From contig CAMVLO010000002.1 in assembly GCA_947168365.1 (NCBI GenBank), forward strand, positions 68,770 to 132,769: a stretch of 64,000 nucleotides of DNA. The letters run 5' to 3'. Positions 1 to 64,000 of this stretch are shown here, piece after piece. Each line of letters opens with the position of its first letter. The first letter of the stretch is position 1. Under the pieces are notes generated by a model. The model saw nothing but the letters and a program-made list of their open reading frames with translations, was not told where the DNA came from and searched no databases. Source of the stretch: an uncultured Bacteroidales bacterium. Lineage in GTDB: Bacteria; Bacteroidota; Bacteroidia; Bacteroidales; UBA3824. A program made the position numbers and the translations under genes.

Positions 1-1214
1 TTCCTGACGTTGTTAACAAAGTATATGAAGTCAACAACTTTACATTTGGACCTTCTTACTTTATCCCAAAACCTGTAGATCCGCGTTTGATTACAGAAGT
101 TTCTACAGCAGTAGCCAAAGCCGCAATCGAATCGGGAGTAGCCCGTAAGAAAATAGAGGATTGGGATGCTTACAAATTGCATTTGAAACAGTTGATGGGT
201 TATGAATCAAAACTTTCAGCACAGCTCAACAACATCGCCCGTCAAGATCCGAAGAGAGTGGTATTTGCAGAAGGTATCCACCCGAATATGTTGAAAGCCG
301 CAGTTGAAGCCAAAAACGAAGGTATTTGTCATCCAATTTTGTTGGGAAATACCGAAAAAATTACTGCAATTGCCAAAGAAAACGAACTCAACCTTGACGG
401 TATCGAAATCATCAATCTTCGTGCAGACGGCGAAGCTGCAAGACGTGAAAAATATGCAAAAATCCTTACAGAAAAACGTCAACGCGAGGGCATGACATTC
501 CAAGAAGCCAACGACAAGATGTTCGATCGTAATTATTTTGGTATGATGATGGTAGAAACCGGCGATGCTGATGCCTTTATTACAGGTGTTTATACACGTT
601 ATCGTGATACAATTCAGATTGCAAAAGACGTAATTGGAATCAAGAAAGGTTACAACCATTTTGGAACAATGCACATCATGAATTCCGAAAAAGGTACATT
701 CTTCTTGGCAGATACGCTTATCAATCGTCATCCTGATGTAGATTCACTTGTTGACATCACCAAATTGGCAGCTGATACAGTAAAATTTTTCAACAACGAA
801 CCTGTTATCGCGATGTTGGCATATTCTAACTTTGGAGCTGACGAAGTTGGTACACCGGCTACAGTTCACAAAGCTACTGAGATTATTCATCAGCAGTGTC
901 CGGATTTGTTAGTTGACGGAGAAATGCAAGTAAACTTTGCTATCGATGACGAATTGCGAGACAAAACATTCCCGTTTAACCGTCTCAAAGGCAAAACTGT
1001 TAACACCTTGATATTCCCGAATTTAGGAAGTGCAAATGCAAGTTACAAACTGATGGCAGCCATGAACAACAATATCGAACTTATAGGACCTATCCAAATG
1101 GGTCTTAACAAACCAATTCACTTTATTGATTTTGAAAGTTCAGTAAATGATATTGTTAACATCGTTGCTGTGGCTGTAATTGATGCAATTACCGACAAGA
1201 AGAGAGCAAAATAA
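1..1214 (+). CDS. maeB: NADP-dependent malic enzyme, C-terminal part (5' end lies outside the window)
   Basis: Frame 3 is open from base 3 (PDVVNKVYEVNNFTFGPSYFIPKPVDPRLITEV...), so the listed ATG at 87 is internal. The rest resembles the phosphate-acetyltransferase-like C-terminal domain of MaeB-type malic enzymes. Stop at 1212-1214. Confidence 0.85.
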   Translation, partial: PDVVNKVYEVNNFTFGPSYFIPKPVDPRLITEVSTAVAKAAIESGVARKKIEDWDAYKLHLKQLMGYESKLSAQLNNIARQDPKRVVFAEGIHPNMLKAAVEAKNEGICHPILLGNTEKITAIAKENELNLDGIEIINLRADGEAARREKYAKILTEKRQREGMTFQEANDKMFDRNYFGMMMVETGDADAFITGVYTRYRDTIQIAKDVIGIKKGYNHFGTMHIMNSEKGTFFLADTLINRHPDVDSLVDITKLAADTVKFFNNEPVIAMLAYSNFGADEVGTPATVHKATEIIHQQCPDLLVDGEMQVNFAIDDELRDKTFPFNRLKGKTVNTLIFPNLGSANASYKLMAAMNNNIELIGPIQMGLNKPIHFIDFESSVNDIVNIVAVAVIDAITDKKRAK

Positions 1215-1250
1215 TTCATTTTTTGGACTTTTTTGATATTAATTTAAAGA

Positions 1251-1282
1251 GACTGTCATTTATTTGTGGCAGTCTTTTTTTT
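1251..1282 (+). terminator. Rho-independent terminator after maeB
   Basis: GACTGTCA...TGGCAGTC stem (one G-T pair) followed by a T8 run. Confidence 0.7.
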
Positions 1283-1447
1283 GATTGTATTTGTATTGAT
1301 TTGGGTAATCGTCATGGTTTTAATTAACTTGCCGTTCTGATTTCAGAGTCTAATTTTGTAAAAAAATCACAAATATAGCACATATTGCGGTGCACTTTAC
1401 ACCAAAGATATGAAACGTCTTATTGAGATTCCGAGAGGTAAGGCTGA

Positions 1448-1624
1448 AAAATTAAAAAGCAAATGTGGCGTTGTCCCGAAAACTCGTACCGCGCCGACGG
1501 AGCAAGAGGTCAGTACATTATTGTTTGTCCTGACAAAAACGCTGTGATAGCCGTTACCGCCGATTCGCCCGACCTTCAAGCCGAATTATCAAATATTTAC
1601 AAATATCTGTTCCCGGTATTGTAA
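1448..1624 (+). pseudogene. C-terminal remnant of a serine hydrolase (beta-lactamase-family) gene
   Basis: Short frame ...MWRCPENSYRADGARGQYIIVCPDKNAVIAVTADSPDLQAELSNIYKYLFPVL* resembles the conserved C-terminal GGxGQ-hhhV-P-hhhVhhT block of class C-like serine hydrolases. There is no N-terminal part, and the segment is locally GC-richer than its flanks. Confidence 0.4.
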
Positions 1625-1663
1625 CAAAGGCGATATATCTATAACCCCATACATCACAGCGCG

Positions 1664-2455
1664 TTAGTGCATGATGTGCGGGGTTAAATTGTCAAAAATA
1701 TAACCGCCCTGTTTTATTGCCGTTCTGATTTCAGAGTCTAATTTTTCCAAATCGAAATCAGTATTCCAAAATTCGTCTTCGGACATTTTTTTGTACGTAA
1801 ACAAATAATCAACGCGCAGACGGCTGACAAAATAGAAATAAACACCTTCCCATATTTTTTTGTCGCAATTTATTGTGTCAGAATACGTTTCGCCGTTTAA
1901 AAACAAAGGCAAAGCATCAGCAGTTTTGGCTGAGGACTGATTTGCAACATAATCAGCCATACCTTCCAATTTCCAATTTGGCGCAGTTCTATACTTGAAA
2001 AATCCCAATTTTTCCTGCTGATAAGAGTGTGTCAGTTCATGCGCAACAGTTCCGCTTAATGTGCGCTTGTTAAGAGCCGGACTTACGGCTTGAACTTCGT
2101 CATTGGTGATGTCCGCCTCTTGTATATACATTCTGTCTAAAAATTGAAAATTTTTGCCCCGTACACCGTTACTGAAAGTAATTGATTTTATCTTAAACTC
2201 TGTTGAACTTTTACAGAGATATACGGAATAATTTGAGTTTGGCATGGGGAATCCCTTGTCCGCAAATTTCTTCACAATTTTTTGATACAAATTGGTTAAA
2301 ACAGTGTCGTTGGTTACAACCTCATCGTGGTAATAGATTGTGATGTTGTTAAATTCCGTCTTTGCCATGCCAATCTTGTGGGACATAAAAAAAATCACAA
2401 CCACCAAAATATAACATACAGTTTGTATGAGATGTTTTTTTGTTTTGCGTTTCAT
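1664..2455 (-). CDS. Membrane-anchored HExxH metallopeptidase-like protein (peptidase MA-like)
   Basis: N-terminal TM helix (LIQTVCYILVVVIFFM). Motif AHELTHSYQ followed by WKLEGMADYV (HExxH ... EGxAxY). I prefer the ATG at 2455 over the TTG at 2494. Confidence 0.6.
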   Translation of the reverse strand: MKRKTKKHLIQTVCYILVVVIFFMSHKIGMAKTEFNNITIYYHDEVVTNDTVLTNLYQKIVKKFADKGFPMPNSNYSVYLCKSSTEFKIKSITFSNGVRGKNFQFLDRMYIQEADITNDEVQAVSPALNKRTLSGTVAHELTHSYQQEKLGFFKYRTAPNWKLEGMADYVANQSSAKTADALPLFLNGETYSDTINCDKKIWEGVYFYFVSRLRVDYLFTYKKMSEDEFWNTDFDLEKLDSEIRTAIKQGGYIFDNLTPHIMH

Positions 2456-2483
2456 TGTTATATAATTTTTATTTAATTCTACT

Positions 2484-3311
2484 TTATTCTTCAAACTCCA
2501 TCAAAAACGGTGATACATGAGTGTGGTCGCCCTCTCCGTCAAAATCTATCCTCACAAATGTATCAACATAATCGTAAATCTTGTTGGTTTTGGCTTGTTC
2601 AATAATTTGCTGATAATCCTCTTTCGTGCCGGAAACAACACCCGCCACATCATCTGAAACTTTTACGCGGTCGCCCTTGTCAAAAAATACCGGATAAGGC
2701 ACAAATGCGTTTTCAAAACGTTCTGAATCAAGGTTTTGAACCTCGCGGGTTTGTTCATTATCCAACTCCCAAGCATAAAATGTTGAAAGTTCGCCGTCTT
2801 TGTCAAATTCCATTTCTCCAAGTCGGTTTGGAATATCATCGACAGAATCAAACTCGGTTTGATGTTCAGAATCCATATTCCTTATTCCAAGGGAAGAATG
2901 CGAAACAACGGGTTCAAACTTTGACGATATAATTTGATATTTTTTTATAGTAAAATCATCTTTCATATCAGCAGCATTTTGCAGAGCCGTAGCATATTCT
3001 CTATAAATACCATGAATTGAATTATCAGGATATTGCACTACAAAAACGCATTTTGGATTCGTTTCTTTGAATTTCTCTAACAACAAATTGTCTACTGTAA
3101 TACGCTGATTTATTTGAGTTTTAAGATTTAAATCAGTTGTTGCGGCGGCAATTTGTTTCAATAATGCGATTGTTTTTTCATACGGCAACGACCAATTATA
3201 AATGAGTGCCGCTGTTTCAAAATCACTGAACTTCCAATCTGTCCGCTCAATTTCCGCTTTCATTGCCTTAGAAAAATCCGGCAACGAAAACAATAATTCT
3301 TTATTACTCAT
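2484..3311 (-). CDS. Hypothetical cytoplasmic acidic protein
   Basis: 275-aa ORF with an ATG start, same strand and tightly packed with its neighbours. No motif recognised. Confidence 0.55.
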   Translation of the reverse strand: MSNKELLFSLPDFSKAMKAEIERTDWKFSDFETAALIYNWSLPYEKTIALLKQIAAATTDLNLKTQINQRITVDNLLLEKFKETNPKCVFVVQYPDNSIHGIYREYATALQNAADMKDDFTIKKYQIISSKFEPVVSHSSLGIRNMDSEHQTEFDSVDDIPNRLGEMEFDKDGELSTFYAWELDNEQTREVQNLDSERFENAFVPYPVFFDKGDRVKVSDDVAGVVSGTKEDYQQIIEQAKTNKIYDYVDTFVRIDFDGEGDHTHVSPFLMEFEE

Positions 3312-3319
3312 AATGCATT

Positions 3320-3883
3320 TTAGTCTTTTAACATCAACAATTCCCTATTAAAATCACTGCAATACAAATCGTTATCATCTTTCATCTCAGACCCAAGCAA
3401 ATAAAGAAGTTTTGCAACAGGAAAATCAAAATTGTTCATACTGTCATCCCAACTGCGGGCATAACCCAAAATGCCATATTTTTTTATGGCATTAATTGCC
3501 GCTTTGCAAACCTCTTTTGTAAAATCGTCAAAGTTAAAAACTGTATCCAAAACAAGTTTTGTGTCTTCAAACATAAAACTATTGCCGCCAAAATTTGTTG
3601 CGTCAGAAAAATAATGAATAACTATATGTAAATCATCATTTTTTTTGCACAGACGAACAAGATGACCGTCAGGTTCGTCTTGCCAAACAAACTTACAAGA
3701 TCTATCAGATTCTTCAAAATGGTCGCTATGAAATTTCAAAGCCCAAAGACCATTGATAAGCGAATTTAACGGATTTTCGCCCATATACGTTGATTGAAAA
3801 CGGTAATGTCTGCCATCAAAATCCATTTCAACAACAGCCGCACCGTAATATTCAAAATCAAATTTAAAGTTAATTGCTGCCAT
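3320..3883 (-). CDS. Hypothetical protein
   Basis: 187-aa ORF with an ATG start, 19 nt downstream of the preceding gene on the same strand. No motif recognised. Confidence 0.55.
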   Translation of the reverse strand: MAAINFKFDFEYYGAAVVEMDFDGRHYRFQSTYMGENPLNSLINGLWALKFHSDHFEESDRSCKFVWQDEPDGHLVRLCKKNDDLHIVIHYFSDATNFGGNSFMFEDTKLVLDTVFNFDDFTKEVCKAAINAIKKYGILGYARSWDDSMNNFDFPVAKLLYLLGSEMKDDNDLYCSDFNRELLMLKD

Positions 3884-3902
3884 AATAATTTACAATTTGA
3901 AA

Positions 3903-5531
3903 TCACTCCTCTTCCATCACCCAATCCACAATGTTCTTTTCCGCGCTTGAAAAACTTACGCCGACTTTTATTACTTGACGGTCGTCCATTTTGAAACGTC
4001 CGGCGTAATTTTTTACGTTTATCTGATTGAGAGCCGTTTGAGCGTCTTGGTCAATTTTAAATTCAAAAATATAAACATACTTCTTGTTAATCAAAATGCT
4101 GTCGGCACGGCCTTTTGAAAAATGCGCCTCGCTGATGATATATTCGCCCAAAATGGTGAACAACAAGTAGATAACGTTTTGAAAATCACGTTCAATAAGG
4201 CGGAGGCTCTTGTTTTGGGCGTATGGCAATGCGCTAAACAAGGCTTTCATACGCTCGATTGCGCCCTCAACATCGCCGGTGCGGAAATCTTCCTTGAATT
4301 TTGTGTAATCCAATCCTGACGGATTTTCCATTGTAGTGTAAAACTCCTTGGCAAGCGATTCAAAAAAACTCATTTCTACTTCGTAATCCGGAAATCCGAG
4401 AGTATATGACCTGTATTCTTTGTCATACGATTTGATTGTCAGATAGCCGGTGTAATACAGCAACGGCACGAGGTCTGTCCTAAACTCATCGTCCTTGTAG
4501 TCAATCAGAGCGTCTTTGCCATATTCCAAGTCGCCACGAAGAGTTTTGATGTCAAAATAAGTATTCTTAATCCGTTGCATAAGGATTGTGGGCGTTCCTG
4601 TTTTGTACCAATAATTTTGAAAATCTTTGCCCTGCAACGCAGAAAACAGACTCACGGGATTGAATACTTTGATTCCCCGCTCGTGAAACAAGTAGGAATC
4701 ATACCATTTTTTGAGTTCGGCGAGCATTTCGTCAAACGAAATTTCTTCCTGATTTGCAAAGGCTTGGATTTCGTCTTTGAAATACGACAACAATTCGTCA
4801 TGCGTAATACCGCAGACTGCCGAATAATTCTGTTCCAACGAGATGTCGTATGGCTGGTTTGTACCGCTGAAAATCGAAGTCTTGGCGTATTTTGTAACGC
4901 CCGTCAAGAAAACAAAACGGAAATACCTGTCGGCAGACTTCAACACCGAGAAAAAACCACGGTAAATTTCCTTGTCTGTTTCAAGATTAACGCTCTTAAT
5001 TAGCGGATTGTCATATTCATCCACAATCATCACGGTTTGAAGTCCGGTTTTCTCATATACGGCTTTCAAATCATACTCCAAACGAAACGACAACGAAAAA
5101 CTTTCGACCTTCATCGGTTCGTTTTTTATTTTTTCATCAAGAGCCTCAATCCTCTCCTTGATGGTACTCTCATCGAATTGTATACCGTTTCCGTCCTCGT
5201 ATTCCTGCAAGGTAACCCTAATTTTGTCGATAAGCGTTATTGACCCTACTGTATAGTCGCCGCTCACGAAGTCGAGGTAAATCACGGGATACTTAATCCA
5301 ATCTTTCTCCAAATCATAGATTTTCAAGCCTTCAAAGAGATGCTTCTTGCCTTCAAAATATGCGCGCAAAGTATTACAAAACAGACTTTTTCCAAATCTG
5401 CGCGGACGGGCAAGAAAATAGGTTTTGCCTTTATGTGCAAGATTATAAACATATTCAGTCTTGTCAACATAGACACATTTTTTATTTCTAAGGTCTTCAA
5501 AACTCTGTATGCTAAGCGGATAATTCATCAT
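3903..5531 (-). CDS. AAA-ATPase-like protein with C-terminal PD-(D/E)xK nuclease-like domain (DUF1703-type)
   Basis: N-terminus SFEDLRNKKCVYVDKTEYVYNL...YFLARPRRFGKSLF and C-terminus SEAHFSKGRADSILINKKYVYIFEFKID are the characteristic ends of this Bacteroides-abundant family. Confidence 0.85.
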   Translation of the reverse strand: MMNYPLSIQSFEDLRNKKCVYVDKTEYVYNLAHKGKTYFLARPRRFGKSLFCNTLRAYFEGKKHLFEGLKIYDLEKDWIKYPVIYLDFVSGDYTVGSITLIDKIRVTLQEYEDGNGIQFDESTIKERIEALDEKIKNEPMKVESFSLSFRLEYDLKAVYEKTGLQTVMIVDEYDNPLIKSVNLETDKEIYRGFFSVLKSADRYFRFVFLTGVTKYAKTSIFSGTNQPYDISLEQNYSAVCGITHDELLSYFKDEIQAFANQEEISFDEMLAELKKWYDSYLFHERGIKVFNPVSLFSALQGKDFQNYWYKTGTPTILMQRIKNTYFDIKTLRGDLEYGKDALIDYKDDEFRTDLVPLLYYTGYLTIKSYDKEYRSYTLGFPDYEVEMSFFESLAKEFYTTMENPSGLDYTKFKEDFRTGDVEGAIERMKALFSALPYAQNKSLRLIERDFQNVIYLLFTILGEYIISEAHFSKGRADSILINKKYVYIFEFKIDQDAQTALNQINVKNYAGRFKMDDRQVIKVGVSFSSAEKNIVDWVMEEE

Positions 5532-5608
5532 AATACTTTGCTTTTTTCGGGTTTATTAATGCGCAAAGATAATGTTTTTTGCGGGGAAAGCAAAAAAACT
5601 TACATGGG

Positions 5609-6277
5609 TTAGTTGCTGCGCCGAACTGGACGAACAGACCGTCCGTAGCAACGGTAATTTCCAAGTAGAAATAAGGATTCTGAGTCAGAGCCAAAGCAAG
5701 CATCCCAGGCTAATTCCGGCATGTGGCGCGATGAAGACCAATAGTAACCTTCGGAATCAGTTTTATGGATATTTAAATCGATGCGGAAGCCTGCCGCTGG
5801 AAGAAAAATTTTATTGTTGTTTGGTCCTTTTACCTCAAATCCATTCATACCGTTGCACGTAGTCCATACCCATGAGCACATATCTCTGAGTTCCATCCAC
5901 TGTGATAACGTTGGCATACACCAATCGCTACCCCAACAGACTGTGGCTACATCGTCGGAAGAGTCGAGGTCTTTTGTATTATAGGTAAAGCCTTTATTTG
6001 GGGATTCTTCACCGTATTTGGTAAGCATTTTATAGTCGCCATCTTTGCAATATTTATAGTTGCTCCACGAATACGTGTCTTTGGGTTCTGTTTCACCCCA
6101 TGCATAATAGTTGCCGTAATCTTCTGGATTATCTGCGCCGACATTGCAAGTCGCCCAAAGTGTACCGGAAGGTAATCCGAGGTCAACGTACTCGTGTTTT
6201 TGTTGTGCCGTTACGCTGTCAATATTCACTAATAATAATGTCAACAATAATAGTATAATTGAAGTTTGTCTTTTCAT
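5609..6277 (-). CDS. Secreted protein, FISUMP/DUF1566-like domain
   Basis: Signal peptide (ILLLLTLLLVNIDSVTAQ). Motifs YVDLGLPSGTLWATCNVGA, YYAWGE, WCMPT..W.EL, YYWSSS and GRSVRPVR. Confidence 0.7.
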   Translation of the reverse strand: MKRQTSIILLLLTLLLVNIDSVTAQQKHEYVDLGLPSGTLWATCNVGADNPEDYGNYYAWGETEPKDTYSWSNYKYCKDGDYKMLTKYGEESPNKGFTYNTKDLDSSDDVATVCWGSDWCMPTLSQWMELRDMCSWVWTTCNGMNGFEVKGPNNNKIFLPAAGFRIDLNIHKTDSEGYYWSSSRHMPELAWDACFGSDSESLFLLGNYRCYGRSVRPVRRSN

Positions 6278-6345
6278 GATTGTAATCGTTTAATTTTTCA
6301 AAGTTACAAATTTAGTAAAAAAATATATAAAATATGAGAGAACCA

Positions 6346-6430
6346 TATCTTCCATACAAGATAAAAATACCTAAAAAGTATCTTGTATACAAGATAAAAT
6401 CACCTAAAAAGTATCTTGTATATAAGATAC
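6346..6430. promoter_or_regulatory. Three 18-20 bp dyad-symmetric sites at a 33-bp period (operator-like array)
   Basis: TATCTTccATACAAGATA (6346-6363), perfect palindrome TATCTTGTATACAAGATA (6379-6396) and GTATCTTGTATAtAAGATAC (6411-6430). Centres at 6354.5, 6387.5 and 6420.5. Confidence 0.6.
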
Positions 6431-6436
6431 TTTTTG

Positions 6437-6444
6437 TATATTTG
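6437..6444 (+). promoter_or_regulatory. Bacteroidetes-type -7 promoter box (TAnnTTTG)
   Basis: TATATTTG lies 17 nt upstream of the ATG at 6461 and directly abuts the third dyad. Confidence 0.5.
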
Positions 6445-6460
6445 CAGAAAAATTATTGAT

Positions 6461-7717
6461 ATGGACAAAGAGTTTGTAAGAAATATTATCGTTGAAAATC
6501 AACAACTTATACAGTCAATTGAGTTGATTGAACGTCCTTTTGAGTTTGAGGACAATGGAAACTATGTGTTTGTGGGTGTTCGTCAAGCGGGAAAATCTTA
6601 TATGCTTTATCAAAGGGCAAAACAATTGTTAAAAGCCGGTTACGACATCGACCAAATCGTTTATATCAGTTTCGACGACGAGCGTATCAACGAAATTAAG
6701 TCAAACGAACTTGATATTATTATACAAGCACACAGGCTTTTAACCGACTTGCAGCCTGTGTTGTTTCTCGACGAAATTCAAAATATCGATGGTTGGGAGC
6801 ATTTTGCCCGTCGCCTTGCCAACGAAAAATATACTGTGTATATCACGGGCAGCAATGCCAAAATGCTTAGCCGCGACATTCAAACAACTTTGGGCGGAAG
6901 ATATTGGGACATAGCTGTTTATCCGTTTTCGTTTGCGGAGTTTCTGAAAGCAAAGAATGTTAAATTGGAAAAGAATTGGCAGTTTTCAAAAACTCAAGGA
7001 ACAGTGGCAAGAGTGTTTGAAGAATATTTCTATTTTGGCGGTTTTCCTGAATTGCTAAACATCAAAGCCAAACGGCAATGGTTGACAAATATTTATAACA
7101 AAATATTTTTTAGCGACATCGTGGTTCGCAATTCTGTTAGAAGCGAAGAGGCTCTACGAATCACTGTAAAAAGACTTGCCACGTGTGTAATGCAGCCCAC
7201 ATCTTACAATCGACTTACTAATTTGGTTAAGTCGACCGGCATAAATATCAACGCTACCACTGTTGCCAATTTTATACAATATCTAAAAGATGCGTGTCTG
7301 TTGTTTTCGATAGAAAATTACGCTGATAAATTTGTTGACAAACAGACGACTAAGAAACATTATTTTGTTGACAACGGATTATTGAATCTGTTTTTAGCTA
7401 CCCCCGAAACGGCTCTTTTGGAGAATATTTGTGCAATATTTTTATATAAGAATTTCGGTAGCGGGTTGTATTATTACAACAAAAACATTGAGGTTGATTT
7501 TTTTGTTGCTGACGAAAAAATCGGTGTTCAAGTGTCGTACAGCATTGATGATAGCGAAACAATGGAACGTGAACTCAAAGCGTTGGTAGCTCTCAACAAA
7601 TTTTTCCCTCTAAACCGGGCTTTGGTTATAACCAAAAACACGGAAGAAACCGTTGAATACCAAGGTCTGAAAATTGAGATTATACCTATTTGGAAATTTG
7701 TGTTATTATTCTGCTAA
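6461..7717 (+). CDS. AAA+ ATPase with DUF4143-type C-terminal domain
   Basis: VGVRQAGKSYML P-loop and LFLDEIQ Walker B, with the typical ~400-aa AAA_14/DUF4143 architecture. I prefer the ATG at 6461 (MDKEFV...) over the TTG at 6416, which lies inside the palindrome. Confidence 0.85.
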   Translation: MDKEFVRNIIVENQQLIQSIELIERPFEFEDNGNYVFVGVRQAGKSYMLYQRAKQLLKAGYDIDQIVYISFDDERINEIKSNELDIIIQAHRLLTDLQPVLFLDEIQNIDGWEHFARRLANEKYTVYITGSNAKMLSRDIQTTLGGRYWDIAVYPFSFAEFLKAKNVKLEKNWQFSKTQGTVARVFEEYFYFGGFPELLNIKAKRQWLTNIYNKIFFSDIVVRNSVRSEEALRITVKRLATCVMQPTSYNRLTNLVKSTGININATTVANFIQYLKDACLLFSIENYADKFVDKQTTKKHYFVDNGLLNLFLATPETALLENICAIFLYKNFGSGLYYYNKNIEVDFFVADEKIGVQVSYSIDDSETMERELKALVALNKFFPLNRALVITKNTEETVEYQGLKIEIIPIWKFVLLFC

Positions 7718-7770
7718 ACCTTTCCCTTCTTTCTCCGTCAAACTTCTAAAAAACTAATACAAAACATCAG

Positions 7771-8436
7771 ATGAGAAAAATAATTCTTACTCTCGCGGCG
7801 GCTGCCGCGGTATTTTCGCTAAGCCAGTCTTGCAGCAACGGCGGCGAAAAATGTAAAAATGACACTAATTGTCAGAAAACCGAACAATGCTGTCAAAACG
7901 GTGAAAACCAAGTCGTTAAAGCCATGATGGATCGCCGCAGTATCCGCAAGTACAAAGACACTCCCGTTGAACACGAGAAACTTGAAACAATCGTAAAATG
8001 CGGAATCAACGCTCCAAGCGGTATGAACAAACAGCCGTGGGAAATCCGCGTAGTGGAAAGTCAGGAACTTATCAACCAAGTAAACGAGGTTTACAAAAAC
8101 GCCAACGCTGAAGCCGTTGCCAAAGACCCGGACTTCAAAAATATGTTCCGCAACGCTCCCAACATCATCTGCGTTGCCGCTGAAAACAATGCTGGTCTCG
8201 ACTGCGGACTCCTCGGCGAAAATATGATGCTCGCGGCTCAGTCTTTGGGTCTCGGCACATGCTGTTTGGGTGGTCCCGTGCGTTTTCTCAAAAGCAACGA
8301 CGACGCAAAGTTTTTTATCGACAAACTCGGATTTTCAGAAGGTTACGAATTGATTTACATCCTCGCGGTCGGCTATCCTGATGAAAGTCCGGAGGCAAAA
8401 CCGAGAGACGAAAACAAAGTGAAATTTATCAATTAA
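7771..8436 (+). CDS. Nitroreductase family protein with lipoprotein-type signal
   Basis: LSQSC lipobox. RRSIRKYKDTPV...INAPSGMNKQPWEIRVV is a nitroreductase signature. Confidence 0.85.
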   Translation: MRKIILTLAAAAAVFSLSQSCSNGGEKCKNDTNCQKTEQCCQNGENQVVKAMMDRRSIRKYKDTPVEHEKLETIVKCGINAPSGMNKQPWEIRVVESQELINQVNEVYKNANAEAVAKDPDFKNMFRNAPNIICVAAENNAGLDCGLLGENMMLAAQSLGLGTCCLGGPVRFLKSNDDAKFFIDKLGFSEGYELIYILAVGYPDESPEAKPRDENKVKFIN

Positions 8437-8468
8437 TTTTTTCTCGGAATCAAAAATAGTAAAAAAAA

Positions 8469-8498
8469 ATGTCAGAAGCGGAGGCGAAGTTCTGACAT
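8469..8498. terminator. Bidirectional rho-independent terminator between convergent genes
   Basis: ATGTCAGAA...TTCTGACAT perfect 9-bp stem, flanked by an A9 run on one side and a T7 run on the other. Confidence 0.7.
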
Positions 8499-8502
8499 TT
8501 TT

Positions 8503-10317
8503 TTATTCTGATATTTTGCGTTCTTTCATGTAACTTTTTAAATCGGTTCTTACTTCTTTTGACATCAAATAGAGAGTAAGAATATTGGGAAATGCTAACG
8601 AAAGATACAGTAAATCAGTCATATCGATTACTGCTCCTACGCTTGATGCTGCTCCTATTACCAAAAACATCAAGAAAAATATTTGGAATATTCGTGTTGA
8701 AACAAGTTCGTTTTTGATGAATCCTTTGGTGATAAATCTGAATGCTGTTGCGCTGTAATACGACCATGAAATGGCAGTAGAAAATGTAAACAGAAATATA
8801 CTTACCAACAACAAATACGGAAACCAACTGAAAACAGATTCAAATGCTTTGCTCGTAAGTTGTACTCCATCAAGATCTCCTGCAAGTTTGTAAGTTCCTG
8901 TAAATATGATTACTAAAGCTGTCATCGTACAGATTACAACTGTATCAATAAAAGGTTCCAACAATGCTACGATTCCTTCTTTGATTGGTTTGTCGGTTAA
9001 AACTGCTGAATGTGCTATCGGAGAACTTCCGATGCCGGCTTCGTTGCTAAGAGCAGCGCGTTGAAATCCTATTATGATGATTCCTAAAACTCCGCCTTTT
9101 AGTGCGCCCGGATTAAATGCGCCTTCCATTATTACTGTTACGGCGTTTGGTAATTCTTTGATATTGATGAAGATAATTATCAATGCGGTAACAATGTAAA
9201 GTAACGACATCGCCGGAACTGTTATACTTGTAAATTTTGCAATTGTTTTGATACCGCCGAAAATTACGAAAATTGCCAATCCTGCCATTACAAGTCCGAA
9301 AATTGCTCCGTATGGTGCGAGTGATGGAAAAACGTTGGCAAATTGTGCAAATGCTTGATTGGATTCAAACAGACAACCGCCGCCAATTCCGCCGCCAATT
9401 ATCAGTGCTGCAAATACATACGCTAAGGCTTTTCCTAATTTTGGAAGACCTATTTTTTTGAATGCTTTAGGAATATAGTACATGCCGCCGCCGAGGATTT
9501 TACCATTTTCTCCTACGTGGCGATATTTTACACCGAGTGTACATTCTACAAATTTGCTTGCCATTCCAAGAAATCCGGCAACTATCATCCAAAAAGTAGC
9601 GCCCGGTCCTCCAACCGTAATTGCAAGAGCTACTCCCGCAATGTTTCCAAGTCCGACAGTTGCCGATAATGCAGCTGTTAACGCCTGAAAATGTGAAATT
9701 TCGCCTTGCGTTTCTGAAGTGTGTTTTCTGTCGCGGCGACCCAAAACTATTCTGATTGATTCTTTCATGCAGCGGATATTTGGAAATCCCATGTAAATTG
9801 TACAGAAAACTGCACCGCAAATCAACCAAACAACTACAAATGGTAATTTCATTGTTTTAGGAGTACCGTTTGGATTCAAAACAGGATTACCGTTTTCGTC
9901 GCGGATTATATTGTCGTAAAGTCCAAGTTCTGCAAAAATGTCAGCCAAAATTACTCTTGCAAGTTTTCCGACTATCGGTGTGAATATCGAATTGATTTTT
10001 TCTGACAGACTTTCAGCAGGTTGCGAAAAACTAATTGATGCACTGTCGCCGTTTGCGTCATAAACTTTCAAGCCGTAAGAAATGCCTTCGGTCATGCCGT
10101 AAGATATTGAGTCAGTGAATCCTGACGTCGGATTGTCCCAACAATATTTATACGGTTTTTCGCCGCCGCTTACATGTGCCGTGGCGGTTACATCGTTGAG
10201 ATTTAATGATTGGTTTGCAGTCTCAATACTTATTTTTAGTGTGTCTTGTGATAATGCTGATTCGCTGATAATGAGCGAAATACATATTATAATCAGTTTC
10301 AGAAAATTGTTGAACAT
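8503..10317 (-). CDS. Alanine/glycine:cation symporter (AGCS) family transporter with an extra N-terminal extracytoplasmic domain
   Basis: Multi-TM body with AGCS-like blocks (ISHFQALTAALSATVGLGNIAGVA, GGPGATFWM, SNEAGIGSSPIAH). I prefer the ATG at 10317 (MFNNFLK...) over the TTG at 10338. Confidence 0.85.
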   Translation of the reverse strand: MFNNFLKLIIICISLIISESALSQDTLKISIETANQSLNLNDVTATAHVSGGEKPYKYCWDNPTSGFTDSISYGMTEGISYGLKVYDANGDSASISFSQPAESLSEKINSIFTPIVGKLARVILADIFAELGLYDNIIRDENGNPVLNPNGTPKTMKLPFVVVWLICGAVFCTIYMGFPNIRCMKESIRIVLGRRDRKHTSETQGEISHFQALTAALSATVGLGNIAGVALAITVGGPGATFWMIVAGFLGMASKFVECTLGVKYRHVGENGKILGGGMYYIPKAFKKIGLPKLGKALAYVFAALIIGGGIGGGCLFESNQAFAQFANVFPSLAPYGAIFGLVMAGLAIFVIFGGIKTIAKFTSITVPAMSLLYIVTALIIIFINIKELPNAVTVIMEGAFNPGALKGGVLGIIIIGFQRAALSNEAGIGSSPIAHSAVLTDKPIKEGIVALLEPFIDTVVICTMTALVIIFTGTYKLAGDLDGVQLTSKAFESVFSWFPYLLLVSIFLFTFSTAISWSYYSATAFRFITKGFIKNELVSTRIFQIFFLMFLVIGAASSVGAVIDMTDLLYLSLAFPNILTLYLMSKEVRTDLKSYMKERKISE

Positions 10318-10418
10318 ATTGCTTGAAAATTTTTGCAAAGATACTAAACTTATTGCAATTTTTGGTTTTTATAGTATAAGTGATTGACGTATTTGTTTTA
10401 AAACGTGATTTTTGTTGA

Positions 10419-13172
10419 TTAATTTATTTTGCCAATCACCGCCGCTTTTTTGTAAGTTTTTGACCAGCCTGTGGAATTTACGGCTTTTATAAGTACCACA
10501 TAAATTCCTGTTTTACAGCGGTTGGCATCGTTGTCATAACCGTCCCAAGTTACTTGGTCGTAATATGTTACAATCAGATTGTCAGCGAGAGTTCGTTTCA
10601 AATTGCCGTTGCTGTCAAAAACAGAGATGTTGAGAGTGGTTTGCGGATAATCAAAATTAAAAGTCATTTTGAATTCGCAATCTTCGTTTCCGGGTTTAAA
10701 CAATTGATTTTCAATTGTAATACCTTCACCGTAATCCATTGTTTCGCTCTTTTCAGAACTTTGTTGAATTGAATTTTTCAAGCCCGGAGTTGCAAAACCG
10801 TAACTTTCAGAGCATGATTGCCAATTAGATTTTTCTGTAGTAGACGCCTCAAAATCAATTCGTTCCAACGAAACGCCTTGTGTTGTTTCTAAGAATTTGT
10901 TTTGCCATTTGTCGTCGTAATACATCGAATCTAAGAGCGTTCCCTCTGAAGTTGTTATCGTAATAATTCCTTTTGAGTAGTCAAGTGCCGGAAATTTTGA
11001 GTTTTGAATAAAATAATTGCCTGAATTATAAAGCGTTTTTACGTTGCTACTATCCGCAGTCAAAACCAAGAAACAATTCGGAGAAAGCGATTTCATTTCG
11101 TTGATTGTACATGATTTTACTGTGTCTGTAGTTAAATAATTGAAATTCAGTCCGTAAAGAAAAATTTCATAATCGCTGTTGTTGTAAAATTCCACAAACC
11201 TTTTGCCGCCCGTGTTGGGATGATATAGTATTTCGTTGATTATTAAATCGTTATATTCCGGTTCGTGGTAAGTTACATCCAATGTCGTATCTTGAAATTT
11301 GCTATTGAAGATGTCTTTTATATTCTTGATATTCAGATTGATATTGCTGTTGTTTTCAAAATTTTTATCCGAAGTCAGCAAAACTGAAAATTTGTCTGAC
11401 GTAATTTCTGCTGATTGGGGATAATTGTTGTTGATTTCAAAGTAATTCTCTTGAATTTCAGTAAGTTGGTTGTTGAATTGTATCCAAATTTGATTTTCGC
11501 TCACGGCTATTACTTTTTCTACTTTTATTTTAGAATAATCAACCGTTAACATAATATCATTCAGAGAGTTGCCGCAAAAGTCAGAAATCGTACCGCTTAT
11601 ATTATTTGTTCCCTCGCGAAGATAATTTTCGAGATTTAAATTAATTGATTTTCCGTTGATTTCCGCATTGTTGATAGTTGTGTTGTTAACCGATAGATTA
11701 CAGAATTTTATTGGTTCGGATGTCGTGATTAAATATATGCAATTTTCTGTTACACTGCTGCTTACAATCGTTGGCGCAGTATTATCTTCGTTGATTGCAT
11801 ACACGGAATTCATCTTGCCCGGAGTGCCGCCGGAAATATCTGCCGAAGCTTTCCAATTGTTGCTTTGATTGCAAGTGTTTTCGGGGTCGATGCGTTCCAA
11901 AGAAAATCCTCCGCTTGATTTTTCCGAATAGTTGTACATCTTGTCGTTGTAAGTCAGCGAATCCAAAATTTGACCTAATTCGTTTTTTATCGCAATAAAT
12001 TTGCCCGAAATCGTGAGTTTCGCTTCTTCCAAAATTTCGACATATTCGCCGTAATCAGTAAACTCTTTTCCTGAAGTAATCAACAGATAATCAAATGGTT
12101 TTATCGTTATTTCTGGAAAAGTATATTCCAAATCTCCTATCTGAAGTTTGTAATTTTTGAGGTTGCAACCGTTTTCTGATTTGTTGTAAAGTTCTATATA
12201 TTTGTTGGCAGGTAATGCAAACGGTGCGGGATTTATATCACACATTATTTCATTGATAACTATTTGATTTTGTGAGGCTTGACTGAATGTATTTTGAAAA
12301 TCTTTTATTGTTTTACCATAAATATCTTTCAATCCGTTAACTGTTAAAACTAAGTCCCCGGAGGTCGGTAAATTGTTGAATTTCAAATCTATATATTTGC
12401 TTTTAACTTCTATTGAATTTGGGTTTAGAGAATTCAGATTGAAGTTTTGTATCGGTTGTTCGCTATTCAAACGCCCTGTGTAATAGATTCTTATCGTTTC
12501 ATTGTCGATTAATTCTGCTGAATCAATTGTTGTTTCGGGCGTTTCGGAACTGATGTTTTGATTGAATTCTGTAAATTTGAATGCAAATTTCTTCATTCCC
12601 GTTTTGTTGAATTTGAATTTTACGATGATAAATTTTGAATCGATAAATTTGTCATTGTCGGTATAAACTTGTGTTCCGTTTATTGTCCAAACTCCTGATG
12701 ACGTGCGGTTTACAGTAATTTCTTGAGATACAAATTTTTCAGTAAAAGTGTACAAAACTTCGATATCATTGCCATTGAATTTTGCAAAACTGAGTGCGTT
12801 GTATGTCGGTTTTTGTCCCGTAACTATTCCGTAGCCTTCAAAATCCTCGTAATCAGTGTTTTCATGGTTTGCGGTGAGAATTATTTGAAATCGGTTGACT
12901 GATGAATTTGTAAACTCGGTTTTAACATCAATTTTCCAATTTACAGAGCCTTGTTCCGGATAGAAATCTTTGATTTCTCGATATATAGCATCTATTCCGA
13001 CATTTGAATTTGTGTCGGTGATATATGATTCGGAATTGTTGCAAAATTTGTTGCATTGTTGTGTCCAATTTTCTACCGAATTGAAATTTTCAGTAATAAA
13101 ATCTATTGTTTGAGATTTGGAACTACCTGTAATTAAGGTTAATACTAAAATTATTATTATTTTGTATTTCAT
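10419..13172 (-). CDS. Large secreted lamin-tail-domain (LTD) protein with T9SS/FlgD-Ig-like C-terminal domain
   Basis: Signal peptide. Two LTD-like starts (VINEIMCDINPAP..., IINEILYHPNTGGKRFVEFYNNSDYEI). C-terminus VFDSNGNLKRTL...WDGYDNDANRCKTGIYVVLIKA is typical of T9SS-type sorting domains. Confidence 0.7.
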   Translation of the reverse strand: MKYKIIIILVLTLITGSSKSQTIDFITENFNSVENWTQQCNKFCNNSESYITDTNSNVGIDAIYREIKDFYPEQGSVNWKIDVKTEFTNSSVNRFQIILTANHENTDYEDFEGYGIVTGQKPTYNALSFAKFNGNDIEVLYTFTEKFVSQEITVNRTSSGVWTINGTQVYTDNDKFIDSKFIIVKFKFNKTGMKKFAFKFTEFNQNISSETPETTIDSAELIDNETIRIYYTGRLNSEQPIQNFNLNSLNPNSIEVKSKYIDLKFNNLPTSGDLVLTVNGLKDIYGKTIKDFQNTFSQASQNQIVINEIMCDINPAPFALPANKYIELYNKSENGCNLKNYKLQIGDLEYTFPEITIKPFDYLLITSGKEFTDYGEYVEILEEAKLTISGKFIAIKNELGQILDSLTYNDKMYNYSEKSSGGFSLERIDPENTCNQSNNWKASADISGGTPGKMNSVYAINEDNTAPTIVSSSVTENCIYLITTSEPIKFCNLSVNNTTINNAEINGKSINLNLENYLREGTNNISGTISDFCGNSLNDIMLTVDYSKIKVEKVIAVSENQIWIQFNNQLTEIQENYFEINNNYPQSAEITSDKFSVLLTSDKNFENNSNINLNIKNIKDIFNSKFQDTTLDVTYHEPEYNDLIINEILYHPNTGGKRFVEFYNNSDYEIFLYGLNFNYLTTDTVKSCTINEMKSLSPNCFLVLTADSSNVKTLYNSGNYFIQNSKFPALDYSKGIITITTSEGTLLDSMYYDDKWQNKFLETTQGVSLERIDFEASTTEKSNWQSCSESYGFATPGLKNSIQQSSEKSETMDYGEGITIENQLFKPGNEDCEFKMTFNFDYPQTTLNISVFDSNGNLKRTLADNLIVTYYDQVTWDGYDNDANRCKTGIYVVLIKAVNSTGWSKTYKKAAVIGKIN

Positions 13173-13269
13173 GGTTTTTTTGCAAAATTAATAAAATTTT
13201 TTCTAAGTTGATAAATTCTTTCATTTCATATTATTTATCAAAAAATATCGTTGGTTCACGAAAAATACT

Positions 13270-13277
13270 TACCTTTG
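13270..13277 (+). promoter_or_regulatory. TAnnTTTG -7 box
   Basis: TACCTTTG lies 26 nt upstream of the ATG at 13303. Confidence 0.45.
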
Positions 13278-13302
13278 TAACCTAAAACAGAGACGTACGA
13301 AA

Positions 13303-14061
13303 ATGGAACAATATACAGTAGCCAACGGTTTGAAAGTTAATTATAAACAAACCGGAAACGGCAAAGATGTGCTTCTTCTTCATGGCTGGGGATGTAGCGT
13401 TGAAATTTGGAAAACATTGCAAAGTCAGCTTGAAAATAATTATCGAGTTACTTCAATAGATTTTCCGGGATTTGGCAAAAGTGAAGAGCCAAAGGAAGTT
13501 TGGGGTGTAGAGGACTATACAAGATGTACCGAAGAATTGATACAAAATCTTGGTCTTCATAATCCAACTCTTATCGGACACTCGTTTGGCGGAAGGGTTT
13601 CCATACTCTTGTCATCGCGAAACAGTTATGTCAGCAAAGTAATTCTCACGGATTCTGCCGGTGTAAAACCTCATAATACTAAAATTTCGGTTTCAAGAGT
13701 TTTCTCAAAAATCAAAAAAATTACTACAAAAGTAATTGGCGAATCAGCAACCGAGAAACTTGTAAAACCTTTTGTAAATAGTTTGGCATCAGCTGATTAT
13801 AAAAATGCATCCGGCATTATGAAAGAAATTTTGAAAAAAGTGATTGACGAGGATTTGCAATCTGAAATGCCGAAAATAAAAGCTCCTGTGCTTTTGATTT
13901 GGGGGCAAAACGATACGGCAACTCCGGTTAGTGATGCCAAAATTATGGAAAGTTTGATTCCCGATGCAGGACTTGTGGTTTTCCCTAATTGTACACATTA
14001 TAGTTTCCTCGAAAATCCGAATTATTATTATACTATTGTTGACAACTTTTTGAAAAGCTAA
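13303..14061 (+). CDS. Alpha/beta hydrolase
   Basis: LLLHGWG oxyanion region and GHSFGG nucleophile elbow. 252 aa. Confidence 0.85.
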   Translation: MEQYTVANGLKVNYKQTGNGKDVLLLHGWGCSVEIWKTLQSQLENNYRVTSIDFPGFGKSEEPKEVWGVEDYTRCTEELIQNLGLHNPTLIGHSFGGRVSILLSSRNSYVSKVILTDSAGVKPHNTKISVSRVFSKIKKITTKVIGESATEKLVKPFVNSLASADYKNASGIMKEILKKVIDEDLQSEMPKIKAPVLLIWGQNDTATPVSDAKIMESLIPDAGLVVFPNCTHYSFLENPNYYYTIVDNFLKS

Positions 14062-14070
14062 TTTTTAAGT

Positions 14071-15651
14071 ATGGAAAAAATTATAACTCCTTTAACGATT
14101 GTTTTTTATGTTTTGATGCTTGGGTACAATGCCATAAAATATCGTAACGAATTACATAAGTTTCAGCAAAACAGTTATCGTAACGAACGATATTTCAAAT
14201 GGTTGAAGCATGGCAATTTTTGGTCGGGAGACAGAATTGTGATGTTTGCCGTGGTATTTTTTGTACTTGCAGCCGATTTTATTGGAATTTCTCTTAACCT
14301 TATTTTCTCTTTAGCTTGCGCAAGTTATGTTTTTATAAGTGTTAAATTGTTGAAATTCAAAGCTAAAGTTCCGTTGAAATTTACTTCAAGAGCAAAGCGT
14401 TTGTATTTTACTTCGCTTGCTATTGTGTTGATTATAAGTTTTTTACTTGGATATTTTGTAAACCCGAAATTCTTTCTTGTGTCGTTGCCTTTTGGCTCGT
14501 TTATGAGTTTTATAATTTTGCCGTTTGCAAATATTTTGTTGAAACCGGTGGAAAATCATATCAACAATTGGTATATCAACGATGCAAAACGTATTCTCGC
14601 CGAACATCCTGATTTGTTGATAGTTGGAATTACGGGTTCTTATGGTAAAACTTCTACCAAACATTTCTTGCATACAATTTTGTCTCAAAAATACAATGTT
14701 TTGATGACTCCGGGTTCGTTTAATACCACGATGGGCGTTGTTAGAACTATTCGTGAATATTTGAATCCTACTCATCAGGTTTTTATTTGTGAGATGGGTG
14801 CAAAACAAATCAATGATATCAAAGAAATTTGTGATATCGTACATCCTAAAATCGGTATTTTAACATCGGTTGCTGAGCAACATCTTGATACATTTCATAA
14901 TATCGAAAATGTCAGAAAAACCAAATTTGAGCTTATTGATTCTTTGCCTGAGGACGGTATGGCAATTCTTAACGGCGATTATGAGATTATCAAAAATACA
15001 CCGAAGTCAAAAACTACTCAATATTATTCAACTTCGGACGATAGCAATGATTTTTCTGTAAAAAATATTACATATTCTCAGCACGGTACTACATTTGATT
15101 TGTATCATTTTAAAGACAAAGTAGAAACATTTTCTACAGAACTTTTGGGTGAGTACAATATTTCCAACATCGTTGCTTGTATAGTTTGCGCTTATAAACT
15201 TGGACTTACAACCGATTCTATTTTGTATGGCGTTCATAAGTTGCAAGCTGTAGAACACAGAATGGAAATCAAACCGGGACCAAATGGCGTTGTGATTATT
15301 GACGATGCTTTCAATTCCAATCCGAAAGGTGCAAAAATGGCTTTAGATATTCTTTCGCAATTTACTAATTGTAAACGTATTGTAATTACTCCTGGAATTA
15401 TAGAACTTGCTGACCGTCAGGATTATTACAATGGCGAATTAGGAAAACAAATTGCTAAAAGTGCAGACTTCGCCGTTTTGGTAGGCAAGGAGCAGACCGA
15501 GGCAATTTACAATGGTCTGAAAGCAGAAAATTATCCGGAAGAACAGATTTATATCGCTCAGGGACTTGCAGATGCGGCAAATTTTGCTTATTCGAGAGCT
15601 CATGCCGGCGATGTTATTCTTTTTGAAAACGATTTGCCTGATTATCATTAG
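14071..15651 (+). CDS. Mur ligase family protein (MurF-like) with N-terminal multi-TM extension
   Basis: About 165 aa of hydrophobic helices, then GITGSYGKTSTK (Mur ligase P-loop), FICEMGA, EHRME and DDAFNSNPKGAKMALDIL (MurF-type C-terminal domain). Confidence 0.8.
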   Translation: MEKIITPLTIVFYVLMLGYNAIKYRNELHKFQQNSYRNERYFKWLKHGNFWSGDRIVMFAVVFFVLAADFIGISLNLIFSLACASYVFISVKLLKFKAKVPLKFTSRAKRLYFTSLAIVLIISFLLGYFVNPKFFLVSLPFGSFMSFIILPFANILLKPVENHINNWYINDAKRILAEHPDLLIVGITGSYGKTSTKHFLHTILSQKYNVLMTPGSFNTTMGVVRTIREYLNPTHQVFICEMGAKQINDIKEICDIVHPKIGILTSVAEQHLDTFHNIENVRKTKFELIDSLPEDGMAILNGDYEIIKNTPKSKTTQYYSTSDDSNDFSVKNITYSQHGTTFDLYHFKDKVETFSTELLGEYNISNIVACIVCAYKLGLTTDSILYGVHKLQAVEHRMEIKPGPNGVVIIDDAFNSNPKGAKMALDILSQFTNCKRIVITPGIIELADRQDYYNGELGKQIAKSADFAVLVGKEQTEAIYNGLKAENYPEEQIYIAQGLADAANFAYSRAHAGDVILFENDLPDYH

Positions 15652-15678
15652 TTTGAGATTTTTTTCTAAAATTATATA

Positions 15679-15770
15679 TCGCCAAAACTGCTCCAAAATA
15701 CATAGTTTTGGCGACATCTAAAAATTATAAACCGCCAAAACTGTAATTTTTTTACCTGTTTTGGCGGTTT
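15679..15770 (+). terminator. Two consecutive hairpins sharing a CGCCAAAAC core; the second is terminator-like
   Basis: TCGCCAAAACT...AGTTTTGGCGA (15679-15714) and AAACCGCCAAAAC...GTTTTGGCGGTTT (15729-15770), followed by a T-rich tract. Confidence 0.55.
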
Positions 15771-15923
15771 ATGTTTTTAAATTTTTGTTAGAAAGTGTTG
15801 TAATTTACAACTTTTTACCATAATATGCCACTTATTGTTGGATTATAACTAAAAAATCTTTTTTCATTTTGTTTTTTTTATTACTTTTGTCAGTTTTTCA
15901 ATGTAAAAAAATATAAACAAATC

Positions 15924-17165
15924 ATGATAACATTAGGCGTATTTTTCGGCGGAATGTCTGTAGAGCACGAAATATCAGTAATTTCCGCATTGCAAACAAT
16001 TCACGCATTTCCTGAATTTAAATACAATATTGTTCCGATTTACATCTCAAAAGATGGCGAATGGTATACAGGACCGGGATTAACAGCTGTTCAAAATTAC
16101 CGCAATATGAGCAAGTTGCTCTCTTGGTGCGAAAAAGTTTACATGACTCCAAATCGTGGTGATTTCAATTTGTACCGTTATAAATCAAACATGTTTAAAG
16201 GCAAAGTCGTAACAAAAATCGATGTAGCATTCCCGATTCTTCACGGTAGCTACGGCGAGGACGGTTCTTTGCAAGGTTTGTTTGAAATGATTGGTATTCC
16301 TTACGTTGGTTCCAACCTCAGAGCCAGCAACATCGCAATGGACAAGATTGCTACAAAATATATGTGCAAGGCTAATAATATTCCTTGTGTTGATTATATG
16401 TGGACTACCGACCGTGAATGGTTTGAACAGCACGATGCTAAGAAAGCCGAGGCAGAGGAAATCGGTTATCCTCTTATCGTAAAACCTGCCGGATTGGGTT
16501 CGTCGGTTGGTATTTCTAAGGCTGCTAATTCTGAGGAACTTGATGCAGCTGTGGAACTTGCATCAAAATTCACTGACAAAATCATCATCGAAAAGATGGT
16601 TCAAAATCTTCAGGAAATCAACTGTTCTGTTTACGGAAGTTATCACGATTGTCACGCCTCAGTTTTGGAAGAACCTGTAAGAAGCGGTGATATCCTTTCT
16701 TACAAAGATAAGTATATGGGTTCCGGCTCTGCAAAGGGCGGCGCCAAAGGAATGAAATTTGGTGCAAAAGGTGGTAAGTTCGGATCTAAATCCGGCAGTC
16801 AAGGTATGTCAGGAAGTCAGAGAAAATGTCCGGCAGATCTTCCGGAAGATGTTACAAAATACATCCAACAGCTTGCTATCAAGACATTTAAGGAAATGAA
16901 CGCCACAGGTATTATTCGTATAGATTTTATGCGCGATTCTGTAAACGGCGATGTTTATGTTAACGAAATCAACGCAATTCCGGGTTCACTCGCTTTCTAT
17001 CTTTGGGAAGCTACCGGCAAAAAATTCGTTGACGTTCTCGACGAAGTAATCAATATTGCAATCAAAGAGGCTCAGGAAAAACATAAACTCAAAGTAAGTT
17101 TCGATCAAAATATTTTCGCTATGGGTGCAGGAATTTCTCCAAAACTCGGTGGCGCAAAAAGATAG
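15924..17165 (+). CDS. D-alanine--D-alanine ligase family (ATP-grasp) protein with a Gly/Lys-rich loop insertion
   Basis: GVFFGGMSVEHEISVIS, PILHGSYGEDGSLQGLFE, IVKPAGLGSSVGISKA and VNEINAIPGS are Ddl-family blocks. 413 aa is longer than canonical Ddl. Confidence 0.8.
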   Translation: MITLGVFFGGMSVEHEISVISALQTIHAFPEFKYNIVPIYISKDGEWYTGPGLTAVQNYRNMSKLLSWCEKVYMTPNRGDFNLYRYKSNMFKGKVVTKIDVAFPILHGSYGEDGSLQGLFEMIGIPYVGSNLRASNIAMDKIATKYMCKANNIPCVDYMWTTDREWFEQHDAKKAEAEEIGYPLIVKPAGLGSSVGISKAANSEELDAAVELASKFTDKIIIEKMVQNLQEINCSVYGSYHDCHASVLEEPVRSGDILSYKDKYMGSGSAKGGAKGMKFGAKGGKFGSKSGSQGMSGSQRKCPADLPEDVTKYIQQLAIKTFKEMNATGIIRIDFMRDSVNGDVYVNEINAIPGSLAFYLWEATGKKFVDVLDEVINIAIKEAQEKHKLKVSFDQNIFAMGAGISPKLGGAKR

Positions 17166-17202
17166 TTTGCTTATCAATTTTGTTTATTTGAGCAAAAAAA
17201 TT

Positions 17203-17241
17203 ATAACCACATTGAAAAAAAACAGTGTGGTTATTTTTTTT
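17203..17241 (+). terminator. Rho-independent terminator
   Basis: ATAACCACA...TGTGGTTAT stem followed by a T9 run. Confidence 0.65.
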
Positions 17242-17335
17242 ATTGAATTGTTTTGTTATATTTGTGGTTACAAAAAAATTATTAGCTCAGCAAATTGTTT
17301 TATTTTTTGCTATTTTAACTTAAAACATTAATATT

Positions 17336-18457
17336 ATGGATACAACCGTATTAAAATGTCCGAATTGTAATTCGATGCTTCCATACAATCCGGTTACCGG
17401 AACATGGAGATGTATATATTGCGGTTCTGAATTTACAAAGGAACAAATTCTCCAACTTACGCAGGAGAAATCCGATAAAGATGTTGATATCAACAAACAG
17501 GAATACGCTGATTATCAAGAACAAAATAAGCAAGTAGGAACAGATCCCGTACCTCCGTTGCATCCAAGTCAGGAATATTCCGGCGAGCAGCCCAATCTTA
17601 CACTTTACCGTTGCGAAAGTTGCGGAGCGGAAATGGTGGCAGACGAAAATACAGCATCAACATTTTGCGTATATTGCGGAAATACAGCGATATTGAAGTC
17701 CAGACTCGAAGGTGAGTTCCGTCCGAAATATATAATTCCTTTTGCAAATACAAAAGATTCAGCCATAGCGGCTTACAACTCGCTGCGAAAAGGCAGATTT
17801 CTTGCTCCGGACGAGTTTGGTAAACCCGAAAATGTTCAAAAAATTACCGGAGTTTATATTCCGTTTTGGCTTTACAAAGGATTTTCACAAGGTAAAATTT
17901 CCGGAGAACGCCATGAGAAATCAAGTTGGCGTTCAGGCGATTACATCGTTACAAAAACAGATGTCTATTCCGAAATACGAGCTGGTAGCGAACAATTTGA
18001 AAATGTACCTGCCGACGGTTCAGAGAAATTTGACGATAATTTGATGGATTCTATCGAGCCGTTTGATTTTTCAAAAATTGAGAATTTCAACTACTCTTAT
18101 TTGTCAGGATTTTTGGCAGAAAAATTCGACGTGGATTCCAAAGAAGACGAAAAACGTGCATCGCTCAGAATGAATAATTCTCTGCGTCAGTCACTTTACA
18201 GTACAATCAACGGAAGTTTGATAAATGCAAACGAAAATATTAATTGTACAATAGAAGGTGTTGACTATGCATTGTTGCCGGTGTGGATGCTCAATACATT
18301 TGTTGACGGCAAGGCTCACACATTTGCTATGAACGGTCAAACCGGAAAAATTGTAGGCGATATCCCGATTGATAAGAAAAAAGCAACATGGTTTTTTATT
18401 GCATTGCTAATCGGAGGTTTCAGTATTTGTGCATTGATTAATTTTCTTTTTGATTAG
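17336..18457 (+). CDS. Double zinc-ribbon protein with C-terminal TM anchor
   Basis: CPNC...CIYCG and CESCG...CVYCG CxxC pairs. C-terminal helix WFFIALLIGGFSICALINFLF. Confidence 0.6.
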   Translation: MDTTVLKCPNCNSMLPYNPVTGTWRCIYCGSEFTKEQILQLTQEKSDKDVDINKQEYADYQEQNKQVGTDPVPPLHPSQEYSGEQPNLTLYRCESCGAEMVADENTASTFCVYCGNTAILKSRLEGEFRPKYIIPFANTKDSAIAAYNSLRKGRFLAPDEFGKPENVQKITGVYIPFWLYKGFSQGKISGERHEKSSWRSGDYIVTKTDVYSEIRAGSEQFENVPADGSEKFDDNLMDSIEPFDFSKIENFNYSYLSGFLAEKFDVDSKEDEKRASLRMNNSLRQSLYSTINGSLINANENINCTIEGVDYALLPVWMLNTFVDGKAHTFAMNGQTGKIVGDIPIDKKKATWFFIALLIGGFSICALINFLFD

Positions 18458-18469
18458 GAGGACATCATT

Positions 18470-19438
18470 ATGAAAAAAATTATATTATCCTTATTGATGT
18501 TGATGAGTTTCACGTACTTGAGTGCGCAGAATCTCAGTTCACCGCAAGAATCTTATACTGAAGAATCTGAGGATTCTTTTGATGATTACGATGTAGATAA
18601 TAATTCTAGCATCGAGAAAAAAAGTTCAGCAAATACCGGAGTAAATCATGAGGTTCATATTAAAGGAGAGCGTACCGAAAGCGATCCGAAAGTTCGTAAG
18701 TATACTGTTACTCCGCAAAAAATGCCGTATATTTTGTCTACTCCATACGTAGATACTACATATAAAATTTACGATTTTGCTGACGTATTGACACAGGAAC
18801 AGGAAGACAAAATTACGAAACGTTGTCACGAATTTGTACAGGCCACAGGTTTGGATATAGCAATTGTTACATTAAATTATGTGAATCATCAATCGTATGG
18901 ACAGTGGACTTCGTATGAAACCTATATCCAAGATTTTTATGATTACAACGATTTCGGAAAAGATGAAAAATTTTCCGGAGTAATGCTTTTGCTTGATTTA
19001 CAGCATGGTAAAAATTCAATATTTGATGCCGGAAAACCATTTGAGCAGAGTTTTATGGCTTATCAATTGGAGTATTACGGTCCGGAAATGCGACCTCTTT
19101 TCGATAGGCAGCAATATTTTGATGAAATAATGTGGTTTATCGAAAATACGGAGTCAGATTGGTGTTACGACCAATCGTTTCCATTTTGGAAATGTCTGAT
19201 TTTCGGTTCGTTAATCGCAATGATAATTTTCTTTGCTCACAAGTCGCGTTACAAACTTGTGTTCAAAATGACTTCGGCAAACAGTTATAAAGTAAAAGAT
19301 TCATTTAATCTTACACAAAACTCAACAACCTTTGTAAAAACTTTTACAACAAGAACTTACTCACCTCGCTCTTCATCGTCAGGCGGCAGTTCCGGTTCTG
19401 GCAGTTCCGGTGGCGGTCACTCCGGTGGTAGTTTCTAA
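18470..19438 (+). CDS. TPM-domain (YgcG-like) protein
   Basis: Signal peptide. YDFADVLTQEQEDKITKRCHEF...GLDIAIVT is a TPM-like start. There is a TM helix and a Gly/Ser-rich tail (SSSSGGSSGSGSSGGGHSGGSF) typical of this family. Confidence 0.75.
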   Translation: MKKIILSLLMLMSFTYLSAQNLSSPQESYTEESEDSFDDYDVDNNSSIEKKSSANTGVNHEVHIKGERTESDPKVRKYTVTPQKMPYILSTPYVDTTYKIYDFADVLTQEQEDKITKRCHEFVQATGLDIAIVTLNYVNHQSYGQWTSYETYIQDFYDYNDFGKDEKFSGVMLLLDLQHGKNSIFDAGKPFEQSFMAYQLEYYGPEMRPLFDRQQYFDEIMWFIENTESDWCYDQSFPFWKCLIFGSLIAMIIFFAHKSRYKLVFKMTSANSYKVKDSFNLTQNSTTFVKTFTTRTYSPRSSSSGGSSGSGSSGGGHSGGSF

Positions 19439-19474
19439 ATAAAAGTAAAATAAACTATTTGTTAATATAAAAAA

Positions 19475-19508
19475 AATCCTCTTTGTATATGCCGAGGAGG
19501 ATTTTTTT
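19475..19508 (+). terminator. Rho-independent terminator
   Basis: AATCCTC...GAGGATT stem followed by a T run. Confidence 0.6.
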
Positions 19509-19559
19509 CGTTATCTATATATCAAACTTTTAATTTCGTTCTTTTATATTTCCTAAACC

Positions 19560-20495
19560 ATGAAAAAGATTTTAACTTTATTAATAATTTGTTTGGCATA
19601 TAACTCACTTTTGGGACAGGTTTCGCCATTATCGTTGAAAGGTACCAAAATCGTGGATGATAAAGGTGACATTGTAAAACTTTATGGAATGAGTTTTTCT
19701 TGGCACAATTGGTGGGGAAAATATTATAATGCCAACTATACTTCGCAACTAAAAAACGATTGGAATTGCAATGTTGTGCGAGCTTCGATTGGAGTTGCAG
19801 AAAAAAACGACTGGATAAAAAATTCTTTTTATGCTCAGCAATGCCTTGATAATGTTGTAACTGAGGCAATTAATCAAAATCTTTATGTGATTATCGATTT
19901 CCATTCGCACGAGCTGAAACTCAAAGAGGCAATTCGATTTTTTGGAATTCAAGCGAAAAAATACGGTAAATATCCGAATGTGATTTTTGAAATTTTCAAC
20001 GAACCGGTAAATCAAACTTGGCCTGAGTTGAAAAAATACGCTGAAGATGTATGCAAAGTTATCAGAAAATATTCCGACAATCTTATTTTGATGGGAACTC
20101 CTCAATGGAATCAGCAGTTGCTTATGGCTGTGGAAGATCCGATAAAAGGTTTTGACAATCTGATGTATACATTGCATTTCTATTCAGGAACTCACAAAGA
20201 CGGATTGCGCCGAATTCTCAAAAAAGCCCTTGATGCCGGGTTGCCCGTTTTTGTATCAGAGTGTGGGGCGATGAGTGCCGATGGCAGAGGCGTTATCAAC
20301 GAGTCTGAATTCAACATCTGGGTTGATTTGCTCGAAAAATACGATGTGCCAATTATACTTTGGTCTATTGCCGATAAGGAGGAAACTTGTTCAATTCTGA
20401 AACCTGATACAGATCCCGATGCACATATCGACGATTCTGTTTTAACAGAATGGGGTTTGATGTGCAAAAAATTTATTTCAGAACACAACAAGTAA
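19560..20495 (+). CDS. Glycoside hydrolase family 5 (endoglucanase-like)
   Basis: Signal peptide. VIIDFHSH, IFEIFNEP (acid/base Glu) and FVSECG (nucleophile Glu) are GH5 blocks. Confidence 0.85.
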   Translation: MKKILTLLIICLAYNSLLGQVSPLSLKGTKIVDDKGDIVKLYGMSFSWHNWWGKYYNANYTSQLKNDWNCNVVRASIGVAEKNDWIKNSFYAQQCLDNVVTEAINQNLYVIIDFHSHELKLKEAIRFFGIQAKKYGKYPNVIFEIFNEPVNQTWPELKKYAEDVCKVIRKYSDNLILMGTPQWNQQLLMAVEDPIKGFDNLMYTLHFYSGTHKDGLRRILKKALDAGLPVFVSECGAMSADGRGVINESEFNIWVDLLEKYDVPIILWSIADKEETCSILKPDTDPDAHIDDSVLTEWGLMCKKFISEHNK

Positions 20496-20714
20496 AAAAC
20501 GTATTATCTTTTTCTTAATTTTTATAAATTTAATTTACTATTTTAAGTTAATTAACAAATTTAGTCGGACTGTAAAAACTAAACCATCCCCCTACGCTTT
20601 ATTTTAGTGTAGGGGTTTCCTGTTTTAATATTTTTTTACAAAATAATAATCGTATTTTTGTCAATGTAAAATAAAGTAACTATTTTTGCTAATCAGATAA
20701 AAAAGTTAAAAGAA

Positions 20715-21111
20715 TTGGTTTTCAGGTTTTTGATACTACTGTTTTTATTGCTTTCAACGTCTTGTAAAGATATTAAGCAAGACGTTGAAAATCAGTATGC
20801 CAGCACTTTTCAAAACGATGATACGGACTGCGATTTTTTGAAAATACGTGAGTTTATGTTTGACGGCGACCGTTACAACGACGTTGAAAAAACTTTACGA
20901 GGCGGTCGATTTCAGCGGAATGTTGGACATTCCTCACAATGCTGCAAACAAAATGATGCTGAAAATCCTTTACGCAACCGATTACAGCATTGCGTATTCT
21001 CAGTTGTACAAATTTTCTTCCGAGACTTACAATTTTGAGCCTCAGACGAAAATCCGTATTCACAAAGACGCTGAATGTCAGAAAATCAACACGTTGGTAA
21101 TTAGTTATTAG
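20715..21111 (+). pseudogene. Small lipoprotein gene, apparently frameshifted
   Basis: Frame A gives a good lipoprotein N-terminus (LLLLSTSCKD...) up to about 20890. Frame B gives a protein-like C-terminus (LYEAVDFSGMLDIPHNAANKMMLKILYATDY...) from about 20893 to 21111. The frames switch at an A6 run (20887-20892). Confidence 0.4.
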
Positions 21112-21120
21112 TGTTCTTTT

Positions 21121-21171
21121 GGAGTGCGGGCTTCCAGCCCGCTTTTTGGGCGGACGAGCCGTCCGCACTCC
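21121..21171. other. GC-rich compound hairpin element (includes a terminator-like hairpin plus T5)
   Basis: Outer stem GGAGTGCGG/CCGCACTCC. Inner hairpins GCGGGC-ttcca-GCCCGC (+TTTTT) and GCGGAC-gagcc-GTCCGC. Confidence 0.5.
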
Positions 21172-21262
21172 AATTATTTATAATAGTTAACGCCCTATCA
21201 ACCAATTCCAAAATTTTTCAAAAAAAACTTCAAAAAAATTTTTTTATTCCAAATAACGTCTC

Positions 21263-21270
21263 TATTTTTG
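21263..21270 (+). promoter_or_regulatory. TAnnTTTG -7 box
   Basis: TATTTTTG lies 26 nt upstream of the ATG at 21296. Confidence 0.45.
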
Positions 21271-21295
21271 CGGTGTACTAATACATTAATACACT

Positions 21296-22117
21296 ATGAT
21301 TGTAATCAACGATTTAAAATTCAATTATGCAAAACACGAGGTGTTTGATAATTTGAGCCTTACTTTTAACGAAGGTAAAATTTACGGTCTTCTCGGTCTG
21401 AACGGCGCGGGAAAAAGTACTCTGCTTTATTTGATGTCGGGTTTGCTTTTCGCTGACAAAGGCAAAATTGAGTTCAACGGATACGACGTTACAAAACGTA
21501 ACCCAAAAGCCTTGGCGGATATGTTTTTGGTGCCGGAAGAGTTTGAACTGCCGAGACTTACGTTTGAAAAATACGTAGAACTCAACGCGCCTTTTTATCC
21601 GAATTTCAGCCGCGAAACCTTTGAAAAATGTCTTCAAGGTTTCAACATGAGTGCCGACATCCGTCTCGACAAACTCTCAATGGGTCAGAAGAAAAAAGCG
21701 TTTATGTGTTTTGCCCTCGCCGCAAACACTTCGCTCCTGATTATGGACGAGCCGACCAACGGTCTTGACATTCCCTCAAAAAGTCAATTCCGACAAGTGG
21801 TTTCGTCGTGCATGAACGACAACCGCACAATCGTAATTTCAACGCATCAAGTCCGTGATGTTGAGAACCTTATCGACCATATCACAATCATCAACGACAA
21901 AAAAGCCGTGTTTGATTACAGCGTTGCCGACATCACCGAAAAACTCTTTTTCACGACCGAAAAAACTGAAAATCCGCTTTTTACGCAAGAAGTTTTCGGC
22001 GGACAACTTTCGGTTTGCAAACGTCAAAACGAAAACGACGAAACTCCGCTCAACATCGAACTCCTTTTCAACGCGGTTTTGGCGGATTGCGGAAAAATCA
22101 ATGAAGTGTTTAATTAA
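21296..22117 (+). CDS. ABC transporter ATP-binding protein (YtrB-like)
   Basis: GLNGAGKSTLL (Walker A), LSMGQKKK (signature), LLIMDEPTNGLD (Walker B). Confidence 0.9.
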   Translation: MIVINDLKFNYAKHEVFDNLSLTFNEGKIYGLLGLNGAGKSTLLYLMSGLLFADKGKIEFNGYDVTKRNPKALADMFLVPEEFELPRLTFEKYVELNAPFYPNFSRETFEKCLQGFNMSADIRLDKLSMGQKKKAFMCFALAANTSLLIMDEPTNGLDIPSKSQFRQVVSSCMNDNRTIVISTHQVRDVENLIDHITIINDKKAVFDYSVADITEKLFFTTEKTENPLFTQEVFGGQLSVCKRQNENDETPLNIELLFNAVLADCGKINEVFN

Positions 22118-22183
22118 CCACAGAAAACACAGAATACACGGAAAATTGAAAATAATTCTGTGATTTCCGTGTCTTCCGTGGTT
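22116..22183. repeat. Imperfect inverted repeat built from CAC(A/G)GAA-type words (REP-like hairpin)
   Basis: AACCACAGAAAACACAGAATACACGGAAA ... TTCTGTGATTTCCGTGTCTTCCGTGGTT. A related half-copy lies at 25497-25527. Confidence 0.5.
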
Positions 22184-22202
22184 CAAAAAAATATAAAAAG
22201 TT

Positions 22203-22937
22203 ATGAATGAAGTATTTAGTTTTTTCAGACTTTCAAAACTGTTGAAATTACAGTTTAGACTTGCCGCCAAACCGCTGATTCTCTATGCGTCAGTTTCTCT
22301 TTTCTTTTATGTGCTGACTCTGTGGCTTATCGGAACGCAAAGCGGCAAAAGGATTTGGGAAGGTTTTTGGATTTTGACGTGCATAACAGGTACGGGCGGT
22401 GTGCTTTTGGTTTCAAGCGCGGTTTGCGCAAATATCCGCAACAAAATCGCATTTCAAAACTTTAACCTTTTGCCAGCGTCAAACTTGGAAAAAATCTTGT
22501 CAAGAGTGCTGATTTGCAATATTTTACCGCTGACAATCTGGCTTGTGCTGTCGTTTTTGCTCCATTTTAACGATGACTTTGCTTTTAACCTCGGATTTGG
22601 AGAGCCAACCGTCGTGATTGTACATACTGTTATGTTCTTTATTTTGGTGTGGCTTTCGTCGCTAAGCACGTTTTGGGGCGTGGTGTTCAGAAGGTTTGGA
22701 TTTGTGGCTTTTGTTGTTACGACAACGCTCTTTATCGTGCTGATTGTTAACTGGTTGATAGAGGCAAATCTGATGTTTTTAGACCCGGTATTCCGCTTTA
22801 TTTCAAATGATGCGACATACAAAAATTTGCTGCTTGTAACGGGGCTTTTTTTCGGCTTGTTAACGCTGATTAATTTAACGGCTGCGTATTTCGTATACCG
22901 CCGTAAAGAAATGAAACTCAAACTTTTAAACTGGTAA
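22203..22937 (+). CDS. Multi-pass membrane protein (ABC-associated)
   Basis: 244 aa with about 6 hydrophobic helices. Same strand, between the ABC ATPase and the GntR regulator. Confidence 0.7.
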   Translation: MNEVFSFFRLSKLLKLQFRLAAKPLILYASVSLFFYVLTLWLIGTQSGKRIWEGFWILTCITGTGGVLLVSSAVCANIRNKIAFQNFNLLPASNLEKILSRVLICNILPLTIWLVLSFLLHFNDDFAFNLGFGEPTVVIVHTVMFFILVWLSSLSTFWGVVFRRFGFVAFVVTTTLFIVLIVNWLIEANLMFLDPVFRFISNDATYKNLLLVTGLFFGLLTLINLTAAYFVYRRKEMKLKLLNW

Positions 22938-22942
22938 AAATT

Positions 22943-23653
22943 ATGGAAGAATTTAATTTTAAAAGGTTTTGGAACGTTTTTCGGCTCGAACTCACCAAAA
23001 TCAAAACAATATATATCGCGACGGCGGTTTTTATCCTCAGCGTCATCGTGTTATCTGACACGCTTTTGATGATTCCGCAGATTCAGAGAAACATAGTTTT
23101 AATGATTGCGAATGTGTCAAAAGGTTTGCTGTTTATCGGCGTGATTTATTCGAGCATGATGTTTGCCTATGCGGGCTGGAACAAAACCATGATTCCCGAC
23201 CTTATGCAACCCGCTTTGCCTGCCGAAAAATTCTGGGCAAAATTTTCAGTTTATTGGCTGATTCCTGCGCTGTTTGCGTTTTTTACCATTTGGATAACAC
23301 CGCAAATGGAGTATGACGGCTCAGAGGTTTCCACATGGGAAGGTGCGCGGTTGTTGTTTTGTCTGTATCTCTGTTTTTCAGGCATTATGATTTTGGCGGG
23401 AGCAATTTTTTTCAAAAAAGCAGCCGGAAAAATGCTTGGCGTTTTGGTCGGAATTATTATTTTTTCGACGATAATGCTCGCTAATTTCGGCAAAAATATT
23501 CCGAAGCCTGAATGGATACACCAATTCGCCAACTATCTCGCGGCTGAAAGTTACAGAATTACAATTTTTCAACTCGCAGTCGGCTTTTTGGTCGTAACGG
23601 TTTGCACAGCAATCGCTTACAGAAGATTCAAACGTTTAACTCTTAAACATTAA
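22943..23653 (+). CDS. Multi-pass membrane protein (ABC-associated)
   Basis: 236 aa with about 6 hydrophobic helices. Starts 5 nt after the preceding stop. Confidence 0.7.
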   Translation: MEEFNFKRFWNVFRLELTKIKTIYIATAVFILSVIVLSDTLLMIPQIQRNIVLMIANVSKGLLFIGVIYSSMMFAYAGWNKTMIPDLMQPALPAEKFWAKFSVYWLIPALFAFFTIWITPQMEYDGSEVSTWEGARLLFCLYLCFSGIMILAGAIFFKKAAGKMLGVLVGIIIFSTIMLANFGKNIPKPEWIHQFANYLAAESYRITIFQLAVGFLVVTVCTAIAYRRFKRLTLKH

Positions 23654-23659
23654 AAAATT

Positions 23660-24022
23660 ATGGATTTCAAAGAAAGCAGACCGATATATTTGCAGATTGC
23701 CGATAAAATCTGCGGCGAAATCTTAACCGGCAAATTCGCTGAAAATGAGCGTATTCCCTCGGTCAGAGAATATGCTTCCGGGTTGGAAGTAAACGCCAAC
23801 ACCGTAGTCCGCTCATACGATTTTTTGCAAAACAAAGACATCATTTTCAACAAGCGCGGAATAGGATATTTTGTGGCGGAAGGTGCGGCGGAAAAAATCC
23901 TTCAAATGCGCAGAGAGATGTTTATGAATGAGCAACTTAAAGATTTTTTCAACGAAATCGACATCCTCAAAATCTCTATCAACGAAATTGTGGAACTGTA
24001 TAATCAACGGAATAAATCATGA
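23660..24022 (+). CDS. GntR family transcriptional regulator (YtrA subfamily, short form)
   Basis: PIYLQIADKI...RIPSVREYASGLEVNANTVVRSYDFLQNKDIIFNKRGIGYFV is a winged-HTH GntR signature. 120 aa. Confidence 0.85.
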   Translation: MDFKESRPIYLQIADKICGEILTGKFAENERIPSVREYASGLEVNANTVVRSYDFLQNKDIIFNKRGIGYFVAEGAAEKILQMRREMFMNEQLKDFFNEIDILKISINEIVELYNQRNKS

Positions 24023-25416
24023 AAAAGATAATATTGTCGGTTGTAACGGCGGTGATGTTTGCCGCCTGCAACCCTTACGGCAGCGAAATACCTCGTTCTT
24101 TGGTCGGTAATTACATCAGTCTGAATGACAGAGGATGGAAACTCGGACTTTTTGAAGAGTTTGCGATTTATCAGAACGATTTTTGGAACTACAAATCAGT
24201 TTCGGACAATGAAATAGTTTTAACGAAAAAAAACGGAGAATCTGCAACGCTGAAATTTTCAAAATCAGAGTTTTCAAAAGTGGTTGAAACTGGCGAATGT
24301 AATTTCCCTGCTCTTGTTTTTAACGGTGATACTATTGTAAATTTTGACATGCCGTCCAAGGCTTTTCTTTCGGGAATTTCACCGTGGTACAAAACGTTTT
24401 TTGAAAACATCGAGCCTGATACGTCGCAATTAAAAAAGCACGAATACAAAATCGACACGGCAGTCGTTAGGCTTTACATCAGAAACACGGCAAAAGGTAT
24501 GATTGCATTTAAAAAACGGAAACAGAACCGCCTTCATGACTTTACTGTTTTAAATTATTTGGAAGAGAGATCAATTTCGGGTTTCCCGCTTGATTCTACA
24601 GAACATTATGGTTACCGTTACGAATTCAAAATTCCGGTTACAGGCATTTCTGAACTGCCGTCATGCGAATTATGCGATTATCATCATCCACATTGGAATT
24701 ATTGTTTCCCTTCAAACAAAAATCTTAATTTTATTGTTGAGCCGGGCGATACGCTGATGTTTTATGCTTTTGAAGATGATATTTCTTTTGTATCAAACAA
24801 TGCAAGTGGCAAAATTGAATGTATGGGCGGCAACGCTCGTTTCAATGCAGAGAAAAACGCGACACTTGGATTGCAGGATGGTCCGTATCATCGTGAAATA
24901 AACTATAGTGACGGAACGAAAGAAACCTTCGATCGAAACCTTGTGTTTGCCGAATCTGAAGTGCTTTTTTCTGATAAGTTTAAGAAAATATGGAACTTAA
25001 AATACGGAGACGGCGGTTCGTTATTAAGTGAGGACAAAATTTTTATGGCTGTCAATATGTTTGACAGCGTGAACAATACCATTATGGCGAGTGCCGATTC
25101 GTTACCTTCAACGGAGAAAAATCTTTCGCTTCATCCGGACTGGATTCTTTGTGAAAGCGATTCTGTTAATACTATCATAAATCCCGAATTTATAACTAAA
25201 GAAATGGGACTGAGTGCGGATTTTGTAGAGTTTTACAGACTTATGCACGCGGTACAGTTTTATGATGATTTTTCAGAACCGAAACCGTTTAAAGATTTTG
25301 AGTATCAAAATGTTATAAATAATCTTTCACGAGAGGATTACAAACGTTATTTGAACGATAAAATTAAACAGAAGGAAAGAACTTTGTATCATCAGAACTC
25401 GTTTTCCTATTTGTAA
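24019..25416 (+). CDS. Lipoprotein, paralog family member A (no thioredoxin domain)
   Basis: MKKIILSVVTAVMFAACNPYGSEIP lipobox. The start overlaps the GntR stop (ATGA). The N-terminal half is similar to the next gene. Confidence 0.7.
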   Translation: MKKIILSVVTAVMFAACNPYGSEIPRSLVGNYISLNDRGWKLGLFEEFAIYQNDFWNYKSVSDNEIVLTKKNGESATLKFSKSEFSKVVETGECNFPALVFNGDTIVNFDMPSKAFLSGISPWYKTFFENIEPDTSQLKKHEYKIDTAVVRLYIRNTAKGMIAFKKRKQNRLHDFTVLNYLEERSISGFPLDSTEHYGYRYEFKIPVTGISELPSCELCDYHHPHWNYCFPSNKNLNFIVEPGDTLMFYAFEDDISFVSNNASGKIECMGGNARFNAEKNATLGLQDGPYHREINYSDGTKETFDRNLVFAESEVLFSDKFKKIWNLKYGDGGSLLSEDKIFMAVNMFDSVNNTIMASADSLPSTEKNLSLHPDWILCESDSVNTIINPEFITKEMGLSADFVEFYRLMHAVQFYDDFSEPKPFKDFEYQNVINNLSREDYKRYLNDKIKQKERTLYHQNSFSYL

Positions 25417-25496
25417 ACCGTTTTACTATTCGGTTGCATAGAAATAAGAAAAAATTTTACGGGCGTTTTTTGCTCGGAACTGTCTACATTTTTTTT

Positions 25497-25527
25497 AACC
25501 ACGAAAAGCACGGAGTACACAAAAAAG
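25497..25527. repeat. Half-copy of the CAC(A/G)GAA-word element
   Basis: AACCACGAAAAGCACGGAGTACACAAAAAAG resembles the left arm of the element at 22116-22183. Confidence 0.4.
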
Positions 25528-25582
25528 TAAATTTTTCGGTTTTTCAGTGAATTTCGTTGTAAATTTTAAAAATTGTAAAATC

Positions 25583-27391
25583 ATGAAAAAGATAATATTG
25601 TCAGTTGTAACGGCGGTGATGTTTGCCGCCTGCAACCCTTACGGCAGCGAAATACCAAAACAACTCGTCGGAAACTGGATTAATGAACAAAACGGTAATT
25701 ACGATTACGGTTTTTTTGAAGAATTTGCTGTCATAAAAAACGATTTTTGGAAATACAAATCCGTTACGGAAAAAGAAATCGTCTTGGAAAATAAAAACAC
25801 ACAAAAAACTTTGTCAGTCAATGTTTTAAGCGATTCAACGATAACTGTTGACGGCGAAAAATATTTCAAAATCATTTATCCCGAAGGCGTAGAAAACACT
25901 TCCCTGTTGGAAGTGAAAAAAATAGCCGATGTGTATTTGCAAAAAATGTCGTATTTCCCTGACGTTAAAGAAGATACATCAGATTTTGCGCCGTACGTTT
26001 ACAACCGTTACGACTCTGCGACGGTAAACTATTACGAAAGAAACACGGCTAAGGGTTTTAATTCGTTTTCAAGGCGGTTTCATTCTGGTAATCATACCAA
26101 ATATTTGGACATCGTGAAAATGAACAACAACGGTTTTCACGGCTGCGGGTCGCATATCATTGACACGACGGAGCATTACGGCGAAAGATATGTTTTCAGA
26201 GTTCCGACCGAGGGTGTCAGCGAAATTCATGACGGCAATCTGCTTGAAAATTGGGGCGAAGTCATTTATTTGCCGTCAATTATCGAACCTGATGACACGC
26301 TGTCGTTTTTCCTTTCACGCGAGACTTTTGATGTTTTCGGTTATAGAAACGAACATTACGTAATGGGCAACAATCAGAGGTTTTACCGCGAGCAGGATTT
26401 GTTTTTCAATTATCTTGTAAGTCAGAATATTAGAGAATACAACTATGGTAGAAGTGGTGAAATGGATCCAGATTCTACTTCTTATTATTACAGACGTTAT
26501 AAAAGTTTTGTAGAGGATACAACGCTTTTGGCAAAATTTGTCGCGCAAAGCAAAATGCCGCTGTCAAAAAAATTTGTGCATTACAACAAAAATGTAACGC
26601 TTTACAAATTTGCTTCGGAGATTGTCGGATGCGAAGAGGCGGAAGATTTTTTCAAGCAAAATCCGCAACTTTTCAACGAACAGGAAGTTTTGCTGAGTTA
26701 CTGGGGCGTTACCTTTGTGATGAAATATCTTAAAAATCAACGAGATACTATTGAAATTGTCCAAGATAATAACCCCTATATTATGTGTGTAGGCGGGTTT
26801 ATCAATCCGAAAAAAGTAAAAGATTTGGGTTTCAGCGATGATTTTGTGGACTTGTTGAGGTTCGAGTTTTTTGATATTTATAAGGACAAAATGGGAGACG
26901 ATTATGTGTATGCTTTTACAGATGAGGAAAAGCAGCATTTTCTTTCCAATGTCAAAAGCGAAAAATACCGCAAGGAAATGGAGTACTTTTTTGCCCAAAC
27001 CGGCGATTCTGTTTTTGCGGATTTGATAAAGGATTACAAAGGCAAAGTTGTGCTGTTGGAATTTTTTGATGCGTTTGGTAAAGAAAGCCGGACAATGACT
27101 TTCGAGACAATAAAATTGGAAGACGAATTTTTAAGCAAGGACGTTGAATTTGTGTATATTGCGAGGGATTTTGGGACGGATTGGAAGGATTTTAGAAATA
27201 AAACCAAAGGACATCTTTTTCCGCTTCAAGATTATAAGTTTATCGGCGTGCTTAATAAATTTCAAGCGTCAATGTATCTTCCGTTATATGTCATTGTCGG
27301 CAAAGACGGCGAGGTGAAAGATTTTCACACGGGATTCAAAGGCGCGGAATATTACAGGGAAAAATTTGAAGAAGAGTTGGGAAAAAATTGA
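25583..27391 (+). CDS. Lipoprotein, paralog family member B, with degenerate thioredoxin-like C-terminal domain (no CxxC)
   Basis: Same signal peptide as member A. The C-terminus aligns with member C (ADLIKDYKGKVVLLEFFDAFGKES vs VDLIKDFKGKVVLVDFWNTWCGPC; IVGKDGEVKDFHTGFKGAEYY vs IIGKDGMVKDFHTGFHGAEYY). I prefer the ATG at 25583. Confidence 0.75.
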   Translation: MKKIILSVVTAVMFAACNPYGSEIPKQLVGNWINEQNGNYDYGFFEEFAVIKNDFWKYKSVTEKEIVLENKNTQKTLSVNVLSDSTITVDGEKYFKIIYPEGVENTSLLEVKKIADVYLQKMSYFPDVKEDTSDFAPYVYNRYDSATVNYYERNTAKGFNSFSRRFHSGNHTKYLDIVKMNNNGFHGCGSHIIDTTEHYGERYVFRVPTEGVSEIHDGNLLENWGEVIYLPSIIEPDDTLSFFLSRETFDVFGYRNEHYVMGNNQRFYREQDLFFNYLVSQNIREYNYGRSGEMDPDSTSYYYRRYKSFVEDTTLLAKFVAQSKMPLSKKFVHYNKNVTLYKFASEIVGCEEAEDFFKQNPQLFNEQEVLLSYWGVTFVMKYLKNQRDTIEIVQDNNPYIMCVGGFINPKKVKDLGFSDDFVDLLRFEFFDIYKDKMGDDYVYAFTDEEKQHFLSNVKSEKYRKEMEYFFAQTGDSVFADLIKDYKGKVVLLEFFDAFGKESRTMTFETIKLEDEFLSKDVEFVYIARDFGTDWKDFRNKTKGHLFPLQDYKFIGVLNKFQASMYLPLYVIVGKDGEVKDFHTGFKGAEYYREKFEEELGKN

Positions 27392-27466
27392 TTTTTTTCT
27401 GTAATATTTTTGAAATTCTGTTGTCTAATATGCGGAATATTCCAAAACACATAAATTATTAAAATA

Positions 27467-29635
27467 ATGAAAAAACTGCTACTAATTTTAACCATCTTGT
27501 TGCCGATGATTGTTTCGGCACAAAAGACAATTGAAAACCCTGTAATCGGGGCAAAAGGCATTGGCACTCTGGGGCTTGCTATTGAAAAAATCGTTCTTCA
27601 AAACGATATGACAAAACTTTACATGGTGTATTATCATGGACAAGGCGGCAGTTTCAATATGAACGGTACTAGCCGTATTGTCGCTAATGGTAAGGAACTC
27701 AAAGTTATTTCGTCTGAGGGTATTGAGCTTAACGGTCCTTACATCCAAAAGTTCAACAATGAAGAAACACATTTTGTACTTAACTTTCCGGCTTTGGACA
27801 AGGACGTTGACAAAATCGATTTCATTGAAGATTATTGCCTTCAGTGTTTCAAAATTTTTGACATCGCGATTTCTGAAAAAGCTGTAAAAGAAAACAGTCA
27901 AAAAAGTACCGTTCCTGATGAAGTTCGCAATTATGCAAAAAGCATCAAGGACAACGGTCAAAGTCTTGAAAAAAATGACTTTACTTTTGATACGGCTGTT
28001 GTGAAAGGTAAAATTTACGGTTTTGACATCCGAATATTCGGAGATAAATTGAATCCGGAAATTGTGGTTTATTTTTACAATCCTTTTTTGGCGGAGCAAC
28101 TCTCGTATTCGGGACGAATCAACCACGACGGCACTTTCGAGGTAAAGGTGCCGATGACCAACAAGCATCAAGCCGTCTATGTGTCGGTTAACCCAATAAT
28201 CAGCAGCGATATCCTGATTTCCGCAGGCAAGACCGTAGAGGTCTATTTCGACTTTCTGCAGATTTACAAGCCGTGGGAACTGCCCGAAAGCCGTCTGATT
28301 CCGTATTTTGCGGGTGAGAATGTTGACATCAACTATGCCTTGTCGTTGGGCTTGTCGCGCAATCTATATCAGGAATTGATTATAAATCCGAATACTATTG
28401 ATAACGTTTCAAAATTTTCGATGGCGGAGTTCAAGGATTATGTCCTCAATTTTTTTGACAATTACAATTCCCGCATTGACGCAATTCCCGTCACCAAACG
28501 TGCGAAGGAATTTCTGAGGATTGATTTGAAAGTTAAAGAGGCGTATTACCTTTCGATGGGAAGCTATTGGATTGAGAGCGCGTACCGCAACATCCACGGC
28601 AAGGGTTACAAGGATCCAATCCCCGATTTTAAAAGGCCAGAGATTGGAACGGATTATTTGGACTATCCCAAACTTCTTGGCATAGATGATGTTATGATGT
28701 TTTACGCCAATGATTTTGGTTACAACATCACAGGCTGGTCAATGTGTTTTGAGCAGGTTTTCAACAAGTACAGATATTTGGACGAGTACGTTGCGTTGAA
28801 CTTCAACACGTGGATGGAGTTGGATAAATATCACAAAATTCCCAAAAAAGAACAATCGGTGTTCGCTTCCGTCAAACGAAAAATGAAAGACAAAGACACC
28901 TCCCGTACTGAGGCTGAAAAGGCTTTCACCAATAAATATGCGCGTGTAGTTGATCAGCACATTGAGGAAGTCGAAACCAAATGCGCCGAGGGTGCGGAAG
29001 ATTACAAAAACGAAATTTTTGGTGAGGGCGGCAGTTATTTCAAGGATTTTATCAAATTGCAAGAGTATTGCCGACCGTTTAGCCGTCAGACAGTTGTTCC
29101 CGATTCCATTGTCGCTGAAATTGAGAAAATGCGTTTCCCGTTTTATGCAGAATATGTCAAAGCCAAAAACGCCGAAATATTTGTCAAAATCGAGGCAGAA
29201 AAGGCTCGTGGCGGCTATCACGTTCATAAGGCGGGCGAAAGCGAAGGAGATTCCCTGTTTGTGGATTTGATAAAGGACTTCAAGGGCAAGGTGGTTTTGG
29301 TTGATTTTTGGAATACTTGGTGCGGCCCTTGCCGTCAAGCGATCAAACAGATGGAGCCTTTGGAAAAGTATTTTGAGGGCAAGGACGTTGAGTTTCTGTT
29401 TGTTGCCGACGAGACATCACCTATAGACGAGTACAACAGCATGATAGTTTCGATGAAAGGACATCATTATCGGTTAACAGAAAGTCAGGCAAGTTCGTTG
29501 AAACGCAAATGGAATTTTAACGGTATTCCTTCCTATGTCATTATTGGAAAAGACGGAATGGTAAAAGATTTTCATACCGGATTTCATGGTGCGGAATATT
29601 ACAGTCAAAAGATTGAAGAAGAGTTGAAAAAATAA
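27467..29635 (+). CDS. TlpA/ResA-like thiol:disulfide oxidoreductase lipoprotein/secreted protein, paralog family member C
   Basis: Signal peptide. C-terminal thioredoxin fold with FWNTWCGPC (29318-29332 encodes WCGPC). Confidence 0.8.
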   Translation: MKKLLLILTILLPMIVSAQKTIENPVIGAKGIGTLGLAIEKIVLQNDMTKLYMVYYHGQGGSFNMNGTSRIVANGKELKVISSEGIELNGPYIQKFNNEETHFVLNFPALDKDVDKIDFIEDYCLQCFKIFDIAISEKAVKENSQKSTVPDEVRNYAKSIKDNGQSLEKNDFTFDTAVVKGKIYGFDIRIFGDKLNPEIVVYFYNPFLAEQLSYSGRINHDGTFEVKVPMTNKHQAVYVSVNPIISSDILISAGKTVEVYFDFLQIYKPWELPESRLIPYFAGENVDINYALSLGLSRNLYQELIINPNTIDNVSKFSMAEFKDYVLNFFDNYNSRIDAIPVTKRAKEFLRIDLKVKEAYYLSMGSYWIESAYRNIHGKGYKDPIPDFKRPEIGTDYLDYPKLLGIDDVMMFYANDFGYNITGWSMCFEQVFNKYRYLDEYVALNFNTWMELDKYHKIPKKEQSVFASVKRKMKDKDTSRTEAEKAFTNKYARVVDQHIEEVETKCAEGAEDYKNEIFGEGGSYFKDFIKLQEYCRPFSRQTVVPDSIVAEIEKMRFPFYAEYVKAKNAEIFVKIEAEKARGGYHVHKAGESEGDSLFVDLIKDFKGKVVLVDFWNTWCGPCRQAIKQMEPLEKYFEGKDVEFLFVADETSPIDEYNSMIVSMKGHHYRLTESQASSLKRKWNFNGIPSYVIIGKDGMVKDFHTGFHGAEYYSQKIEEELKK

Positions 29636-29708
29636 TTGATTGAAACTATTTGCGGTCAAGACTAATAGTTGACAGATTATTTATAAATCTGTTAAAAAAA
29701 TATTCAAA

Positions 29709-30008
29709 ATGAGAAACTTACTACTGATTTTAACCATTATGACACTTGCGCTCGCATCGCGTGGACAAGTAAAATGCCATATCGAGGGCGAAATTATCGA
29801 CACCACACAGGGGTCAACTGTTATTTTGCATCCATACGATGTGGACATCCGTGCATCTGACGATTACATCAAAATAAAAGCCGATGCTCAAGGATGTTTC
29901 TCTTGTGATGTTTCGAGCAAGGAAATTACTCTTTACATCGCATTGTTGGAGGAACAAATTATGCAAGGACGTTGGATGGAAGGAAATCAGAAAGTCGTTG
30001 AATATTGA
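29709..30008 (+). CDS. Small secreted protein resembling the N-terminal domain of TlpA-like proteins (possible truncated paralog)
   Basis: Signal peptide, then VKCHIEGEIIDTTQGSTVILHPYD...ADAQGCFSCDV. This is the beta-sandwich pattern seen N-terminal to Bacteroidetes TlpA-like proteins. Only 99 aa. Confidence 0.4.
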   Translation: MRNLLLILTIMTLALASRGQVKCHIEGEIIDTTQGSTVILHPYDVDIRASDDYIKIKADAQGCFSCDVSSKEITLYIALLEEQIMQGRWMEGNQKVVEY

Positions 30009-30136
30009 ATAACGATTCATAGAACCAATAAAAATCTCAATTATCGATTTGGTTTTTTTGTTGGTTCTTTAATTTATTGATAATCACTTGTATAATCAAA
30101 CAAGGTGAAAATAATACATTTTTATTTGCAATCATA

Positions 30137-30400
30137 ATGATTCCGATGTTGATGGTTGCGTGTCAGAATAATGACAATAAAACTGAGGAGACTGCAATAG
30201 AATTTAATCTTACCGACATCCCGGAGGAACTGAAAATTAACAGCAGTGTCGGTTTCAATAAGAATACCAAAGTTTCAATTGGAGAGGTCGGACATTGTCG
30301 TTTGACATTTGAATCGCTTCCAAATGGTGTCAAACAGTTTGATTTTATTGCCGGCGATGTCAACGAAGTTATCAGAGTAGCAGATCTGAAAATATTTTGA
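30137..30400 (+). CDS. Small putative lipoprotein
   Basis: MIPMLMVACQNNDNK lipobox from the ATG at 30137. 87 aa, no other motif. Confidence 0.4.
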   Translation: MIPMLMVACQNNDNKTEETAIEFNLTDIPEELKINSSVGFNKNTKVSIGEVGHCRLTFESLPNGVKQFDFIAGDVNEVIRVADLKIF

Positions 30401-30401
30401 T

Positions 30402-30426
30402 ATTCGCCGAAGATTTTTCGGCGAAT
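30402..30426. promoter_or_regulatory. Perfect 10-bp-arm palindrome (terminator and/or operator) upstream of fic
   Basis: ATTCGCCGAA-gattt-TTCGGCGAAT, plus a third half-site TATTCGCCGAA at 30434-30444. Confidence 0.5.
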
Positions 30427-30476
30427 AATTGCGTATTCGCCGAAAAAATGTCATCTTTGTCAAAATATCAGTTTTT

Positions 30477-31565
30477 ATGTATTTGCACAAAAAAAATAAT
30501 TGGCAGAATTTCAGGTACAACAACGATTTGATTGTTAGTATTTTGGGTAAAATAAGACTTCTTCAGGGTATTTTGTTAGGTAAGTCTTGCCGTCTTGGAT
30601 TCAATGTCCAAAATGAAAAATATCTTGAAACATTATCTCTCGAAATTATCAAATCGTCAGAGATAGAGGGTGAAAGCCTTAATATCCAACAAGTACGCTC
30701 GTCTTTAGCGCGTCGTCTTGGTATTAATGCTGCGGGGCTTGTGCCGTCAGCAAGGTACATCGACGGCATTGTAGAGATGAATCTTGATGCCACGCGCAAT
30801 TACAATCAACCGCTCACTGATGAAAGGCTTTTCGGTTGGCACAACGTACTATTTCCGACCGGTAGGAGCGGACTTTACAAAATTGAAGTTGGCAGATACC
30901 GTACGCGCGAGATGGAAGTAGTGTCAGAGCCGATGGGCATGGAGACTGTTCATTATCAAGCTCCTTCGCCGGATAGAGTTCCCGAAGAAATGCAAAAGTT
31001 TTTAACGTGGTTCAATGCGGGCAATGATATGGATTTAGTCTTGAAAGCTGCAATAGCGCATTTTTGGTTTGTAACTATTCATCCTTTTGACGATGGCAAC
31101 GGGCGTATTGCTCGTGCGTTGACGGATATGTTGCTCGCCAAATCAGAGGATTCTCCGTTGAGGTTTTACAGTGTTTCCAACGAAATAAATGCGGATCGCA
31201 ACGGTTATTACAGTATCCTCGAAGATACTGAGACCGGTGACGGCGATATTACATATTGGTTGCAATGGTTTCTTGAAAGTCTCAGAAAATCAATTGATAA
31301 GTCTATAGTTACGATTGATAAGGTTTTGGATAAAACTGATTTTTTTGCAAAAATATCTTCGCTTGCTGTTAATCAGCGTCAAAAGAAAATCCTGACGATG
31401 CTTTTGGACGGATTTGACGGCAAACTCACCACTGCCAAATATGCGAAAATAAACAAATGTTCGCAAGATACGGCATTGAATGATATCAAATTCCTTATTG
31501 AAAATGGAATTCTCGAAAAGACCGCTGACAAAGGGAAAAATACAGGATATCAACTTTTAAATTAA
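30477..31565 (+). CDS. Fic family protein (DUF4172-type N-terminus)
   Basis: Core Fic motif HPFDDGNGRIARAL. C-terminal winged-helix-like tail. I prefer the ATG at 30477 (MYLHKKNNWQNF...). Confidence 0.85.
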   Translation: MYLHKKNNWQNFRYNNDLIVSILGKIRLLQGILLGKSCRLGFNVQNEKYLETLSLEIIKSSEIEGESLNIQQVRSSLARRLGINAAGLVPSARYIDGIVEMNLDATRNYNQPLTDERLFGWHNVLFPTGRSGLYKIEVGRYRTREMEVVSEPMGMETVHYQAPSPDRVPEEMQKFLTWFNAGNDMDLVLKAAIAHFWFVTIHPFDDGNGRIARALTDMLLAKSEDSPLRFYSVSNEINADRNGYYSILEDTETGDGDITYWLQWFLESLRKSIDKSIVTIDKVLDKTDFFAKISSLAVNQRQKKILTMLLDGFDGKLTTAKYAKINKCSQDTALNDIKFLIENGILEKTADKGKNTGYQLLN

Positions 31566-32717
31566 AAATCCGCCGATGAGGATATCGTCCATTTGGACGT
31601 AACCTCCTTTCCATTTGTCAATAAAATCAGAGAGTTGCTGTTTTTGATATTCTCCGGAAGTATTTTGCTTACAAAGCTCGGTCAAAAGCTCTTTCAATCG
31701 TCCGTAAGTTACCTTTCGTTTGGTTGTTCCGCTGAATTGGTCAGCAAATCCGTCTGAAAACATGTATAAGTAATCGCCTTTTTGGGCTTGAATTGTTACT
31801 GTTTCAAAAGTTTTGGGGCGCGGATGTTGACCAATCGGATTTTTTATGCCTTTGTATTCTGTGAGTTCGCCGTTTCTTACGATGTAAAGTGGATTGTTTG
31901 CTCCGGAAAACTTCAGTTCCAAAGTGTCAAGATTTAGTAGACAGAATGCCATATCCATTCCGTCTTTTGGCTCGTCTTCGCATTGATGTTGACTCAATGC
32001 ATTGATAATAAAGCCTCTCAAGTTTTCAAGAATTTCCGACGGTGAGGATTTTTCTGTGATATTGCTGCATACTTCATTAAGAAAAGTCACGCCCAAAAGA
32101 CTCATGAACGAACCCGGCACACCGTGTCCTGTACAATCCGCAATTGTGAATGCAATAATATTTCCGCAGCGTTTCATCCAATAAAAATCGCCTGAAACTA
32201 TTTCTCTTGGTCGCCAAAACAGAAAATAGTCGGTGAAAGCATTTTTCAGAATTTCTGTTGGCGGCAAAACTGCGAGTTGTATTCTTTGTGCGTACTTAAT
32301 ACTGTCTGTTACAGCGCGATGCTTGCGTTCTATTTCGTTTTTTAGGATATTGATATGTTCCTTTTCTTTTTGCATTTGAATGCTCATCGACCAAAGCCGC
32401 TTGTTTTTCTCGGAAAATTCTATTTTTTCTTGTTCAAGTTTCTTTTGTTCGAGTAAAATTGTTGCTGCATCTACATTTACTTGAGTGGAAATTTGGGTTT
32501 GTTTTTCTTCCTGTTTAGTGTTTTTAAGATGTTCATAAAGAGCATTTTGACGGTCGTAAGCATCTTTGTAAATGCGTATTTGTTGTTTCATACGGTTTTC
32601 GGTGCGACGTGCTGATTTTTGCGCAATATTTCTGTTACGAAAATACAGCACAATTGCTATCACTCCAAAAAGTAATGCTACAACTATCAGGATAATATCT
32701 AATGTATTGAGTGTCAA
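31557..32717 (-). CDS. Membrane-anchored PP2C-family (SpoIIE/RsbU-like) serine phosphatase with coiled coil
   Basis: N-terminal TM (LDIILIVVALLFGVIAIVLYF), a coiled-coil stretch, then KYAQRIQLAVLP, SGDFYW, ADCTGHGVPG and FSDGFADQ. The TTG start overlaps the upstream stop (TTGA). Confidence 0.85.
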   Translation of the reverse strand: MTLNTLDIILIVVALLFGVIAIVLYFRNRNIAQKSARRTENRMKQQIRIYKDAYDRQNALYEHLKNTKQEEKQTQISTQVNVDAATILLEQKKLEQEKIEFSEKNKRLWSMSIQMQKEKEHINILKNEIERKHRAVTDSIKYAQRIQLAVLPPTEILKNAFTDYFLFWRPREIVSGDFYWMKRCGNIIAFTIADCTGHGVPGSFMSLLGVTFLNEVCSNITEKSSPSEILENLRGFIINALSQHQCEDEPKDGMDMAFCLLNLDTLELKFSGANNPLYIVRNGELTEYKGIKNPIGQHPRPKTFETVTIQAQKGDYLYMFSDGFADQFSGTTKRKVTYGRLKELLTELCKQNTSGEYQKQQLSDFIDKWKGGYVQMDDILIGGFLI

Positions 32718-34057
32718 TTTATCTGTAGATTTTCTAAGTTTGGTACATTATAAACATAAACCACAGAACCTACTGTAGTATTTGTTGAGGTTGATAAGTT
32801 GGTAACTGTTTGATTTGTTACTTTTGTTAAGTAAACATTGTAACCCGAATCGGAATCTTTGAATGTCGCAAAACATGCTACTCCGTCATCGTAATCCATT
32901 GTAACATTTGTTACCAATTCTCCGTCTTCAGTCAATATCAAAATCGAACCTGACAAACTGCTCAATCTTGATAACAAATCGTTTAAGGAATTGATTGATG
33001 ACGAGCCGGAAATATTTACGCCGGAAAAACATATATTACCGTTCAATTCTGTGACGTTCAGATATATAGATTCAGCGATGTAAGATTCATCGTTTCGATA
33101 TATTTCGTTGCCTTCGCTGTCTGTTTTTATTATTATGCTTTGACTGCTGCTACTTGCCGAAATATATGCGTAATCGCCTATTCGTGAACATGTTAAAGGA
33201 TAATAATCTATTTGTGAGGATTTAATTTCGTTGCCGTTTAAATCAAATATTTTCAAATAGTATTGAGAGTTTTCGTTTTCGTAATAGATGAAAACATTGT
33301 TGTTGACCGAAATTACCTCCAAAATATTGATAGTTTCAGAAAATTGCAATTCATTTTCGCTAACCCATTCGCCGTTGCTGTTGATATATCGGAGCGTAAG
33401 ATTGTACGAACTTGTTTGCATCATTCCTTGGTTCGGAGTTTGAAGAATCATGGCGTAACCTCCATTGTCCAAAGGAGTTCCGTTGGTTGGAACTCTGTTT
33501 GTATTATTTTTCTGATCCATCATATTTCCGCCTGCCATAGAAACTATGCTGTCGATTTGGAAAATTTTGTTGCAATCTTTGTCAAATTTTATTACCGCAA
33601 AATATGTACGTCCGAACGAATTTGCTGAATAATATTCGATGAAAAATTCGTCATTTACATTTTTTGTGATTTTTCCCGAGGAGATGTCAACTTTCGTATG
33701 ATTAGTTTCTTCCGGGCTGGGATTATTATTGTTATTATTTTCTTTGTTGTCCTCTTGGTTAGATAAATTGCCGTTGTTTGGATTGAATTGATTATTTGTT
33801 TCTAAATTCCACGACATCGTAAATTCTGTGGAAGTGGTTTCTGCTTTTTTGTCGATTTTTACAAATTTATACGTTGTAGTGTCGCCTTCGGAAGTTACAG
33901 TAATTATCGAACCGTCAGAGCATGCCACGGGCGTATAAATCGAAGCATTTTCAATCGATTTTATTGGTGAATCTTCGTAGTCGGAATACACGGGTTCTTT
34001 CTGACATGATACTGATAACAAGGCAATTGCCGATAATATGTTGATTGTATTTTTCAT
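32714..34057 (-). CDS. Lipoprotein with repeated beta-propeller-like strands and an Asn-rich linker
   Basis: LLSVSCQKE lipobox. Recurrent D/N-x-x-G-N/E-h motifs (INSNGEWV, IFDLNGNEI, KTDSEGNEIY, LTEDGELV). Low-complexity segment NKENNNNNNPSPEE. Confidence 0.7.
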   Translation of the reverse strand: MKNTINILSAIALLSVSCQKEPVYSDYEDSPIKSIENASIYTPVACSDGSIITVTSEGDTTTYKFVKIDKKAETTSTEFTMSWNLETNNQFNPNNGNLSNQEDNKENNNNNNPSPEETNHTKVDISSGKITKNVNDEFFIEYYSANSFGRTYFAVIKFDKDCNKIFQIDSIVSMAGGNMMDQKNNTNRVPTNGTPLDNGGYAMILQTPNQGMMQTSSYNLTLRYINSNGEWVSENELQFSETINILEVISVNNNVFIYYENENSQYYLKIFDLNGNEIKSSQIDYYPLTCSRIGDYAYISASSSSQSIIIKTDSEGNEIYRNDESYIAESIYLNVTELNGNICFSGVNISGSSSINSLNDLLSRLSSLSGSILILTEDGELVTNVTMDYDDGVACFATFKDSDSGYNVYLTKVTNQTVTNLSTSTNTTVGSVVYVYNVPNLENLQIN

Positions 34058-34079
34058 TGCTTTTATTTTCCTCCTTTTA

Positions 34080-35252
34080 TTAAAATCCGTATCCGTATTT
34101 AGCTTTTACCGAGTATCCGAATTTAAATTTGTAACCTACTCTTATATTGAAAGTTGCTAAGTGGATTGCGTCCGGTACAAACATCTTGTTGTAAAGCAAG
34201 TTGTGATTGTAATAATTGTACTCCGCATTGTTGAACGGGCGCAACATGTAAGAGAAACTTGCATCTGCGAAAAATGTATTTTGATTGAAATTGCGGTTGA
34301 TTCTCAATCCGCCGAAAACCGAACAGTTTATTCTGTTTTTGGTTTTCAGATCAATACTGTTGTCGCTTATTGTATTTTGTTGAGATTCACCGTATTCGTT
34401 GTAAGATTCGTATTTGGTTTTCAGCAAATAGTTTTGTTGGAATCCTGCATAAAATTCGGGAACTATTTTTTCTTTTCGGGTTGGATAAGTGATTGTTACA
34501 TATACCGGAACAGTCAGTAAATGAGATGATTCCTTATACACAAATTTGTAATCCAATTTCATTGAATTGTAATAAAAACTGTGATTTTCGGTTCTGGTAT
34601 ATTGCATAAAATTGTATTGCAATCCGGCAGCTACCGACACAAATTTTGTAATATAATACTGAAATCCTATTTCCGCTATAAAACCTTCAGTAGAAGAATA
34701 GTCGGGTTTGTTTTTGGAGTCTTCGTTGATAACATGTACAGTATCAATTATTACCATCGGTGTTGAGAGTCCGAAATTTATCCATGTTGCAAAACGCGGA
34801 AATGTGTAGAAATTTTTCTTCATTTCCTTAAAAGGCATCGGGTCGCTAACTTGTGTTTCGTAAAACGGATTTTTCTTTAGAAACAATTTCGTAACAGAAT
34901 CGGCTTCACGGTCAAAACCGGCTTCTTTGAGCGTTGATGCATAATATTTTAGAAATTCGGAATTTTCTTTGCTATTGAATTTTGTTTTGTTTAATGTTTT
35001 TGCTGTTTTAATCGCCTCGCTGTATTTTCCGGCATTGTACAACCTTTTGAAATTATACAAAAGAGTTTCGTTGCTGTTGTCTTGAGTGTTTTCTGCAAAT
35101 TCCGCAGTGCCGGTTTCTCCATCGGAATTCAGATTGTCAAAAAAATCTTTGAAATCTAAATCACTTGCGGTGGAATCCGGATTTTGTGCGCTCATTTTCA
35201 GCGACATCATCACAGCTATTATTGTTAATATTAATATTTTTGACGTCTTCAT
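34080..35252 (-). CDS. Outer-membrane beta-barrel protein with N-terminal helical (TPR-like) region
   Basis: Signal peptide ending MSAQ. Alternating-hydrophobic strands in the C-terminal two thirds, ending in aromatic ...KAKYGYGF. Confidence 0.6.
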   Translation of the reverse strand: MKTSKILILTIIAVMMSLKMSAQNPDSTASDLDFKDFFDNLNSDGETGTAEFAENTQDNSNETLLYNFKRLYNAGKYSEAIKTAKTLNKTKFNSKENSEFLKYYASTLKEAGFDREADSVTKLFLKKNPFYETQVSDPMPFKEMKKNFYTFPRFATWINFGLSTPMVIIDTVHVINEDSKNKPDYSSTEGFIAEIGFQYYITKFVSVAAGLQYNFMQYTRTENHSFYYNSMKLDYKFVYKESSHLLTVPVYVTITYPTRKEKIVPEFYAGFQQNYLLKTKYESYNEYGESQQNTISDNSIDLKTKNRINCSVFGGLRINRNFNQNTFFADASFSYMLRPFNNAEYNYYNHNLLYNKMFVPDAIHLATFNIRVGYKFKFGYSVKAKYGYGF

Positions 35253-35272
35253 ATTTTTTTTCTCTCTTTTTT

Positions 35273-38200
35273 TTACAATTCTTCTTTGGAGAATTCCTTT
35301 CCTAAAATCAGTTCTTTTTCTTCGGCTGAAAGCGGGTCCAGCTTTTGGTTGAATGTTTTTAATATTCTGGCGTAACTCTTAATATCTGTATTCCAAAAAC
35401 GAATCAATTTGTCTTCGGTAAGCGCAAAAATCATTCCTTTGGTATTGAAACTCATGTTTTTGACTTTGAATCCGTTGAGCGCGTGATCCTCAATATTCAG
35501 AATTTTGCTGTTTTCAATATCTTTGGTATCTATCAGCGAAATCCTTTTGTCGGCACTCGCTACTGCTAACAGTTGCGTATTCTTATCGTAAAACATATTT
35601 TCGATTTGAGAATGTGCGCAAACTTTGGTGCAGGTCTGTTTGTCGTTTTTGGTATTGAAAAATACTACATTTCCGTTTGAAACGCCGATTACAATCAGAT
35701 TTTTGTCGGGAATTGATGTCAGCGCAAATGCGTAGTTGCCCGGCGATTCGTAAATCGGTGTGGCTTCGCCCGTTTCGGGATTCCATTTCATAAGTTCGCT
35801 GGTGTGTGTTGCCAAATAGATATTGTTGTCAACAATACAGAATTCCGACACTTTGGATTGCGATGTAAATTCGTGTGACGGCTTTTCTTTGGGTTCGTAT
35901 GGATTCAATACCAAGATTTTGCCGTTGTTGAATGACAGTATGATATGTTTTTGGTCGCTTGTAAAAGTAGCGGCTGTTACATAATCTTTTATTGTTTTCA
36001 GTTGTGTTGATTTTTTATTATCGATGTCAACAAAATAAATGGATTTGTCTTTCATCGAAACCAACGCGTATTTGTCAGAAAGTAATATCGCTTTCAGTAC
36101 CGGTGCTTTGTTTTCGTTGACATTAAATGTCTTAATCAATTTTGCCTTGTTGGCTCCGAGTGCGTAAGTGCTGATTTGTGCATCATTTGTTATCAGACAT
36201 ATTTGATTGGCATTATTGATTTTGAATGTTGAGATATTTTTGGGAACATCTTTTAATATATTGTCGAAAACTTGTTGTTGTTCTATGGCGTAAAGCATTG
36301 CATCATAAAGTATTGCATCGTTGTTTCTGATATTGCGTTTTTCGCTGAGTTTGTATGCTGCCCAAGCAAGTTTCAGATTTAGTTCTTTGTCTTCGTATTG
36401 ATTTTTTGCATTCATAGCCAACATGTTGCAAAGTGTGATGTCATAAAGACGTTCCGAAGAATCTTTCGCCATTTTAGCATCTTTTTCACCTCTTTCGGCA
36501 CGCTCTTGAGCATCCTTTGCATTTCTCTCACCGGTTTCGGCACGCAAAAGGTTGGATAACGCTTGTTTTTCAGCTTTTTCGGCTCGTGAACGTTCTTCGT
36601 TGGCTTGTAAGAGTGCGCGTTCGGTAGCTTGTTGAGCAAGTCGGGCTTTTTGTTCTTCGTCGCGGGCATTTTGAGCGGCAATTTCTGCGGCTTCTTGCGC
36701 ATCATTGGCTTTTTGTCGCTCTGTTTCGGCTTCCAAACGTTTTTCTTCGGTTTTGGCTCTTTGTATTTCGGCAAGCTTTTGAGAATCTTCGGCTTTTGAC
36801 TTTTCTCTCATTGCCCAACCCGAAAACAAAAGCATTGTTACAATAAAGGCTATTGCGACAGCAATTATGGTTTTGAACTTACGCTTTTTAGCTTCTTCTT
36901 TTTCTAAAATTGCTTTTTTACTTGCCTCGATATAGTCAATACAATTTTCAAAATGAGTTGTTGCCTTTTCGATTTTTTCTTTTTCGGAAATTTTGCTGTT
37001 GTCGTACCTTGCAAGCCAATACGCATTGGGACGGCTTTTCTGATACCAATCGTTGAAATAGTTGTAAGAACCCGTAGGCAACAGATATTCTGCGCTTTGC
37101 TCGTGATGAAGCCAGCGTTTTACTTGTGCATCAAAATCATAAAAATCTTTTTGATTGTTTTCCATCTCGTAGCCCCACGATGCCAACATCTTCCAGTTAC
37201 GGATTAACGCCTCGTGAGTGATATCCAAAACAGTATCACCGCTAAGATATTGAGATTCAAAATTGTCCGGCTCGCTAAACGGGCGCAACAATGTGTTTTC
37301 GGGACTGCGGAATATATTGATAACGCCGCAAACTGTAGCGTTGTTAACATTGTCTTTGTTTATCATGCCCGTGATTTCGTCGAGAGTGCTGCGGTTTCTT
37401 ACAGGACGGTTGTTGTCTATTTTTACAAGACTTTTGAAAACCGTTTCAATAATTTGTTTACTCTCTTCGCGGGTGATATTCTTGGGAGCCCAACTTGCAT
37501 TCTGCTGAAAATGGTCGTAAGCCGATTCGTACAAAATTCCGGCGTGAGCGTTGAGAACATTGTTGAGGTCGGGCTTTTCAAAATACTTTTTCTCGTAATC
37601 GGGAAGTTTGGCAAACCATTGGTCAAAATCTTTTTGTTCTTCGTCGGAAAGTACATCTCTTGAAATTCCTGCAATTTTGGCAAGGTGCAACAAGTCAAGC
37701 TGTTTTTTGCCGTTGTCAGCCATTTTCCAAAGCAGATTGAGAGCGTGTTGAAGTACAGGAAGTTGGTCGGCACCGTCGTTGATATTATTTACAATTACTT
37801 CTGTAAGACGCGGCGATACACTTCCGCCCGCAAGTGTTGCAGGTTCTTCTATTACTTGACATATTTCCGTACGTTTTAGTTGAGGTACAAAAAACTGACT
37901 GTAGGCTATAAATTCAGGAAGATGTTTGAATACCGTACACTGACTTATAAAGTCACTACGCATTGTAAATGCCACATAGACAGGCAATTTTTGTGTAACA
38001 GCAATTCTTACGGTTTCCAAAAGAAGATTTATTGTAGTATAACATTCTTCGCTTGGGATTCCGTTGTTGAAATTATCTGAATTTGTAAAAACCTCTTCAA
38101 ATTGGTCGGCAATTATCAGAAGGTTTTTACCTCGATTAGCAGCGTCATCGCCTTCAGTTACATAAAAACCGTTCTTTTTGTACAAGTCAATTACAGAAGA

Positions 38201-38542
38201 AAATCCGTGGCTGAGTTCTTCAAGACAAGTATCATAATCAAGATCGGCATTTTGAGCAATAGACAGCGCAAGCGAAGCAAGAGGATTTCTCTGAGGTTTG
38301 AAATCTGCAATTATCCAGCTGTTGAAATCTGCCTTGAAAAATCCGGCTCTGATATACGGAACAACACCGGCATAAACCATCGATGATTTTCCGTCGCCGG
38401 AGGCTCCCGTGATGAAAACCATTTTGTTTTCTTCCAACAGTTTTACAATTTGACGTATATGTAAATCCCTGCCTTTGAAGAAAATCGATTCTTCTTCGGT
38501 AAAAGGTCTTAAACCCGGATATGGACAGATATTGGTTTTCAT
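35273..38542 (-). CDS. STAND (NLR-like) NTPase with internal TM helix, long charged coiled coil and C-terminal WD40-like beta-propeller
   Basis: CPYPGLRPFTEEESIFFKGRD, then ITGASGDGKSS (Walker A) and LLIIADQFEEVFT (Walker B). TM KFKTIIAVAIAFIVTMLLFSGWAM (about 36806-36880). E/A/K/R/Q-rich coiled coil (about 36440-36800). WD-like strands LLAVASADKRISLIDT and IFALTEDKLIRFWNT. Confidence 0.8.
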   Translation of the reverse strand: MKTNICPYPGLRPFTEEESIFFKGRDLHIRQIVKLLEENKMVFITGASGDGKSSMVYAGVVPYIRAGFFKADFNSWIIADFKPQRNPLASLALSIAQNADLDYDTCLEELSHGFSSVIDLYKKNGFYVTEGDDAANRGKNLLIIADQFEEVFTNSDNFNNGIPSEECYTTINLLLETVRIAVTQKLPVYVAFTMRSDFISQCTVFKHLPEFIAYSQFFVPQLKRTEICQVIEEPATLAGGSVSPRLTEVIVNNINDGADQLPVLQHALNLLWKMADNGKKQLDLLHLAKIAGISRDVLSDEEQKDFDQWFAKLPDYEKKYFEKPDLNNVLNAHAGILYESAYDHFQQNASWAPKNITREESKQIIETVFKSLVKIDNNRPVRNRSTLDEITGMINKDNVNNATVCGVINIFRSPENTLLRPFSEPDNFESQYLSGDTVLDITHEALIRNWKMLASWGYEMENNQKDFYDFDAQVKRWLHHEQSAEYLLPTGSYNYFNDWYQKSRPNAYWLARYDNSKISEKEKIEKATTHFENCIDYIEASKKAILEKEEAKKRKFKTIIAVAIAFIVTMLLFSGWAMREKSKAEDSQKLAEIQRAKTEEKRLEAETERQKANDAQEAAEIAAQNARDEEQKARLAQQATERALLQANEERSRAEKAEKQALSNLLRAETGERNAKDAQERAERGEKDAKMAKDSSERLYDITLCNMLAMNAKNQYEDKELNLKLAWAAYKLSEKRNIRNNDAILYDAMLYAIEQQQVFDNILKDVPKNISTFKINNANQICLITNDAQISTYALGANKAKLIKTFNVNENKAPVLKAILLSDKYALVSMKDKSIYFVDIDNKKSTQLKTIKDYVTAATFTSDQKHIILSFNNGKILVLNPYEPKEKPSHEFTSQSKVSEFCIVDNNIYLATHTSELMKWNPETGEATPIYESPGNYAFALTSIPDKNLIVIGVSNGNVVFFNTKNDKQTCTKVCAHSQIENMFYDKNTQLLAVASADKRISLIDTKDIENSKILNIEDHALNGFKVKNMSFNTKGMIFALTEDKLIRFWNTDIKSYARILKTFNQKLDPLSAEEKELILGKEFSKEEL

Positions 38543-39408
38543 AATGCCGTTTTTGCAGTTGTTTTGTCAAAAAATACTTTGATATCCAACGGTAAAAGGC
38601 TGATTTCGTGAATTATTGTTTCGATAATTCCGTCAAAAATTTTCAGTTCTTCTTCGTTGGCATGTGCGCTGTTGCCCACCAAAAAAATCGGAGTTTTGCC
38701 GGATTGACCACCGTTGTCTTTCCACACTTGTCTTGCAAACGATACCGCCCAATCGCCGGCATAATTATAATATATCACTCCAATTTTGCAGCCGGAGAGT
38801 TGATTTTTGATATATTCGGTATAATCGATATTGCTGTTCATAGATATTCCGAGAGTAGTTACAGTTTGAATATCTTCCAACATGTGGGAAATCTCTTCAG
38901 CTGTTTGCTTGTCTAAATCGTTGTAAATAAAAAAGATGTCTTTGTGTTGAATTTCTTGTTGAACTTCGGTACGGATATTCATAATCGTTCTGAGTTCTTC
39001 TACAAAAACAATCGCAGAAGTTTTGGACGAGTAAATAGTGTTTTCTACAATTTCGCGTCTGATATTGTTGATATACTTATTGTTGTCAGTAATCTGTCCC
39101 GACGGATTCCATACAAACATCTTGAAAGTTTTGCTTCTGAGATTTTTTGCCAATCGGTATTGTTTGCCGGCATTGCTGTTGAAACCTTTGCCTTGAGGGT
39201 CGTAAATATCTACGTTGCCCAATAGATGTATCGAACAATCTGATTGTTGCATCAATTGTATATCAGTATCCTCGTTGCCGGACGAGTTGAAAACCTTGAT
39301 TCCGGCTTTTCCCAAAATAATACATAGCTTATTTTTCGTTTCCGACATATCGTTAGAAACATCGGCAACAAATACTTTTATTTCATGTGTAAATAAGCTA
39401 ATATCCAT
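38539..39408 (-). CDS. Two-domain protein: DUF4062-like N-terminal domain plus TIR-like C-terminal domain
   Basis: N-terminus KVFVADVSNDMSETKNKL...SDCSIHLLGN follows the DUF4062 pattern. C-terminus DIFFIYNDLDKQTAEEISHML...IGVIYYNYAGDWA follows the TIR beta-A/alpha-A start. The stop overlaps the STAND gene start (ATGA). Confidence 0.55.
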   Translation of the reverse strand: MDISLFTHEIKVFVADVSNDMSETKNKLCIILGKAGIKVFNSSGNEDTDIQLMQQSDCSIHLLGNVDIYDPQGKGFNSNAGKQYRLAKNLRSKTFKMFVWNPSGQITDNNKYINNIRREIVENTIYSSKTSAIVFVEELRTIMNIRTEVQQEIQHKDIFFIYNDLDKQTAEEISHMLEDIQTVTTLGISMNSNIDYTEYIKNQLSGCKIGVIYYNYAGDWAVSFARQVWKDNGGQSGKTPIFLVGNSAHANEEELKIFDGIIETIIHEISLLPLDIKVFFDKTTAKTAL

Positions 39409-39461
39409 CTTTTGTTTTACTTTGTAATTGTTTTTACATGCATTAATGATACCATTTGACG

Positions 39462-39469
39462 CAAATTTA
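39462..39469 (-). promoter_or_regulatory. TAnnTTTG -7 box for the 39408-31557 operon
   Basis: The minus strand reads TAAATTTG, about 54 nt upstream of the ATG at 39408. Confidence 0.4.
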
Positions 39470-39601
39470 AGATTTTTTTTCTTAATCGAATCAAATAAAT
39501 TGCTAAAAAAAGTAAAAGGTTCGATTATTTGTGTAATTTTGTCCCGATTTTCTAATCAGAAACAATACACGTATTTTATTAATTTAACACAAATCACATC
39601 A

Positions 39602-39949
39602 ATGGAAAACAACGAACAAAACACCGTAAATATAGCCGGTGAGAACACTGCTAACGAGTTGGAAAACAAAGAACAGTCAATCGCAGTAAATGTAGATGAA
39701 GCACAACAAAAGATGTCACAAGCCGATATTGATAGAGAAATGAGACGAATGCAATACCAGGTAAAAAACGCCATAGCGGCACAAGGTGGAAAAGGAATTG
39801 TTATCGGTTTGCTTTTGATTATAGTTGGTGCAATTTTTACATTTACTTCAACTACAAAAATATATATCGGCGCATTTATAGTCGGCGGTATTTACATCGT
39901 GAAAGGTATTTATCATTTGATAAAAGCAGCACGAATTAAGATTAGATGA
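39602..39949 (+). CDS. Small membrane protein (two C-terminal TM helices)
   Basis: From ATG 39602: MENNEQNTVNIAG..., then GIVIGLLLIIVGAIFTF and IYIGAFIVGGIYIVKGIY. Confidence 0.55.
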   Translation: MENNEQNTVNIAGENTANELENKEQSIAVNVDEAQQKMSQADIDREMRRMQYQVKNAIAAQGGKGIVIGLLLIIVGAIFTFTSTTKIYIGAFIVGGIYIVKGIYHLIKAARIKIR

Positions 39950-40095
39950 GTCGTGAAATGTTCCGGGGAATTTATAATCAACCTCGGTTTCATCATCGCA
40001 GTCCCGAAGGGACGGCATAAAATATCCGGGGGTGTTGTCGGCAACGACAAAAACCCCCGGATAATTGACGCATTAATTTCGAAGTAACGGTGATA

Positions 40096-40131
40096 TAAAA
40101 AAAGAGCGGAACGATAAAATCGAACCGCTCT
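40096..40131 (-). terminator. Rho-independent terminator of the 40155-40892 gene
   Basis: On the minus strand, an AGAGCGG...CCGCTCT stem followed by T7. Confidence 0.7.
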
Positions 40132-40154
40132 AATTGTTAGAGTGTCAAAAGGAA

Positions 40155-40892
40155 TTAAGAATTTGTTACCTCCGTTTTTACCTCGGTGTCAGTAGACACT
40201 TCGGTAGTAGAGTTTTTGTTTAATCCCTTCGATTTGTCAAACAATTCGTTGATAATCAATGCAAACTCGTTGCATGACTTAGGAGCTATATAAGCATTAT
40301 ATGCGTTGACATAATCTGCAAATTCGCCCCATGCTTTGTTCAAAGCATCGCGTGCGCCCGGTTTGTAACCCTTATTCGCTTGGTAATAATTACCTCTTAA
40401 GTCGTATAAACTTTCGTGTTTATCCAACAAATTTGCTACTATTGACAATAAGATGTCAATACTAAGTGTTTTGAGAGCCGGTTTCCCAAGTTGATTAAAC
40501 TCGTTTAATTGTCGTTTAATTTTTTCAATTTTCTTAAACAAATTATTTCCTTTGAGAATGCCGTATTTGTCAACAATCTCTTTGGCTGTCTTTGCGAGAT
40601 CCGAAATTTGTGTTTCCGGATTATACACATTGGCAGTGATAATCTGTCTAATTGAATTAAAGACATTAAACATCTGTTTCCTCACCTCGGTAAGCTCTAC
40701 CGTATAAGGGTTGGTTCTCTGTTTTTCAACAGCTGTTACCAACAAATTGTAGTTTTCAGTGAAATTTTTAGCATATTCACTGTTTCGTACTTCTTCAGGC
40801 AACTTTCCCAAAGTTGCGAGTGCTCGTGCCGCGAAGTACAGCGTTTCTAGGTTCGAAAACCTAACGAGACTTTTTAAACAAAAGTAGTTCAT
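40155..40892 (-). CDS. Hypothetical all-helical protein (possibly the Bacteroidota-specific DUF6261-like family; from memory only)
   Basis: 245-aa ORF with an ATG start and its own terminator. Segment VRNSEYAKNF resembles the LRNxEHxxF motif of that family. Thr/Glu/Val-rich tail. Confidence 0.6.
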   Translation of the reverse strand: MNYFCLKSLVRFSNLETLYFAARALATLGKLPEEVRNSEYAKNFTENYNLLVTAVEKQRTNPYTVELTEVRKQMFNVFNSIRQIITANVYNPETQISDLAKTAKEIVDKYGILKGNNLFKKIEKIKRQLNEFNQLGKPALKTLSIDILLSIVANLLDKHESLYDLRGNYYQANKGYKPGARDALNKAWGEFADYVNAYNAYIAPKSCNEFALIINELFDKSKGLNKNSTTEVSTDTEVKTEVTNS

Positions 40893-41239
40893 AGTGTTTA
40901 AAAATTTAAAAGTGTTAATAAATAAAGTTAATTATAATTGCCTAATGATTTAATTACAACCGACTGTTTTATTCTTTTTTGCTATTCTCTATTATTTCGA
41001 GTCGGAATTACGTTTGTTCAATCAATTAGAACACTACAATGATACAAAATCTTTTTTAATTGTGCAAATCTTTGCTATTCAATGACTTCTATAATCTATC
41101 AAAAATCATATAAAAATATCCGTTTTTGTAGTAAAATTCGCCTTTACAGATACTTGTGGCGGTTTTTGTTAAAAAATATTAAATTATATAATTGATTATC
41201 AAACAGATATGTAATTCTTGCTGATTTTGACATCTTTTT

Positions 41240-41765
41240 GTTTGAAAAATTCTTGGAATTCTTGAAAATTGTATCGCTACGAGAAATGAAAATTCTTGGA
41301 ATTCTTGAAAATTGTATCGCTACAAGAAATGAAATTACCGGAAATTATTAATCTTGTATCGCTACAAGAAATGAAATTACCGGAAATTATTAATCTTGTA
41401 TCGCTACAAGAAATGAAATTACCGGAAATTATTAATCTTGTATCGCTACAAGAAATGAAATTACCGAAAATTATTAATCTTGTATAGCTACAAGAAATGA
41501 AATTACCGGAAATTATTAATCTTGTATCGCTACAAGAAATGAAATTACCGAAAATTATTAATCTTGTATCGTTACAATAAAGGAAATTACCGGAAATTAT
41601 TAATCTTGTATCGCTACAATAAAGGAAATTTCCGGAAATTATTAATCTTGTATCGCTACAATAAAGGAATTTTCTGAAAATTATTAATCTTGTCACGCGA
41701 CAAGAAAGGAAATTATCGGGAATTATGAATCTTGTTGCGACAATATTTTGTATTTTCTGACATCT
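41240..41765. repeat. Tandem array of 12 units, 42-bp period, two dyad motifs per unit
   Basis: The GTATCGCTAC core recurs at 41271, 41314, 41356, 41398, 41440, 41482, 41524, 41566, 41608, 41650, 41692 and 41734. Consensus unit: CTTGTATCGCTACAAGAAATGAAATTACCGGAAATTATTAAT. Confidence 0.9.
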
Positions 41766-41905
41766 TGTCTTATTATATTCTGTCAAAAAGTTAGTCGATT
41801 GTCATTTTTTGTGACAGTTTGTCATTAAAATTTATTCGGTACGGGGTTTGATTGTTGGCATTCGGAAATTTTAATTTAAGTAAAACATCTAAAACTATAT
41901 AAAAT

Positions 41906-43972
41906 ATGGCAACGACAGGTAAAATTGGAGTTACAAGTGAGAACATCTTCCCTGTAATCAAAAAATTCTTGTATTCAGAACAGGAAATCTTTTTAAGAGA
42001 ATTGGTTTCCAACGCAGTAGATGCTACTACAAAGGTAAAAGCATTGGCAAGAAAAGGCGATCTCAAGGAAGACCTTGGCGATTTGACAGTAAGAGTGAAT
42101 GTTGACAAAGATAAAAAGACTATCACTATTTCGGATCACGGTATCGGTATGACTTCTGAGGAGGTTGACAAATATATCAATCAGATTGCATTCTCATCAG
42201 CAGGCGACTTCCTTGAAAAATACAAGGATTCTATTGATGCTATTATCGGTCATTTCGGACTCGGATTCTACTCTGCATTTATGGTTTCAGAAAAGGTTGA
42301 CATCATCACAAAGAGTTGGCAGCCTGATTCCAAAGCTGTAAAATGGAGTTGCGACGGCAGCCCTGAGTATCAGATGGAAGAAACCGAAAAGGCTGAACGT
42401 GGTACTGATATTATTCTTCATATCGACAACGATTCGGCAGAGTATCTCGAAGATGCCAAGATTGAAGGTTTGCTCAAGAAATATTGTATGTTCCTTCCTG
42501 TTCCTATTGCTTTTGGCAAGATTAAGGAATGGAAAGAAGATAAATATGTTGATACCGACAAAGATAAGGTTATCAATGATACTGAACCGCTTTGGACTAA
42601 AAAACCGTCGGAACTCAAGGATGAGGATTACAAGAATTTCTACAAGAAACTTTATCCTTCTACTTTTGAAGATCCGTTGTTTAATATCCATTTGAATGTA
42701 GATTATCCGTTTACACTTACAGGTATTTTGTATTTCCCGAAAATCCGTACTAATTTGGAAATTCAGAAAAACAAAATCCAGTTGTATTGCAACCAAGTAT
42801 ATGTTACAGACAATGTAGAAGGTATTGTGCCTGAGTTCTTAACATTGCTTCATGGTGTATTGGATTCTCCGGATATTCCTTTGAATGTATCAAGAAGTTA
42901 TTTGCAGTCGGATTCTAATGTAAAGAAAATCAGCAACCATATTACAAAGAAAGTTGCTGACAAGCTTACAGATATTTTCAAGAATCAGCGCGAAGATTTG
43001 GAAAAGAAATGGGACGATCTCCGTTTGTTCATTCAATACGGTATGCTTACAAACGACAAGTTCTATGAGTCAGCCAAAGATTTCTTCTTGTACAAAAATA
43101 CCGAAGACAAATATTTTACTTTGGATGAATACAAGAATATCATCAAAGCAAACCAAACTGACAAAAACAATACTATAATAATACTTTACGCTACCAACAA
43201 GGAAGATCAGTATTCATTTATTTCGGCAGCCAAAGAAAAAGGTTACGATGTATTGATTTTGGATTCAGCATTTGATTCACATTTTATCAACCAGGTAGAA
43301 CAAAAGAATTCAGATGTAAGATTTATGCGTGTAGATTCTGATACATTGGACAAACTTATCAGAAAAGAAGACGCTCCAAAATCTACATTGACCGATACCG
43401 AAAAATCAGATTTGTCAGCAGTATTCAATTCACAAACACCAAAGAATTCCAACAAGAATTTCACAGTAGAATTTGATACCTTGTCGGCAGACGATATGCC
43501 TGTATTGATTACCCAGAGCGAATTTATGCGTCGTATGAAAGATATGGGTAAGATGGGCGGTCCAGAATCAAGTTTCTACAACAATCTTCCTGACAATCTC
43601 AATCTTGTTGTCAACGAAAACCATCCGATAGTAAAATCAATAATTGCGGATGCAAAATCGGCAACAGCAGCTGATGTTACAAAATTGGAAGACGAGTTGA
43701 AACCTTTGAAATCTGATTTGGAAAGTCTTGAAAAGCTTACCAAAGACAAGAAAGAGGAAGAAATCAGTACCGAAGAGAAAACCAAGAAAGAGGAATTACA
43801 GAAGAAAATCTCAGACTTGGAATCAAAACGCAAAGAGGTATTTGAGAAATATGCCGGCGGCAACAAGTTGGTTAAACAATTGATAGACTTGGCATTGTTG
43901 GCAAACAACATGCTTAGAGGCGAAGATCTTACCAAATTTGTAAAACGTTCGGTAGAATTTATTGGAAAATAA
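41906..43972 (+). CDS. htpG: Molecular chaperone HtpG (Hsp90)
   Basis: IFLRELVSNAVDA, SDHGIGMT, IGHFGLGFYSAFMV and LNVSRSYLQ are Hsp90 signature blocks. 688 aa. Confidence 0.95.
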   Translation: MATTGKIGVTSENIFPVIKKFLYSEQEIFLRELVSNAVDATTKVKALARKGDLKEDLGDLTVRVNVDKDKKTITISDHGIGMTSEEVDKYINQIAFSSAGDFLEKYKDSIDAIIGHFGLGFYSAFMVSEKVDIITKSWQPDSKAVKWSCDGSPEYQMEETEKAERGTDIILHIDNDSAEYLEDAKIEGLLKKYCMFLPVPIAFGKIKEWKEDKYVDTDKDKVINDTEPLWTKKPSELKDEDYKNFYKKLYPSTFEDPLFNIHLNVDYPFTLTGILYFPKIRTNLEIQKNKIQLYCNQVYVTDNVEGIVPEFLTLLHGVLDSPDIPLNVSRSYLQSDSNVKKISNHITKKVADKLTDIFKNQREDLEKKWDDLRLFIQYGMLTNDKFYESAKDFFLYKNTEDKYFTLDEYKNIIKANQTDKNNTIIILYATNKEDQYSFISAAKEKGYDVLILDSAFDSHFINQVEQKNSDVRFMRVDSDTLDKLIRKEDAPKSTLTDTEKSDLSAVFNSQTPKNSNKNFTVEFDTLSADDMPVLITQSEFMRRMKDMGKMGGPESSFYNNLPDNLNLVVNENHPIVKSIIADAKSATAADVTKLEDELKPLKSDLESLEKLTKDKKEEEISTEEKTKKEELQKKISDLESKRKEVFEKYAGGNKLVKQLIDLALLANNMLRGEDLTKFVKRSVEFIGK

Positions 43973-44005
43973 TTTTGTAATTTGTGTTAATTATAATTAA
44001 TTTAG

Positions 44006-44037
44006 AGGCTTGAAGTTAACTGCTTCAGGCCTTTTTT
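44006..44037 (+). terminator. Rho-independent terminator after htpG
   Basis: AGGCTTGAAG...CTTCAGGCCT stem (one mismatch) followed by T6. Confidence 0.65.
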
Positions 44038-44227
44038 CGTATAAAATAAAAAATAATAAAATTTGGTACAATACCTTCTTTTTGGTACGCTGTTTGCCTA
44101 TTCGGGAGATAGGAAACAGTAAAGAATATAAACAACAAAAAGATTAAATATTTAACTCTGCGTGAGGTAGTTACCCACGTTTTTATTTTTATTTATAAAA
44201 GATGTAAAAACATAAAACAACAGACGA

Positions 44228-44701
44228 ATGAAAATAAAATTTGTAGTGGTTGGCAAAACCGTGGAGAAATATTTAATAGACGCGTGTGCCGAATACGAAA
44301 AGAGGATTAAAAAATATATCCAATTTGAGTATATCGTTCTCAAAGACCTTAAAAATGCTTCGTCGCTCAGTCACGACCAAGTGAAAGAGCAGGAAGCCAA
44401 ACTATTAGAACCGTATATGACGCCCAATACTTATCGGATAATACTCGATGAGCACGGCAAAGAGTATACGAGTGTAGAATTTTCCGAATATATAGGTCGG
44501 AAAATGGCGAATTTAGGGAAAGATATAACATTTGTGATAGGAGGTCCATACGGTTTTGATCCTAAAATCAGTGCTTTGGCAGACGATAAGATTTCGCTTT
44601 CCAAAATGACATTTTCTCACCAGATGGTCAGACTGATATTCTTGGAGCAATTGTACCGTGCGTATACAATCATGCGCGGAGAACCTTATCATCACGAATA
44701 A
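44228..44701 (+). CDS. rlmH: 23S rRNA (pseudouridine1915-N3)-methyltransferase RlmH
   Basis: 157 aa of SPOUT fold: MKIKFVVVGK..., FVIGGPYGF, SLSKMTFSHQMVRLIFLEQLYRAYTIMRGEPYHH. Confidence 0.9.
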   Translation: MKIKFVVVGKTVEKYLIDACAEYEKRIKKYIQFEYIVLKDLKNASSLSHDQVKEQEAKLLEPYMTPNTYRIILDEHGKEYTSVEFSEYIGRKMANLGKDITFVIGGPYGFDPKISALADDKISLSKMTFSHQMVRLIFLEQLYRAYTIMRGEPYHHE

Positions 44702-44831
44702 CGAAAAATGGAGATATCAGAAGAATTTTTATTTATTTTTACATAGAAATAACTACTCAAGGAAAAAACTTTTTTAATAGACTACAAACAATTATTTTTT
44801 AGACACTATTAAAATTCAAGGACAAAAACAA

Positions 44832-47800
44832 GTGAAAGAGAAGTTTGTACAACTGTTTGTGAAATTTCAGTTTCTGGTATATGCAACAATACTGTGCATA
44901 TCTGCAACTGTATTGGAATCGTATCTCAGTGGAGTTACCTCGGCGAGAATAGATTCCGACAGGGTGGAGAATGTATTGCATATAAAAGAAACAAAACTTG
45001 ACAGCATTCTGACGTTTTTTCAAAATGAGGTAGAGAAAGGAGAAAACTTTCATAAAGAAAATTCGATATGGCTGTTTAAACAAAATCTTGATTATCTCAA
45101 AGACGAAGGTTTTACGGTATTTGTCTACGAGAAAGATACATTGAGATTTTGGACAGATAATGTTGTACCCGCAGGCAGAATATTTTCGCAGTCGTTGCTC
45201 AATAATACATTTGCTAATCTTGACAATGCTTGGTACGAAATCCGCACCGTAATCAACGGCGACTATCGTTATGTCGGATTAATTTTTCTGAAGAATAAGT
45301 ATAATCTCAAAAACAAATATCTTAAAAACGAATTTTTACCCGATTTTAATCACGGTCCTGAGATTCAAATTTCTATGGTACCGGTAAGTTTCGGTATGGA
45401 TATCCGTGACAAAGACGGTAAATATGTTTTTACGCTTGTACCTACAAGTACTTACGACATGGAGGGCGAGAAATTTAATTCCGTCGGAATACTTTATTTC
45501 CTGTCGTTGGTGATGATGTTGATTTTTATTTATACTGTAATTTGCCGGCTTGCCAAGGAGGACGGTAATTACCTGAAAATAATATCAATAATAATAGGTG
45601 TAGTGGTAGTAAGAACATTGATGGCGATATTCAAGCTGCCGCCGTCGATATATTCTTTAAACTTTTTTGATCCGGAATTCTTTTTAGGACCGGGAATATT
45701 TTCAAGGTTTGGTGATTTTATTATCAATTCGGTAGTAATATTAGCAGTAGTAGTTTATATCTTTAAACTTACAGAATACAACAAAGTAGGCGATTATTTG
45801 AAAACTGCTCCGAAGAAAAATCTGTATACGATTTGGGGATTTTCGTTGACAGTTTACTTTTTGTTTTTCGGATACTTGTATTCTGTTACAAAACAGCTTA
45901 TAGGTCACAGCAAAATATTGTTTCAGCTTACAAATATCATAGAGCTTGATATTTACAGTATATCCGGCATTATGATTTTGATAATACTGACAGCTGCACT
46001 TATATATACATCAGTAAAGATGACATCTTATTTTGATTATTCTTTGATAAAAAATCTGAATAAGACATTATTAATAAGTGCCGGAGTCGGAGTAGTATTA
46101 TTTATAGTATCATCGTTGATATTCAGTCTGCAAACAGCAATAGCCTTGTTGTATGTATGTTTGATATTGGGTGCATCTATGATTATGCATTACAAAAATG
46201 CAGAAACAAGTGTCTACCGTTATATATTTATGGTATTTTTGAGTGCGGTATTTACATGTAATCTTATAAGTAATACCACAGAACAAAAAATCATAGAAGA
46301 AAGCAAAACATTGGTAACCTATCCGGCAGACGAGCGCGATCAAATTGCGGAACTTCTTTTGAGTGATATTTCTCAAAAGCTGCCTAACGATGAGGTAATT
46401 ACAGATTTCTTGAGAATTTCAGACACTCAACAGCGAGTTTCCAAACTTCGTGATTATATTCAGCATCAGTATTTCAACGAGTTTAGAAGCAAATATAATC
46501 TTAGTACCAAAGTTTTTAAATTAGAGCCCGGAGAATTGTTTGCCGATATAGATGATGATTTTGTAAAAGCCGTAGAGCAACACGGCAAGTCGGTAAATGC
46601 TACAGGTTTTTATTTTGTTGACAAAAATGACGGTACAATCAGTTACATGTGTCCGTTGAGATATGTAATCAGTCAACAGATATTTTATTTGTGTATTTCG
46701 TTGGATTCCAAACCGATACCTCAAGAATTGGGTTATCCGGAATTGTTGATGGATAATAGTGTAAAACCATCACCGATACGAGATTACAGTTACGCGAAGT
46801 ATTCACGCAGTCGCAAGATTTCTCAAAACGGAAATTATAATTACGATTTGACTGACGGTGTATATATTGCTGAAGTAGGGGAGGGGGATACCATCGCTAC
46901 TACCAAAACCGGCGATTATATTCATACAATTTATCGTAACGGCGAGAATACCATTGTGTTGTCGCATAGAAAATTATCAATATCTGATTTTGTAACACAA
47001 TTTGCGTATTTGTTTGTAACATATATTACTGTTTTGTTGATAGTATTGGTAATCAAGATGTTTCTTACAAACAATACAAATTACCGTTATCAAATAAAAA
47101 CGCGATTGATATTTTCGATAACAGGAATATTGATGTTGTCATTCATATTTATATGTATTGCAACGGCATATATCAATTTCCATCGTTTCAAGGAAGACAA
47201 CATGAAGAGTATCGACGAAAAGGTTAAGAGTGTTTACATGGAATTGGAACATACCTGCGGCGATACTACAAGTTTTTCAACGATGTGGAATCCAAATACA
47301 AATAGTGTGATGGATGAATATTTGGTACAATTGTCACATATATTTTTCATTGATATCAATTTGTATGGACCACACGGACAATTGATAGCAAGTTCACGCC
47401 CGGAAATATTTAGACAGGGACTTATCAGTACCCGTATGAATACTACCGTTTTACGACAATTTGTATTAGGAAACAAGTCAAATATAATTCAAGACGAGAA
47501 AATCGGACAAATGCAGTATGCATCAGCCTATATTCCGTTTTACAATTATAAAGACAATTTGATGGGTTACATCAATTTGCCGTATTTTACAAAGCCTGAC
47601 GTTTTTAAACGTGAGCTTAGCAATTTGATAGTTTCAATTATCAATCTGTATGTTGTTTTGATGATGCTAAGTATTGTAGTTGCAGTATTTGTATCAGAAC
47701 GTATCGTTCAGCCAATCAAGTTGATACAGCACAAGATGGAGAAAATAGAGCTTGGCAAACAGCACGAGAAAATCGAGTATGACCGCAAAGACGAGTTGGG

Positions 47801-48554
47801 ACAACTTGTTGCCGAGTACAACAATATGGCAGAAAAGTTGGAAGAAAGTGCGAAATTGTTGGCACAAGGAGAGCGAGAAAGTGCATGGCGTGAGATGGCA
47901 AAACAAATTGCGCATGAAATCAAAAATCCGCTTACACCGATGAAACTCAGTATCCAGTTTTTGATGAGTCGCAGGTCAGATGCCGGTTTCGACGGAATTT
48001 TGGAAAAAGTTTCAAATACATTGATTCAACAAATTGATACATTGTCATCAATAGCAACCGGATTTTCCAACTTTGCAAAGATGCCGAAGCCAAACGAACA
48101 TCCTTTCAATGTGGTTGAAACATTGGAAAATGTTATTCAATTGTTCAATAATGTTGACAATATGGATATTACCTCGGATTTGGGCGGCTACAAAGAGATA
48201 ATAATTGTAGCAGACAAAGAGCAGATTTCGCGTGTGTTTATCAACTTGATAAAAAATGCAACACAAGCAATACCCGATGGTGTAAGAGGTAAGATTCATG
48301 TAACATTGGAATGTAAAGAAAAGCTTGTAATAAAAATTGCTGACAACGGTTGTGGTATTCCTGACGAAATTCGAGGAAAATTGTTTACTCCGTCTTTTAC
48401 AACGAAGAGTAGCGGTTCGGGTTTAGGATTAGCAATGGTTAAAAATATAATAATCAATGCGAAAGGAGATATTACCTTTGAATCTGAAGTAGGAAAAGGA
48501 ACAACCTTTATTGTAACATTGCCTATCAATAAAAAGCCACAGCAGACAACTTGA
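44832..48554 (+). CDS. Large multi-TM sensor histidine kinase
   Basis: More than 10 hydrophobic helices and a HAMP-like linker. HisKA box MAKQIAHEIKNPLTPM. HATPase blocks NLIKNATQA, DNGCGIP and GSGLGLA. The GTG start at 44832 is uncertain. Confidence 0.85.
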   Translation: MKEKFVQLFVKFQFLVYATILCISATVLESYLSGVTSARIDSDRVENVLHIKETKLDSILTFFQNEVEKGENFHKENSIWLFKQNLDYLKDEGFTVFVYEKDTLRFWTDNVVPAGRIFSQSLLNNTFANLDNAWYEIRTVINGDYRYVGLIFLKNKYNLKNKYLKNEFLPDFNHGPEIQISMVPVSFGMDIRDKDGKYVFTLVPTSTYDMEGEKFNSVGILYFLSLVMMLIFIYTVICRLAKEDGNYLKIISIIIGVVVVRTLMAIFKLPPSIYSLNFFDPEFFLGPGIFSRFGDFIINSVVILAVVVYIFKLTEYNKVGDYLKTAPKKNLYTIWGFSLTVYFLFFGYLYSVTKQLIGHSKILFQLTNIIELDIYSISGIMILIILTAALIYTSVKMTSYFDYSLIKNLNKTLLISAGVGVVLFIVSSLIFSLQTAIALLYVCLILGASMIMHYKNAETSVYRYIFMVFLSAVFTCNLISNTTEQKIIEESKTLVTYPADERDQIAELLLSDISQKLPNDEVITDFLRISDTQQRVSKLRDYIQHQYFNEFRSKYNLSTKVFKLEPGELFADIDDDFVKAVEQHGKSVNATGFYFVDKNDGTISYMCPLRYVISQQIFYLCISLDSKPIPQELGYPELLMDNSVKPSPIRDYSYAKYSRSRKISQNGNYNYDLTDGVYIAEVGEGDTIATTKTGDYIHTIYRNGENTIVLSHRKLSISDFVTQFAYLFVTYITVLLIVLVIKMFLTNNTNYRYQIKTRLIFSITGILMLSFIFICIATAYINFHRFKEDNMKSIDEKVKSVYMELEHTCGDTTSFSTMWNPNTNSVMDEYLVQLSHIFFIDINLYGPHGQLIASSRPEIFRQGLISTRMNTTVLRQFVLGNKSNIIQDEKIGQMQYASAYIPFYNYKDNLMGYINLPYFTKPDVFKRELSNLIVSIINLYVVLMMLSIVVAVFVSERIVQPIKLIQHKMEKIELGKQHEKIEYDRKDELGQLVAEYNNMAEKLEESAKLLAQGERESAWREMAKQIAHEIKNPLTPMKLSIQFLMSRRSDAGFDGILEKVSNTLIQQIDTLSSIATGFSNFAKMPKPNEHPFNVVETLENVIQLFNNVDNMDITSDLGGYKEIIIVADKEQISRVFINLIKNATQAIPDGVRGKIHVTLECKEKLVIKIADNGCGIPDEIRGKLFTPSFTTKSSGSGLGLAMVKNIIINAKGDITFESEVGKGTTFIVTLPINKKPQQTT

Positions 48555-48626
48555 TGTAAAAAAGGTTATAAAAAAATGTTGAAGTAAAAAAATTAATAAA
48601 TGATTTACTTTATCATTTTTTTTATA

Positions 48627-48634
48627 TACCTTTG
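48627..48634 (+). promoter_or_regulatory. TAnnTTTG -7 box
   Basis: TACCTTTG lies 23 nt upstream of the ATG at 48657. Confidence 0.45.
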
Positions 48635-48656
48635 CCCAAAATTTTTAATACAATAA

Positions 48657-49439
48657 ATGAAACAATTAAAGTATATATTAACATCACTATTAGCTGTAAT
48701 AATTGTTGGATGTAAAACTCCTAAAGATATAGCGTATTTTCAAGATTTGAAAGAAGATACGGTTATGAAAATTGAGAGCGAGAGCCCTAACTTCAGATTG
48801 AAACCGGGGGATAAATTATCGATCGTTGTAACATGTCGTGATAAGCAAGTTGCAGAGATGTTTAATTTAATCAGACCGACTTTCAACAGTGGTGGTAGTT
48901 CCGGTTCAATTGTTTATTATACCGTAAATCCTGATGGTACAATTGATTTCCCTTTAATTGGTTCAATAGAAGTAGTGAATTTGACACGTTCTGAATTGGA
49001 AAATTTAATAAAAAGTAAACTCATTGAACTTCAATATATACAAGATCCGGTTGTAATAGTAGAATTTAATAGTCTTTATTACAATGTTTTGGGCGAGGTT
49101 ACAAAACCCGGTCGCTATAATATCACAACAGATAAATTTACTGTTCTTGATGCAATAGGAGCTGCCGGAGATTTAACCATTCAAGGCTTGAGAAAGAATG
49201 TTAAAATAATTAGAGAAGAAGCCAACGGTCGTCAAGTTTATGAAATAGATTTGACCAACGCTGAAAGTATTCTCACGTCTCCTGCATATTATATTCAACA
49301 GAATGATGTTTTGTATGTAGAAGGAAACAATCAGCGTAAGAGACAATCTCTTGTAAACGGAAATACAACGCATTCAGCATCGTTTTGGATTTCGGTTGCA
49401 TCACTCTTGGGATCTATGTATGTAATATTTGTAAAGTAA
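48657..49439 (+). CDS. Polysaccharide export protein (Wza-like)
   Basis: Lipoprotein signal (IIVGCKTP). DIAYFQDL and FRLKPGDKLSIVV Poly_export motifs, plus a SLBB-like region. Confidence 0.85.
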   Translation: MKQLKYILTSLLAVIIVGCKTPKDIAYFQDLKEDTVMKIESESPNFRLKPGDKLSIVVTCRDKQVAEMFNLIRPTFNSGGSSGSIVYYTVNPDGTIDFPLIGSIEVVNLTRSELENLIKSKLIELQYIQDPVVIVEFNSLYYNVLGEVTKPGRYNITTDKFTVLDAIGAAGDLTIQGLRKNVKIIREEANGRQVYEIDLTNAESILTSPAYYIQQNDVLYVEGNNQRKRQSLVNGNTTHSASFWISVASLLGSMYVIFVK

Positions 49440-49451
49440 CTTTTTAAAGAA

Positions 49452-51983
49452 ATGGTAGAAAATCAGGTAGCTGAAACACAACAAGTTGAAGCAAAAGAAA
49501 TATCAGCACAAAGTACATTAAATATTCCGGATTTGATATTTGCATGCCTATCAAGATGGTGGTGGTTTGCTGTATCAGTTTTGATTTGTGCATCAATTGC
49601 TGTTGCGTATTTACTTACAACTCCCAAAATATATACTCGTTCTGCTGCGATTATGATTAAAGAAGAAAGTAAAAAAACTTCTTCTTTTAGTAGTAAGATG
49701 AATTCGTTCGCAGAAATGGGTATGTTTTCGATGGAGTCAAGTGTTTACAACGAACTTATTGCTATACAATCTCCTTCATTGATGTTGGAAGTTGTAAAGA
49801 GATTAAAACTTGATTACAATTATGCAATTGAAGATAAATTTCGTAAGTTAGTTGTATACGGATATTCACTTCCGTTTGAGGCAGAATTGTTGGATGCAAC
49901 GGATATGACTTCAGGAAGTTTTACAATTGTATTGTCATCTGACGGTTCATTTTTTATGACTGACTTTTTGTTTCCGGGAACTGATGAGCCAATTAAGGAA
50001 ATTGTAAAAGGTGTTGCCGGTACTAAAGTCAACACTCCGCTTGGTGATGTTTTGATTACAGGAAATAAGTACCTTAGTAAAATAGAAAAACCTACAAAAT
50101 ATTTTGTTAGTAAAAGTTCTTTGAGAGGTTCGATGTTGGCATATAGCGGTAAATTTTCAGCATCTTTAAATGATAAAAAAGCTTCTGTAATTACACTTAC
50201 TGTAAATGATCAAAATATTCAGAGGGCAGAGGACATCTTGAATATGATGATTACAGTATACAATGAGAAGTGGGTAGAAGATAAAAACCAACTTGCTATT
50301 AGTACTTCATATTTTATTAACGACCGTTTGAATAAAATCGAGCAGGAGTTAGGAAGTATTGATGGTGATGTTTCTTCGTTTAAGTCGTCTAACTTATTAC
50401 CTGATATTGAGAAATCAAGTGATATGTTTTATACTCAGGCCAATACGCTTAATAATCAGATTATTTTACTGAACACTCAGTTGTATATGGCTCAGCAAGT
50501 GAAGTCGTATGTGGCTGACACTACAAAAAAATATCAACTGATTCCGGTATATTTGGGCGGCGAAAACAATGGAGCTACAGAACGTCAAGTTTCGGAATAC
50601 AACGCTGCTGTATTGCAACGTAATAGTTTGATTGCTTCTTCTTCTGAGAAAAACCCGTTGGTGAAAGATATAAATGAGAAAATCGATGATATGAGAGCTA
50701 CTATTATCGGTTCTATCAACAATCAGATAAATTACATCAATGCTCAGATTAAGTCGTTGAAAAACAATTTGAATCAGAGTATTTCTCATATTTCGAGCAA
50801 CCCTGACAAAGCTAAATATTTGTTGACAATTCAAAGACAGCAAAAGATTAAAGAATCACTTTATTTGTTTTTACTTCAAAAACGTGAAGAAAATGAATTG
50901 TCACAAGCATTTACTGCATACAATACACGTTTGATTACGCCTCCTATGGGTGCTAACAAACCGACAAAACCTCAGAATATGAAGATTATAGGTATTGCGG
51001 TAGCTTTGGGACTTGTAATTCCGTTTGGTATTATATTCTTGATTGAATCCAATAATACCAAAGTACGTTCTCGCAAAGATTTGGAGAATCTTTCAATTCC
51101 TTTTGTTGGAGAGATTCCTCAACATACTCGTATTCATCGCAAAGGTATATTAAAATTTCTCAAACGCAGAAAAGAATATGATGTTGACGTAAAACAGATA
51201 CTTGTAAAACCCGATTGTAAAAATGTTACTAATGAGGCTTTCAGAGTTGTGAGAAGTAACATCGAGTTTATTAATACTACCGAGGAAAAAAAAGTTGTAC
51301 TTGTAACATCGTTGATGACAGGTAGTGGTAAGTCGTTTATTTCGTCTAACTTGGGTGCTTCTTTTGCGTTAAAATCCAAGAAAACTATTGTAATTGACTT
51401 AGACTTACGTAAAGCTTCTTTGAGTCAGTTAGTTGACAGTCCTGAATCCGGAGTTTCTACATTTCTTGCCGGTTACGACCAGGATTGGAAACCATTAGTA
51501 AAACAGATTCGTGAGAATTATTATATTTTGCCGGCGGGTGTTATTCCGCCTAATCCGGCTGAACTTCTTTACTCAAATCGTTTTGACCGTATGATCAACG
51601 AAATGAAAGAAGAATATGACTGGATTCTTTTGGACTGTCCTCCGGTAGAAATTGTTGCTGATACAAGTATTATTGCACGTCATGTCAACATGTCGTTGTT
51701 CATTGTAAGAATTGGTAATCTTGATCGTAGTATGCTTCCGATTATTGATAAGATGTATCTTAGCAAGAAGTTGCCGAATGTTTGTTTGCTTCTTAACGGT
51801 AGCAAAACTGCCAATGGTCATTACGGTTACTCACGTTACGGTTATGGTTACGGATACGGTTACGGCTATGGCTATGGATACGGTTACGGCTATGGTTATG
51901 GATACGGTTACGGAGTTTCTGATGATGAAGCTTTCGATGATGACGTTGAAACTGTTCCGAAAAAGAAACATCGTAAAAAGTAG
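49452..51983 (+). CDS. Polysaccharide co-polymerase / BY-type tyrosine kinase (Wzc-like)
   Basis: Wzz-like N-terminus with two TM helices. VTSLMTGSGKSF Walker A and ILLDCPP Walker B. Tyr-rich C-terminal tail. Confidence 0.85.
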   Translation: MVENQVAETQQVEAKEISAQSTLNIPDLIFACLSRWWWFAVSVLICASIAVAYLLTTPKIYTRSAAIMIKEESKKTSSFSSKMNSFAEMGMFSMESSVYNELIAIQSPSLMLEVVKRLKLDYNYAIEDKFRKLVVYGYSLPFEAELLDATDMTSGSFTIVLSSDGSFFMTDFLFPGTDEPIKEIVKGVAGTKVNTPLGDVLITGNKYLSKIEKPTKYFVSKSSLRGSMLAYSGKFSASLNDKKASVITLTVNDQNIQRAEDILNMMITVYNEKWVEDKNQLAISTSYFINDRLNKIEQELGSIDGDVSSFKSSNLLPDIEKSSDMFYTQANTLNNQIILLNTQLYMAQQVKSYVADTTKKYQLIPVYLGGENNGATERQVSEYNAAVLQRNSLIASSSEKNPLVKDINEKIDDMRATIIGSINNQINYINAQIKSLKNNLNQSISHISSNPDKAKYLLTIQRQQKIKESLYLFLLQKREENELSQAFTAYNTRLITPPMGANKPTKPQNMKIIGIAVALGLVIPFGIIFLIESNNTKVRSRKDLENLSIPFVGEIPQHTRIHRKGILKFLKRRKEYDVDVKQILVKPDCKNVTNEAFRVVRSNIEFINTTEEKKVVLVTSLMTGSGKSFISSNLGASFALKSKKTIVIDLDLRKASLSQLVDSPESGVSTFLAGYDQDWKPLVKQIRENYYILPAGVIPPNPAELLYSNRFDRMINEMKEEYDWILLDCPPVEIVADTSIIARHVNMSLFIVRIGNLDRSMLPIIDKMYLSKKLPNVCLLLNGSKTANGHYGYSRYGYGYGYGYGYGYGYGYGYGYGYGYGVSDDEAFDDDVETVPKKKHRKK

Positions 51984-52133
51984 ATTTAATTTTTATTCTA
52001 TATTTAGTTTTATGAAGGTTGCAATTGTGATTAAGTTCGCTGTTGTGACCTTTTTTATTTTTACATACTATTTATTTTGAAATTGCGTTTATAATTATGA
52101 ATAGACTTATATTATAACAACAATAAAACTAAT

Positions 52134-52165
52134 CCGACAGAGAATTAATTTTCTGTCGGTTTTTT
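52134..52165 (+). terminator. Rho-independent terminator
   Basis: CCGACAGA...TCTGTCGG stem followed by T6. Confidence 0.65.
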
Positions 52166-52201
52166 ATTTTGCAAATTTTGAGTTCTGTAACAAAAAAATC
52201 T

Positions 52202-52209
52202 TACCTTTG
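52202..52209 (+). promoter_or_regulatory. TAnnTTTG -7 box
   Basis: TACCTTTG lies 27 nt upstream of the ATG at 52236. Confidence 0.45.
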
Positions 52210-52235
52210 CGCGGTATTTATTAACAGTTACAAAA

Positions 52236-53000
52236 ATGGTAGAGATTTGCAGTTTGGCTTCCGGTAGTAATGGAAATTGTTATTATATTGGAAATCAGGA
52301 AAATGGAATTATTATTGATGATGGTATTTATTATAAACGTTTGGTAGAGCGTTGCGAAGTCGCTAATATTCCGTTGGAAAAGATTAGAGCCGTTTTTGTT
52401 TCGCACGAGCATGCTGACCATGTTCGCGGTGTAAGAGTTTTAAATAAAAGAACTAATATTCCTGCTTATTTTACTTCTAAAACTTATTACCAAACTTTCA
52501 AGAAAGATCGTCCTGCCAATTTTTGTGAACTTATTCCCGGTGAAGTTGTTGATATCTTTGGAATAAAAGTTCATTGTTTTAGTAAGCATCATGATGCCAA
52601 AGATCCTGTGAGTTTCAGAATCGAAATCAACGGTCTGAATATCGGCGTGATGACTGATATTGGTGTTGCGGACGAAATCCTTCAGTCTGAATTTTCTAAA
52701 TGTCAAGCTGTATTTTTGGAAAGCAATTATGACGAAGAGATGTTAAAAAATGGTTCCTATCCGTATTATTTGAAAGAACGTGTAGCTTCTGAAGTAGGAC
52801 ATCTTTCTAATACTCAGGCTTTTGAATTAGTACGTGATTTTGCAAATGAGAATCTTTCGCACTTGATTTTTTCTCATATTTCGGCTGAAAACAATACTAA
52901 AGAAAAAGTCCTTGAAAAGTTTGAACCTTTCAAGGACAAGTATAAGATGTATGTTGCTCCGCGTTACGAATGTGGCGAAGTTATAAAATTATCTGACTAA
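52236..53000 (+). CDS. MBL-fold metallo-hydrolase
   Basis: VSHEHADHVRG (HxHxDH motif). 254 aa. Confidence 0.85.
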   Translation: MVEICSLASGSNGNCYYIGNQENGIIIDDGIYYKRLVERCEVANIPLEKIRAVFVSHEHADHVRGVRVLNKRTNIPAYFTSKTYYQTFKKDRPANFCELIPGEVVDIFGIKVHCFSKHHDAKDPVSFRIEINGLNIGVMTDIGVADEILQSEFSKCQAVFLESNYDEEMLKNGSYPYYLKERVASEVGHLSNTQAFELVRDFANENLSHLIFSHISAENNTKEKVLEKFEPFKDKYKMYVAPRYECGEVIKLSD

Positions 53001-55145
53001 ATCAAGCTCTTTGATGATATTTTGTGCATTCCCGAGCTTGTCGATAAGGAAAACTACGTAACGGATATCTACCGAGATATTGCGGCAAATTTCCGGATTG
53101 TAATTGATATCGCTCATTGTGCCTTGCCAACAACGGTCAAAATTTATTCCGATAAGTTCTCCGTTGGCATTTACAACCGGACTTCCTGAGTTGCCGCCTG
53201 TTGTGTGGTTCGATCCCGTAAAACATACATGGATTTTCCCGTCACTCTTGTCGGCATATTTTCCGTAATTCTTTGTACGATAGAGTTCTTTCAATTTTTC
53301 AGGAACGTGATAATCGTAGATGTCAGGATTATCTTTTTCGATTACGCCTTCCAATGTTGTATAAGGTTTGAAAATTACACCGTCGTTGGGTTCGTAACCT
53401 TTTACTTTGCCGTATGTAAATCTCAATGTGAAATTTGCGTCAGGAAATTGAATCTTTTCAGGCATATATTTAATCATCGCACTCTGATATTCTTTGTCCA
53501 AATTGTCATTTTGGTTGTAGAAATTTCTGAGTTGAGGCATGATTTTGTCAAAATACATCGTTATGAATCGATAGTAATAAATTATTCCCGGATCTTTAAG
53601 TAATGTATTTTTCATTGTTTTTACATTTTTTTCCCATTTAGATTGACTGTTTCCGATATTTGCTAAATACTTGTCAATAAAACTTTTAAGTTTCACAGTA
53701 TCAGCCAATACTGAATTGTTGTAATAGTAATTTACATAATCAGAGGCATTTTTGATGCCGTTGTTTTTGTAAATTGTAGCAAATGTATCGGGCATGAAAG
53801 CCGCACACGAATCGGAATAAATCTGTAAAAGTCTTGTAAAAAGTCTGCGTTCCAAGGCTTTGTCTCTTGATGATACTATTGATTTTACATCGTTGTAAAT
53901 CGAATATGCTTCTTTTTGCAATTCTGTCGGAGTAAGATTTTCGCTTATTGTAGCAAGTTTATAAAGTTTTTCTCCGGTTTTAAATTGCATTGTTTGGTAG
54001 ATACTTTCTACAAAATATGCATCGGCTCTTAGTACGTTAATCGAATTTTTGTAAGATTCGTTGTACTGTTTGAGCAATGTAGAATAATCGGCATCGTTGC
54101 TGATTTGTTTGCTGAAATCTTTTTCAAAATTGCGTTTTTGATTTATAACATCAAAACGTTTCAGACCCAAAATCACGCCTTCCCATTTTTTCTTTGCATT
54201 TTCTACTCCTGCGTAACGGCTTGTGTATTTTAGCCTTACAGTTCTGTCTGCATCAATTGCTTCTTCCATAAGGTCCATGATATTTTGACGGACAAATATT
54301 CTTGATGGAAACAATACATTTTGACGCGCATCTACACCGTATGAACTGAGGTAAAGTTCTGTATTTCCCGGATATCCGAATACCATCGTAAAATCTCCTT
54401 CCTGAACTCCTTTCAACGAGATTTTGAAATGTTGTTTAGGTTGGTACGGAACATTTTCCGGTGAATAGTCAGCCGGTTCGTTGTTTTTGTCAGCATAAAT
54501 TCTAAACATCGAAAAATCACCGCCGTGACGAGGCCACATCCAGTTGTCGGTATCGCCGCCGAAATTTCCGATTGATGACGGTGGTGCGCCTACTAATCTT
54601 ACATCACTAAATACTTTGTATACAAACAAATAGTAAACATTTCCGGCATAAAAATTTTCAATTTCGTATTCAAGTTTTTCTCCGAAACGTTTTTTTGCAT
54701 CTTCTATGCAAGCTTTTTCACCTTCTTTGTTGGTAACGTCAAATTTCTGAAGATTAATTTCTTCCATGCGTTCAAGAATCTGAATTGTCAAACCCTTGCA
54801 TGGTAATTCTTCATTAAGACTTTTTGCCCAAAATCCGTCGGTCAAATAATCGTGTTCCAATGTGCTGTGGCTCTGAATTTGTCCGCGTCCGCAGTGATGA
54901 TTTGTTAACAACAAACCTTTGTTGCTGACAATTTCGCCGGTGCAGCCGCCGCCAAACTGAAGTACTGCATCTTTCATACAAGCTTTGTTGATACTGTAAA
55001 CGTCTTCGGCTGTAAGTTTGAATCCGTTTGCCTGCATATCTTTGATATGGTCGCCTACCAAAATAGGTAGCCACATCCCGCCGTCGGCAAGCAATATGCT
55101 GCTGCTTGTCAACAACAATGCTAATGATAATAAAATTTTTTTCAT
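52989..55145 (-). CDS. S46 family dipeptidyl-peptidase (DPP7/DPP11-like)
   Basis: Signal peptide. DGGMWLP, TNHHCG (catalytic His) and TGGNSGSPV (catalytic Ser). 718 aa. Confidence 0.85.
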   Translation of the reverse strand: MKKILLSLALLLTSSSILLADGGMWLPILVGDHIKDMQANGFKLTAEDVYSINKACMKDAVLQFGGGCTGEIVSNKGLLLTNHHCGRGQIQSHSTLEHDYLTDGFWAKSLNEELPCKGLTIQILERMEEINLQKFDVTNKEGEKACIEDAKKRFGEKLEYEIENFYAGNVYYLFVYKVFSDVRLVGAPPSSIGNFGGDTDNWMWPRHGGDFSMFRIYADKNNEPADYSPENVPYQPKQHFKISLKGVQEGDFTMVFGYPGNTELYLSSYGVDARQNVLFPSRIFVRQNIMDLMEEAIDADRTVRLKYTSRYAGVENAKKKWEGVILGLKRFDVINQKRNFEKDFSKQISNDADYSTLLKQYNESYKNSINVLRADAYFVESIYQTMQFKTGEKLYKLATISENLTPTELQKEAYSIYNDVKSIVSSRDKALERRLFTRLLQIYSDSCAAFMPDTFATIYKNNGIKNASDYVNYYYNNSVLADTVKLKSFIDKYLANIGNSQSKWEKNVKTMKNTLLKDPGIIYYYRFITMYFDKIMPQLRNFYNQNDNLDKEYQSAMIKYMPEKIQFPDANFTLRFTYGKVKGYEPNDGVIFKPYTTLEGVIEKDNPDIYDYHVPEKLKELYRTKNYGKYADKSDGKIHVCFTGSNHTTGGNSGSPVVNANGELIGINFDRCWQGTMSDINYNPEICRNISVDIRYVVFLIDKLGNAQNIIKELDLVR

Positions 55146-55175
55146 GTGCTTATCTTTAAAAAAAATAAAAATTGA

Positions 55176-55769
55176 TTATTCTTGGTGTCTGCCTTTCAAA
55201 ACAGCTACCACGTCTTCGATTTTTTTGCCTCTTGAACTTAGCAATACAATTACATGATACAGTAAATCAGCCGCTTCGTTTAAGAATAATGAATCGTTGT
55301 TGTCTTTGGATTCTATGATAAGTTCTACAGCTTCTTCTCCAACTTTTTTTGCAATCTTGTTGGTGCCTTCGCGGAAAAGCTTGGTTGTGTAGCTTCCTAC
55401 AGGACGTTCTGCATTGCGTTTGTCGATAAATTGTTGTAAATAAGACAAAAATCCGATGTTAGACTCTTCAAAATCAAAACATGATGTTGTGCCTTTGTGG
55501 CATGTCGGTCCGTCGGCTTTGGCTTTAATTAAAATTGTATCGTTGTCGCAATCTACGTACATCTCTTTTACGTGAAGAAAATTTCCTGAAGTTTCGCCCT
55601 TGGTCCAAAGGCAGTTGCGAGAACGACTCCAAAATGTTACTTTGCCGGTTTCTTGAGTTTTCTTGTAACTTTCCTCGTTCATGTAGCCGAGCATCAATAC
55701 TTGAAGTGTCTGATAATCTTGTATAACGGCGGGAATTAATCCGCCCATTTTCTGAAAGTCTAAATTCAT
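55176..55769 (-). CDS. hisIE: Bifunctional phosphoribosyl-AMP cyclohydrolase / phosphoribosyl-ATP pyrophosphatase
   Basis: GLIPAVIQD...WSRSR..LW.KGETSG..L (HisI), then a HisE-like helical C-terminus (EEAVELIIE...EAADLLYH). Position in the his operon. Confidence 0.9.
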   Translation of the reverse strand: MNLDFQKMGGLIPAVIQDYQTLQVLMLGYMNEESYKKTQETGKVTFWSRSRNCLWTKGETSGNFLHVKEMYVDCDNDTILIKAKADGPTCHKGTTSCFDFEESNIGFLSYLQQFIDKRNAERPVGSYTTKLFREGTNKIAKKVGEEAVELIIESKDNNDSLFLNEAADLLYHVIVLLSSRGKKIEDVVAVLKGRHQE

Positions 55770-55774
55770 GGTTT

Positions 55775-56530
55775 TTATGGTCTTACGTTTATTTTTTCTT
55801 TTATTAAATACTGTTTTAGTTCCGGAATTGCGATTTTGCCGAAATGAAAAATACTTGCTGCCAAAGCTGCATCGGCTTTACCTTTTGTAAAAACATCCTT
55901 AAAATGTTCCATTTCTCCAGCACCGCCGGAAGCAATTACCGGAATGGTAAGCATTTCCGATAGTTTTGCAAGCGATTCGTTGGCAAAACCGTTTTGATGT
56001 CCGTCGTGATTCATCGAAGTAAAAAGAATTTCGCCTGCGCCACGTTCTTCCATTTCTTTCGCCCAAGAGTAGAGTTCTAGATTGGTTGCTTTTTTGCCGC
56101 CGTGTGTATGTACAATCCATTGATTATTAATTTCTTTGGCGTCTATCGCTACTACAACGAATTGTTTTCCGAATTTTTTTGCCAAATCGCTTACCAATTG
56201 AGGATTTTTTACGGCTGCCGAATTTACTGAAATTTTGTCAGCGCCGTAAATCAAAAGATTTTCAGCATCTTCCACACTGGAAATTCCGCCGCCGATTGTA
56301 AACGGTATTGATAGGTTTTTCGCAACACTTTCTACCAACGAGTAAATTTGTTTTCTGCCTTCGTTGGTGGCTGTAATATCCAGATACACAAGCTCGTCCA
56401 CGCCTTGTTCCGAATATGCTTTGCCCAATTCCACAGGGTCGCCGGCGTATCGCAAATTCTCAAAACTTACGCCTTTTACTGTCTGTCCGTCTTTTACATC
56501 AAGACATGCTATTATTCTTTTTGCTAACAT
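55775..56530 (-). CDS. hisF: Imidazole glycerol phosphate synthase cyclase subunit
   Basis: [32 protein letters not shown] and [14 protein letters not shown]. Confidence 0.95.
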
Positions 56531-56535
56531 CTTTT

Positions 56536-57258
56536 TTATTCTGAGGTTAATTGAGCCAATTCTCTTAATGTAACACGTTTTTCGTAAATTGCTTTGCCTA
56601 CAATTGCGGAATGCAGATTGTTGTTTGCCAAGTTTTCAAGATCTTTAATTCCTGATACTCCGCCGCTTGCAGTGATTTTCAATGTTGGAAATTCTTTCTG
56701 TAATTTTTGATAAAGTTCAATATCCGGACCTTGTAACATCCCGTCACATTTTATAGCTGTTACACAAACACGTTGCAATCCGTGTGCAAGAAATTTCTTT
56801 ATCAAATCATTTATCGTAATATGCGCATCATCTTGCCAGCCGTGAATCCTTACCATGTTGCCCATAACATCGGCACTGAGAATTATTTTGTCAGAACCGT
56901 ATTTTTTCAGACAATTGATCATAAGGTCGGGATCTTTTACGGCTGCGCTGCCGAGGTTAACAGCGTATGCCCCAAGCGAAAACAGCATTTCTACATCGCC
57001 GAGAGTTTTGATACCGCCGCCGCAGTCAATTTTCAAATCCGTATTTCGGGCGATGTCGCTCAATACCGCTGTGTTAACAAGAATACCTTGTTTTGCGCCG
57101 TCCAAATCTACAAGATGAAGATGTGTTAATCCGGCTTCTACATATTCTTCTGCTACTTTTACGGGTTCGAGGTCGTATTTTTTTACATTTTCATATTTGC
57201 CTTGTTGAAGTCTTACACAACGACCGTCAATGATGTCTATTGCTGGAATTATTATCAT
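56536..57258 (-). CDS. hisA: 1-(5-phosphoribosyl)-5-[(5-phosphoribosylamino)methylideneamino]imidazole-4-carboxamide isomerase
   Basis: [20 protein letters not shown]..., LHLVDLDGA. The true start at 57258 overlaps the hisH stop (ATGA). The longer listed ORF (to 57378) overlaps hisH and is rejected. Confidence 0.9.
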
Positions 57259-57842
57259 AGTTTTATAAAGTTTTCTAATATTAGTTGACCAATAGTACCA
57301 CTTTTTTCGGGGTGAAATTGTACACCGTAAAAATTGTCTTTTGCAATCGACGCCGAAAATTCTGTTGTATAATTGCATTTTGCTGCCGTGTATTCAAACA
57401 CCGGTACCATATAGCTGTGAACAAAATACATAAAACTGTTGTCCGTAATGCCTTTGTAAAGAGGAGTTTTCAGGTTATAAATTTCGTTCCAACCCATGTG
57501 AGGAATTTTTTCTCCGTTAGTTGCATTAAATTTTACCACGTTGATATCAAAAATTCCGAGACCATCGGTGTCTTCTTCTTGAGAATGTCGGCACATCAAC
57601 TGCATACCAAGACATATACCGAGTACCGGCTGTTTGAGTTCGGGGATAATTTTGTTTAAGCCCGTAGATTTCAGGGCTTCCATAGCAGCGCCGGCGTTTC
57701 CCACTCCGGGGAAAATCACTTTGTCAGCAGAGGTGATTACGTCATGTTCCTTAGTTAAAACAGTTTGACAACCAAGTCGTTGCAATGCTGCTTCTACTGA
57801 TTTGATATTTCCGGCTTTGTAGTCGATAATAGCGATTTTCAC
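57255..57842 (-). CDS. hisH: Imidazole glycerol phosphate synthase glutamine amidotransferase subunit
   Basis: KIAIIDYKAGNIKSV, GVGNAG, GICLGMQL (catalytic Cys) and FHPEKSG. I infer a GTG start at 57842; the TTG at 57863 is an alternative. Confidence 0.85.
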   Translation of the reverse strand: MKIAIIDYKAGNIKSVEAALQRLGCQTVLTKEHDVITSADKVIFPGVGNAGAAMEALKSTGLNKIIPELKQPVLGICLGMQLMCRHSQEEDTDGLGIFDINVVKFNATNGEKIPHMGWNEIYNLKTPLYKGITDNSFMYFVHSYMVPVFEYTAAKCNYTTEFSASIAKDNFYGVQFHPEKSGTIGQLILENFIKL

Positions 57843-58091
57843 AATGTAATTTATTTTTGGCAAAGATAATAATTATACATTATTAATCAATATATTTTTT
57901 CAGAAAATTACAACACTGTTAATTAACGTCCGTGAAAATTGATTTTTTTATGACATCTTCACATGAAAATATTGTCAGAAATTGTTGTAACAAACTTTTT
58001 CAATAAAAATTTGCAGGTGTAATTTTAAATGTATAATTTTGGAAACAATTTCTTAACATCAAAATACAATTACACTAAAAAGACATTAAAA

Positions 58092-59543
58092 ATGGCCTCT
58101 TTAAAAGAAAAAATCGGCTATGCCCTTGGAGATGCGGCTTCAGGCGGTATTACATGGAAAATTATGTCCATTGCCTTTCCGCTTTATTTTACAAATGTTT
58201 TCGGACTTTCGCTTGCAGATGCTGCTGTGCTGATGCTTGTTGCACGTCTTTTTGACGTGGTAACCGACCCTTTGATGGGTAGTCTTTCGGACAGAACACA
58301 GTCGAAATTCGGTACATACCGTCCTTGGTTGATTTTCGGAGCTATTCCTTTCGGATTGATTTTCGCATTGTTGCTTTACACTCCGGATTTTGATGCTACC
58401 GGAAAACGTATTTACGCTTATACTTTGTATCTTGTAATGATGGCGATGTATACGGCTGTAAATGTGCCTTACGGTTCGCTTTTGGGCGTAATGACCGATG
58501 ATGACAACGAGAAAAATCAGTTTTCATCGTTCCGTATGGTAGGTGCGTATGCGATGGGCTTTATTACATTGCTTTCGTTCCCGTATATTCAAGGTTGGAT
58601 TGGCGGTGGCGAGTATTCTGAACTTAATAATAAACTCGTTGAACTGAAAGCTATTGAGAATCCTTCTGATGATATTAAAAATCAAATTCAATCAATCAGT
58701 CAATCCTTGGTTCCGATGTTGCAACATCAATATGCTGTAATTGGTGTAACATTCGGTATAATTGCCGCAGTTATGACACTTGCTTGCGGTCTTCTTACAA
58801 AGGAAAGATTAAAACCGGTAAGAGCCGAGAAATTCTCGTTTAAGCAGTTTGCCGATTTGGTGAAAAACAAACCGTGGATTTATTTGACTTCAATTGGTAT
58901 TTGTACAAACTTTTTCAACGGATTCCGTTATGCAGTAGCCGGTTATATGTTTACATATTGTCTTAACGGCGATGTTACATTGGGATCGTTTATTATCAAT
59001 TACACCGTGTTTATGGCATTCGGTGAAGTAATTTGTATGATATTCGGTGGAGTTTCGCCGGTATTTACAAAGAAAATCGGTTCAAAGAAAATGGCGTTTT
59101 TCTATGCTTCAATTATTTGTCTTGTATTTTCAGTGTTGTTTTTCTTGATTCCGATGGACAAATCTTATATGTGGTTGATGATAGTATTTGTAATTCTCAC
59201 ATCTGTCGGTGTAGGTCTTTACTCTCCGCTTCTTTGGTCGATGTATGCCGATGTTGCTGACTATGCTACTGAGAAAAACGGTACATCTTCTACCGGACTT
59301 ATTTTCTCGTCAGGTACAATGGCTCAGAAACTTGGCGGTGCGGTATCAGGTTCGTTGATAGCGTTGCTTCTTGGTGTTGCGGGTGCTACAATGATAGAAG
59401 ATGCTATGGGCAACCTTACAATAGATGCTGTATCGGTAACCGATTCTGTTAAAACAATGATTTGGTCGTTGTTCTCACTATTCCCGGCATTGTTTGCAGG
59501 TATCATGGCGATTTTGGCTTACAAATTCCCATTGAAAAAGTAA
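58092..59543 (+). CDS. GPH-family (glycoside-pentoside-hexuronide):cation symporter, MFS superfamily
   Basis: KIGYALGD, then ARLFDVVTDPLMGSLSDRTQSKFGTYRPW (GPH signature D-x-x-DP-x-x-G-x-x-DRT). About 12 TM helices. I prefer the ATG at 58092. Confidence 0.8.
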   Translation: MASLKEKIGYALGDAASGGITWKIMSIAFPLYFTNVFGLSLADAAVLMLVARLFDVVTDPLMGSLSDRTQSKFGTYRPWLIFGAIPFGLIFALLLYTPDFDATGKRIYAYTLYLVMMAMYTAVNVPYGSLLGVMTDDDNEKNQFSSFRMVGAYAMGFITLLSFPYIQGWIGGGEYSELNNKLVELKAIENPSDDIKNQIQSISQSLVPMLQHQYAVIGVTFGIIAAVMTLACGLLTKERLKPVRAEKFSFKQFADLVKNKPWIYLTSIGICTNFFNGFRYAVAGYMFTYCLNGDVTLGSFIINYTVFMAFGEVICMIFGGVSPVFTKKIGSKKMAFFYASIICLVFSVLFFLIPMDKSYMWLMIVFVILTSVGVGLYSPLLWSMYADVADYATEKNGTSSTGLIFSSGTMAQKLGGAVSGSLIALLLGVAGATMIEDAMGNLTIDAVSVTDSVKTMIWSLFSLFPALFAGIMAILAYKFPLKK

Positions 59544-59563
59544 ATTTCAGTAAATAAAAAAAA

Positions 59564-59603
59564 GCAGGATGCGTATAAGAACATACACATCCTGCTTTTT
59601 TTT
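59564..59603. terminator. Bidirectional rho-independent terminator
   Basis: GCAGGATG...CATCCTGC stem flanked by A8 and T8 runs, between convergent genes. Confidence 0.7.
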
Positions 59604-59623
59604 ACTAATAATTGTCGTAAAAA

Positions 59624-60244
59624 TTAGTAAATCAACTCTTTTACACCTTCTCTGATGATTTCGATGTCCGAACCTGTACAATCTACTATAGCAGTCGGTT
59701 CGTTGAGACCGTAACCGCCGTTGATTACTAAGTCAACTTGATTTTTATAACGTTCCCAAATCAGTTCGGGGTCTGTAGAATATTCTATGATTTCGTCTTC
59801 GTCGTGAATTGAAGTTGTAAGTAGCGGATTGCCAAGATGTTCTACTATTTGGTACAGAATTTTGGAATCCGGAACACGAAGACCTACTTCTTTTCTTGAA
59901 TTATCAAACATCCTTGGAATTTTTTTGCTTGCCGGAAGAATAAATGTAAACGGACCGGGAGTATTTTTTTTCAACAATTTGAAAATCCTTGTATCCAAAG
60001 GCATTGTATATTCCGAGATGTCTTGTAAATCTTTGCAAATAAATGAGAATCTTGCTTTTGCGAGTTTTATGCCTTTGAATCTGGCGAGTCTTTCAAGAGC
60101 TTTTTTGCTTGTCATGCTGCAACCCAAGGCGTAGACGGAGTCTGTCGGATAAATGATAACGCCGTCGTGTTGAAGGATATCCACAGCCTGAAGTATGGCT
60201 TGAAGCTGCGGAGTTTCCGGATGTATTCTTAAAAGTGTACCCAT
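59624..60244 (-). CDS. tsaC: L-threonylcarbamoyladenylate synthase (YrdC/TsaC family)
   Basis: GVIIYPTDSVYALGC, KGIKLAKARFSF and PGPFTFIL are YrdC-domain blocks. 206 aa. Confidence 0.8.
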   Translation of the reverse strand: MGTLLRIHPETPQLQAILQAVDILQHDGVIIYPTDSVYALGCSMTSKKALERLARFKGIKLAKARFSFICKDLQDISEYTMPLDTRIFKLLKKNTPGPFTFILPASKKIPRMFDNSRKEVGLRVPDSKILYQIVEHLGNPLLTTSIHDEDEIIEYSTDPELIWERYKNQVDLVINGGYGLNEPTAIVDCTGSDIEIIREGVKELIY

Positions 60245-60342
60245 GATAATTGTTGTTTGTGTTAATTTCAGGGTACAAAAATAAGATATTTATTGGTAGA
60301 TTATTATTACAAAAACAAAAAAAATTTGCTAAGTATTTGTTA

Positions 60343-60726
60343 TTATGATTTTTTCGCAACCGGAATCAGGTTGAACGGAAGATTTATGATTTGGCTGTAT
60401 TCATCGCCAATAGCTTGCATATCTTCATCGATTTCTTTGTAATACCAATTTACTGTGATATCGCTTTTGTCTTTGAAATTTTGTAATAGTAAAAGTATTT
60501 GGATAATTTGTTTGCTGGATGCAGTGTTGAAATACTCCAATTTCATATCAAAGACAGTTTTTGGATTAGGATTTTCAGCGTATTCAGTAAACCATTGAAT
60601 AATAGGGGCATAAAAATCCACAGCATCTTCGGGCAACGACATCTGGGCTAGTTCAAATATTCCTTTGTCGGCGTCTAATACTACTTTGGGTGTATCAACA
60701 GTTGGTTCTTTTACAAATGGTTCCAT
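60343..60726 (-). CDS. DUF1987 (SiaC-like) protein
   Basis: 127 aa: TPKVVLDADKGIFELAQMSLPEDAVDFYAPIIQW...FDMKLEYFNTASSKQI matches the DUF1987 pattern as I remember it. Confidence 0.7.
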   Translation of the reverse strand: MEPFVKEPTVDTPKVVLDADKGIFELAQMSLPEDAVDFYAPIIQWFTEYAENPNPKTVFDMKLEYFNTASSKQIIQILLLLQNFKDKSDITVNWYYKEIDEDMQAIGDEYSQIINLPFNLIPVAKKS

Positions 60727-60770
60727 TTTTTTATCGCAAATTTTTTTCTTTTTAATGTGTTTTATTTTTG

Positions 60771-61892
60771 TTAATCTTTTTTATTTATTGTGGTTTTAAC
60801 TGTAAAAAAGTCAGTTTTGTCGTTGACATTTATTATAGAATACTCAATCTGAGTACCTGTTTTTCTTCTAATATCAATGAATCCCAATCCTGTAGAAACG
60901 GGGTTGTTTACTTCCGGATTTAGTAGGATTGCATTGTATTCTTTTGTCAACTGCTTGTAATCCATTTTGTTCAAACGGTCGATTCTATCCGCAATTGGAC
61001 GTGAGTGCTCTTTACGGATGTAATTACCCGCCAAAAGTGCAAATTTTTCTTCATATTCGCAAATATAGAATACACCGGCTTTCCAATCTTTTGTGTTGTC
61101 GATATTGTCGGCATGTTTTACGATATTTTGCAATAATTCCACCATTACGCCGTAAAGCTTTATCCTAGTGGAAGTTTCGCTCATTCCGGATTTTAGAATC
61201 GACAGCAAAGATAGTAAATTTTCTTGATTGAAATCTCCTTTGAACGAAAGTGTCAAATTATTTTTGGAGAATGATTCGTGATCTTCTATCAGCCTTTGTA
61301 TCGGATATTCTGTATTTGATGCGGAGTTTTTTTCGCTTTCTTCTGATTCTGTTTCGATTTCAGTAGTGAGATAGAAATACGAAAATTCATCATCAACGGG
61401 TTTTATCTGGTATTCAAGTTTGTTTCCTGAACGTTTTGCCATTTCTATAAGTCCGAGGCTTGCACCGCCTTTGTCTGTAAGTCCTGTGGTGGTACGAGTT
61501 TCCCGGCTCAGTTCTTTCAGCTCCGACGGGTCGAGATGATTGATAAGTTCAAGTTTCGCTCTGAGAGCTTTTTCCTCGGCTTTCAACATTAGATTGCCGG
61601 TTGCAATTATGTATTTGTGAGCTTTTTTGTGAATTACAATTATCGCTTCTTTGTCATTGTCTTTGTCTGAACTTTCTGCTTGATGACGTGTAATATTCTG
61701 AAGACCTTCGCCCATGATATAGTATATACGTGATCTGAGTTTGCGAGTATCTTCAGCTTGGGCAAGGTTGCTTTTGGCAAAATCAAGGATGTCCATTACA
61801 AGTACCGGAGTGATTTCGCCCCGATAGATGTATTCCATGTCATTCTTTTCGATGTCAATGAAATGGTTGTATAAGTCCAGTGATTGATTCAT
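60771..61892 (-). CDS. Tandem SiaB-like (anti-sigma-kinase/GHKL-like) protein
   Basis: Two internal repeats, each with YRGEI/FKGDF ... hh-E-hLQNI-x-(R/K)H (GEGLQNITRHQ and VELLQNIVKHAD) and a G-x-G block (GGASLGLIEM, STGLGFIDI). Directly upstream of the DUF1987 gene. Confidence 0.6.
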   Translation of the reverse strand: MNQSLDLYNHFIDIEKNDMEYIYRGEITPVLVMDILDFAKSNLAQAEDTRKLRSRIYYIMGEGLQNITRHQAESSDKDNDKEAIIVIHKKAHKYIIATGNLMLKAEEKALRAKLELINHLDPSELKELSRETRTTTGLTDKGGASLGLIEMAKRSGNKLEYQIKPVDDEFSYFYLTTEIETESEESEKNSASNTEYPIQRLIEDHESFSKNNLTLSFKGDFNQENLLSLLSILKSGMSETSTRIKLYGVMVELLQNIVKHADNIDNTKDWKAGVFYICEYEEKFALLAGNYIRKEHSRPIADRIDRLNKMDYKQLTKEYNAILLNPEVNNPVSTGLGFIDIRRKTGTQIEYSIINVNDKTDFFTVKTTINKKD

Positions 61893-62108
61893 ATAGTTAT
61901 TTAATTGTAACGCAGCATTGTTTTACTATTGTTTTCAGTTTCAAAGATAACAAAAATCGGGCTATTTCATAATTTTTTGATGCTTTTTTTGCTGAAAATC
62001 TTTTATTTTATAATTTTTCTGAAAAATTAAGCTAAAAAAATTTTTTATTGTACATCGTTTTTTTCATATCTTAGCAGTACACAAATGTATTAATCTTTAT
62101 ATTCTATT

Positions 62109-63617
62109 ATGAATTTAAATATCAATAAATTAACAACTTGGATTGGTCTTGGAACTTTAGGACTGATTACGGCATGCGGCGGCAACAATAATTGTCCGCT
62201 CAAGGATTTTGCTCCTAACGAAATTATTGGCACTTATCAGAAAATTTATAATAACGAGCCGCTTAATGCTCAGGCTCAGCGTTTTGCAATTTATCTCGAT
62301 TATTCAGGAAGTGTAAAAACTGCATTCAAAGATGCTAATACTCAGCAGTTTTATCAGCTTTTTATCAATAGTTTGAAAATCTCTACTGTTGATTTTTTTG
62401 AGGTTAACAATTTTAGTGTTGACAAAATTGATAATCTTGAAAAATCTCAGTTGTACAAAAAAGTAAAAGACGCTTCCAAATTCAAAGGCGACAATGCACC
62501 TCTCAACAAGACTGTGGAACAGATAGTTGCGAATAATACCGAGGCGGTTTTTATTACTGACGGCGAACTTTGGGAAAATGGTGAGCGTGACGACCCGTGG
62601 GCTCGCGAAGAGTTTGAAAAATGGTTGAAAAACGGTAACAAACTCGAATTTTTTGTAACTAATCATCTTGACGGTGGCAAACAAAAACACCTCTTTTATA
62701 TATGTTTTGTTCCGAAAAATACCGAAAGTGCTGTGGCTTCGGATTTCAAATTTTATCTTGACAACTCGGTGGAAGCCAAGAATTTTCAGTACAGTTATTT
62801 CTCTTTTTCCAACAATACTACCAAAATTACAAAAACAGATTATCAGCTAAAAACCGGCGGTCTTAACGAAAATACTTTTATGGACGAGACTGTTTATATT
62901 AATCAGCCTGATTACGAATTTATTTCATTATCAAGTAGTTGGAAAGATTTGTTTAAGTATATCGCCAATGCTTACGACAAAAACGGAAATCCGATAAAAG
63001 GCGGTGCTCCGCTTCTGAGTCGTCTTGGCGTGGATGTTAGCGGTTTGGAATTTTACGATGTTAACAATTTATCTGTCAAGGTGTACAATATCTCGGATGA
63101 TTTTCATAAGCTGAAACGAATAATGGAAGTAAAAGAAAATACTCCAACATTTTGGACTGATGAAAACGGCGAAATAGTTTTGGACGAAAACCGTCAGAAA
63201 ACCGTAATTTGTCCCGGTGATTGGGAAGGTTACAACGATAAGGGCGAACTTGTGATGGATACAGTTTTCAAAACTTCCAAAGGGTTGCCCGTGATTGAAG
63301 GTTTGTTGACAATAGATCAGGATTTACTTGCAGATTTCAAGTCGCAGAAAAAAGGTGAAGTTAATCTTAAACTCAGTCAGAATTTTTCCGGTTCGATGTC
63401 TGAGAGCGATTATAATTTGTTGAGAGTAGATATCTGTTTGTCAGGCGTTACTGTAAATACAAGTAATATTAATTTTCAGAATTTTATCTGGCAGGGAAAA
63501 CAAGTAAAAGAAAACCGAAGTATGTACAACTCTATTTTGGGTGCGCTGAATGCTGCTAATCCAGAAGGCAAAGTTGTTTATACATATTACATCAATACAT
63601 TACCATACAAAAACTAA
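62109..63617 (+). CDS. Lipoprotein with vWA-like (MIDAS) N-terminal domain
   Basis: LGLITACGG lipobox. FAIYLDYSGSV (DxSxS), APLNKT and AVFITDGE resemble MIDAS elements. 502 aa. Confidence 0.55.
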   Translation: MNLNINKLTTWIGLGTLGLITACGGNNNCPLKDFAPNEIIGTYQKIYNNEPLNAQAQRFAIYLDYSGSVKTAFKDANTQQFYQLFINSLKISTVDFFEVNNFSVDKIDNLEKSQLYKKVKDASKFKGDNAPLNKTVEQIVANNTEAVFITDGELWENGERDDPWAREEFEKWLKNGNKLEFFVTNHLDGGKQKHLFYICFVPKNTESAVASDFKFYLDNSVEAKNFQYSYFSFSNNTTKITKTDYQLKTGGLNENTFMDETVYINQPDYEFISLSSSWKDLFKYIANAYDKNGNPIKGGAPLLSRLGVDVSGLEFYDVNNLSVKVYNISDDFHKLKRIMEVKENTPTFWTDENGEIVLDENRQKTVICPGDWEGYNDKGELVMDTVFKTSKGLPVIEGLLTIDQDLLADFKSQKKGEVNLKLSQNFSGSMSESDYNLLRVDICLSGVTVNTSNINFQNFIWQGKQVKENRSMYNSILGALNAANPEGKVVYTYYINTLPYKN

Positions 63618-63622
63618 AAAAT

Positions 63623-64000
63623 ATGAAAGATATTCTTTATCACAATCCAAACGAAGTAGCAGGATTGGTAAGCAACACTTATATATTGTCGGCTGTTGCT
63701 GCAATAGTATTTTTGTTGATTGCAATGATAATCAGCAAAACGATAGCATACGAGGGCGGCAAAAATCCTCAGGATCCGAAACGCAGAAGAATTTGGTTTT
63801 GGATTGTTGGAATTGTAGCTACAGTAGCATTCTTTTGTTACAATTATTTTGTAGTAAAAAATCAAATAGTACCAAATCAGATGCTTTTGGACGATTTTGC
63901 GAAACACATGGCAATTGCCACCGGCGTTACATTTGTTATTTATTTGACAGCCGGATATTTACTCAGTCATTTTGTTTTCAAAAGCGGAAAATTCGGAACT
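63623..64000 (+). CDS. Membrane protein, 5' part (continues beyond the window)
   Basis: ATG at 63623, then open to base 64000: MKDILYHNPNEVAGLVSNTYILSAVAAIVFLLIAMIIS...WFWIVGIVATVAFFCY... At least three hydrophobic helices. Absent from the ORF track because it has no stop. Confidence 0.6.
   Translation, partial: MKDILYHNPNEVAGLVSNTYILSAVAAIVFLLIAMIISKTIAYEGGKNPQDPKRRRIWFWIVGIVATVAFFCYNYFVVKNQIVPNQMLLDDFAKHMAIATGVTFVIYLTAGYLLSHFVFKSGKFGT

Follow-up and report, generated by a model that had tools for sequence, protein, structure and literature searches.

Why should three palindromes stand in exact phase directly in front of an ATPase gene, which protein would read them, and do they answer to the same regulator as a second, 42-bp array located about 35 kb away? 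These questions are raised by an intergenic region in the window, the 64,000-nucleotide stretch of DNA from an uncultured Bacteroidales bacterium that was analysed here (Table 1). A preliminary description had placed the dyad centres at 6354.5, 6387.5 and 6420.5, and the sequence itself, TRF and a dyad search all agree with this: the three 18-bp dyads follow each other at a centre-to-centre distance of exactly 33 bp. TRF reports positions 6346-6429 as a 33-bp tandem repeat with 2.5 copies, 90% matches, no indels and a score of 133, and the dyad search, in which up to three mismatches were allowed, returned three matches, compared to 0.03 expected from shuffles. The middle dyad is the perfect 18-bp palindrome that had been claimed (TATCTTGTATACAAGATA, 6379-6396), and the third one is located beside the -7 box (6437-6444) upstream of the ATG at 6461, as described, but is really a 28-bp palindrome.

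This palindrome stops only 2 bp short of the TATATTTG -7 box. The centre of the dyad lies 16.5 bp 5' of the first base of the box, and the box in turn is found 24 bp upstream of the ATG. TAnnTTTG is the established -7 consensus of Bacteroides promoters. The ORF finder proposed a longer TTG start at 6416, which would cross the putative operator; we took the ATG at 6461 as the start because all orthologues and homologues align from this position.

Table 1. Features of the array, its promoter and the adjacent genes (positions are those of the window)
Feature	Position	Strand	Basis
Divergent gene for a 222-aa secreted protein; array lies upstream of its promoter	5609-6277	-	ORF list
Two -7-type boxes of the divergent gene, TAACTTTG and TAAATTTG; outside the array	6299..6314	-	Sequence and ORF list
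33-bp tandem array with three dyads; unit AAAAG-TATCTTGTATACAAGATA-AAAATCACCT	6346..6429	.	TRF period 33 and sequence reading
Distal dyad 1, TATCTTCCATACAAGATA, two mismatches to a perfect palindrome; centre 6354.5, -106 from ATG	6346..6363	.	Same register in 7 orthologues
Dyad 2, TATCTTGTATACAAGATA, perfect 18-bp palindrome; centre 6387.5, -73 from ATG	6379..6396	.	Unique in the genome
Dyad 3, extended form: 28-bp palindrome AAAAGTATCTTGTATATAAGATACTTTT, promoter-proximal, over the expected -33 region	6407..6434	.	Family-wide cluster of centres -14..-19 from the box
Dyad 3, core, TATCTTGTATATAAGATA; centre 6420.5	6412..6429	.	Sequence reading
-7 box TATATTTG of the ATPase promoter, Bacteroidota type (TAnnTTTG)	6437..6444	+	Kept in all 7 orthologues; TAnnTTTG in 59/72 homologues
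ATPase, AAA_14 + winged helix + DUF4143 (PD-(D/E)XK-like), 418 aa, PADLOC candidate PDC-S01	6461..7717	+	Pfam, PADLOC, AF2, Foldseek
Predicted winged-helix domain, residues 229-302	7145..7366	+	DSSP of AF2 model
Predicted recognition helix, residues 265-277	7253-7291	+	DSSP of AF2 model

Across the 3.98-Mb genome, the full 8+8 dyad is found only once, at 6380-6395. A search with the 18-mer and up to two mismatches finds the array and one other site, and with up to three mismatches 13 genomic sites are obtained versus three in a Markov-1 genome. A genome-wide regulon was rejected since the dyad is essentially unique and the only related site precedes a decayed copy of the ATPase gene: this site (C4:70095, among those with up to three mismatches) lies directly upstream of a decayed paralogue of the window ATPase, at which one dyad has been retained. 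A dyad with a 4-bp spacer at C17:51570 falls within apparently coding sequence and seems to be there by chance.

The array is a lasting companion of the gene that it precedes. Orthologues with 79-94% identity in seven genomes of the same genus all have three to five dyads at matching positions, centred -39/-40, -72/-73 and -105/-106 from the ATG, with additional ones at -139 and -172, and in all seven the dyads are followed by the same TTTTGTATATTTGCAG promoter. Over the 25 units of these orthologues, a stretch of about 22 bp (AAAAGTWTCTTGYATAYAAGAWA) has a high information content and the spacer of 8-9 bp a low one, and the arrays gain and lose copies in whole 33-bp units. Paralogues in the same genome carry arrays of their own: TTCAGTCTACTGAA is found three times in the same place at C41, TGYAGTSTATASACTRCA (which reads TGYAGTSTATA...) three times at C27, TTTTGTGTTCTGTATATAGAACACAAAA twice at C65, and C26 has three direct repeats of AAAATTTGTAAAATAGYGCGTTTT. 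The more distant DUF4143 genes C10, C19, C28, C30, C50 and C51 have direct repeats at 32-34 bp. Arrays with a period of 32-34 bp, each of them different, are found at no fewer than 10 of the 14 full-length DUF4143 genes of this genome. As a control, 1183 upstream regions of the genome were screened with the same repeat threshold, and a 32-34-bp repeat was detected in 18 of them. Twelve of the 18 lie upstream of an AAA_14/DUF4143 gene, with the intergenic region of the window counted from both sides; two precede truncated ATPase remnants (C8, C18) and four are weak, mostly AT-rich matches.

The same arrangement was found in distant homologues. We fetched 80 loci with 42-59% identity, mostly from Bacteroidales and also from MAGs labelled Treponema, Kiritimatiellae, Anaerolineaceae and Firmicutes, of which 78 had usable upstream regions. 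A direct repeat of at least 15/18 is present in 41 of the 78, with a period of 32-34 bp in 36 and of exactly 33 bp in 30 of these 41. The half-sites of 72 homologue loci were curated by eye from the sequence; two or more dyads are present at 50 of the 72 loci, and neighbouring dyad centres are 33 bp apart in 56 of 72 cases and 32-34 bp apart in 68. The number of copies varies from one to five across the family, with no fixed stoichiometry. It is AAA_14/DUF4143 genes that carry the 33-bp arrays in cis, and the sequence of each array is private. In the literature that we found on DUF4143, PDC-S01, COG1373 and AAA_14, the coverage of which is limited, upstream arrays are not described, and neither is a 33-bp lattice with private sequences across a large ATPase family, as it appears from our sequence comparisons.

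The position of the dyads relative to the promoter is equally regular. Where a TAnnTTTG box is present (59 loci), the dyads are centred in clusters at -14..-19, -47..-51 and -80..-83 relative to its first base (about -17, -49 and -82), and one sub-family has an extra cluster at +15 from the -7 box. Given these fixed distances, the 33-bp lattice has the -7 box in one of its spacers and the -33 region under the proximal dyad. Dyad-symmetric sites overlap the core promoter of the presumed regulator's own gene both here, where the 28-bp palindrome adjoins the -7 box, and in the family, with a register of -17 and +15. To judge from the sequences, this is the geometry one expects of a repressor site.

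The protein encoded downstream has an AAA_14 domain (PF13173, E 1e-34, residues 34-162 in the Pfam search) with Walker A and B motifs (GVRQAGKS, LFLDEIQ), in which G44, K45, D104 and E105 are invariant in 83 sequences, followed by DUF4143 (PF13635, E 3e-12, 47.1 bits versus a Pfam cut-off of 28.1). The PADLOC model PDLC04787 (PDC-S01) matches residues 35-415 of 418 with an E value of 7.3e-94, and six more PDC-S01 models match as well. By every sequence test the window gene is a member of PDC-S01 / COG1373, with a match over nearly the full length and both Pfam domains above their cut-offs. PDC-S01 is reported to be the fourth most common defence candidate in prokaryotes, a candidate pending validation (PMC12988326), and in rumen genomes this combination of AAA_14 and DUF4143 is reported as the single locus found most often (PMC12988326, PMC13356809). 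The published descriptions that we found differ from our observations in presenting a single orphan gene and in leaving upstream arrays unmentioned, and the clade of the window protein differs in having a non-canonical nuclease motif.

Searches of NCBIfam and of PDB sequences with the window protein gave no match, and the latter search yielded no solved structure of a family member. An AlphaFold2 model was built from an 83-sequence alignment (pLDDT 93.8, pTM 0.91). From the N-terminus on, it predicts an AAA+ module (residues 1-200), lid helices, a winged helix composed of helices 229-241 and 249-257, a recognition helix (265-277) and wing strands (281-302), and finally an alpha/beta domain (316-409) corresponding to the PD-(D/E)XK part of DUF4143. 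Among PDB structures, Foldseek ranks highest the ORC/Cdc6 proteins 8s0e_A, 2qby_A/B and 2v1u_A, all bound to DNA, together with two ATPases from archaea, 2fna and 2qen. The DUF4143 family has been placed in the PD-(D/E)XK superfamily (PMC3424549). In the 83 aligned members, E321, E344 and D346 are invariant or nearly so, and the position at which (D/E)xK is expected reads Q357-V-S/C, with no Lys, in all of them; the canonical D...(D/E)-x-K motif of competent PD-(D/E)XK nucleases is absent from this alignment, which makes the nuclease centre of this clade a non-canonical one. A distant paralogue (C51:18195-19496, locus L010 in G000) has the canonical ELDF...EIK.

Which protein reads the dyads? 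Modules of array and ATPase gene are found in at least four different genomic contexts among the orthologues. The downstream nitroreductase gene is common to only one of the seven orthologue loci and the upstream 222-aa gene to none of them, and a comparison of these seven loci revealed no gene other than the ATPase that is conserved beside the array. With no conserved neighbour and with sites specific for each paralogue, the reader of the site should be encoded by the module itself, and the sole candidate is the winged helix of the ATPase.

Protein and site also vary together to some extent. In the covariation scan, pairwise differences in 12-residue windows of the protein were compared with pairwise half-site differences by partial correlation, with the rest of the protein controlled. 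For the 72 curated half-sites, the top nine of 407 windows all fall into residues 253-275, that is, the predicted HTH turn and the start of the recognition helix, and N264 is the second-best single column. Because automated palindrome picking is noisy and also takes palindromes between neighbouring dyads and unrelated hairpins, half-sites were curated by eye and the scan was repeated uncurated; two automated site definitions gave the maximum at the same place (window 259-270). A second peak is located in the AAA+ domain (residues 68-85). The covariation is modest (partial r about 0.2, reached by label permutations in 14-15 of 200 trials), and we regard it as supportive, not decisive. Co-inheritance of gene and site inflates such a signal.

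Recognition motifs and half-sites can be paired as follows: K(V/I)G(K/T)xT(V/I)INY with TTTGT(C/T)(T/C)TG, KISTDTVIDY with ATCGA, KIK(T/A/S)(D/E)T with TCC(T/C)(T/C)TA, I(A/S/T)R(E/N)T with ATGCAG or ATGTC, and S(C/T)(S/N)xxS with TTTATT(C/T)(G/A). The window protein and that of locus L086, however, have the TATCTTGT core in common, yet differ in several residues of the recognition region, showing that there is no simple recognition code.

We therefore consider it probable, on the strength of sequence comparison and the structural model, that the array is the cognate private site of the adjacent PDC-S01 ATPase, most likely an autorepressing operator, with the protein's own winged helix as candidate binder. 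Given the anatomy of the array, its promoter register, its association with the gene in cis and the predicted winged helix, we infer that the protein itself would bind, that it would do so as dimers and that it would thereby repress. A point against dimers is that winged helices of the Orc1/Cdc6 type often bind as monomers. In the mechanism that we propose, two winged-helix domains would read the two arms of each dyad, with a half-site of approximately 5'-GTWTCTTGYA-3'. The arm cores are roughly 12 bp apart, which would place them in adjacent major grooves on one face, and the variable positions lie 4-8 from the centre. With a spacing of 33 bp, about three helical turns, neighbouring dimers would all lie on one side of the helix, and their AAA+ modules could touch and bind cooperatively. 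The proximal and most symmetric dyad would lie over the -33 region, immediately 5' of the -7 box, and its occupancy would thus shut off transcription of the ATPase gene, resulting in negative autoregulation. The earlier proposal of a cooperative operator for a dimeric regulator can be retained as far as a phased, promoter-overlapping site and, by inference, a symmetric reader are concerned, which is suggested by the symmetry, the 33-bp phasing, the register and the conservation of the dyads but not of the spacers; the part concerning a regulator shared with the 42-bp array had to be given up, as discussed below.

Several relatives have kept dyads and have no ATPase orthologue. In a close relative (G006), in which the flanking proteins are 96-97% identical to those of the window, the 222-aa gene, two dyads and the nitroreductase gene are present, and promoter and ATPase coding sequence are missing exactly from the end of the last dyad to the stop codon, with an 8-bp filler in their place. 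The same empty site is found in G016 with a different filler of 22 bp. In G007, two orphan dyad pairs bracket a PF09820 (AAA-ATPase_like) gene, and G024 contains the left flank and two dyads of the orthologue locus of G001, followed by unrelated DNA. An ATPase orthologue of at least 73% identity was found in none of these four genomes. The 57-58% identical paralogues of G016 and G012 are unlikely to bind these orphan arrays in trans, as their own operators differ. All breaks are located within about 5 bp of a dyad edge. Recombination at the bound site is one possible reason; ascertainment bias is another, since the orphans were found by searching for arrays and only about 40 bp separate dyad and coding sequence. 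The persistence of orphan arrays weighs against the operator reading: the dyads could serve some function apart from the protein, or they could simply decay slowly.

A bolder reading of these data is possible, although we consider it unlikely. PDC-S01 proteins would then form a very large class, so far unrecognised, of Orc1/Cdc6-like ATPases with sequence specificity, every one of which has a private array in its own promoter. The array would combine two roles, that of an assembly platform for an ATP-dependent oligomer and that of a hot spot of recombination, at the edge of which promoter and gene are repeatedly excised or exchanged. A hot spot would explain the sites in G006, G016, G007 and G024 that lost the gene and kept the array. 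If hot spot and platform were real, the natural arrays would provide a catalogue of the DNA-recognition code of the family.

The array might also serve primarily as assembly platform for an ORC-like, ATP-dependent oligomer, with a main purpose other than gene control; it could, for instance, store an inactive defence complex on the DNA that is released or activated on infection, or it could mark self DNA. This has a low probability, and it draws on the likeness to archaeal Orc1/Cdc6 and on the family being a defence-island candidate. In the model, an AAA+ module is followed by a winged helix as in Orc1/Cdc6, DNA-bound structures of which (2qby, 2v1u) are among the best fold matches, and the ATPase gene adjoins several phased copies of its own dyad-containing site, similar to the origin recognition boxes at archaeal origins. 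The second covariation peak in AAA+ residues 68-85 suggests a possible further parallel, that is, DNA contact by winged helix and AAA+ module together. Orc1 contacts DNA via the ISM. However, TM-scores over the whole chain reach only 0.24-0.31, neither Pfam nor the PDB sequences gave a match to Cdc6/ORC, and the window protein has in addition a PD-(D/E)XK-like domain at its C-terminus. Origin context is lacking as well: the about 14 paralogues per genome, with private sites, are located in ordinary intergenic regions, and the sites in the window overlap a promoter instead of flanking an unwinding element. The window protein thus appears to resemble Orc1/Cdc6 at the level of the predicted fold and is not a member by sequence. 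Furthermore, sites that consistently overlap the core promoter are most easily understood as regulatory, a copy number between one and five gives an oligomer no fixed stoichiometry, and evidence of defence activity of PDC-S01 was not found in the literature searched.

Decidedly improbable is the idea that the dyads are primarily recombination or cassette-junction sites, either attC-like or targets of the protein's own nuclease-like domain, used for gain, loss or exchange of promoter plus ATPase gene, with regulation being secondary. The empty sites in G006 and G016, the orphan pairs in G007, the break right after the dyad in G024, the occurrence of the module in several contexts within the genus and the PD-(D/E)XK-like domain of the protein would all fit this idea. 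It leaves the family-wide register to the -7 box and the 33-bp phasing unexplained, however, and the array stays behind at the empty sites, in contrast to what a cassette with a site of its own would leave. In addition, the nuclease motif of this clade (D346...Q357-x-S/C) is non-canonical in every aligned member, and the ascertainment bias mentioned above applies to the orphans on which the idea is built.

For the link to the 42-bp array, namely a separate dimeric HTH/RHH regulator that binds both arrays and couples the two loci, we see very little chance. The 42-bp array (41269-41735, 42 bp x 11.1 according to TRF) is located between a DUF6261 gene (40155-40892, minus strand) and htpG. It had been described as having the same arm sequence with 4 bp instead of no spacer between the arms, and TCTTGTA and TACAAGA do recur there with a 4-bp spacer, versus N0 in the 33-bp array. 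Its right arm, however, is TACAAGAA and not TACAAGAT, which means that 7+7 nt plus one extra left base are common to both and the full 8+8 dyad is unique to the 33-bp array. A rigid dimer could not accommodate N0 and N4 spacing alike. The longest word common to both arrays is the 9-mer ATCTTGTAT, with a P of about 0.025 (2.5%) against shuffled units, and 9 nt or more are shared in 10 of 150 (6.7%) real pairs of an ATPase array and a DUF6261 array in this genome, so the shared word lies within the background. TCTTGT is a common half-site core within the ATPase family.

The distribution of the two arrays also speaks against a shared regulator. Of the DUF6261 matches in this genome, 15 of 17 have their own upstream tandem array, each with a different unit and all but one (84 bp, C32) with a period of 41-43 bp, so the 42-bp array of the window is one of at least 15 private DUF6261 arrays of about 42 bp. 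Its sequence was found in none of the 24 same-genus genomes searched; nine of these have an ATPase orthologue of at least 73% identity, and a dyad array was present upstream in all eight that were read. The 42-bp array is thus not conserved together with the ATPase array in relatives, and no regulator gene is conserved beside the latter. The DUF6261 arrays resemble the ATPase arrays in being tandem, phased, dyad-containing, private to each paralogue and intergenic in the same genome; they differ in having a period of 42 instead of 33 bp and 4-13 copies, and in being located 300-900 bp from a different gene family. Most likely, the resemblance of the arms is coincidental and the two arrays belong to separate systems.

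It is barely conceivable that the palindromes are RNA or DNA hairpins (terminator, attenuator, small RNA) or a neutral tandem duplication: perfect palindromes would fold and the last one is followed by TTTTT, but their stems are rich in A and T and have no loop. Because the flanking genes diverge and the dyads lie upstream of both -7 boxes, transcription through the dyads is not expected, and phasing and register are conserved in homologues of 42-94% identity with different sequences, for which a neutral duplication gives no explanation. The search for known RNA families and terminators gave weak, miRNA-like chance matches to Rfam far below the gathering scores, and no terminator was called.

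As an autorepressing operator, the reading that we favour, the array would join a known group of sites. Phased autoregulatory operators include the three regularly spaced boxes of Ss-LrpB (Lrp-type), the C-boxes of restriction-modification controllers, toxin-antitoxin operators and dnaA with its DnaA boxes. By analogy, several dyads on one face of the DNA would overlap the regulator's own promoter here too, and the site travels with the gene. There are two differences: instead of a small dedicated repressor, the presumed regulator would be an AAA+ ATPase of 418 aa that includes a nuclease-like domain, and the 33-bp spacing is fixed across a huge, sequence-diverse family.

With these results, the proposed regulatory link between the two loci of the window is removed. 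This genome holds two independent classes of private phased arrays, one of 33 bp with DUF4143 genes and one of 42 bp with DUF6261 genes. If each gene of the ATPase family carries its own phased array, the expression control of PDC-S01 would become predictable and the defined DNA ligand would provide a concrete biochemical handle for the family. Hundreds of natural protein-site pairs would then be available for studying the recognition code of winged helices.

The operon divergent from the window's DUF4143 ATPase encodes an AAA-ATPase_like + PDDEXK_9 protein and a 222-aa secreted protein without a family match; the array of 33-bp-spaced dyads is therefore flanked by two unrelated ATPase-nuclease-type genes. 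In the same-genus relative G006, the array persists in front of the 222-aa/AAA-ATPase_like operon only. This locus (L124) shows an exact presence/absence of promoter and coding sequence, bounded on one side by the last dyad and on the other by the stop codon. Orphan arrays were found in three further relatives, one of which (G007, locus L123) carries a PF09820 gene bracketed by two dyad pairs, and at all four loci the breakpoints are located at most about 5 bp from a dyad edge.

In the genome holding the window (G000), a strongly decayed paralogue of the ATPase, MNKYLVRNIIVENQQLIQ..., carries frameshifts and deletions and has retained a single dyad, TTTCTTGCATACAAGAGA, 15 bp upstream of the ATG. 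The repeat AAAAACGGAGTACAACTCCYGATTTTACA, with a spacing of 32/33 bp, was observed upstream of two short ORFs that start ATPase-like (MI(D/N)RYLT...), one of them running on to FGARQTGK before a stop. Both are apparent gene remnants with arrays retained.

The PD-(D/E)XK motif is non-canonical throughout the clade of the window's ATPase: the (D/E)xK position reads Q357-V-S/C in 83 of the 83 aligned sequences, in which E321, E344 and D346 are conserved. K412 is near-invariant in the clade and might act as a substitute. A second peak of covariation between protein and half-site divergence was located at residues 68-85, a segment of the AAA+ domain that follows beta2 and precedes the Walker B strand. 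This peak recalls the initiator-specific motif of Orc1/Cdc6, which contacts DNA.

A second clade of DUF4143 ATPases in G000 has the canonical ExK motif and the N-terminus KGARQxGKT, and its genes carry non-palindromic direct repeats with 32-34 bp spacing in place of dyads.

Locations of arrays, genes and protein segments (C, contig; L, fetched locus)
Feature	Location	Strand
AAA-ATPase_like + PDDEXK_9 gene	window 3903-5531	minus
222-aa secreted protein gene	window 5609-6277	minus
Second covariation peak	window 6662-6715	
PD-(D/E)XK motif, residues 321-360	window 7421-7540	
Orphan dyad arrays, ATPase-less	L124 (G006:C2) 3150-3350; L018 (G016:C55); L123 (G007:C50) 2019-2065, 4062-4108; L025 (G024:C349)	
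Repeats with short ATPase-like ORFs	G000 C8:39780-39983, C18:54520-54719	
Decayed paralogue	G000 C4:70095-70400	
Second-clade DUF4143 ATPases	G000 C10:43581, C19:30643, C28:2945, C30:24682, C50:7317, C51:18583	
DUF6261-linked arrays	window 41269-41735; G000 C3, C2, C7, C75, C28, C52, C63, C21, C62, C32, C54	
Extra ~42-bp array	G000 C28:47190-47560	

An extra array in G000, with a period of about 42 bp, bears a related dyad, AATCTTGTCGCGTGACAA. It is flanked on one side by an ORF of 104 aa and on the other by a putative AAA-ATPase_like gene, which resembles PF09820 by its N-terminal sequence; no called DUF6261 gene adjoins it.

Tandem arrays were present upstream of 15 of the 17 DUF6261 (PF19775) matches in G000, 0.1-1 kb from the gene and in 2-13 copies, with a period of 41-43 bp and one exception of 84 bp. 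The repeat unit differs between all of these arrays. Phased and private to each paralogue, they form a second class that is independent of the first.

Follow-up and report, generated by a model that had tools for sequence, protein, structure and literature searches.

The five-gene operon on the minus strand of the window, the whole 64,000-nucleotide stretch of Bacteroidales DNA that was analysed, is real and widely conserved in Bacteroidota. In the explanation that we favoured, to which we gave a roughly even chance of being correct, its products may form a single trans-envelope signalling device around a STAND (NLR-like) nucleotide switch, with a phosphatase rather than NAD+ depletion as the output. 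Our literature search found no published description of this five-gene combination or layout, in agreement with the earlier note on this DNA, which knew of no described system joining these components.

The open reading frame listing placed g1 to g5 at 31557-39408, with 4-nt overlaps at the g1/g2 junction (ATGA, 38539-38542) and the g4/g5 junction (TTGA, 32714-32717) and gaps of 20 nt between g2 and g3 and 22 nt between g3 and g4. The earlier description of five packed minus-strand genes was borne out in each of these respects, and the peptide motifs singled out with it (CPYPGLRPF, FFKGRD, GASGDGKSS, LLIIADQFEE, the C-terminal YGYGF and the lipobox SVSC) were all found in the translations. Homologous loci repeated the 4-nt g4/g5 overlap with a TTG start. 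Co-transcription of g1 to g5 was predicted, as the overlaps, the short gaps, a recurring cassette and the recovery of the full gene order in another locus (L015) indicated a single unit; its recurrence in other genomes also showed that chance does not account for the arrangement. The box previously noted before g1 was present as TAAATTTG (39462..39469, minus strand), 54 nt 5' of the g1 ATG, and matched the Bacteroides -7 consensus TAnnTTTG, which was enriched in the window (122 matches vs. 87 +/- 8.6 expected). A promoter role was suggested by published knowledge of Bacteroides promoters, for which a lone copy is weak evidence. Terminator-like hairpins were not commoner in the region than in shuffled sequence (10 vs. 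8.2 +/- 3.7), and the two on the minus strand inside the operon were both weak; the earlier note had seen no internal terminator. A Fic gene abuts the operon in the window.

Conservation was assessed in 79 metagenome loci picked by NTPase similarity alone and without dereplication, one of which (L020) was a near-identical copy of the window. Where WD40-class loci had enough flanking sequence, g1 lay directly upstream in 12/12, g3 lay downstream in 12/12, and g5 was present in 11/12; NTPase identity in these 12 loci was 56-99%, and a lipoprotein occupied the g4 position. The g2-g3-g4-g5 cassette recurred in rumen Bacteroidales MAGs, with two tandem copies in L002 and L004, and five loci carried the permuted order g1-g2-g5-g3-g4. 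Co-localisation of the five genes outside this genome, the lack of which the earlier note had named as grounds for rejecting its proposal, was seen in many other genomes. Of about 22 WD40-class cassettes that could be assessed, 7 (in L001, L002, L004 and L016) had no g1 next to them, indicating that g1 is not strictly required in cis, and orphan g1 genes were found elsewhere in genomes whose cassettes were without an adjacent g1. The triad of outer-membrane protein, lipoprotein and PP2C occurred without any STAND gene in L018/L019. In a second class of nSTAND1 proteins of ~1350 aa, g3 was found in 0/23 and g5 in 2/23, so that the PP2C gene travels with the envelope module; g1 relatives of this class carried extra TIR_2 or nucleotide-cyclase domains. 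An R-M pair was inserted between g1 and g2 in L012, and SLATT genes lay on the flanks of the Hymenobacter locus L100.

The switch itself would be g2 (35273-38542, minus strand; 1089 aa, ATG start), a membrane-spanning STAND protein. An nSTAND1 NTPase (residues 7-297, nt 37652-38524; Pfam PF20703, E = 1.5e-64) is followed by a helical middle region (residues 298-553), a single TM helix that is the only hydrophobic segment (residues 554-579, nt 36806-36883), a charged, Pro-free coiled coil (residues 583-705, nt 36428-36796; 67% A/E/K/R/Q), and a WD40 β-propeller (about residues 768-1071, nt 35330-36241) recognised by many β-propeller Pfam models. This succession of domains, called earlier from the letters, was supported by Pfam and hydrophobic-segment analysis. 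Both Walker motifs, A (GxSGxGKSS) and B (DQFEE), were invariant, which suggested that the switch is competent. The TM helix held the same position in nearly all of the best 150 g2 relatives, and its N-terminal flank was more basic than the other side. Domains following the helix in relatives included GldM_3rd, a periplasmic GldM domain (P0144), and a terminal LysM (L093), which argues for a periplasmic C-terminus. As partners bearing a signal peptide or lipobox are also encoded beside it, the NTPase of g2 was predicted to be cytoplasmic and its coiled coil and propeller periplasmic.

The g3 product (34080-35252, minus strand; 390 aa, ATG start) opens with an N-terminal hydrophobic segment read as a signal peptide (residues 1-22), followed by a TPR-like region (about residues 60-130) resembling the N-terminus of BamD (family profile vs. 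the 9n2d_F TPR, E = 0.002) and a putative C-terminal outer-membrane β-barrel (about residues 150-390) with the aromatic tail YGYGF. As the window protein had no significant Pfam match, the barrel was assigned at family level, from family or sub-threshold matches: OMP_b-brl_2 in 8/22 family members (best 6.4e-9), OMP_b-brl in 3, and NCBIfam OMP_TP0733 at E = 0.002. The last residue was aromatic or His in 20/27 homologs. The previous call of a signal-peptide β-barrel was thus borne out for the family only. The g4 product (32714-34057, minus strand; 447 aa, ATG start) is a lipoprotein whose lipobox Cys18 (codon 34004-34006), after which comes an acidic stretch, was invariant in alignment A2. Beyond an Asn-rich low-complexity linker (residues 86-120), AF2 and Foldseek placed a β-propeller at about residues 129-438 (nt 32744-33673): the model was all-β (pLDDT 75.7, pTM 0.75) and its matches were propellers (CylK, NHL, WDR91, PLL/PHL lectins; E 1e-10 to 1e-6), which upheld the earlier assignment. 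A search of 5.8 billion proteins yielded only 11 clusters of g4 homologs, and in divergent loci the position was filled by lipoproteins of 380-409 aa.

Between paralogous cassettes of the same genome, the cytoplasmic part of g2 was 79-80% identical and g5 61-62%, whereas the periplasmic part of g2 (35-36%), g3 (27-29%) and g4 (25%) had diverged together. Overall, envelope parts of different cassettes shared 25-47% identity, against about 80% for cytoplasmic parts. This joint divergence suggested that g3 and g4 may constitute an envelope module cognate to the periplasmic part of g2.

The predicted output component, g5 (31557-32717, minus strand; 386 aa, TTG start), carries an N-terminal TM anchor (residues 5-27, nt 32637-32705), a coiled coil (about residues 30-140), and a PP2C/SpoIIE phosphatase domain (residues 114-384, nt 31566-32378) that was above threshold in Pfam (SpoIIE, E = 6.9e-17). 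Basic residues directly after the anchor led us to predict a cytoplasmic C-terminus. The best solved relative was 6k4e (E = 4.7e-28), deposited as "Putative serine phosphatase", which we take to be the PP2C domain of SiaA, the membrane phosphatase of the SiaABCD partner-switch of P. aeruginosa; together with the Pfam result, this match bore out the call of a TM plus coiled-coil PP2C. Homologs kept the anchor, the basic stretch behind it, and the GDF, DxxGHG, S/TDG and C-terminal DD motifs, and these metal-site motifs suggested a competent phosphatase. Like SiaA, g5 is membrane-anchored with a C-terminal PP2C domain, but it scored 154.7 bits against the NCBIfam SiaA model, below the equivalog cut-off of 700, and has one TM helix and a coiled coil where SiaA has a sensor/HAMP region. 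SiaB, SiaC and SiaD were not found in the operon, and no kinase, STAS or SiaC-like partner was seen in the operon or the scanned neighbours.

The remaining gene, g1 (38539-39408, minus strand; 289 aa, ATG start), encodes a cytoplasmic protein without a TM helix, made of two tandem flavodoxin/TIR-like α/β domains: a DUF4062-like domain 1 (residues 10-145, nt 38974-39381) and a TIR-like domain 2 (residues 156-288, nt 38545-38943), which holds DWAVSFARQVWKDNGG, the most conserved motif of the g1 family. The AF2 model reached a pLDDT of 88.9, and the top Foldseek matches of the single domains were bacterial TIR domains (TM 0.52-0.60). Pfam DUF4062 was matched by 18/39 family members (best 1.7e-10), with the window protein itself below threshold, so that the earlier domain call held at family and fold level. 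The effector role that it implied is doubtful. Q83-Y84 of domain 1 replaces the catalytic Glu-Tyr of DUF4062 NADases; the family HMM aligned Q83 opposite E87 of Eva01, and position 83 was Q in 56/67 family members and E in 2. The conserved N-terminal aromatic residue (F13, aligned with F11 of Eva01) was kept, as was the Tyr that follows the catalytic position. Domain 2 likewise lacked a Glu at the αC position of TIR domains. Going by their authors' descriptions, E97 of KpSwz and E108 of PsAvs2 correspond to the catalytic E87 of Eva01, and the PsAvs2 E108Q substitution abolished defence. Gln at this position is no proof of inactivity; g1 is apparently an inactive TIR-like protein, and, as the equivalent of Eva01 E87 is Gln in g1 and most relatives, the output of the system is probably not NAD+ depletion. 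Distant relatives carried g1 and g2 as one protein (P0188, P0203, P0233, P0216; HMM E from 3e-44 to 3e-11), and g1 was also fused to nSTAND1 in L091, L093, L095 and L096; these fusions argue that g1 and g2 are a single functional protein.

The operon resembled several known systems in part. Predicted conflict systems, from which the nSTAND1 family was first delineated (Kaur, Iyer, Burroughs and Aravind, eLife 2021, PMC8195603), share with g2 the NTPase family and the tripartite logic of N-terminal effector or adaptor, NTPase and C-terminal repeats. The operon differs in that its N-terminal module is a separate gene, and the text on those systems that our search covered mentions neither a post-NTPase TM helix or periplasmic sensor nor linkage to an OM barrel, lipoprotein or PP2C. 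The order of DUF4062-like module, STAND NTPase and WD40 propeller in g1 plus g2 is that of the DUF4062 (NIR)-STAND-repeat proteins, which include PsAvs2, the eukaryotic TEP1/NWD1/NWD2 (DUF4062-NACHT-WD40), Swarozyc and Evangelion. Against these, g1 has Gln in place of the catalytic Glu and continues into a second TIR-like domain, the g2 NTPase is of the nSTAND1 type rather than NACHT or Avs and is set apart from the propeller by a TM helix, and the output partner is a phosphatase. In RcsF-OMP-IgaA, Tol-Pal and TonB-dependent transducer/anti-sigma systems, an inner-membrane protein that reaches far into the periplasm reads or drives a module of outer-membrane barrel and lipoprotein; the operon may work like these, with no sequence relationship, and we know of none with a STAND NTPase, TIR-like module or PP2C. 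Toll-like receptors offer an analogy of topology, whole-protein homology not being implied: in both, a single TM helix links a repeat-domain sensor on the non-cytoplasmic side to a TIR-type module on the cytoplasmic side. Their repeats are LRRs and they have no NTPase, whereas the TIR-like part of the operon is N-terminal, upstream of the STAND switch.

It is possible, although we consider it unlikely, that the operon provides abortive-infection immunity against invaders. The envelope module would then detect a phage as it adsorbs or injects, an attack by a T6SS or damage from a bacteriocin; the STAND protein would oligomerise, and g1 or another effector would kill or arrest the cell, with the PP2C only tuning the threshold. 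The definition of nSTAND1 within predicted conflict systems favours such immunity, as do the NADase effector role of DUF4062 domains in Avs, Swarozyc and Evangelion, their enrichment beside defence genes, the additional domains on long g1 relatives, the fast evolution of the envelope parts, and the R-M, SLATT and Fic neighbours. However, defence-like neighbours occurred mostly in the ~1350-aa class, without the barrel and almost always without the PP2C, and Gln takes the place of the catalytic Glu across the family in the DUF4062-like domain, with no Glu at the αC position of domain 2 either. None of the five proteins matched any of 5027 PADLOC models; the flanking genes in the window and related loci were housekeeping genes (HtpG, iPGM, PolA, FolB, ATP synthase), and neither tRNA nor mobile-element marks were observed. 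As there was no known-defence match and the flanks were housekeeping, the anti-phage framing of the earlier note draws on family reputation only, while its reading of a "sensor of invasion or damage" fits the predicted topology.

The same housekeeping surroundings would suit an inside-out envelope machine, in which ATP turnover by g2 is transmitted through the coiled coil to the barrel and lipoprotein for outer-membrane tethering, assembly or remodelling, a role comparable to that of TolA-TolB-Pal or BAM accessory proteins. The long Pro-free periplasmic helix of g2, the BamD-like TPR region of g3, the GldM domain in one g2 relative, and the g4 propeller (BamB and TolB are likewise propellers) are in keeping with this, but we hold it to be quite improbable: STAND NTPases are slow nucleotide-dependent switches, not motors, and the conserved g1 module and PP2C would be left without a role. 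The envelope parts also diverge far faster than would be expected of a core biogenesis machine, g4 has few detectable homolog clusters, and several diverged paralogous cassettes per genome suit sensing better than housekeeping. That a g1-g2 pair and a g3-g4-g5 triad are two independent units merely adjacent in this lineage is very improbable. Each occurs without the other, the triad in L018/L019 and the pair in the ~1350-aa class, and orphan g1 genes exist; yet the linkage of WD40-class g2 to g3 and g5 held down to 56% NTPase identity and persisted under permuted gene order, the intergenic gaps are just 20-22 nt, and the periplasmic part of g2 co-diverged with g3 and g4.

For the trans-envelope STAND switch that we favour, we infer signalling from the outside in. 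With g2 in the inner membrane, its ~120-residue coiled coil and propeller would project into the periplasm and contact the dedicated outer-membrane module, formed by g3, with its barrel and a TPR region on the periplasmic side, and the g4 propeller lipoprotein, which may be surface-exposed. A ligand, damage, an attack or another change at the outer membrane or cell surface would be relayed inward through propeller and coiled coil, freeing the NTPase to exchange nucleotide and oligomerise. The oligomer would assemble g1, acting without catalysis as an adaptor or regulator; in other lineages g1 forms the N-terminus of g2. This assembly would control the membrane-anchored PP2C g5, which would reset the phosphorylation of a cytoplasmic target.

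The five minus-strand genes of the operon, designated g1 to g5, were recovered in the ORF listing at exactly the positions reported in the earlier note: g1 at 38539-39408 (289 aa), g2 at 35273-38542 (1089 aa), g3 at 34080-35252 (390 aa), g4 at 32714-34057 (447 aa), and g5 at 31557-32717 (386 aa, with a TTG start). The 4-base overlaps at g1/g2 (ATGA) and g4/g5 (TTGA) were likewise as described, the remaining junctions being gaps of 20 and 22 nt, and every peptide motif quoted in that note was found in the translations. The TAAATTTG box said to precede the first gene was present at 39462-39469 (minus), 54 nt ahead of the g1 start; however, a single copy proves little as evidence of a promoter-like element. 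The motif TAnnTTTG was over-represented in the window (122 occurrences vs. 87 +/- 8.6 expected), and terminator-like hairpins showed no excess over shuffled sequence. Nothing could be learned from a scan for sigma-70 promoters (25 sites vs. 25.5 expected), an expected outcome for a member of the Bacteroidota.

The assignment of g2 as a STAND NTPase held, as residues 7-297 matched nSTAND1 (PF20703) with E = 1.5e-64 and 219.4 bits (cut-off, 27.1). Walker A (GASGDGKSS) and Walker B (LLIIADQFEE) were both intact, and G46, S48, G49, G51, K52, S53, S54, D146, Q147, F148, E149, and E150 were invariant in a diverse alignment. Searching the NTPase against PDB sequences gave nothing useful; many β-propeller models of Pfam matched residues 770-1070. 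Exactly one hydrophobic helix was present in g2 (residues 554-579), where it parts the NTPase from the WD40 domain, and the 123 residues that follow it were Pro-free and 67% A/E/K/R/Q; by our own arithmetic, this stretch would be roughly 180 Å long if it formed a single helix. The 150 best g2 relatives shared, with few exceptions, a single transmembrane (TM) helix just past the NTPase module. Since the ATP used by the NTPase is cytoplasmic and the helix is more basic on its N-terminal side, the C-terminal WD40 domain of g2 should be periplasmic. Independent support for this predicted topology came from two relatives, one (P0144) with the arrangement nSTAND1-TM-GldM third domain and the other a g1-nSTAND1-TM-WD40 fusion with a terminal LysM (locus L093, 9017-13759), as the GldM third domain and LysM both function outside the cytoplasm. 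The partner genes of g2 encode one signal-peptide protein (g3) and one lipoprotein (g4). STAND/NLR proteins are intracellular receptors, and in the canonical cytoplasmic NLR-like or Avs receptor the repeats and the NTPase share one compartment, whereas in g2 a predicted TM helix separates them.

The g3 protein had a signal-like N-terminus and, in the window, no Pfam match. Among its homologs, 8 of 22 matched OMP_b-brl_2 (PF13568; best 6.4e-9) and 3 of 22 matched OMP_b-brl; the C-terminus was YGYGF, and 20 of 27 homologs end in an aromatic residue or in His. A single-sequence search of the PDB with g3 gave nothing useful, and the family profile matched the N-terminal TPR of BamD (9n2d_F) with E = 0.002. 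At the level of the family, g3 would thus comprise a periplasmic TPR region and an outer-membrane barrel. The g4 lipobox reads LSVSC, and all 12 aligned sequences keep its Cys18. The AlphaFold model of g4 was a β-propeller (pLDDT 75.7, pTM 0.75) with Foldseek matches to the CylK, NHL, WDR91, and PLL-lectin propellers, bearing out the propeller-like lipoprotein proposed from the sequence. Homologs of g4 were found in 11 clusters only. Acidic residues past the Cys suggested that g4 may be surface exposed via a Bacteroidota export signal.

The description of g5 as a PP2C phosphatase with a TM helix and coiled coil was also upheld, in the order N-terminal TM helix, basic stretch, coiled coil, and SpoIIE/PP2C domain (PF07228, 62.5 bits; cut-off, 25). 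The metal-binding Asp motifs GDF, DCTGHG, SDG, and the C-terminal DD were present and were conserved in all homologs. Since the basic residues come after the N-terminal helix, the PP2C domain should be cytoplasmic, a predicted polarity opposite to that of g2. The closest solved relative was PDB 6k4e (E = 4.7e-28), deposited as 'Putative serine phosphatase', which we take to be the SiaA phosphatase domain. Orthology of g5 to SiaA was rejected, as its score against NCBIfam SiaA (NF038263), 154.7 bits over the C-terminal PP2C part only, was far under the cut-off of 700, and no SiaB, SiaC, or SiaD partner was found among the operon genes or the scanned neighbors. This incomplete SiaA hit was also the sole useful outcome of the NCBIfam search.

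Sequence identity to the window proteins differed by compartment. Over the rumen loci L001-L004, identity was 79-85% for the g2 NTPase, 60-75% for the middle region, 37-44% for the TM helix and coiled coil, and 33-47% for the WD40 domain, with two further loci (L015 and L016) falling below these ranges in some segments; over all compared loci, it was 26-45% for g3, 21-47% for g4, and 52-62% for g5. The same profile was found within single genomes, where cassettes A and B (each a g2-g3-g4-g5 block) of L002, and likewise of L004, shared 79-80% identity in the cytoplasmic part of g2, 35-36% in its periplasmic part, 27-29% in g3, 25% in g4, and 61-62% in g5. The parts predicted to lie in the envelope have diverged together, and the predicted cytoplasmic parts have stayed alike. 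This joint divergence supports the idea that the g2 propeller, g3, and g4 make cognate contacts and that one genome holds several insulated channels; the pattern would be compatible with an arms race and with different ligands, and does not discriminate between them.

The genome scan yielded five relatives, all from ruminant-gut MAGs and four of them labelled Bacteroidales. The g2-g3-g4-g5 cassette was present in L002, L003, and L004, as a tandem duplicate in L002 and L004; g1 was not found by tblastn in L001-L005, and iPGM and DNA polymerase I flanked the rumen cassettes. The 1680-nt contig L005 (61% identity to g2) was labelled as a Treponema sp. MAG, probably a binning error, as the other named sources were all Bacteroidota or Rhodothermaceae. 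Look-ups of g1 and g4 homologs added four arrangements: all five genes together (L015), a g1-less cassette (L016), a g3-g4-g5 triad that had no STAND gene and was immediately preceded on its own strand by two GH43 glycoside hydrolase genes (L018/L019, 365-7633), and orphan g1 genes standing apart from any cassette (L006, L009, and L101). One MAG, GCA_017417315.1 (L004, L006, and L101), held two tandem cassettes without g1, a third nSTAND1-WD40 gene, and two orphan g1 genes; one of these orphans was followed by genes for a 296-aa unknown protein, YqeY, SpoU, and a TPR protein, a context repeated in L009. The co-occurrence of g1-less cassettes and orphan g1 genes in this MAG suggests that g1 can act in trans.

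Scanning of metagenome contigs with the NTPase-domain alignment gave 79 loci, not dereplicated and including one (L020) that copies the window operon at 99% identity, and all of their ORFs were searched with iterated HMMs of the five proteins. Conservation of the neighborhood was confirmed for the class of g2-like genes with a propeller (WD40 class, ~1085 aa), in which g1 lay directly upstream at 12 of the 12 loci with room for it, g3 downstream at 12 of 12, and g5 at 11 of 12. At divergent loci of this class, the ORF between g3 and g5 encoded a lipoprotein of 380-409 aa, the ORFs in the g4 position likewise having lipobox-type N-termini, and five metagenome loci had the order g1-g2-g5-g3-g4. 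With all sources pooled, g1 adjoined about 15 of 22 assessable WD40-class cassettes. At L012, a g1-like gene above the DUF4062 threshold was parted from the nSTAND1-WD40 gene by a restriction-modification pair (9565-11102), consisting of an N6/N4 methyltransferase and an R.HinP1I-type restriction enzyme. Seven g2 relatives, counted as cluster representatives, carried an N-terminal extension of ~260-330 residues; the g1 HMM matched six of these (P0188 at 2.6e-44, P0203 at 6e-37, P0233 at 5e-24, and more weakly P0216, P0230, and P0242), and the seventh, P0257, had a weak BLASTP match to g1. Fusions of g1 and g2, of 1505-1580 aa, also occurred in four metagenome loci. As judged from sequence, the occurrence of fused proteins in relatives settles a functional link between g1 and g2. 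The reading of g1 as a chance neighbor, which had drawn on its absence from L001-L005 and on two orphans, was overturned by the metagenome scan and the fused proteins.

A second nSTAND1 class (~1350 aa) had two tandem STAND genes behind a long g1 relative; g3 was present at 0 of 23 loci and g5 at 2 of 23, and the C-terminus of this class had no Pfam match. The long g1 relatives carried extra TIR_2, or nucleotide-cyclase and TIR_2, domains. At L044 (1417-3018) and L047 (1876-4065), an extra N-terminal TIR_2-like domain, with scores just under threshold, and in one of the two also an adenylate/guanylate cyclase domain, preceded the DUF4062-like and C-terminal domains. A cultured organism with this class is Hymenobacter volaticus (CP095061, L100; region 4892-14322), in which a 535-aa g1 relative, a 385-aa truncated nSTAND1 gene, and a 1058-aa nSTAND1 gene were adjoined by three SLATT-domain genes on the opposite strand. 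The final NTPase-profile search returned mainly gene fragments and served for organism names only. Over all searches, NTPase homologs carried the source names Bacteroidales, Bacteroidia, Chitinophagaceae, Hymenobacter, Flavobacteriales, Saprospiraceae, and Rhodothermaceae, so that the family is broadly one of the Bacteroidota and close neighbors.

The g1 protein of the window matched nothing in Pfam, NCBIfam, or PADLOC, and its profile gave nothing useful against PDB sequences. Its AlphaFold (AF2) model (pLDDT 88.9) consisted of two tandem five-stranded α/β domains of flavodoxin/TIR-like type. The best single-domain Foldseek matches were bacterial TIR domains (PdTIR, TcpB, and BtTir; TM 0.52-0.60), with receiver domains scoring close behind; Foldseek on the whole model gave mostly spurious two-domain matches, and only the single-domain TIR and receiver matches were usable. 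Pfam DUF4062 (PF13271) was matched by 18 of 39 g1-family members, and in a distant relative, P0113, it reached 41.4 bits against a cut-off of 24.7 over residues 11-95, which also weakly matched TIR_2 and CAP12-PCTIR_TIR. In three 2026 preprints, DUF4062 (renamed NIR) was reported to be a TIR-like NADase and defense effector, occurring in bacterial immunity and in human TEP1. The catalytic Glu was placed in these 2026 preprints at E97 of KpSwz, E108 of PsAvs2, and E87 of Eva01, and the E108Q change in PsAvs2 abolished defense. We confirmed F11, E87, and Y88 in the sequence of Eva01 from plasmid pMW2 (L099:3863-4837), which the g1-family HMM matched with E = 3e-8, g1 Q83-Y84 standing opposite E87-Y88. 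Position 83 was Q in 56 of 67 family sequences and E in 2. In canonical TIR NADases, the catalytic Glu lies four residues past the αC Trp, in the pattern SxWCxxEL. The αC Trp of g1 domain 2, W220, was kept in 66 of 66 aligned family sequences, and the +4 position was F224 in 62 of 67, presumably the site where canonical TIR NADases carry Glu. The proposal that g1 is a DUF4062-like plus TIR-like protein therefore stood at the level of the family and of the predicted fold; that fold is present, but the defining catalytic residue is absent in both domains (Q83 and F224). An active NADase was rejected as the default reading, as Q83 takes the place of Glu. Because the fold is kept without that residue, g1 is probably a non-catalytic adaptor or regulatory module, and a Gln-dependent activity may exist.

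The genes around the operon were ordinary chromosomal genes, including htpG, thioredoxin-like proteins, a histidine kinase, Wza/Wzc-type export genes, and peptidase S46, in a window of ~36% G+C. No tRNA genes were found in the window, and an Rfam search of 30000-42500 gave no matches. An intergenic 42-bp tandem repeat (41269-41735; 11.1 copies, 91% matches), flanked by a DUF6261 gene (40155-40892, minus) and htpG (41906-43972, plus), was crossed by a spurious 169-aa ORF (41277-41786). A DUF4172-Fic-HTH gene (30429-31565, plus) was convergent with g5, overlapping its 3' end by 9 nt (31557-31565), and Fic genes also lay near the orphan g1 in L006. Two neighboring large proteins (614 and 722 aa; 25547-29635, plus), each ending in a thioredoxin-like domain, are probably paralogous envelope redox proteins.

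These data are consistent with a signal that would run outside-in. It would begin at the outer-membrane module of g3 and g4 and reach g2 by way of its periplasmic propeller and coiled coil, freeing the cytoplasmic nSTAND1 switch to oligomerize with g1 as an adaptor; the assembly would then control the membrane PP2C g5 and alter the phosphorylation state of some target. The trigger may be damage to the envelope, an attack on the cell surface (phage, T6SS, or bacteriocins), or a ligand from outside, for instance a glycan. Taken as a whole, this mechanism has, in our judgment, about an even chance of being correct. That the operon would moreover be the first STAND/NLR-type receptor with an extracytoplasmic sensor, a bacterial hybrid of NLR and Toll-like receptor in which a periplasmic WD40 domain reads a dedicated barrel-lipoprotein pair and passes through an ATP switch and a dead DUF4062/TIR adaptor to a PP2C output, is put forward tentatively, as somewhat short of an even chance. 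The reverse direction, an inside-out envelope machine, seems quite improbable, and a mere adjacency of two independent units would be a very long shot.

An abortive-infection immune system with g1 as its effector would accord with what the nSTAND1 and DUF4062 families are known for and with defense-like neighbors at some loci, such as the restriction-modification pair of L012 and the SLATT genes of L100. However, the Glu-to-Gln change in g1 and the housekeeping flanks speak against it, as does the empty PADLOC result: none of the five proteins had a significant match to the defense models of PADLOC-DB v2.0.0, the sole match being JetC against the g5 coiled coil (E = 0.038). We regard such an immune role as unlikely.

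The papers searched define nSTAND1 and DUF4062 separately, and their text contains no account of an nSTAND1 that spans the membrane, of a WD40 sensor in the periplasm, or of genes for a barrel, lipoprotein, and PP2C linked to it. The operon recombines relatives of both families, with a sensor predicted past the inner membrane, outer-membrane coupling, loss of the NADase residue, and a likely phosphatase output. The system belongs within STAND/NLR-like signaling and is not categorically new; still, specialists would not expect an NLR-type switch whose sensor is extracytoplasmic and which is paired with a degenerate NIR/TIR module. Being compact, and yielding clear predictions as to topology, contacts, and phosphatase targets, the operon lends itself to direct testing. 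If the outside-in reading is true, the NLR principle would reach cell-envelope surveillance, g1 would be a natural case of a TIR-like domain that has become a non-catalytic adaptor, and the operon would represent an unstudied signaling channel that is widespread among Bacteroidales of the gut and rumen and among Bacteroidota of the environment. Under the more tentative reading of a hybrid NLR and Toll-like receptor, the diversified paralogous cassettes would give the Bacteroidota a repertoire of surface-surveillance channels.

Follow-up and report, generated by a model that had tools for sequence, protein, structure and literature searches.

A Bacteroidales nSTAND1 NTPase with a predicted transmembrane helix, periplasmic stalk and WD40 propeller heads a conserved five-gene system

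Can the sensor repeats of a STAND NTPase lie across a membrane from the NTPase itself? The question is raised by a Bacteroidales gene in the window (the whole stretch of DNA that was analysed, 64,000 nucleotides), for which the original prediction, made from the sequence, had proposed a transmembrane (TM) helix between the NTPase and a WD40-like propeller. The reading frame is intact (1089 aa) and the gene heads a conserved, uncharacterised five-gene system, which no paper found in our literature searches describes:

35273..38542 (-), STAND gene, 1089 aa: nSTAND1 NTPase, helical module, TM helix, stalk and WD40 propeller
38539..39408 (-), TIR-like (DUF4062-related) tandem protein, 289 aa, predicted cytoplasmic, upstream of the STAND gene
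34080..35252 (-), outer-membrane protein (OMP), 390 aa: signal peptide, TPR-like region and beta-barrel
32714..34057 (-), lipoprotein, 447 aa, with lipobox ..LSVSC18
31557..32717 (-), PP2C phosphatase, 386 aa, predicted inner-membrane-anchored, SpoIIE/RsbU/SiaA-type Ser/Thr

The stop codon of the TIR-like gene overlaps the start codon of the STAND gene (ATGA), and the PP2C gene has a TTG start that overlaps the stop of the lipoprotein gene. A kinase, a STAS-type substrate and a transcription factor are not encoded in the operon. Across the systems with enough flanking sequence, the PP2C gene lies at most 3.3 kb downstream of the STAND gene in 52 of 57, and in 36 of 57 the STAND gene is followed by those for the OMP and the lipoprotein; the TIR-like gene is present in 47 of 63 systems. 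Rumen Bacteroidales MAGs contain 2-5 diverged paralogous systems each.

Residues 7-297 of the STAND protein match the Pfam family nSTAND1 (PF20703; E=1.5e-64; 219.4 bits, the cut-off being 27.1). The Walker A (GASGDGKSS, residues 46-54) and Walker B (LLIIADQFEE, 141-150) motifs are invariant or nearly so across the family, the columns G46-S54, D146, E149 and E150 being invariant in 46 sequences. Among the best 25 of the 27 Pfam families matched at E<=0.01, the NTPase-type ones are nSTAND1, nSTAND3 and AAA_16 only, and neither NACHT (PF05729) nor NB-ARC (PF00931) is present. On these profile matches the protein is a member of the nSTAND1 clade, not of NACHT or NB-ARC, and the NLR-like character that had been proposed for it holds for the architecture only. 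The multidomain organisation is that of STAND proteins, with a helical module (298-557) after the NTPase and a C-terminal WD40 domain (760-1055), the N-terminal TIR-like module being here a separate gene. The helical module closes with a juxtamembrane helix (520-557) running into the TM helix, and with a K/R cluster (KKRKFK). The order along the protein is as follows:

37652..38524 (-), nSTAND1 NTPase domain, residues 7-297 (Pfam PF20703)
36872..37651 (-), helical module after the NTPase, residues 298-557, from AlphaFold2 (AF2) secondary structure
36809..36871 (-), single TM helix, residues 558-578, predicted N-in/C-out
36407..36808 (-), predicted periplasmic helical stalk, residues 579-712, ~134 aa, with a charged E/K/R/Q surface
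35378..36265 (-), seven-bladed WD40 beta-propeller, residues about 760-1055, predicted periplasmic

The hydrophobic segment expected between the NTPase/helical region and the propeller is there: a single Kyte-Doolittle 19-residue window of the protein exceeds 1.6 (residues 559-577, IIAVAIAFIVTMLLFSGWA, maximum 2.42), and the simple Hessa sum of the helix is -2.0 kcal/mol. The span first given for it, nt 36806-36880, was too wide and takes in the charged flanks of the helix, which itself covers 21 apolar residues between charge clusters. A single TM helix occurs at this point of the chain in 116 of 117 full-length homologues (39-100% identity) and in 113 of 114 distant representatives drawn from a library of 1.8 billion proteins, which refutes a local artefact, one of the outcomes that had been named as fatal to the idea. 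Its sequence varies (36% identity) and its hydrophobicity and position are conserved, as is typical of membrane anchors. The predicted TM helix is the rule across a large branch of the Bacteroidota and no insertion confined to this gene.

Several lines of evidence bear on the orientation of the helix. The upstream flank is rich in K and R (mean K+R 4.84, net charge +3.0) and the downstream flank is balanced (mean K+R 2.72, net -0.5), with K+R higher upstream in 95 of 116 homologues, not in all. Relatives with the same NTPase-TM-stalk-WD40 order carry a C-terminal LysM peptidoglycan-binding domain (P0336, E=2e-13; also P0307 and P0382). Rates of divergence differ by compartment: the cytoplasmic parts are slow (69%, 57% and 50% identity, the first two being the means across systems for the NTPase and the helical module), and the periplasmic and outer-membrane parts are fast (mean identity 31% for the propeller, 29% for the OMP and 19% for the lipoprotein). 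Correlations between propeller divergence and OMP divergence are confounded by phylogeny. Because of the positive-inside bias, the LysM domains of relatives, the envelope partners in the operon and these compartment-specific rates, we consider it very probable that the protein is N-in/C-out, its NTPase facing the cytoplasm and its stalk and propeller lying in the periplasm, as had been suggested at the outset; all the computational tests that were run point to this topology.

The stretch that follows the TM helix directly is somewhat longer than the ~120 aa initially proposed, reaching to about residue 712. In the AF2 model residues 520-712 form one continuous helix through the TM segment, with low pLDDT over the stalk (40-52) in the monomer; a single straight helix would make the stalk ~20 nm long. 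It has no Pfam or NCBIfam match. Every seventh residue is Ala, in an unbroken stripe over about 19 heptads (at least 60% Ala at positions 577, 584, ... 703); Ala makes up 80% of register 0, and A/Q/E/N occupy register 3. Periodogram maxima fall at 3.5 and 7.0 residues; this Ala periodicity lies 13 SD above shuffles, and the stalks of distant relatives show it too (z=7-16). Counted over residues 575-712, the stalk is 138 aa long in 40 of 46 sequences and otherwise 131 or 145, all indels being multiples of 7 residues. Periodicity and whole-heptad indels argue for a heptad-repeat helix, the coiled-coil packing of which is putative. The Ala spacing and the three lengths imply that stalk length and helical phase are both under selection, as expected of a spacer or a signalling helix.

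Beyond the stalk, more than 20 WD40-type profiles match residues about 770-1070 (E from 1e-16 to 1e-4). The AF2 model shows seven blades with 27 strands at pLDDT >90, which Foldseek likens to RACK1/WDR61 (TM-score 0.76-0.81), and a short conserved helical tail (1056-1089) follows.

That a lipoprotein and an outer-membrane barrel are co-encoded, as had been supposed, is borne out. The signal peptide of the OMP (..MSA|Q) is followed by a TPR-like helical region, predicted to be periplasmic, and the protein ends in the motif KYGYGF; both the signal peptide and the aromatic motif (..KYGYG[YFH]) recur in most of the homologues inspected (45 of 48 listed). The protein in the window has no Pfam match of its own; OMP_b-brl_2 (PF13568) matches 10 of 25 homologues (best 2.5e-8), and TPR matches are weak. 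From its signal peptide, its homologues' profile and its C-terminal motif, the OMP is a predicted outer-membrane beta-barrel. The gene after it always starts with a signal peptide and a Cys, the lipobox Cys18 being invariant; elsewhere the lipoprotein shows only scattered, weak matches to beta-propeller-like repeats. Since both genes are absent nearby in about one third of the systems, the propeller cannot universally need them for its function.

After its N-terminal TM segment (residues 8-26, KD19 = 3.26) the PP2C carries a K/R cluster, then a coiled-coil linker, and finally a catalytic domain predicted to be cytoplasmic. It matches PF07228 (6.9e-17; 62.5 bits, cut-off 25), NCBIfam SiaA (3.4e-45) and PDB 6k4e (4.7e-28). 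The metal-binding motifs SGDFYW, DCTGHG, DG and DD are conserved at 90% or more (D177, D194, G197-H198-G199, D252-G253, D322-G323 and D377-D378), and the enzyme is predicted to be catalytically intact behind its TM anchor and conserved linker.

The 289-aa protein is modelled by AF2 (pLDDT 90) as two alpha/beta domains of flavodoxin fold, which Foldseek, queried with single domains, matches to bacterial TIR (3h16, 4c7m) and receiver domains. The family also matches TIR_2 (3e-5). At a permissive E<=1, DUF4062 (PF13271) is matched by 20 of 40 family members (best 1.7e-10, P0233); among those individually scanned, P0233 alone passes the gathering score (41.4 bits, threshold 24.7) and the others checked stay sub-threshold at E~0.02, the protein of the window having no PF13271 match. 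The family HMM recognises the N-terminal extensions that fused STANDs carry (P0307, 1.7e-44; P0312, 9e-38; P0336, 4e-24), which identifies the protein, by homology, as a detached N-terminal module of the STAND; since the two are fused in other Bacteroidota, the module is probably tied to the STAND in function. Characterised TIR/DUF4062 NADases carry their catalytic Glu in helix alphaC (E98-E108; bioRxiv 10.64898/2026.09.04.749371; PMC13174449). Helix alphaC of neither domain here (residues 78-90 and 217-231) has a conserved acidic residue, hence no Glu, and the invariant Glu of the family (E137) sits in a later helix. Provisionally, then, the family lacks the catalytic Glu, and NADase activity is doubtful; in published work NWD1, NWD2 and NPHP3 were inactive too (bioRxiv 10.64898/2026.09.04.749371; PMC13174449).

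How might these parts work together? The system seems to couple the outer membrane to signalling in the cytoplasm, and we lean, if only slightly, towards a five-component, envelope-spanning, outside-in signalling system around the bitopic STAND NTPase, for which we infer a receptor role. The propeller would dock onto or monitor the pair of OMP and lipoprotein, or a different envelope ligand close to the outer membrane. Placed in another compartment, this sensor could not fold back onto the NTPase as in Apaf-1-type STANDs, and a change in ligand state would therefore have to travel through a parallel bundle of stalks and TM helices. Such a bundle may relay it to the juxtamembrane helix through a shift in register, a rotation or clustering, and thereby set off NTP-dependent oligomerisation of the cytoplasmic modules. 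One output may pass through the TIR-like adaptor module; in another, the co-anchored RsbU/SiaA-type PP2C may be switched on through its own coiled-coil linker. In each rumen Bacteroidales genome the paralogous systems would serve as input channels in parallel, differing in periplasmic specificity.

Other readings have to be weighed against this one. If the segment did not cross the membrane, being instead a helix buried in the core or an artefact of assembly or of a frameshift, the protein would be wholly cytoplasmic, in keeping with the WD40 propellers and C-terminal tail motif that are common in cytosolic STANDs too. We strongly disfavour this and give it hardly any weight: the apolar stretch is bounded by charge clusters on either side and lies inside a solitary 190-residue helix with nothing to bury against, it is conserved in more than 200 independent sequences from many assemblies, and LysM fusions and exported operon partners argue against it as well. 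Alternatively, the protein might act inside-out, as a TolA/Lpp-like tether joining the inner membrane to peptidoglycan and, via the OMP-lipoprotein pair, to the outer membrane, with the NTPase exerting cytoplasmic control over tether assembly and disassembly instead of serving signal reception. In TolA, a TM helix anchors the protein in the inner membrane, a long, charged, Ala-rich helix spans the periplasm and a C-terminal globular domain meets outer-membrane-associated partners; among these in Tol-Pal are the beta-propeller TolB and the lipoprotein Pal. The same TM-long helix-globular domain geometry, a stalk fixed at ~20 nm that changes by whole heptads only, the peptidoglycan-binding LysM of relatives, a fused relative that adjoins cell-wall enzymes (GH3/beta-lactamase, M23-LysM, NlpC/P60) and the housekeeping contexts of some loci (ileS/lspA and the dcw cluster) would all suit a tether. 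However, two to five fast-diverging paralogues per genome suit sensors better than a strut, the genes are tightly linked to a signalling phosphatase and a TIR-like module, STAND NTPases are switches and not motors, and one third of the systems do without OMP and lipoprotein. TolA, moreover, lacks an NTPase on the cytoplasmic side and draws its energy from TolQR and the proton-motive force; Pfam and NCBIfam gave no match to the TolA family and the operon holds no TolQR-like genes, and here, in contrast to Tol-Pal, the propeller belongs to the anchored protein, so that the likeness is one of geometry only. We regard the tether as unlikely.

We also judge improbable an NLR-like conflict or anti-phage role, in which the propeller would detect an invader cue (phage tail or ejection proteins, or peptidoglycan damage) and STAND oligomerisation would activate the TIR-like/DUF4062 module as an NADase, leading to abortive infection. 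DUF4062 ('NIR') TIR-like NADase modules are fused to STANDs in Avs2-NIR, TEP1, NWD1/2 and NPHP3 (bioRxiv 10.64898/2026.09.04.749371; PMC13174449). The DUF4062/TIR-like-STAND-WD40 order is that of Avs2-NIR, TEP1 and NWD1, and domain 1 of the 289-aa family is DUF4062-related and takes, in the fused relatives, the same N-terminal effector position. DUF4062 domains are NADase effectors in defence systems, nSTAND1 was first defined in predicted counter-invader systems, a SLATT gene adjoins a Hymenobacter relative, and the lineage-specific expansion and fast-evolving sensor side would be in character. On the other hand, the window has a tandem of two such domains in a separate gene and an alphaC without the conserved acidic residue in either, a single member (P0233) among those individually scanned reaches the DUF4062 gathering score, and none of the five proteins has a match in PADLOC-DB v2 (0 at E<=0.01). 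The loci lie amid housekeeping genes, not in defence islands, and the near-universal PP2C partner would be untypical as an abortive-infection effector.

The outside-in signalling system that we favour has parallels in layout elsewhere. M. tuberculosis PknD is a kinase-TM-beta-propeller protein and Toll-like receptors are LRR-TM-TIR proteins; both join a cytoplasmic signalling module through one TM helix to an extracytoplasmic repeat or propeller sensor, and in Toll-like receptors the TIR-like module is on the cytoplasmic side, as predicted here. In the present system a STAND NTPase takes the place of the kinase or the bare TIR domain as transducer, and a long rigid stalk is interposed; there is no homology. 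The nSTAND1-clade WD40/TPR STANDs (PF20703; PMC8195603) share the NTPase family with intact Walker motifs, and, with Apaf-1/NLR-type proteins, the tripartite logic of an N-terminal TIR-like module, an NTPase and a C-terminal repeat propeller. Unlike in those, a TM helix and a ~134-aa stalk here place the propeller in what is predicted to be another compartment, and an OMP, a lipoprotein and a PP2C come along; the study in which nSTAND1 was defined (Kaur, Iyer, Burroughs & Aravind 2021, PMC8195603) has no description of such an architecture. Sensing within the membrane or in the periplasm has been put forward for other STANDs, among them bacterial NACHT proteins whose C-terminal part holds TM regions (Kibby et al., bioRxiv 10.1101/2022.07.19.500537) and a NACHT-CLec DGR target with a predicted periplasmic location (PMC10907252). 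Periplasmic sensing by STANDs with TM regions has already been mentioned in passing, not analysed. Those proteins are of the NACHT clade with several TM segments or CLec domains, and are without the single-pass anchor, heptad stalk, WD40 propeller and dedicated envelope partners.

The pairing of a STAND NTPase with a PP2C was not found in our literature searches. Coiled-coil linkers are a general activation device of RsbU-type PP2Cs (PMC12143880), and the PP2C of the system resembles RsbU/SiaA-type enzymes (PMC12143880; PDB 6k4e) in its SiaA match, metal-binding motifs and conserved helical linker. It differs from them in that a TM anchor alone precedes the linker, HAMP, RsbT-binding and receiver domains being absent, and the presumed activator is the STAND NTPase.

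The 1089-residue STAND gene is the second in a row of five tightly packed genes on the minus strand (31557-39408):

38539-39408, minus strand, 289-residue TIR-like protein
35273-38542, minus strand, 1089-residue STAND protein
34080-35252, minus strand, 390-residue outer membrane protein (OMP)
32714-34057, minus strand, 447-residue lipoprotein
31557-32717, minus strand, 386-residue PP2C phosphatase

The stop of the first gene overlaps the STAND start (ATGA) and the stop of the lipoprotein gene overlaps the TTG start of the PP2C gene, so the five genes are compatible with a single operon.

In the STAND protein, residues 7-297 form an nSTAND1 domain (Pfam PF20703, E=1.5e-64), while residues about 770-1070 match more than 20 WD40-type propeller profiles of Pfam. 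AlphaFold2 models a 7-bladed propeller at pLDDT above 90, which resembles RACK1 and WDR61 (Foldseek, TM-score about 0.8). By profile, motifs and architecture, the protein belongs to the nSTAND1 clade of STAND proteins and is outside the NACHT and NB-ARC NLRs; a PDB sequence search with its 550-residue NTPase module returned only insignificant P-loop matches, to UvrA. The original prediction had set a transmembrane (TM) helix and a charged coiled coil of about 120 residues between the NTPase and the propeller, and both are indeed present according to hydropathy and AlphaFold2. The sole strongly hydrophobic window of the protein covers residues 559-577 (2.42 over a Kyte-Doolittle window of 19 residues, KD19); it is flanked by KKRKFK upstream and by REKSKAEDSQK downstream, and is followed by a stretch rich in E, K, R, Q and A that runs up to about residue 712. 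The extents had to be amended, however, to residues 558-578 for the TM (nt 36809-36871) and to about 134 residues for the stalk (nt 36407-36808). With 46 homologues, AlphaFold2 renders residues 520-712 as one unbroken helix of low pLDDT, as would be expected of an isolated helix.

The TM is a trait of the family and no local artefact, because the homologues keep it. Among the candidates scored, 3234 relatives were found at E<=1e-10, and the best 120 of these come from Bacteroidales MAGs and have about 1080-1095 residues (39-100% identity). A TM occupies the same place in 116 of 117 full-length homologues, the remaining one scoring 1.58 for a threshold of 1.6. A distant search, in which the cytoplasmic module only (residues 1-550) was compared with a library of 1.84 billion representatives, gave 17,206 matches at E<=1e-10. 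Among the best 150 of them, a single TM directly follows the cytoplasmic module in 113 of 114 full-length proteins, a set from which N-terminally extended proteins and three atypical proteins were left out. More remote nSTAND1 proteins also bear a TM (e.g. P0379, an nSTAND1-TM-TPR relative). The distant matches display three architectures:

Type (a), that of the window: TM, charged stalk of 130-190 residues, WD40
Type (b): TM, then about 750 extracytoplasmic residues without Pfam match, without stalk (Hymenobacter busanensis WP_151076774.1)
Type (c): type (a) plus an additional N-terminal region of about 300 residues

All relatives are named 'hypothetical protein' or 'WD40 repeat protein' in the databases, and, when the clusters were searched for members with a name or from culture, only 'hypothetical protein' entries from Bacteroidota MAGs came up, besides a single Hymenobacter busanensis protein that belongs to the stalk-less class. 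At the Hymenobacter busanensis locus (CP047647.1), the gene for this 1413-residue type-(b) relative follows, in translational coupling, a gene for a 526-residue protein without Pfam match, and a SLATT-domain gene adjoins it on the other strand (L080, 5421-7001 and 11243-12172).

We predict that the propeller lies on the periplasmic side, as had been proposed at the outset. The NTPase must be cytoplasmic because the protein has no signal peptide and requires nucleotide and, with a single span, the C-terminal half would thus be outside. Four independent lines agree with this prediction: (i), the 15 residues upstream of the TM carry on average 4.84 K+R (net charge +3.0) and the 15 downstream 2.72 (net -0.5), this positive-inside bias being found in 95 of 116 homologues. 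(ii), LysM, a peptidoglycan-binding domain and extracytoplasmic marker, is found at the C-terminus in two clusters of type-(c) relatives (residues 1458-1500 of P0336, E=2e-13; P0307 and P0382 by NCBI annotation). (iii), the two genes after STAND encode exported proteins at the homologous loci inspected and, (iv), in 37 complete systems, conservation is found in the cytoplasmic parts (mean identity 69% for the NTPase, 57% for the helical module and 50% for PP2C), whereas the TM (36%), stalk (36%), propeller (31%), OMP (29%) and lipoprotein (19%) are poorly conserved. An N-in/C-out topology is thus very probable. The simple Hessa sum of the TM averages -2.4 kcal/mol across homologues. A non-membrane explanation of the hydrophobic segment is very improbable. 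That the TM acts as a pore-forming effector was rejected in view of its place between NTPase and sensor and of the exported partners.

The stalk has a strikingly regular sequence. When 46 sequences are aligned, each seventh residue (577, 584, 591 ... 703) is Ala in 60% or more, over about 19 heptads and with a sole shift at 640; Ala makes up 80% of register 0, register 3 holds Ala, Gln, Glu or Asn, the remaining registers are charged, and the periodogram has its maxima at 3.5 and 7.0 residues. Columns 575-712 hold exactly 138 residues in 40 of the 46 sequences and 131 or 145 in the others, the indels being of 7, 14 or a compensating 9+5. The same Ala periodicity is seen in distant relatives (40-57% identity in the NTPase module; z = 7-16 against shuffles). 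Both length and helical phase appear to be selected, which points to a rigid spacer or a signalling helix. As a straight helix, 138 residues would extend over about 20 nm, comparable to the width of the Gram-negative periplasm. Given the TM anchors, the stalks would be parallel in any oligomer; an antiparallel hairpin was rejected in view of the continuous heptad register, the lack of a conserved turn and the single AlphaFold2 helix.

The 289-residue partner is modelled as two flavodoxin-like domains (pLDDT 90) which, taken singly, weakly match bacterial TIR (3h16, 4c7m) and receiver domains (Foldseek, TMt 0.54-0.60); whole-chain matches were dismissed as meaningless two-domain Rossmann-like hits (TM-score 0.2-0.3), and the family profile found no match in the PDB. 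Domain 1 is probably related to DUF4062, which is matched in 20 of 40 family members at a permissive threshold (best match 1.7e-10, above the gathering score), and TIR_2 is matched at 3e-5. The family HMM also matches the N-terminal extension of type-(c) proteins (1.7e-44 in P0307, 9e-38 in P0312, 4e-24 in P0336 and four weaker), so the 289-residue gene is the detached N-terminal module of STAND, and the resulting module order reads TIR-like, NTPase, [TM-stalk], WD40. DUF4062 ('NIR') has been described as a TIR-like NADase whose catalytic residue is a Glu, present in Avs2, other defence systems and human TEP1 (2026 preprints; bioRxiv 10.64898/2026.09.04.749371, PMC13174449). In the 289-residue family, helix alphaC has no conserved acidic residue in either domain and the invariant E137 is located in a later helix, making NADase activity doubtful.

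Homologues of the OMP have a signal peptide and usually a C-terminal KYGYG[YFH] motif, with OMP_b-brl_2 matches in 10 of 25. The lipobox Cys of the lipoprotein is invariant, and Pfam gave only scattered sub-threshold propeller hints over 26 lipoprotein homologues. In the 386-residue protein, the N-terminal TM (KD19 3.26) is followed by a K/R cluster, then by a helical linker that is conserved and a PP2C domain of SpoIIE/RsbU/SiaA type (PF07228, 6.9e-17; NCBIfam SiaA, 3.4e-45; PDB 6k4e, 4.7e-28) in which all metal-binding motifs are conserved; coiled-coil linkers generally activate such phosphatases (PMC12143880). A mirror-tree comparison of domain divergence matrices gave r=0.92 for propeller and OMP, but the helical module correlates equally highly with the propeller; phylogeny thus dominates, and a propeller-OMP interaction deduced from this value was rejected.

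The survey of the system covered the surroundings of 69 STAND genes, on MAG contigs and at loci of GTDB species representatives. Within 3.3 kb downstream, a PP2C gene is present in 52 and an OMP gene in 36 of the 57 loci with enough flank, and in 47 of 63 the gene immediately upstream is the TIR-like one. Three gene orders occur:

Order 1: TIR-like, STAND, OMP, lipoprotein, PP2C (the window and the 39%-identity clade)
Order 2: TIR-like, STAND, PP2C, OMP, lipoprotein
Order 3: TIR-like, STAND, PP2C

MAGs from the rumen and hindgut contain 2-5 paralogous systems, some in tandem (five in CAMOSO01, five in JAGCVU01, four in JAFPZK01); such a multiplicity suggests that the system is ecologically important in these communities. 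On JAFXUC010000045, JAFPZK010000053 and JAGCVU010000265, complete STAND-OMP-lipoprotein-PP2C units stand in tandem, two or three in a row; the internal units lack a TIR-like gene of their own, and one TIR-like protein might serve multiple STAND paralogues.

The best-supported interpretation is a bitopic STAND NTPase as the core of a trans-envelope system. The propeller would be held near the outer membrane, its likely partners being the OM barrel, with its periplasmic helical domain, and the lipoprotein. Because such a sensor could not touch the NTPase, regulation would pass via the stalk, TM and juxtamembrane helix or proceed by clustering, with the TIR-like module and the co-anchored PP2C as outputs; ligand, signalling direction and PP2C substrate are all presumed in this reading. 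Tentatively, the system may be a trans-envelope NLR-type receptor: a WD40 sensor, carried to just below the outer membrane by an Ala-zipper stalk that is phase-locked and about 20 nm long, would read the state of an OM barrel-lipoprotein pair dedicated to it, or that of the cell surface or peptidoglycan, with NTP-driven oligomerisation in the cytoplasm, a TIR-like adaptor and PP2C as outputs, no sensor-on-NOD autoinhibition and several parallel channels per rumen Bacteroidales genome. If true, bacteria would have, on an NLR chassis, a functional equivalent of receptor kinases or Toll-like receptors. In logic, the STAND protein is akin to Toll-like receptors and to receptor kinases of the PknD type; in geometry it resembles TolA, and it could instead be a TolA-like structural tether controlled from inside, which we consider unlikely. 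We would also give a rather low probability to an NLR-type conflict system with periplasmic sensing: PADLOC matched none of the five operon proteins, so that the locus is not assignable to a known defence system, and the loci have housekeeping neighbours (ileS/lspA, the dcw cluster, efp), the fused LysM relative standing alone between gyrB and cell-wall enzymes. Both the tether and the conflict system would have the same topology as the bitopic trans-envelope reading.

STAND and NLR proteins are regarded as cytosolic switches whose repeat domain senses the ligand and keeps the NTPase inactive by direct contact. Here, the two would be on opposite sides of the membrane, about 20 nm apart, a split shared by thousands of Bacteroidota sequences. 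If the topology is right, activation would obey another principle, helical-bundle transmission or, as in Toll-like receptors and receptor kinases, clustering driven by a ligand, and the known range of the STAND switch would be broadened. The family, in which an RsbU/SiaA-type PP2C accompanies a STAND NTPase, is a compact and genetically defined candidate for outer-membrane-to-cytoplasm signalling in Bacteroidota without TonB-dependent transducers or anti-sigma factors. In the literature on nSTAND1, transmembrane or periplasmic STAND-WD40 proteins and bacterial transmembrane NLRs, we found no description of the nSTAND1-TM-stalk-WD40 architecture, the heptad-quantised stalk or the OMP/lipoprotein/PP2C operon; TM-containing NACHT proteins are mentioned in passing only, and a periplasmic location was predicted for one NACHT-CLec DGR target (PMC10907252). 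The concept was thus anticipated in passing; the topology has good support and is provocative in what it implies for STAND mechanisms, and the function is one that we infer.

Around the operon, a DUF4172-Fic/DOC gene (30429-31565, plus strand) converges on the PP2C gene with a 3' overlap of 9 nt, and no association of it with the operon was seen at other loci. A Rfam scan of the whole window gave no match. Between a DUF6261 gene (40155-40892, minus strand) and htpG, which encodes HSP90 (41906-43972, plus strand), lies a 42-bp tandem repeat (41269-41735; 11.1 copies, 91% match) that produces a spurious repetitive ORF of 169 residues (41277-41786, minus strand). A DUF6261 gene is also found upstream of the operon at a related locus (L001, 922-1701) and htpG, which in the window is only a few kb away from the STAND gene, again adjoins a distant fused TIR-like-STAND-WD40-LysM gene in a Bacteroidia MAG (L081, 14370-16112); these recurrences may be residual synteny. 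Immediately upstream of the operon, a small divergent ORF (39428-39949, plus strand), whose true start is probably an internal Met (MENNEQ...), encodes two C-terminal hydrophobic helices (KD19 2.44 and 1.71). Six kb from the operon, a 1240-residue multi-pass membrane protein (44832-48554, plus strand) has a C-terminal end that looks histidine kinase-like, as judged by eye from the translation.
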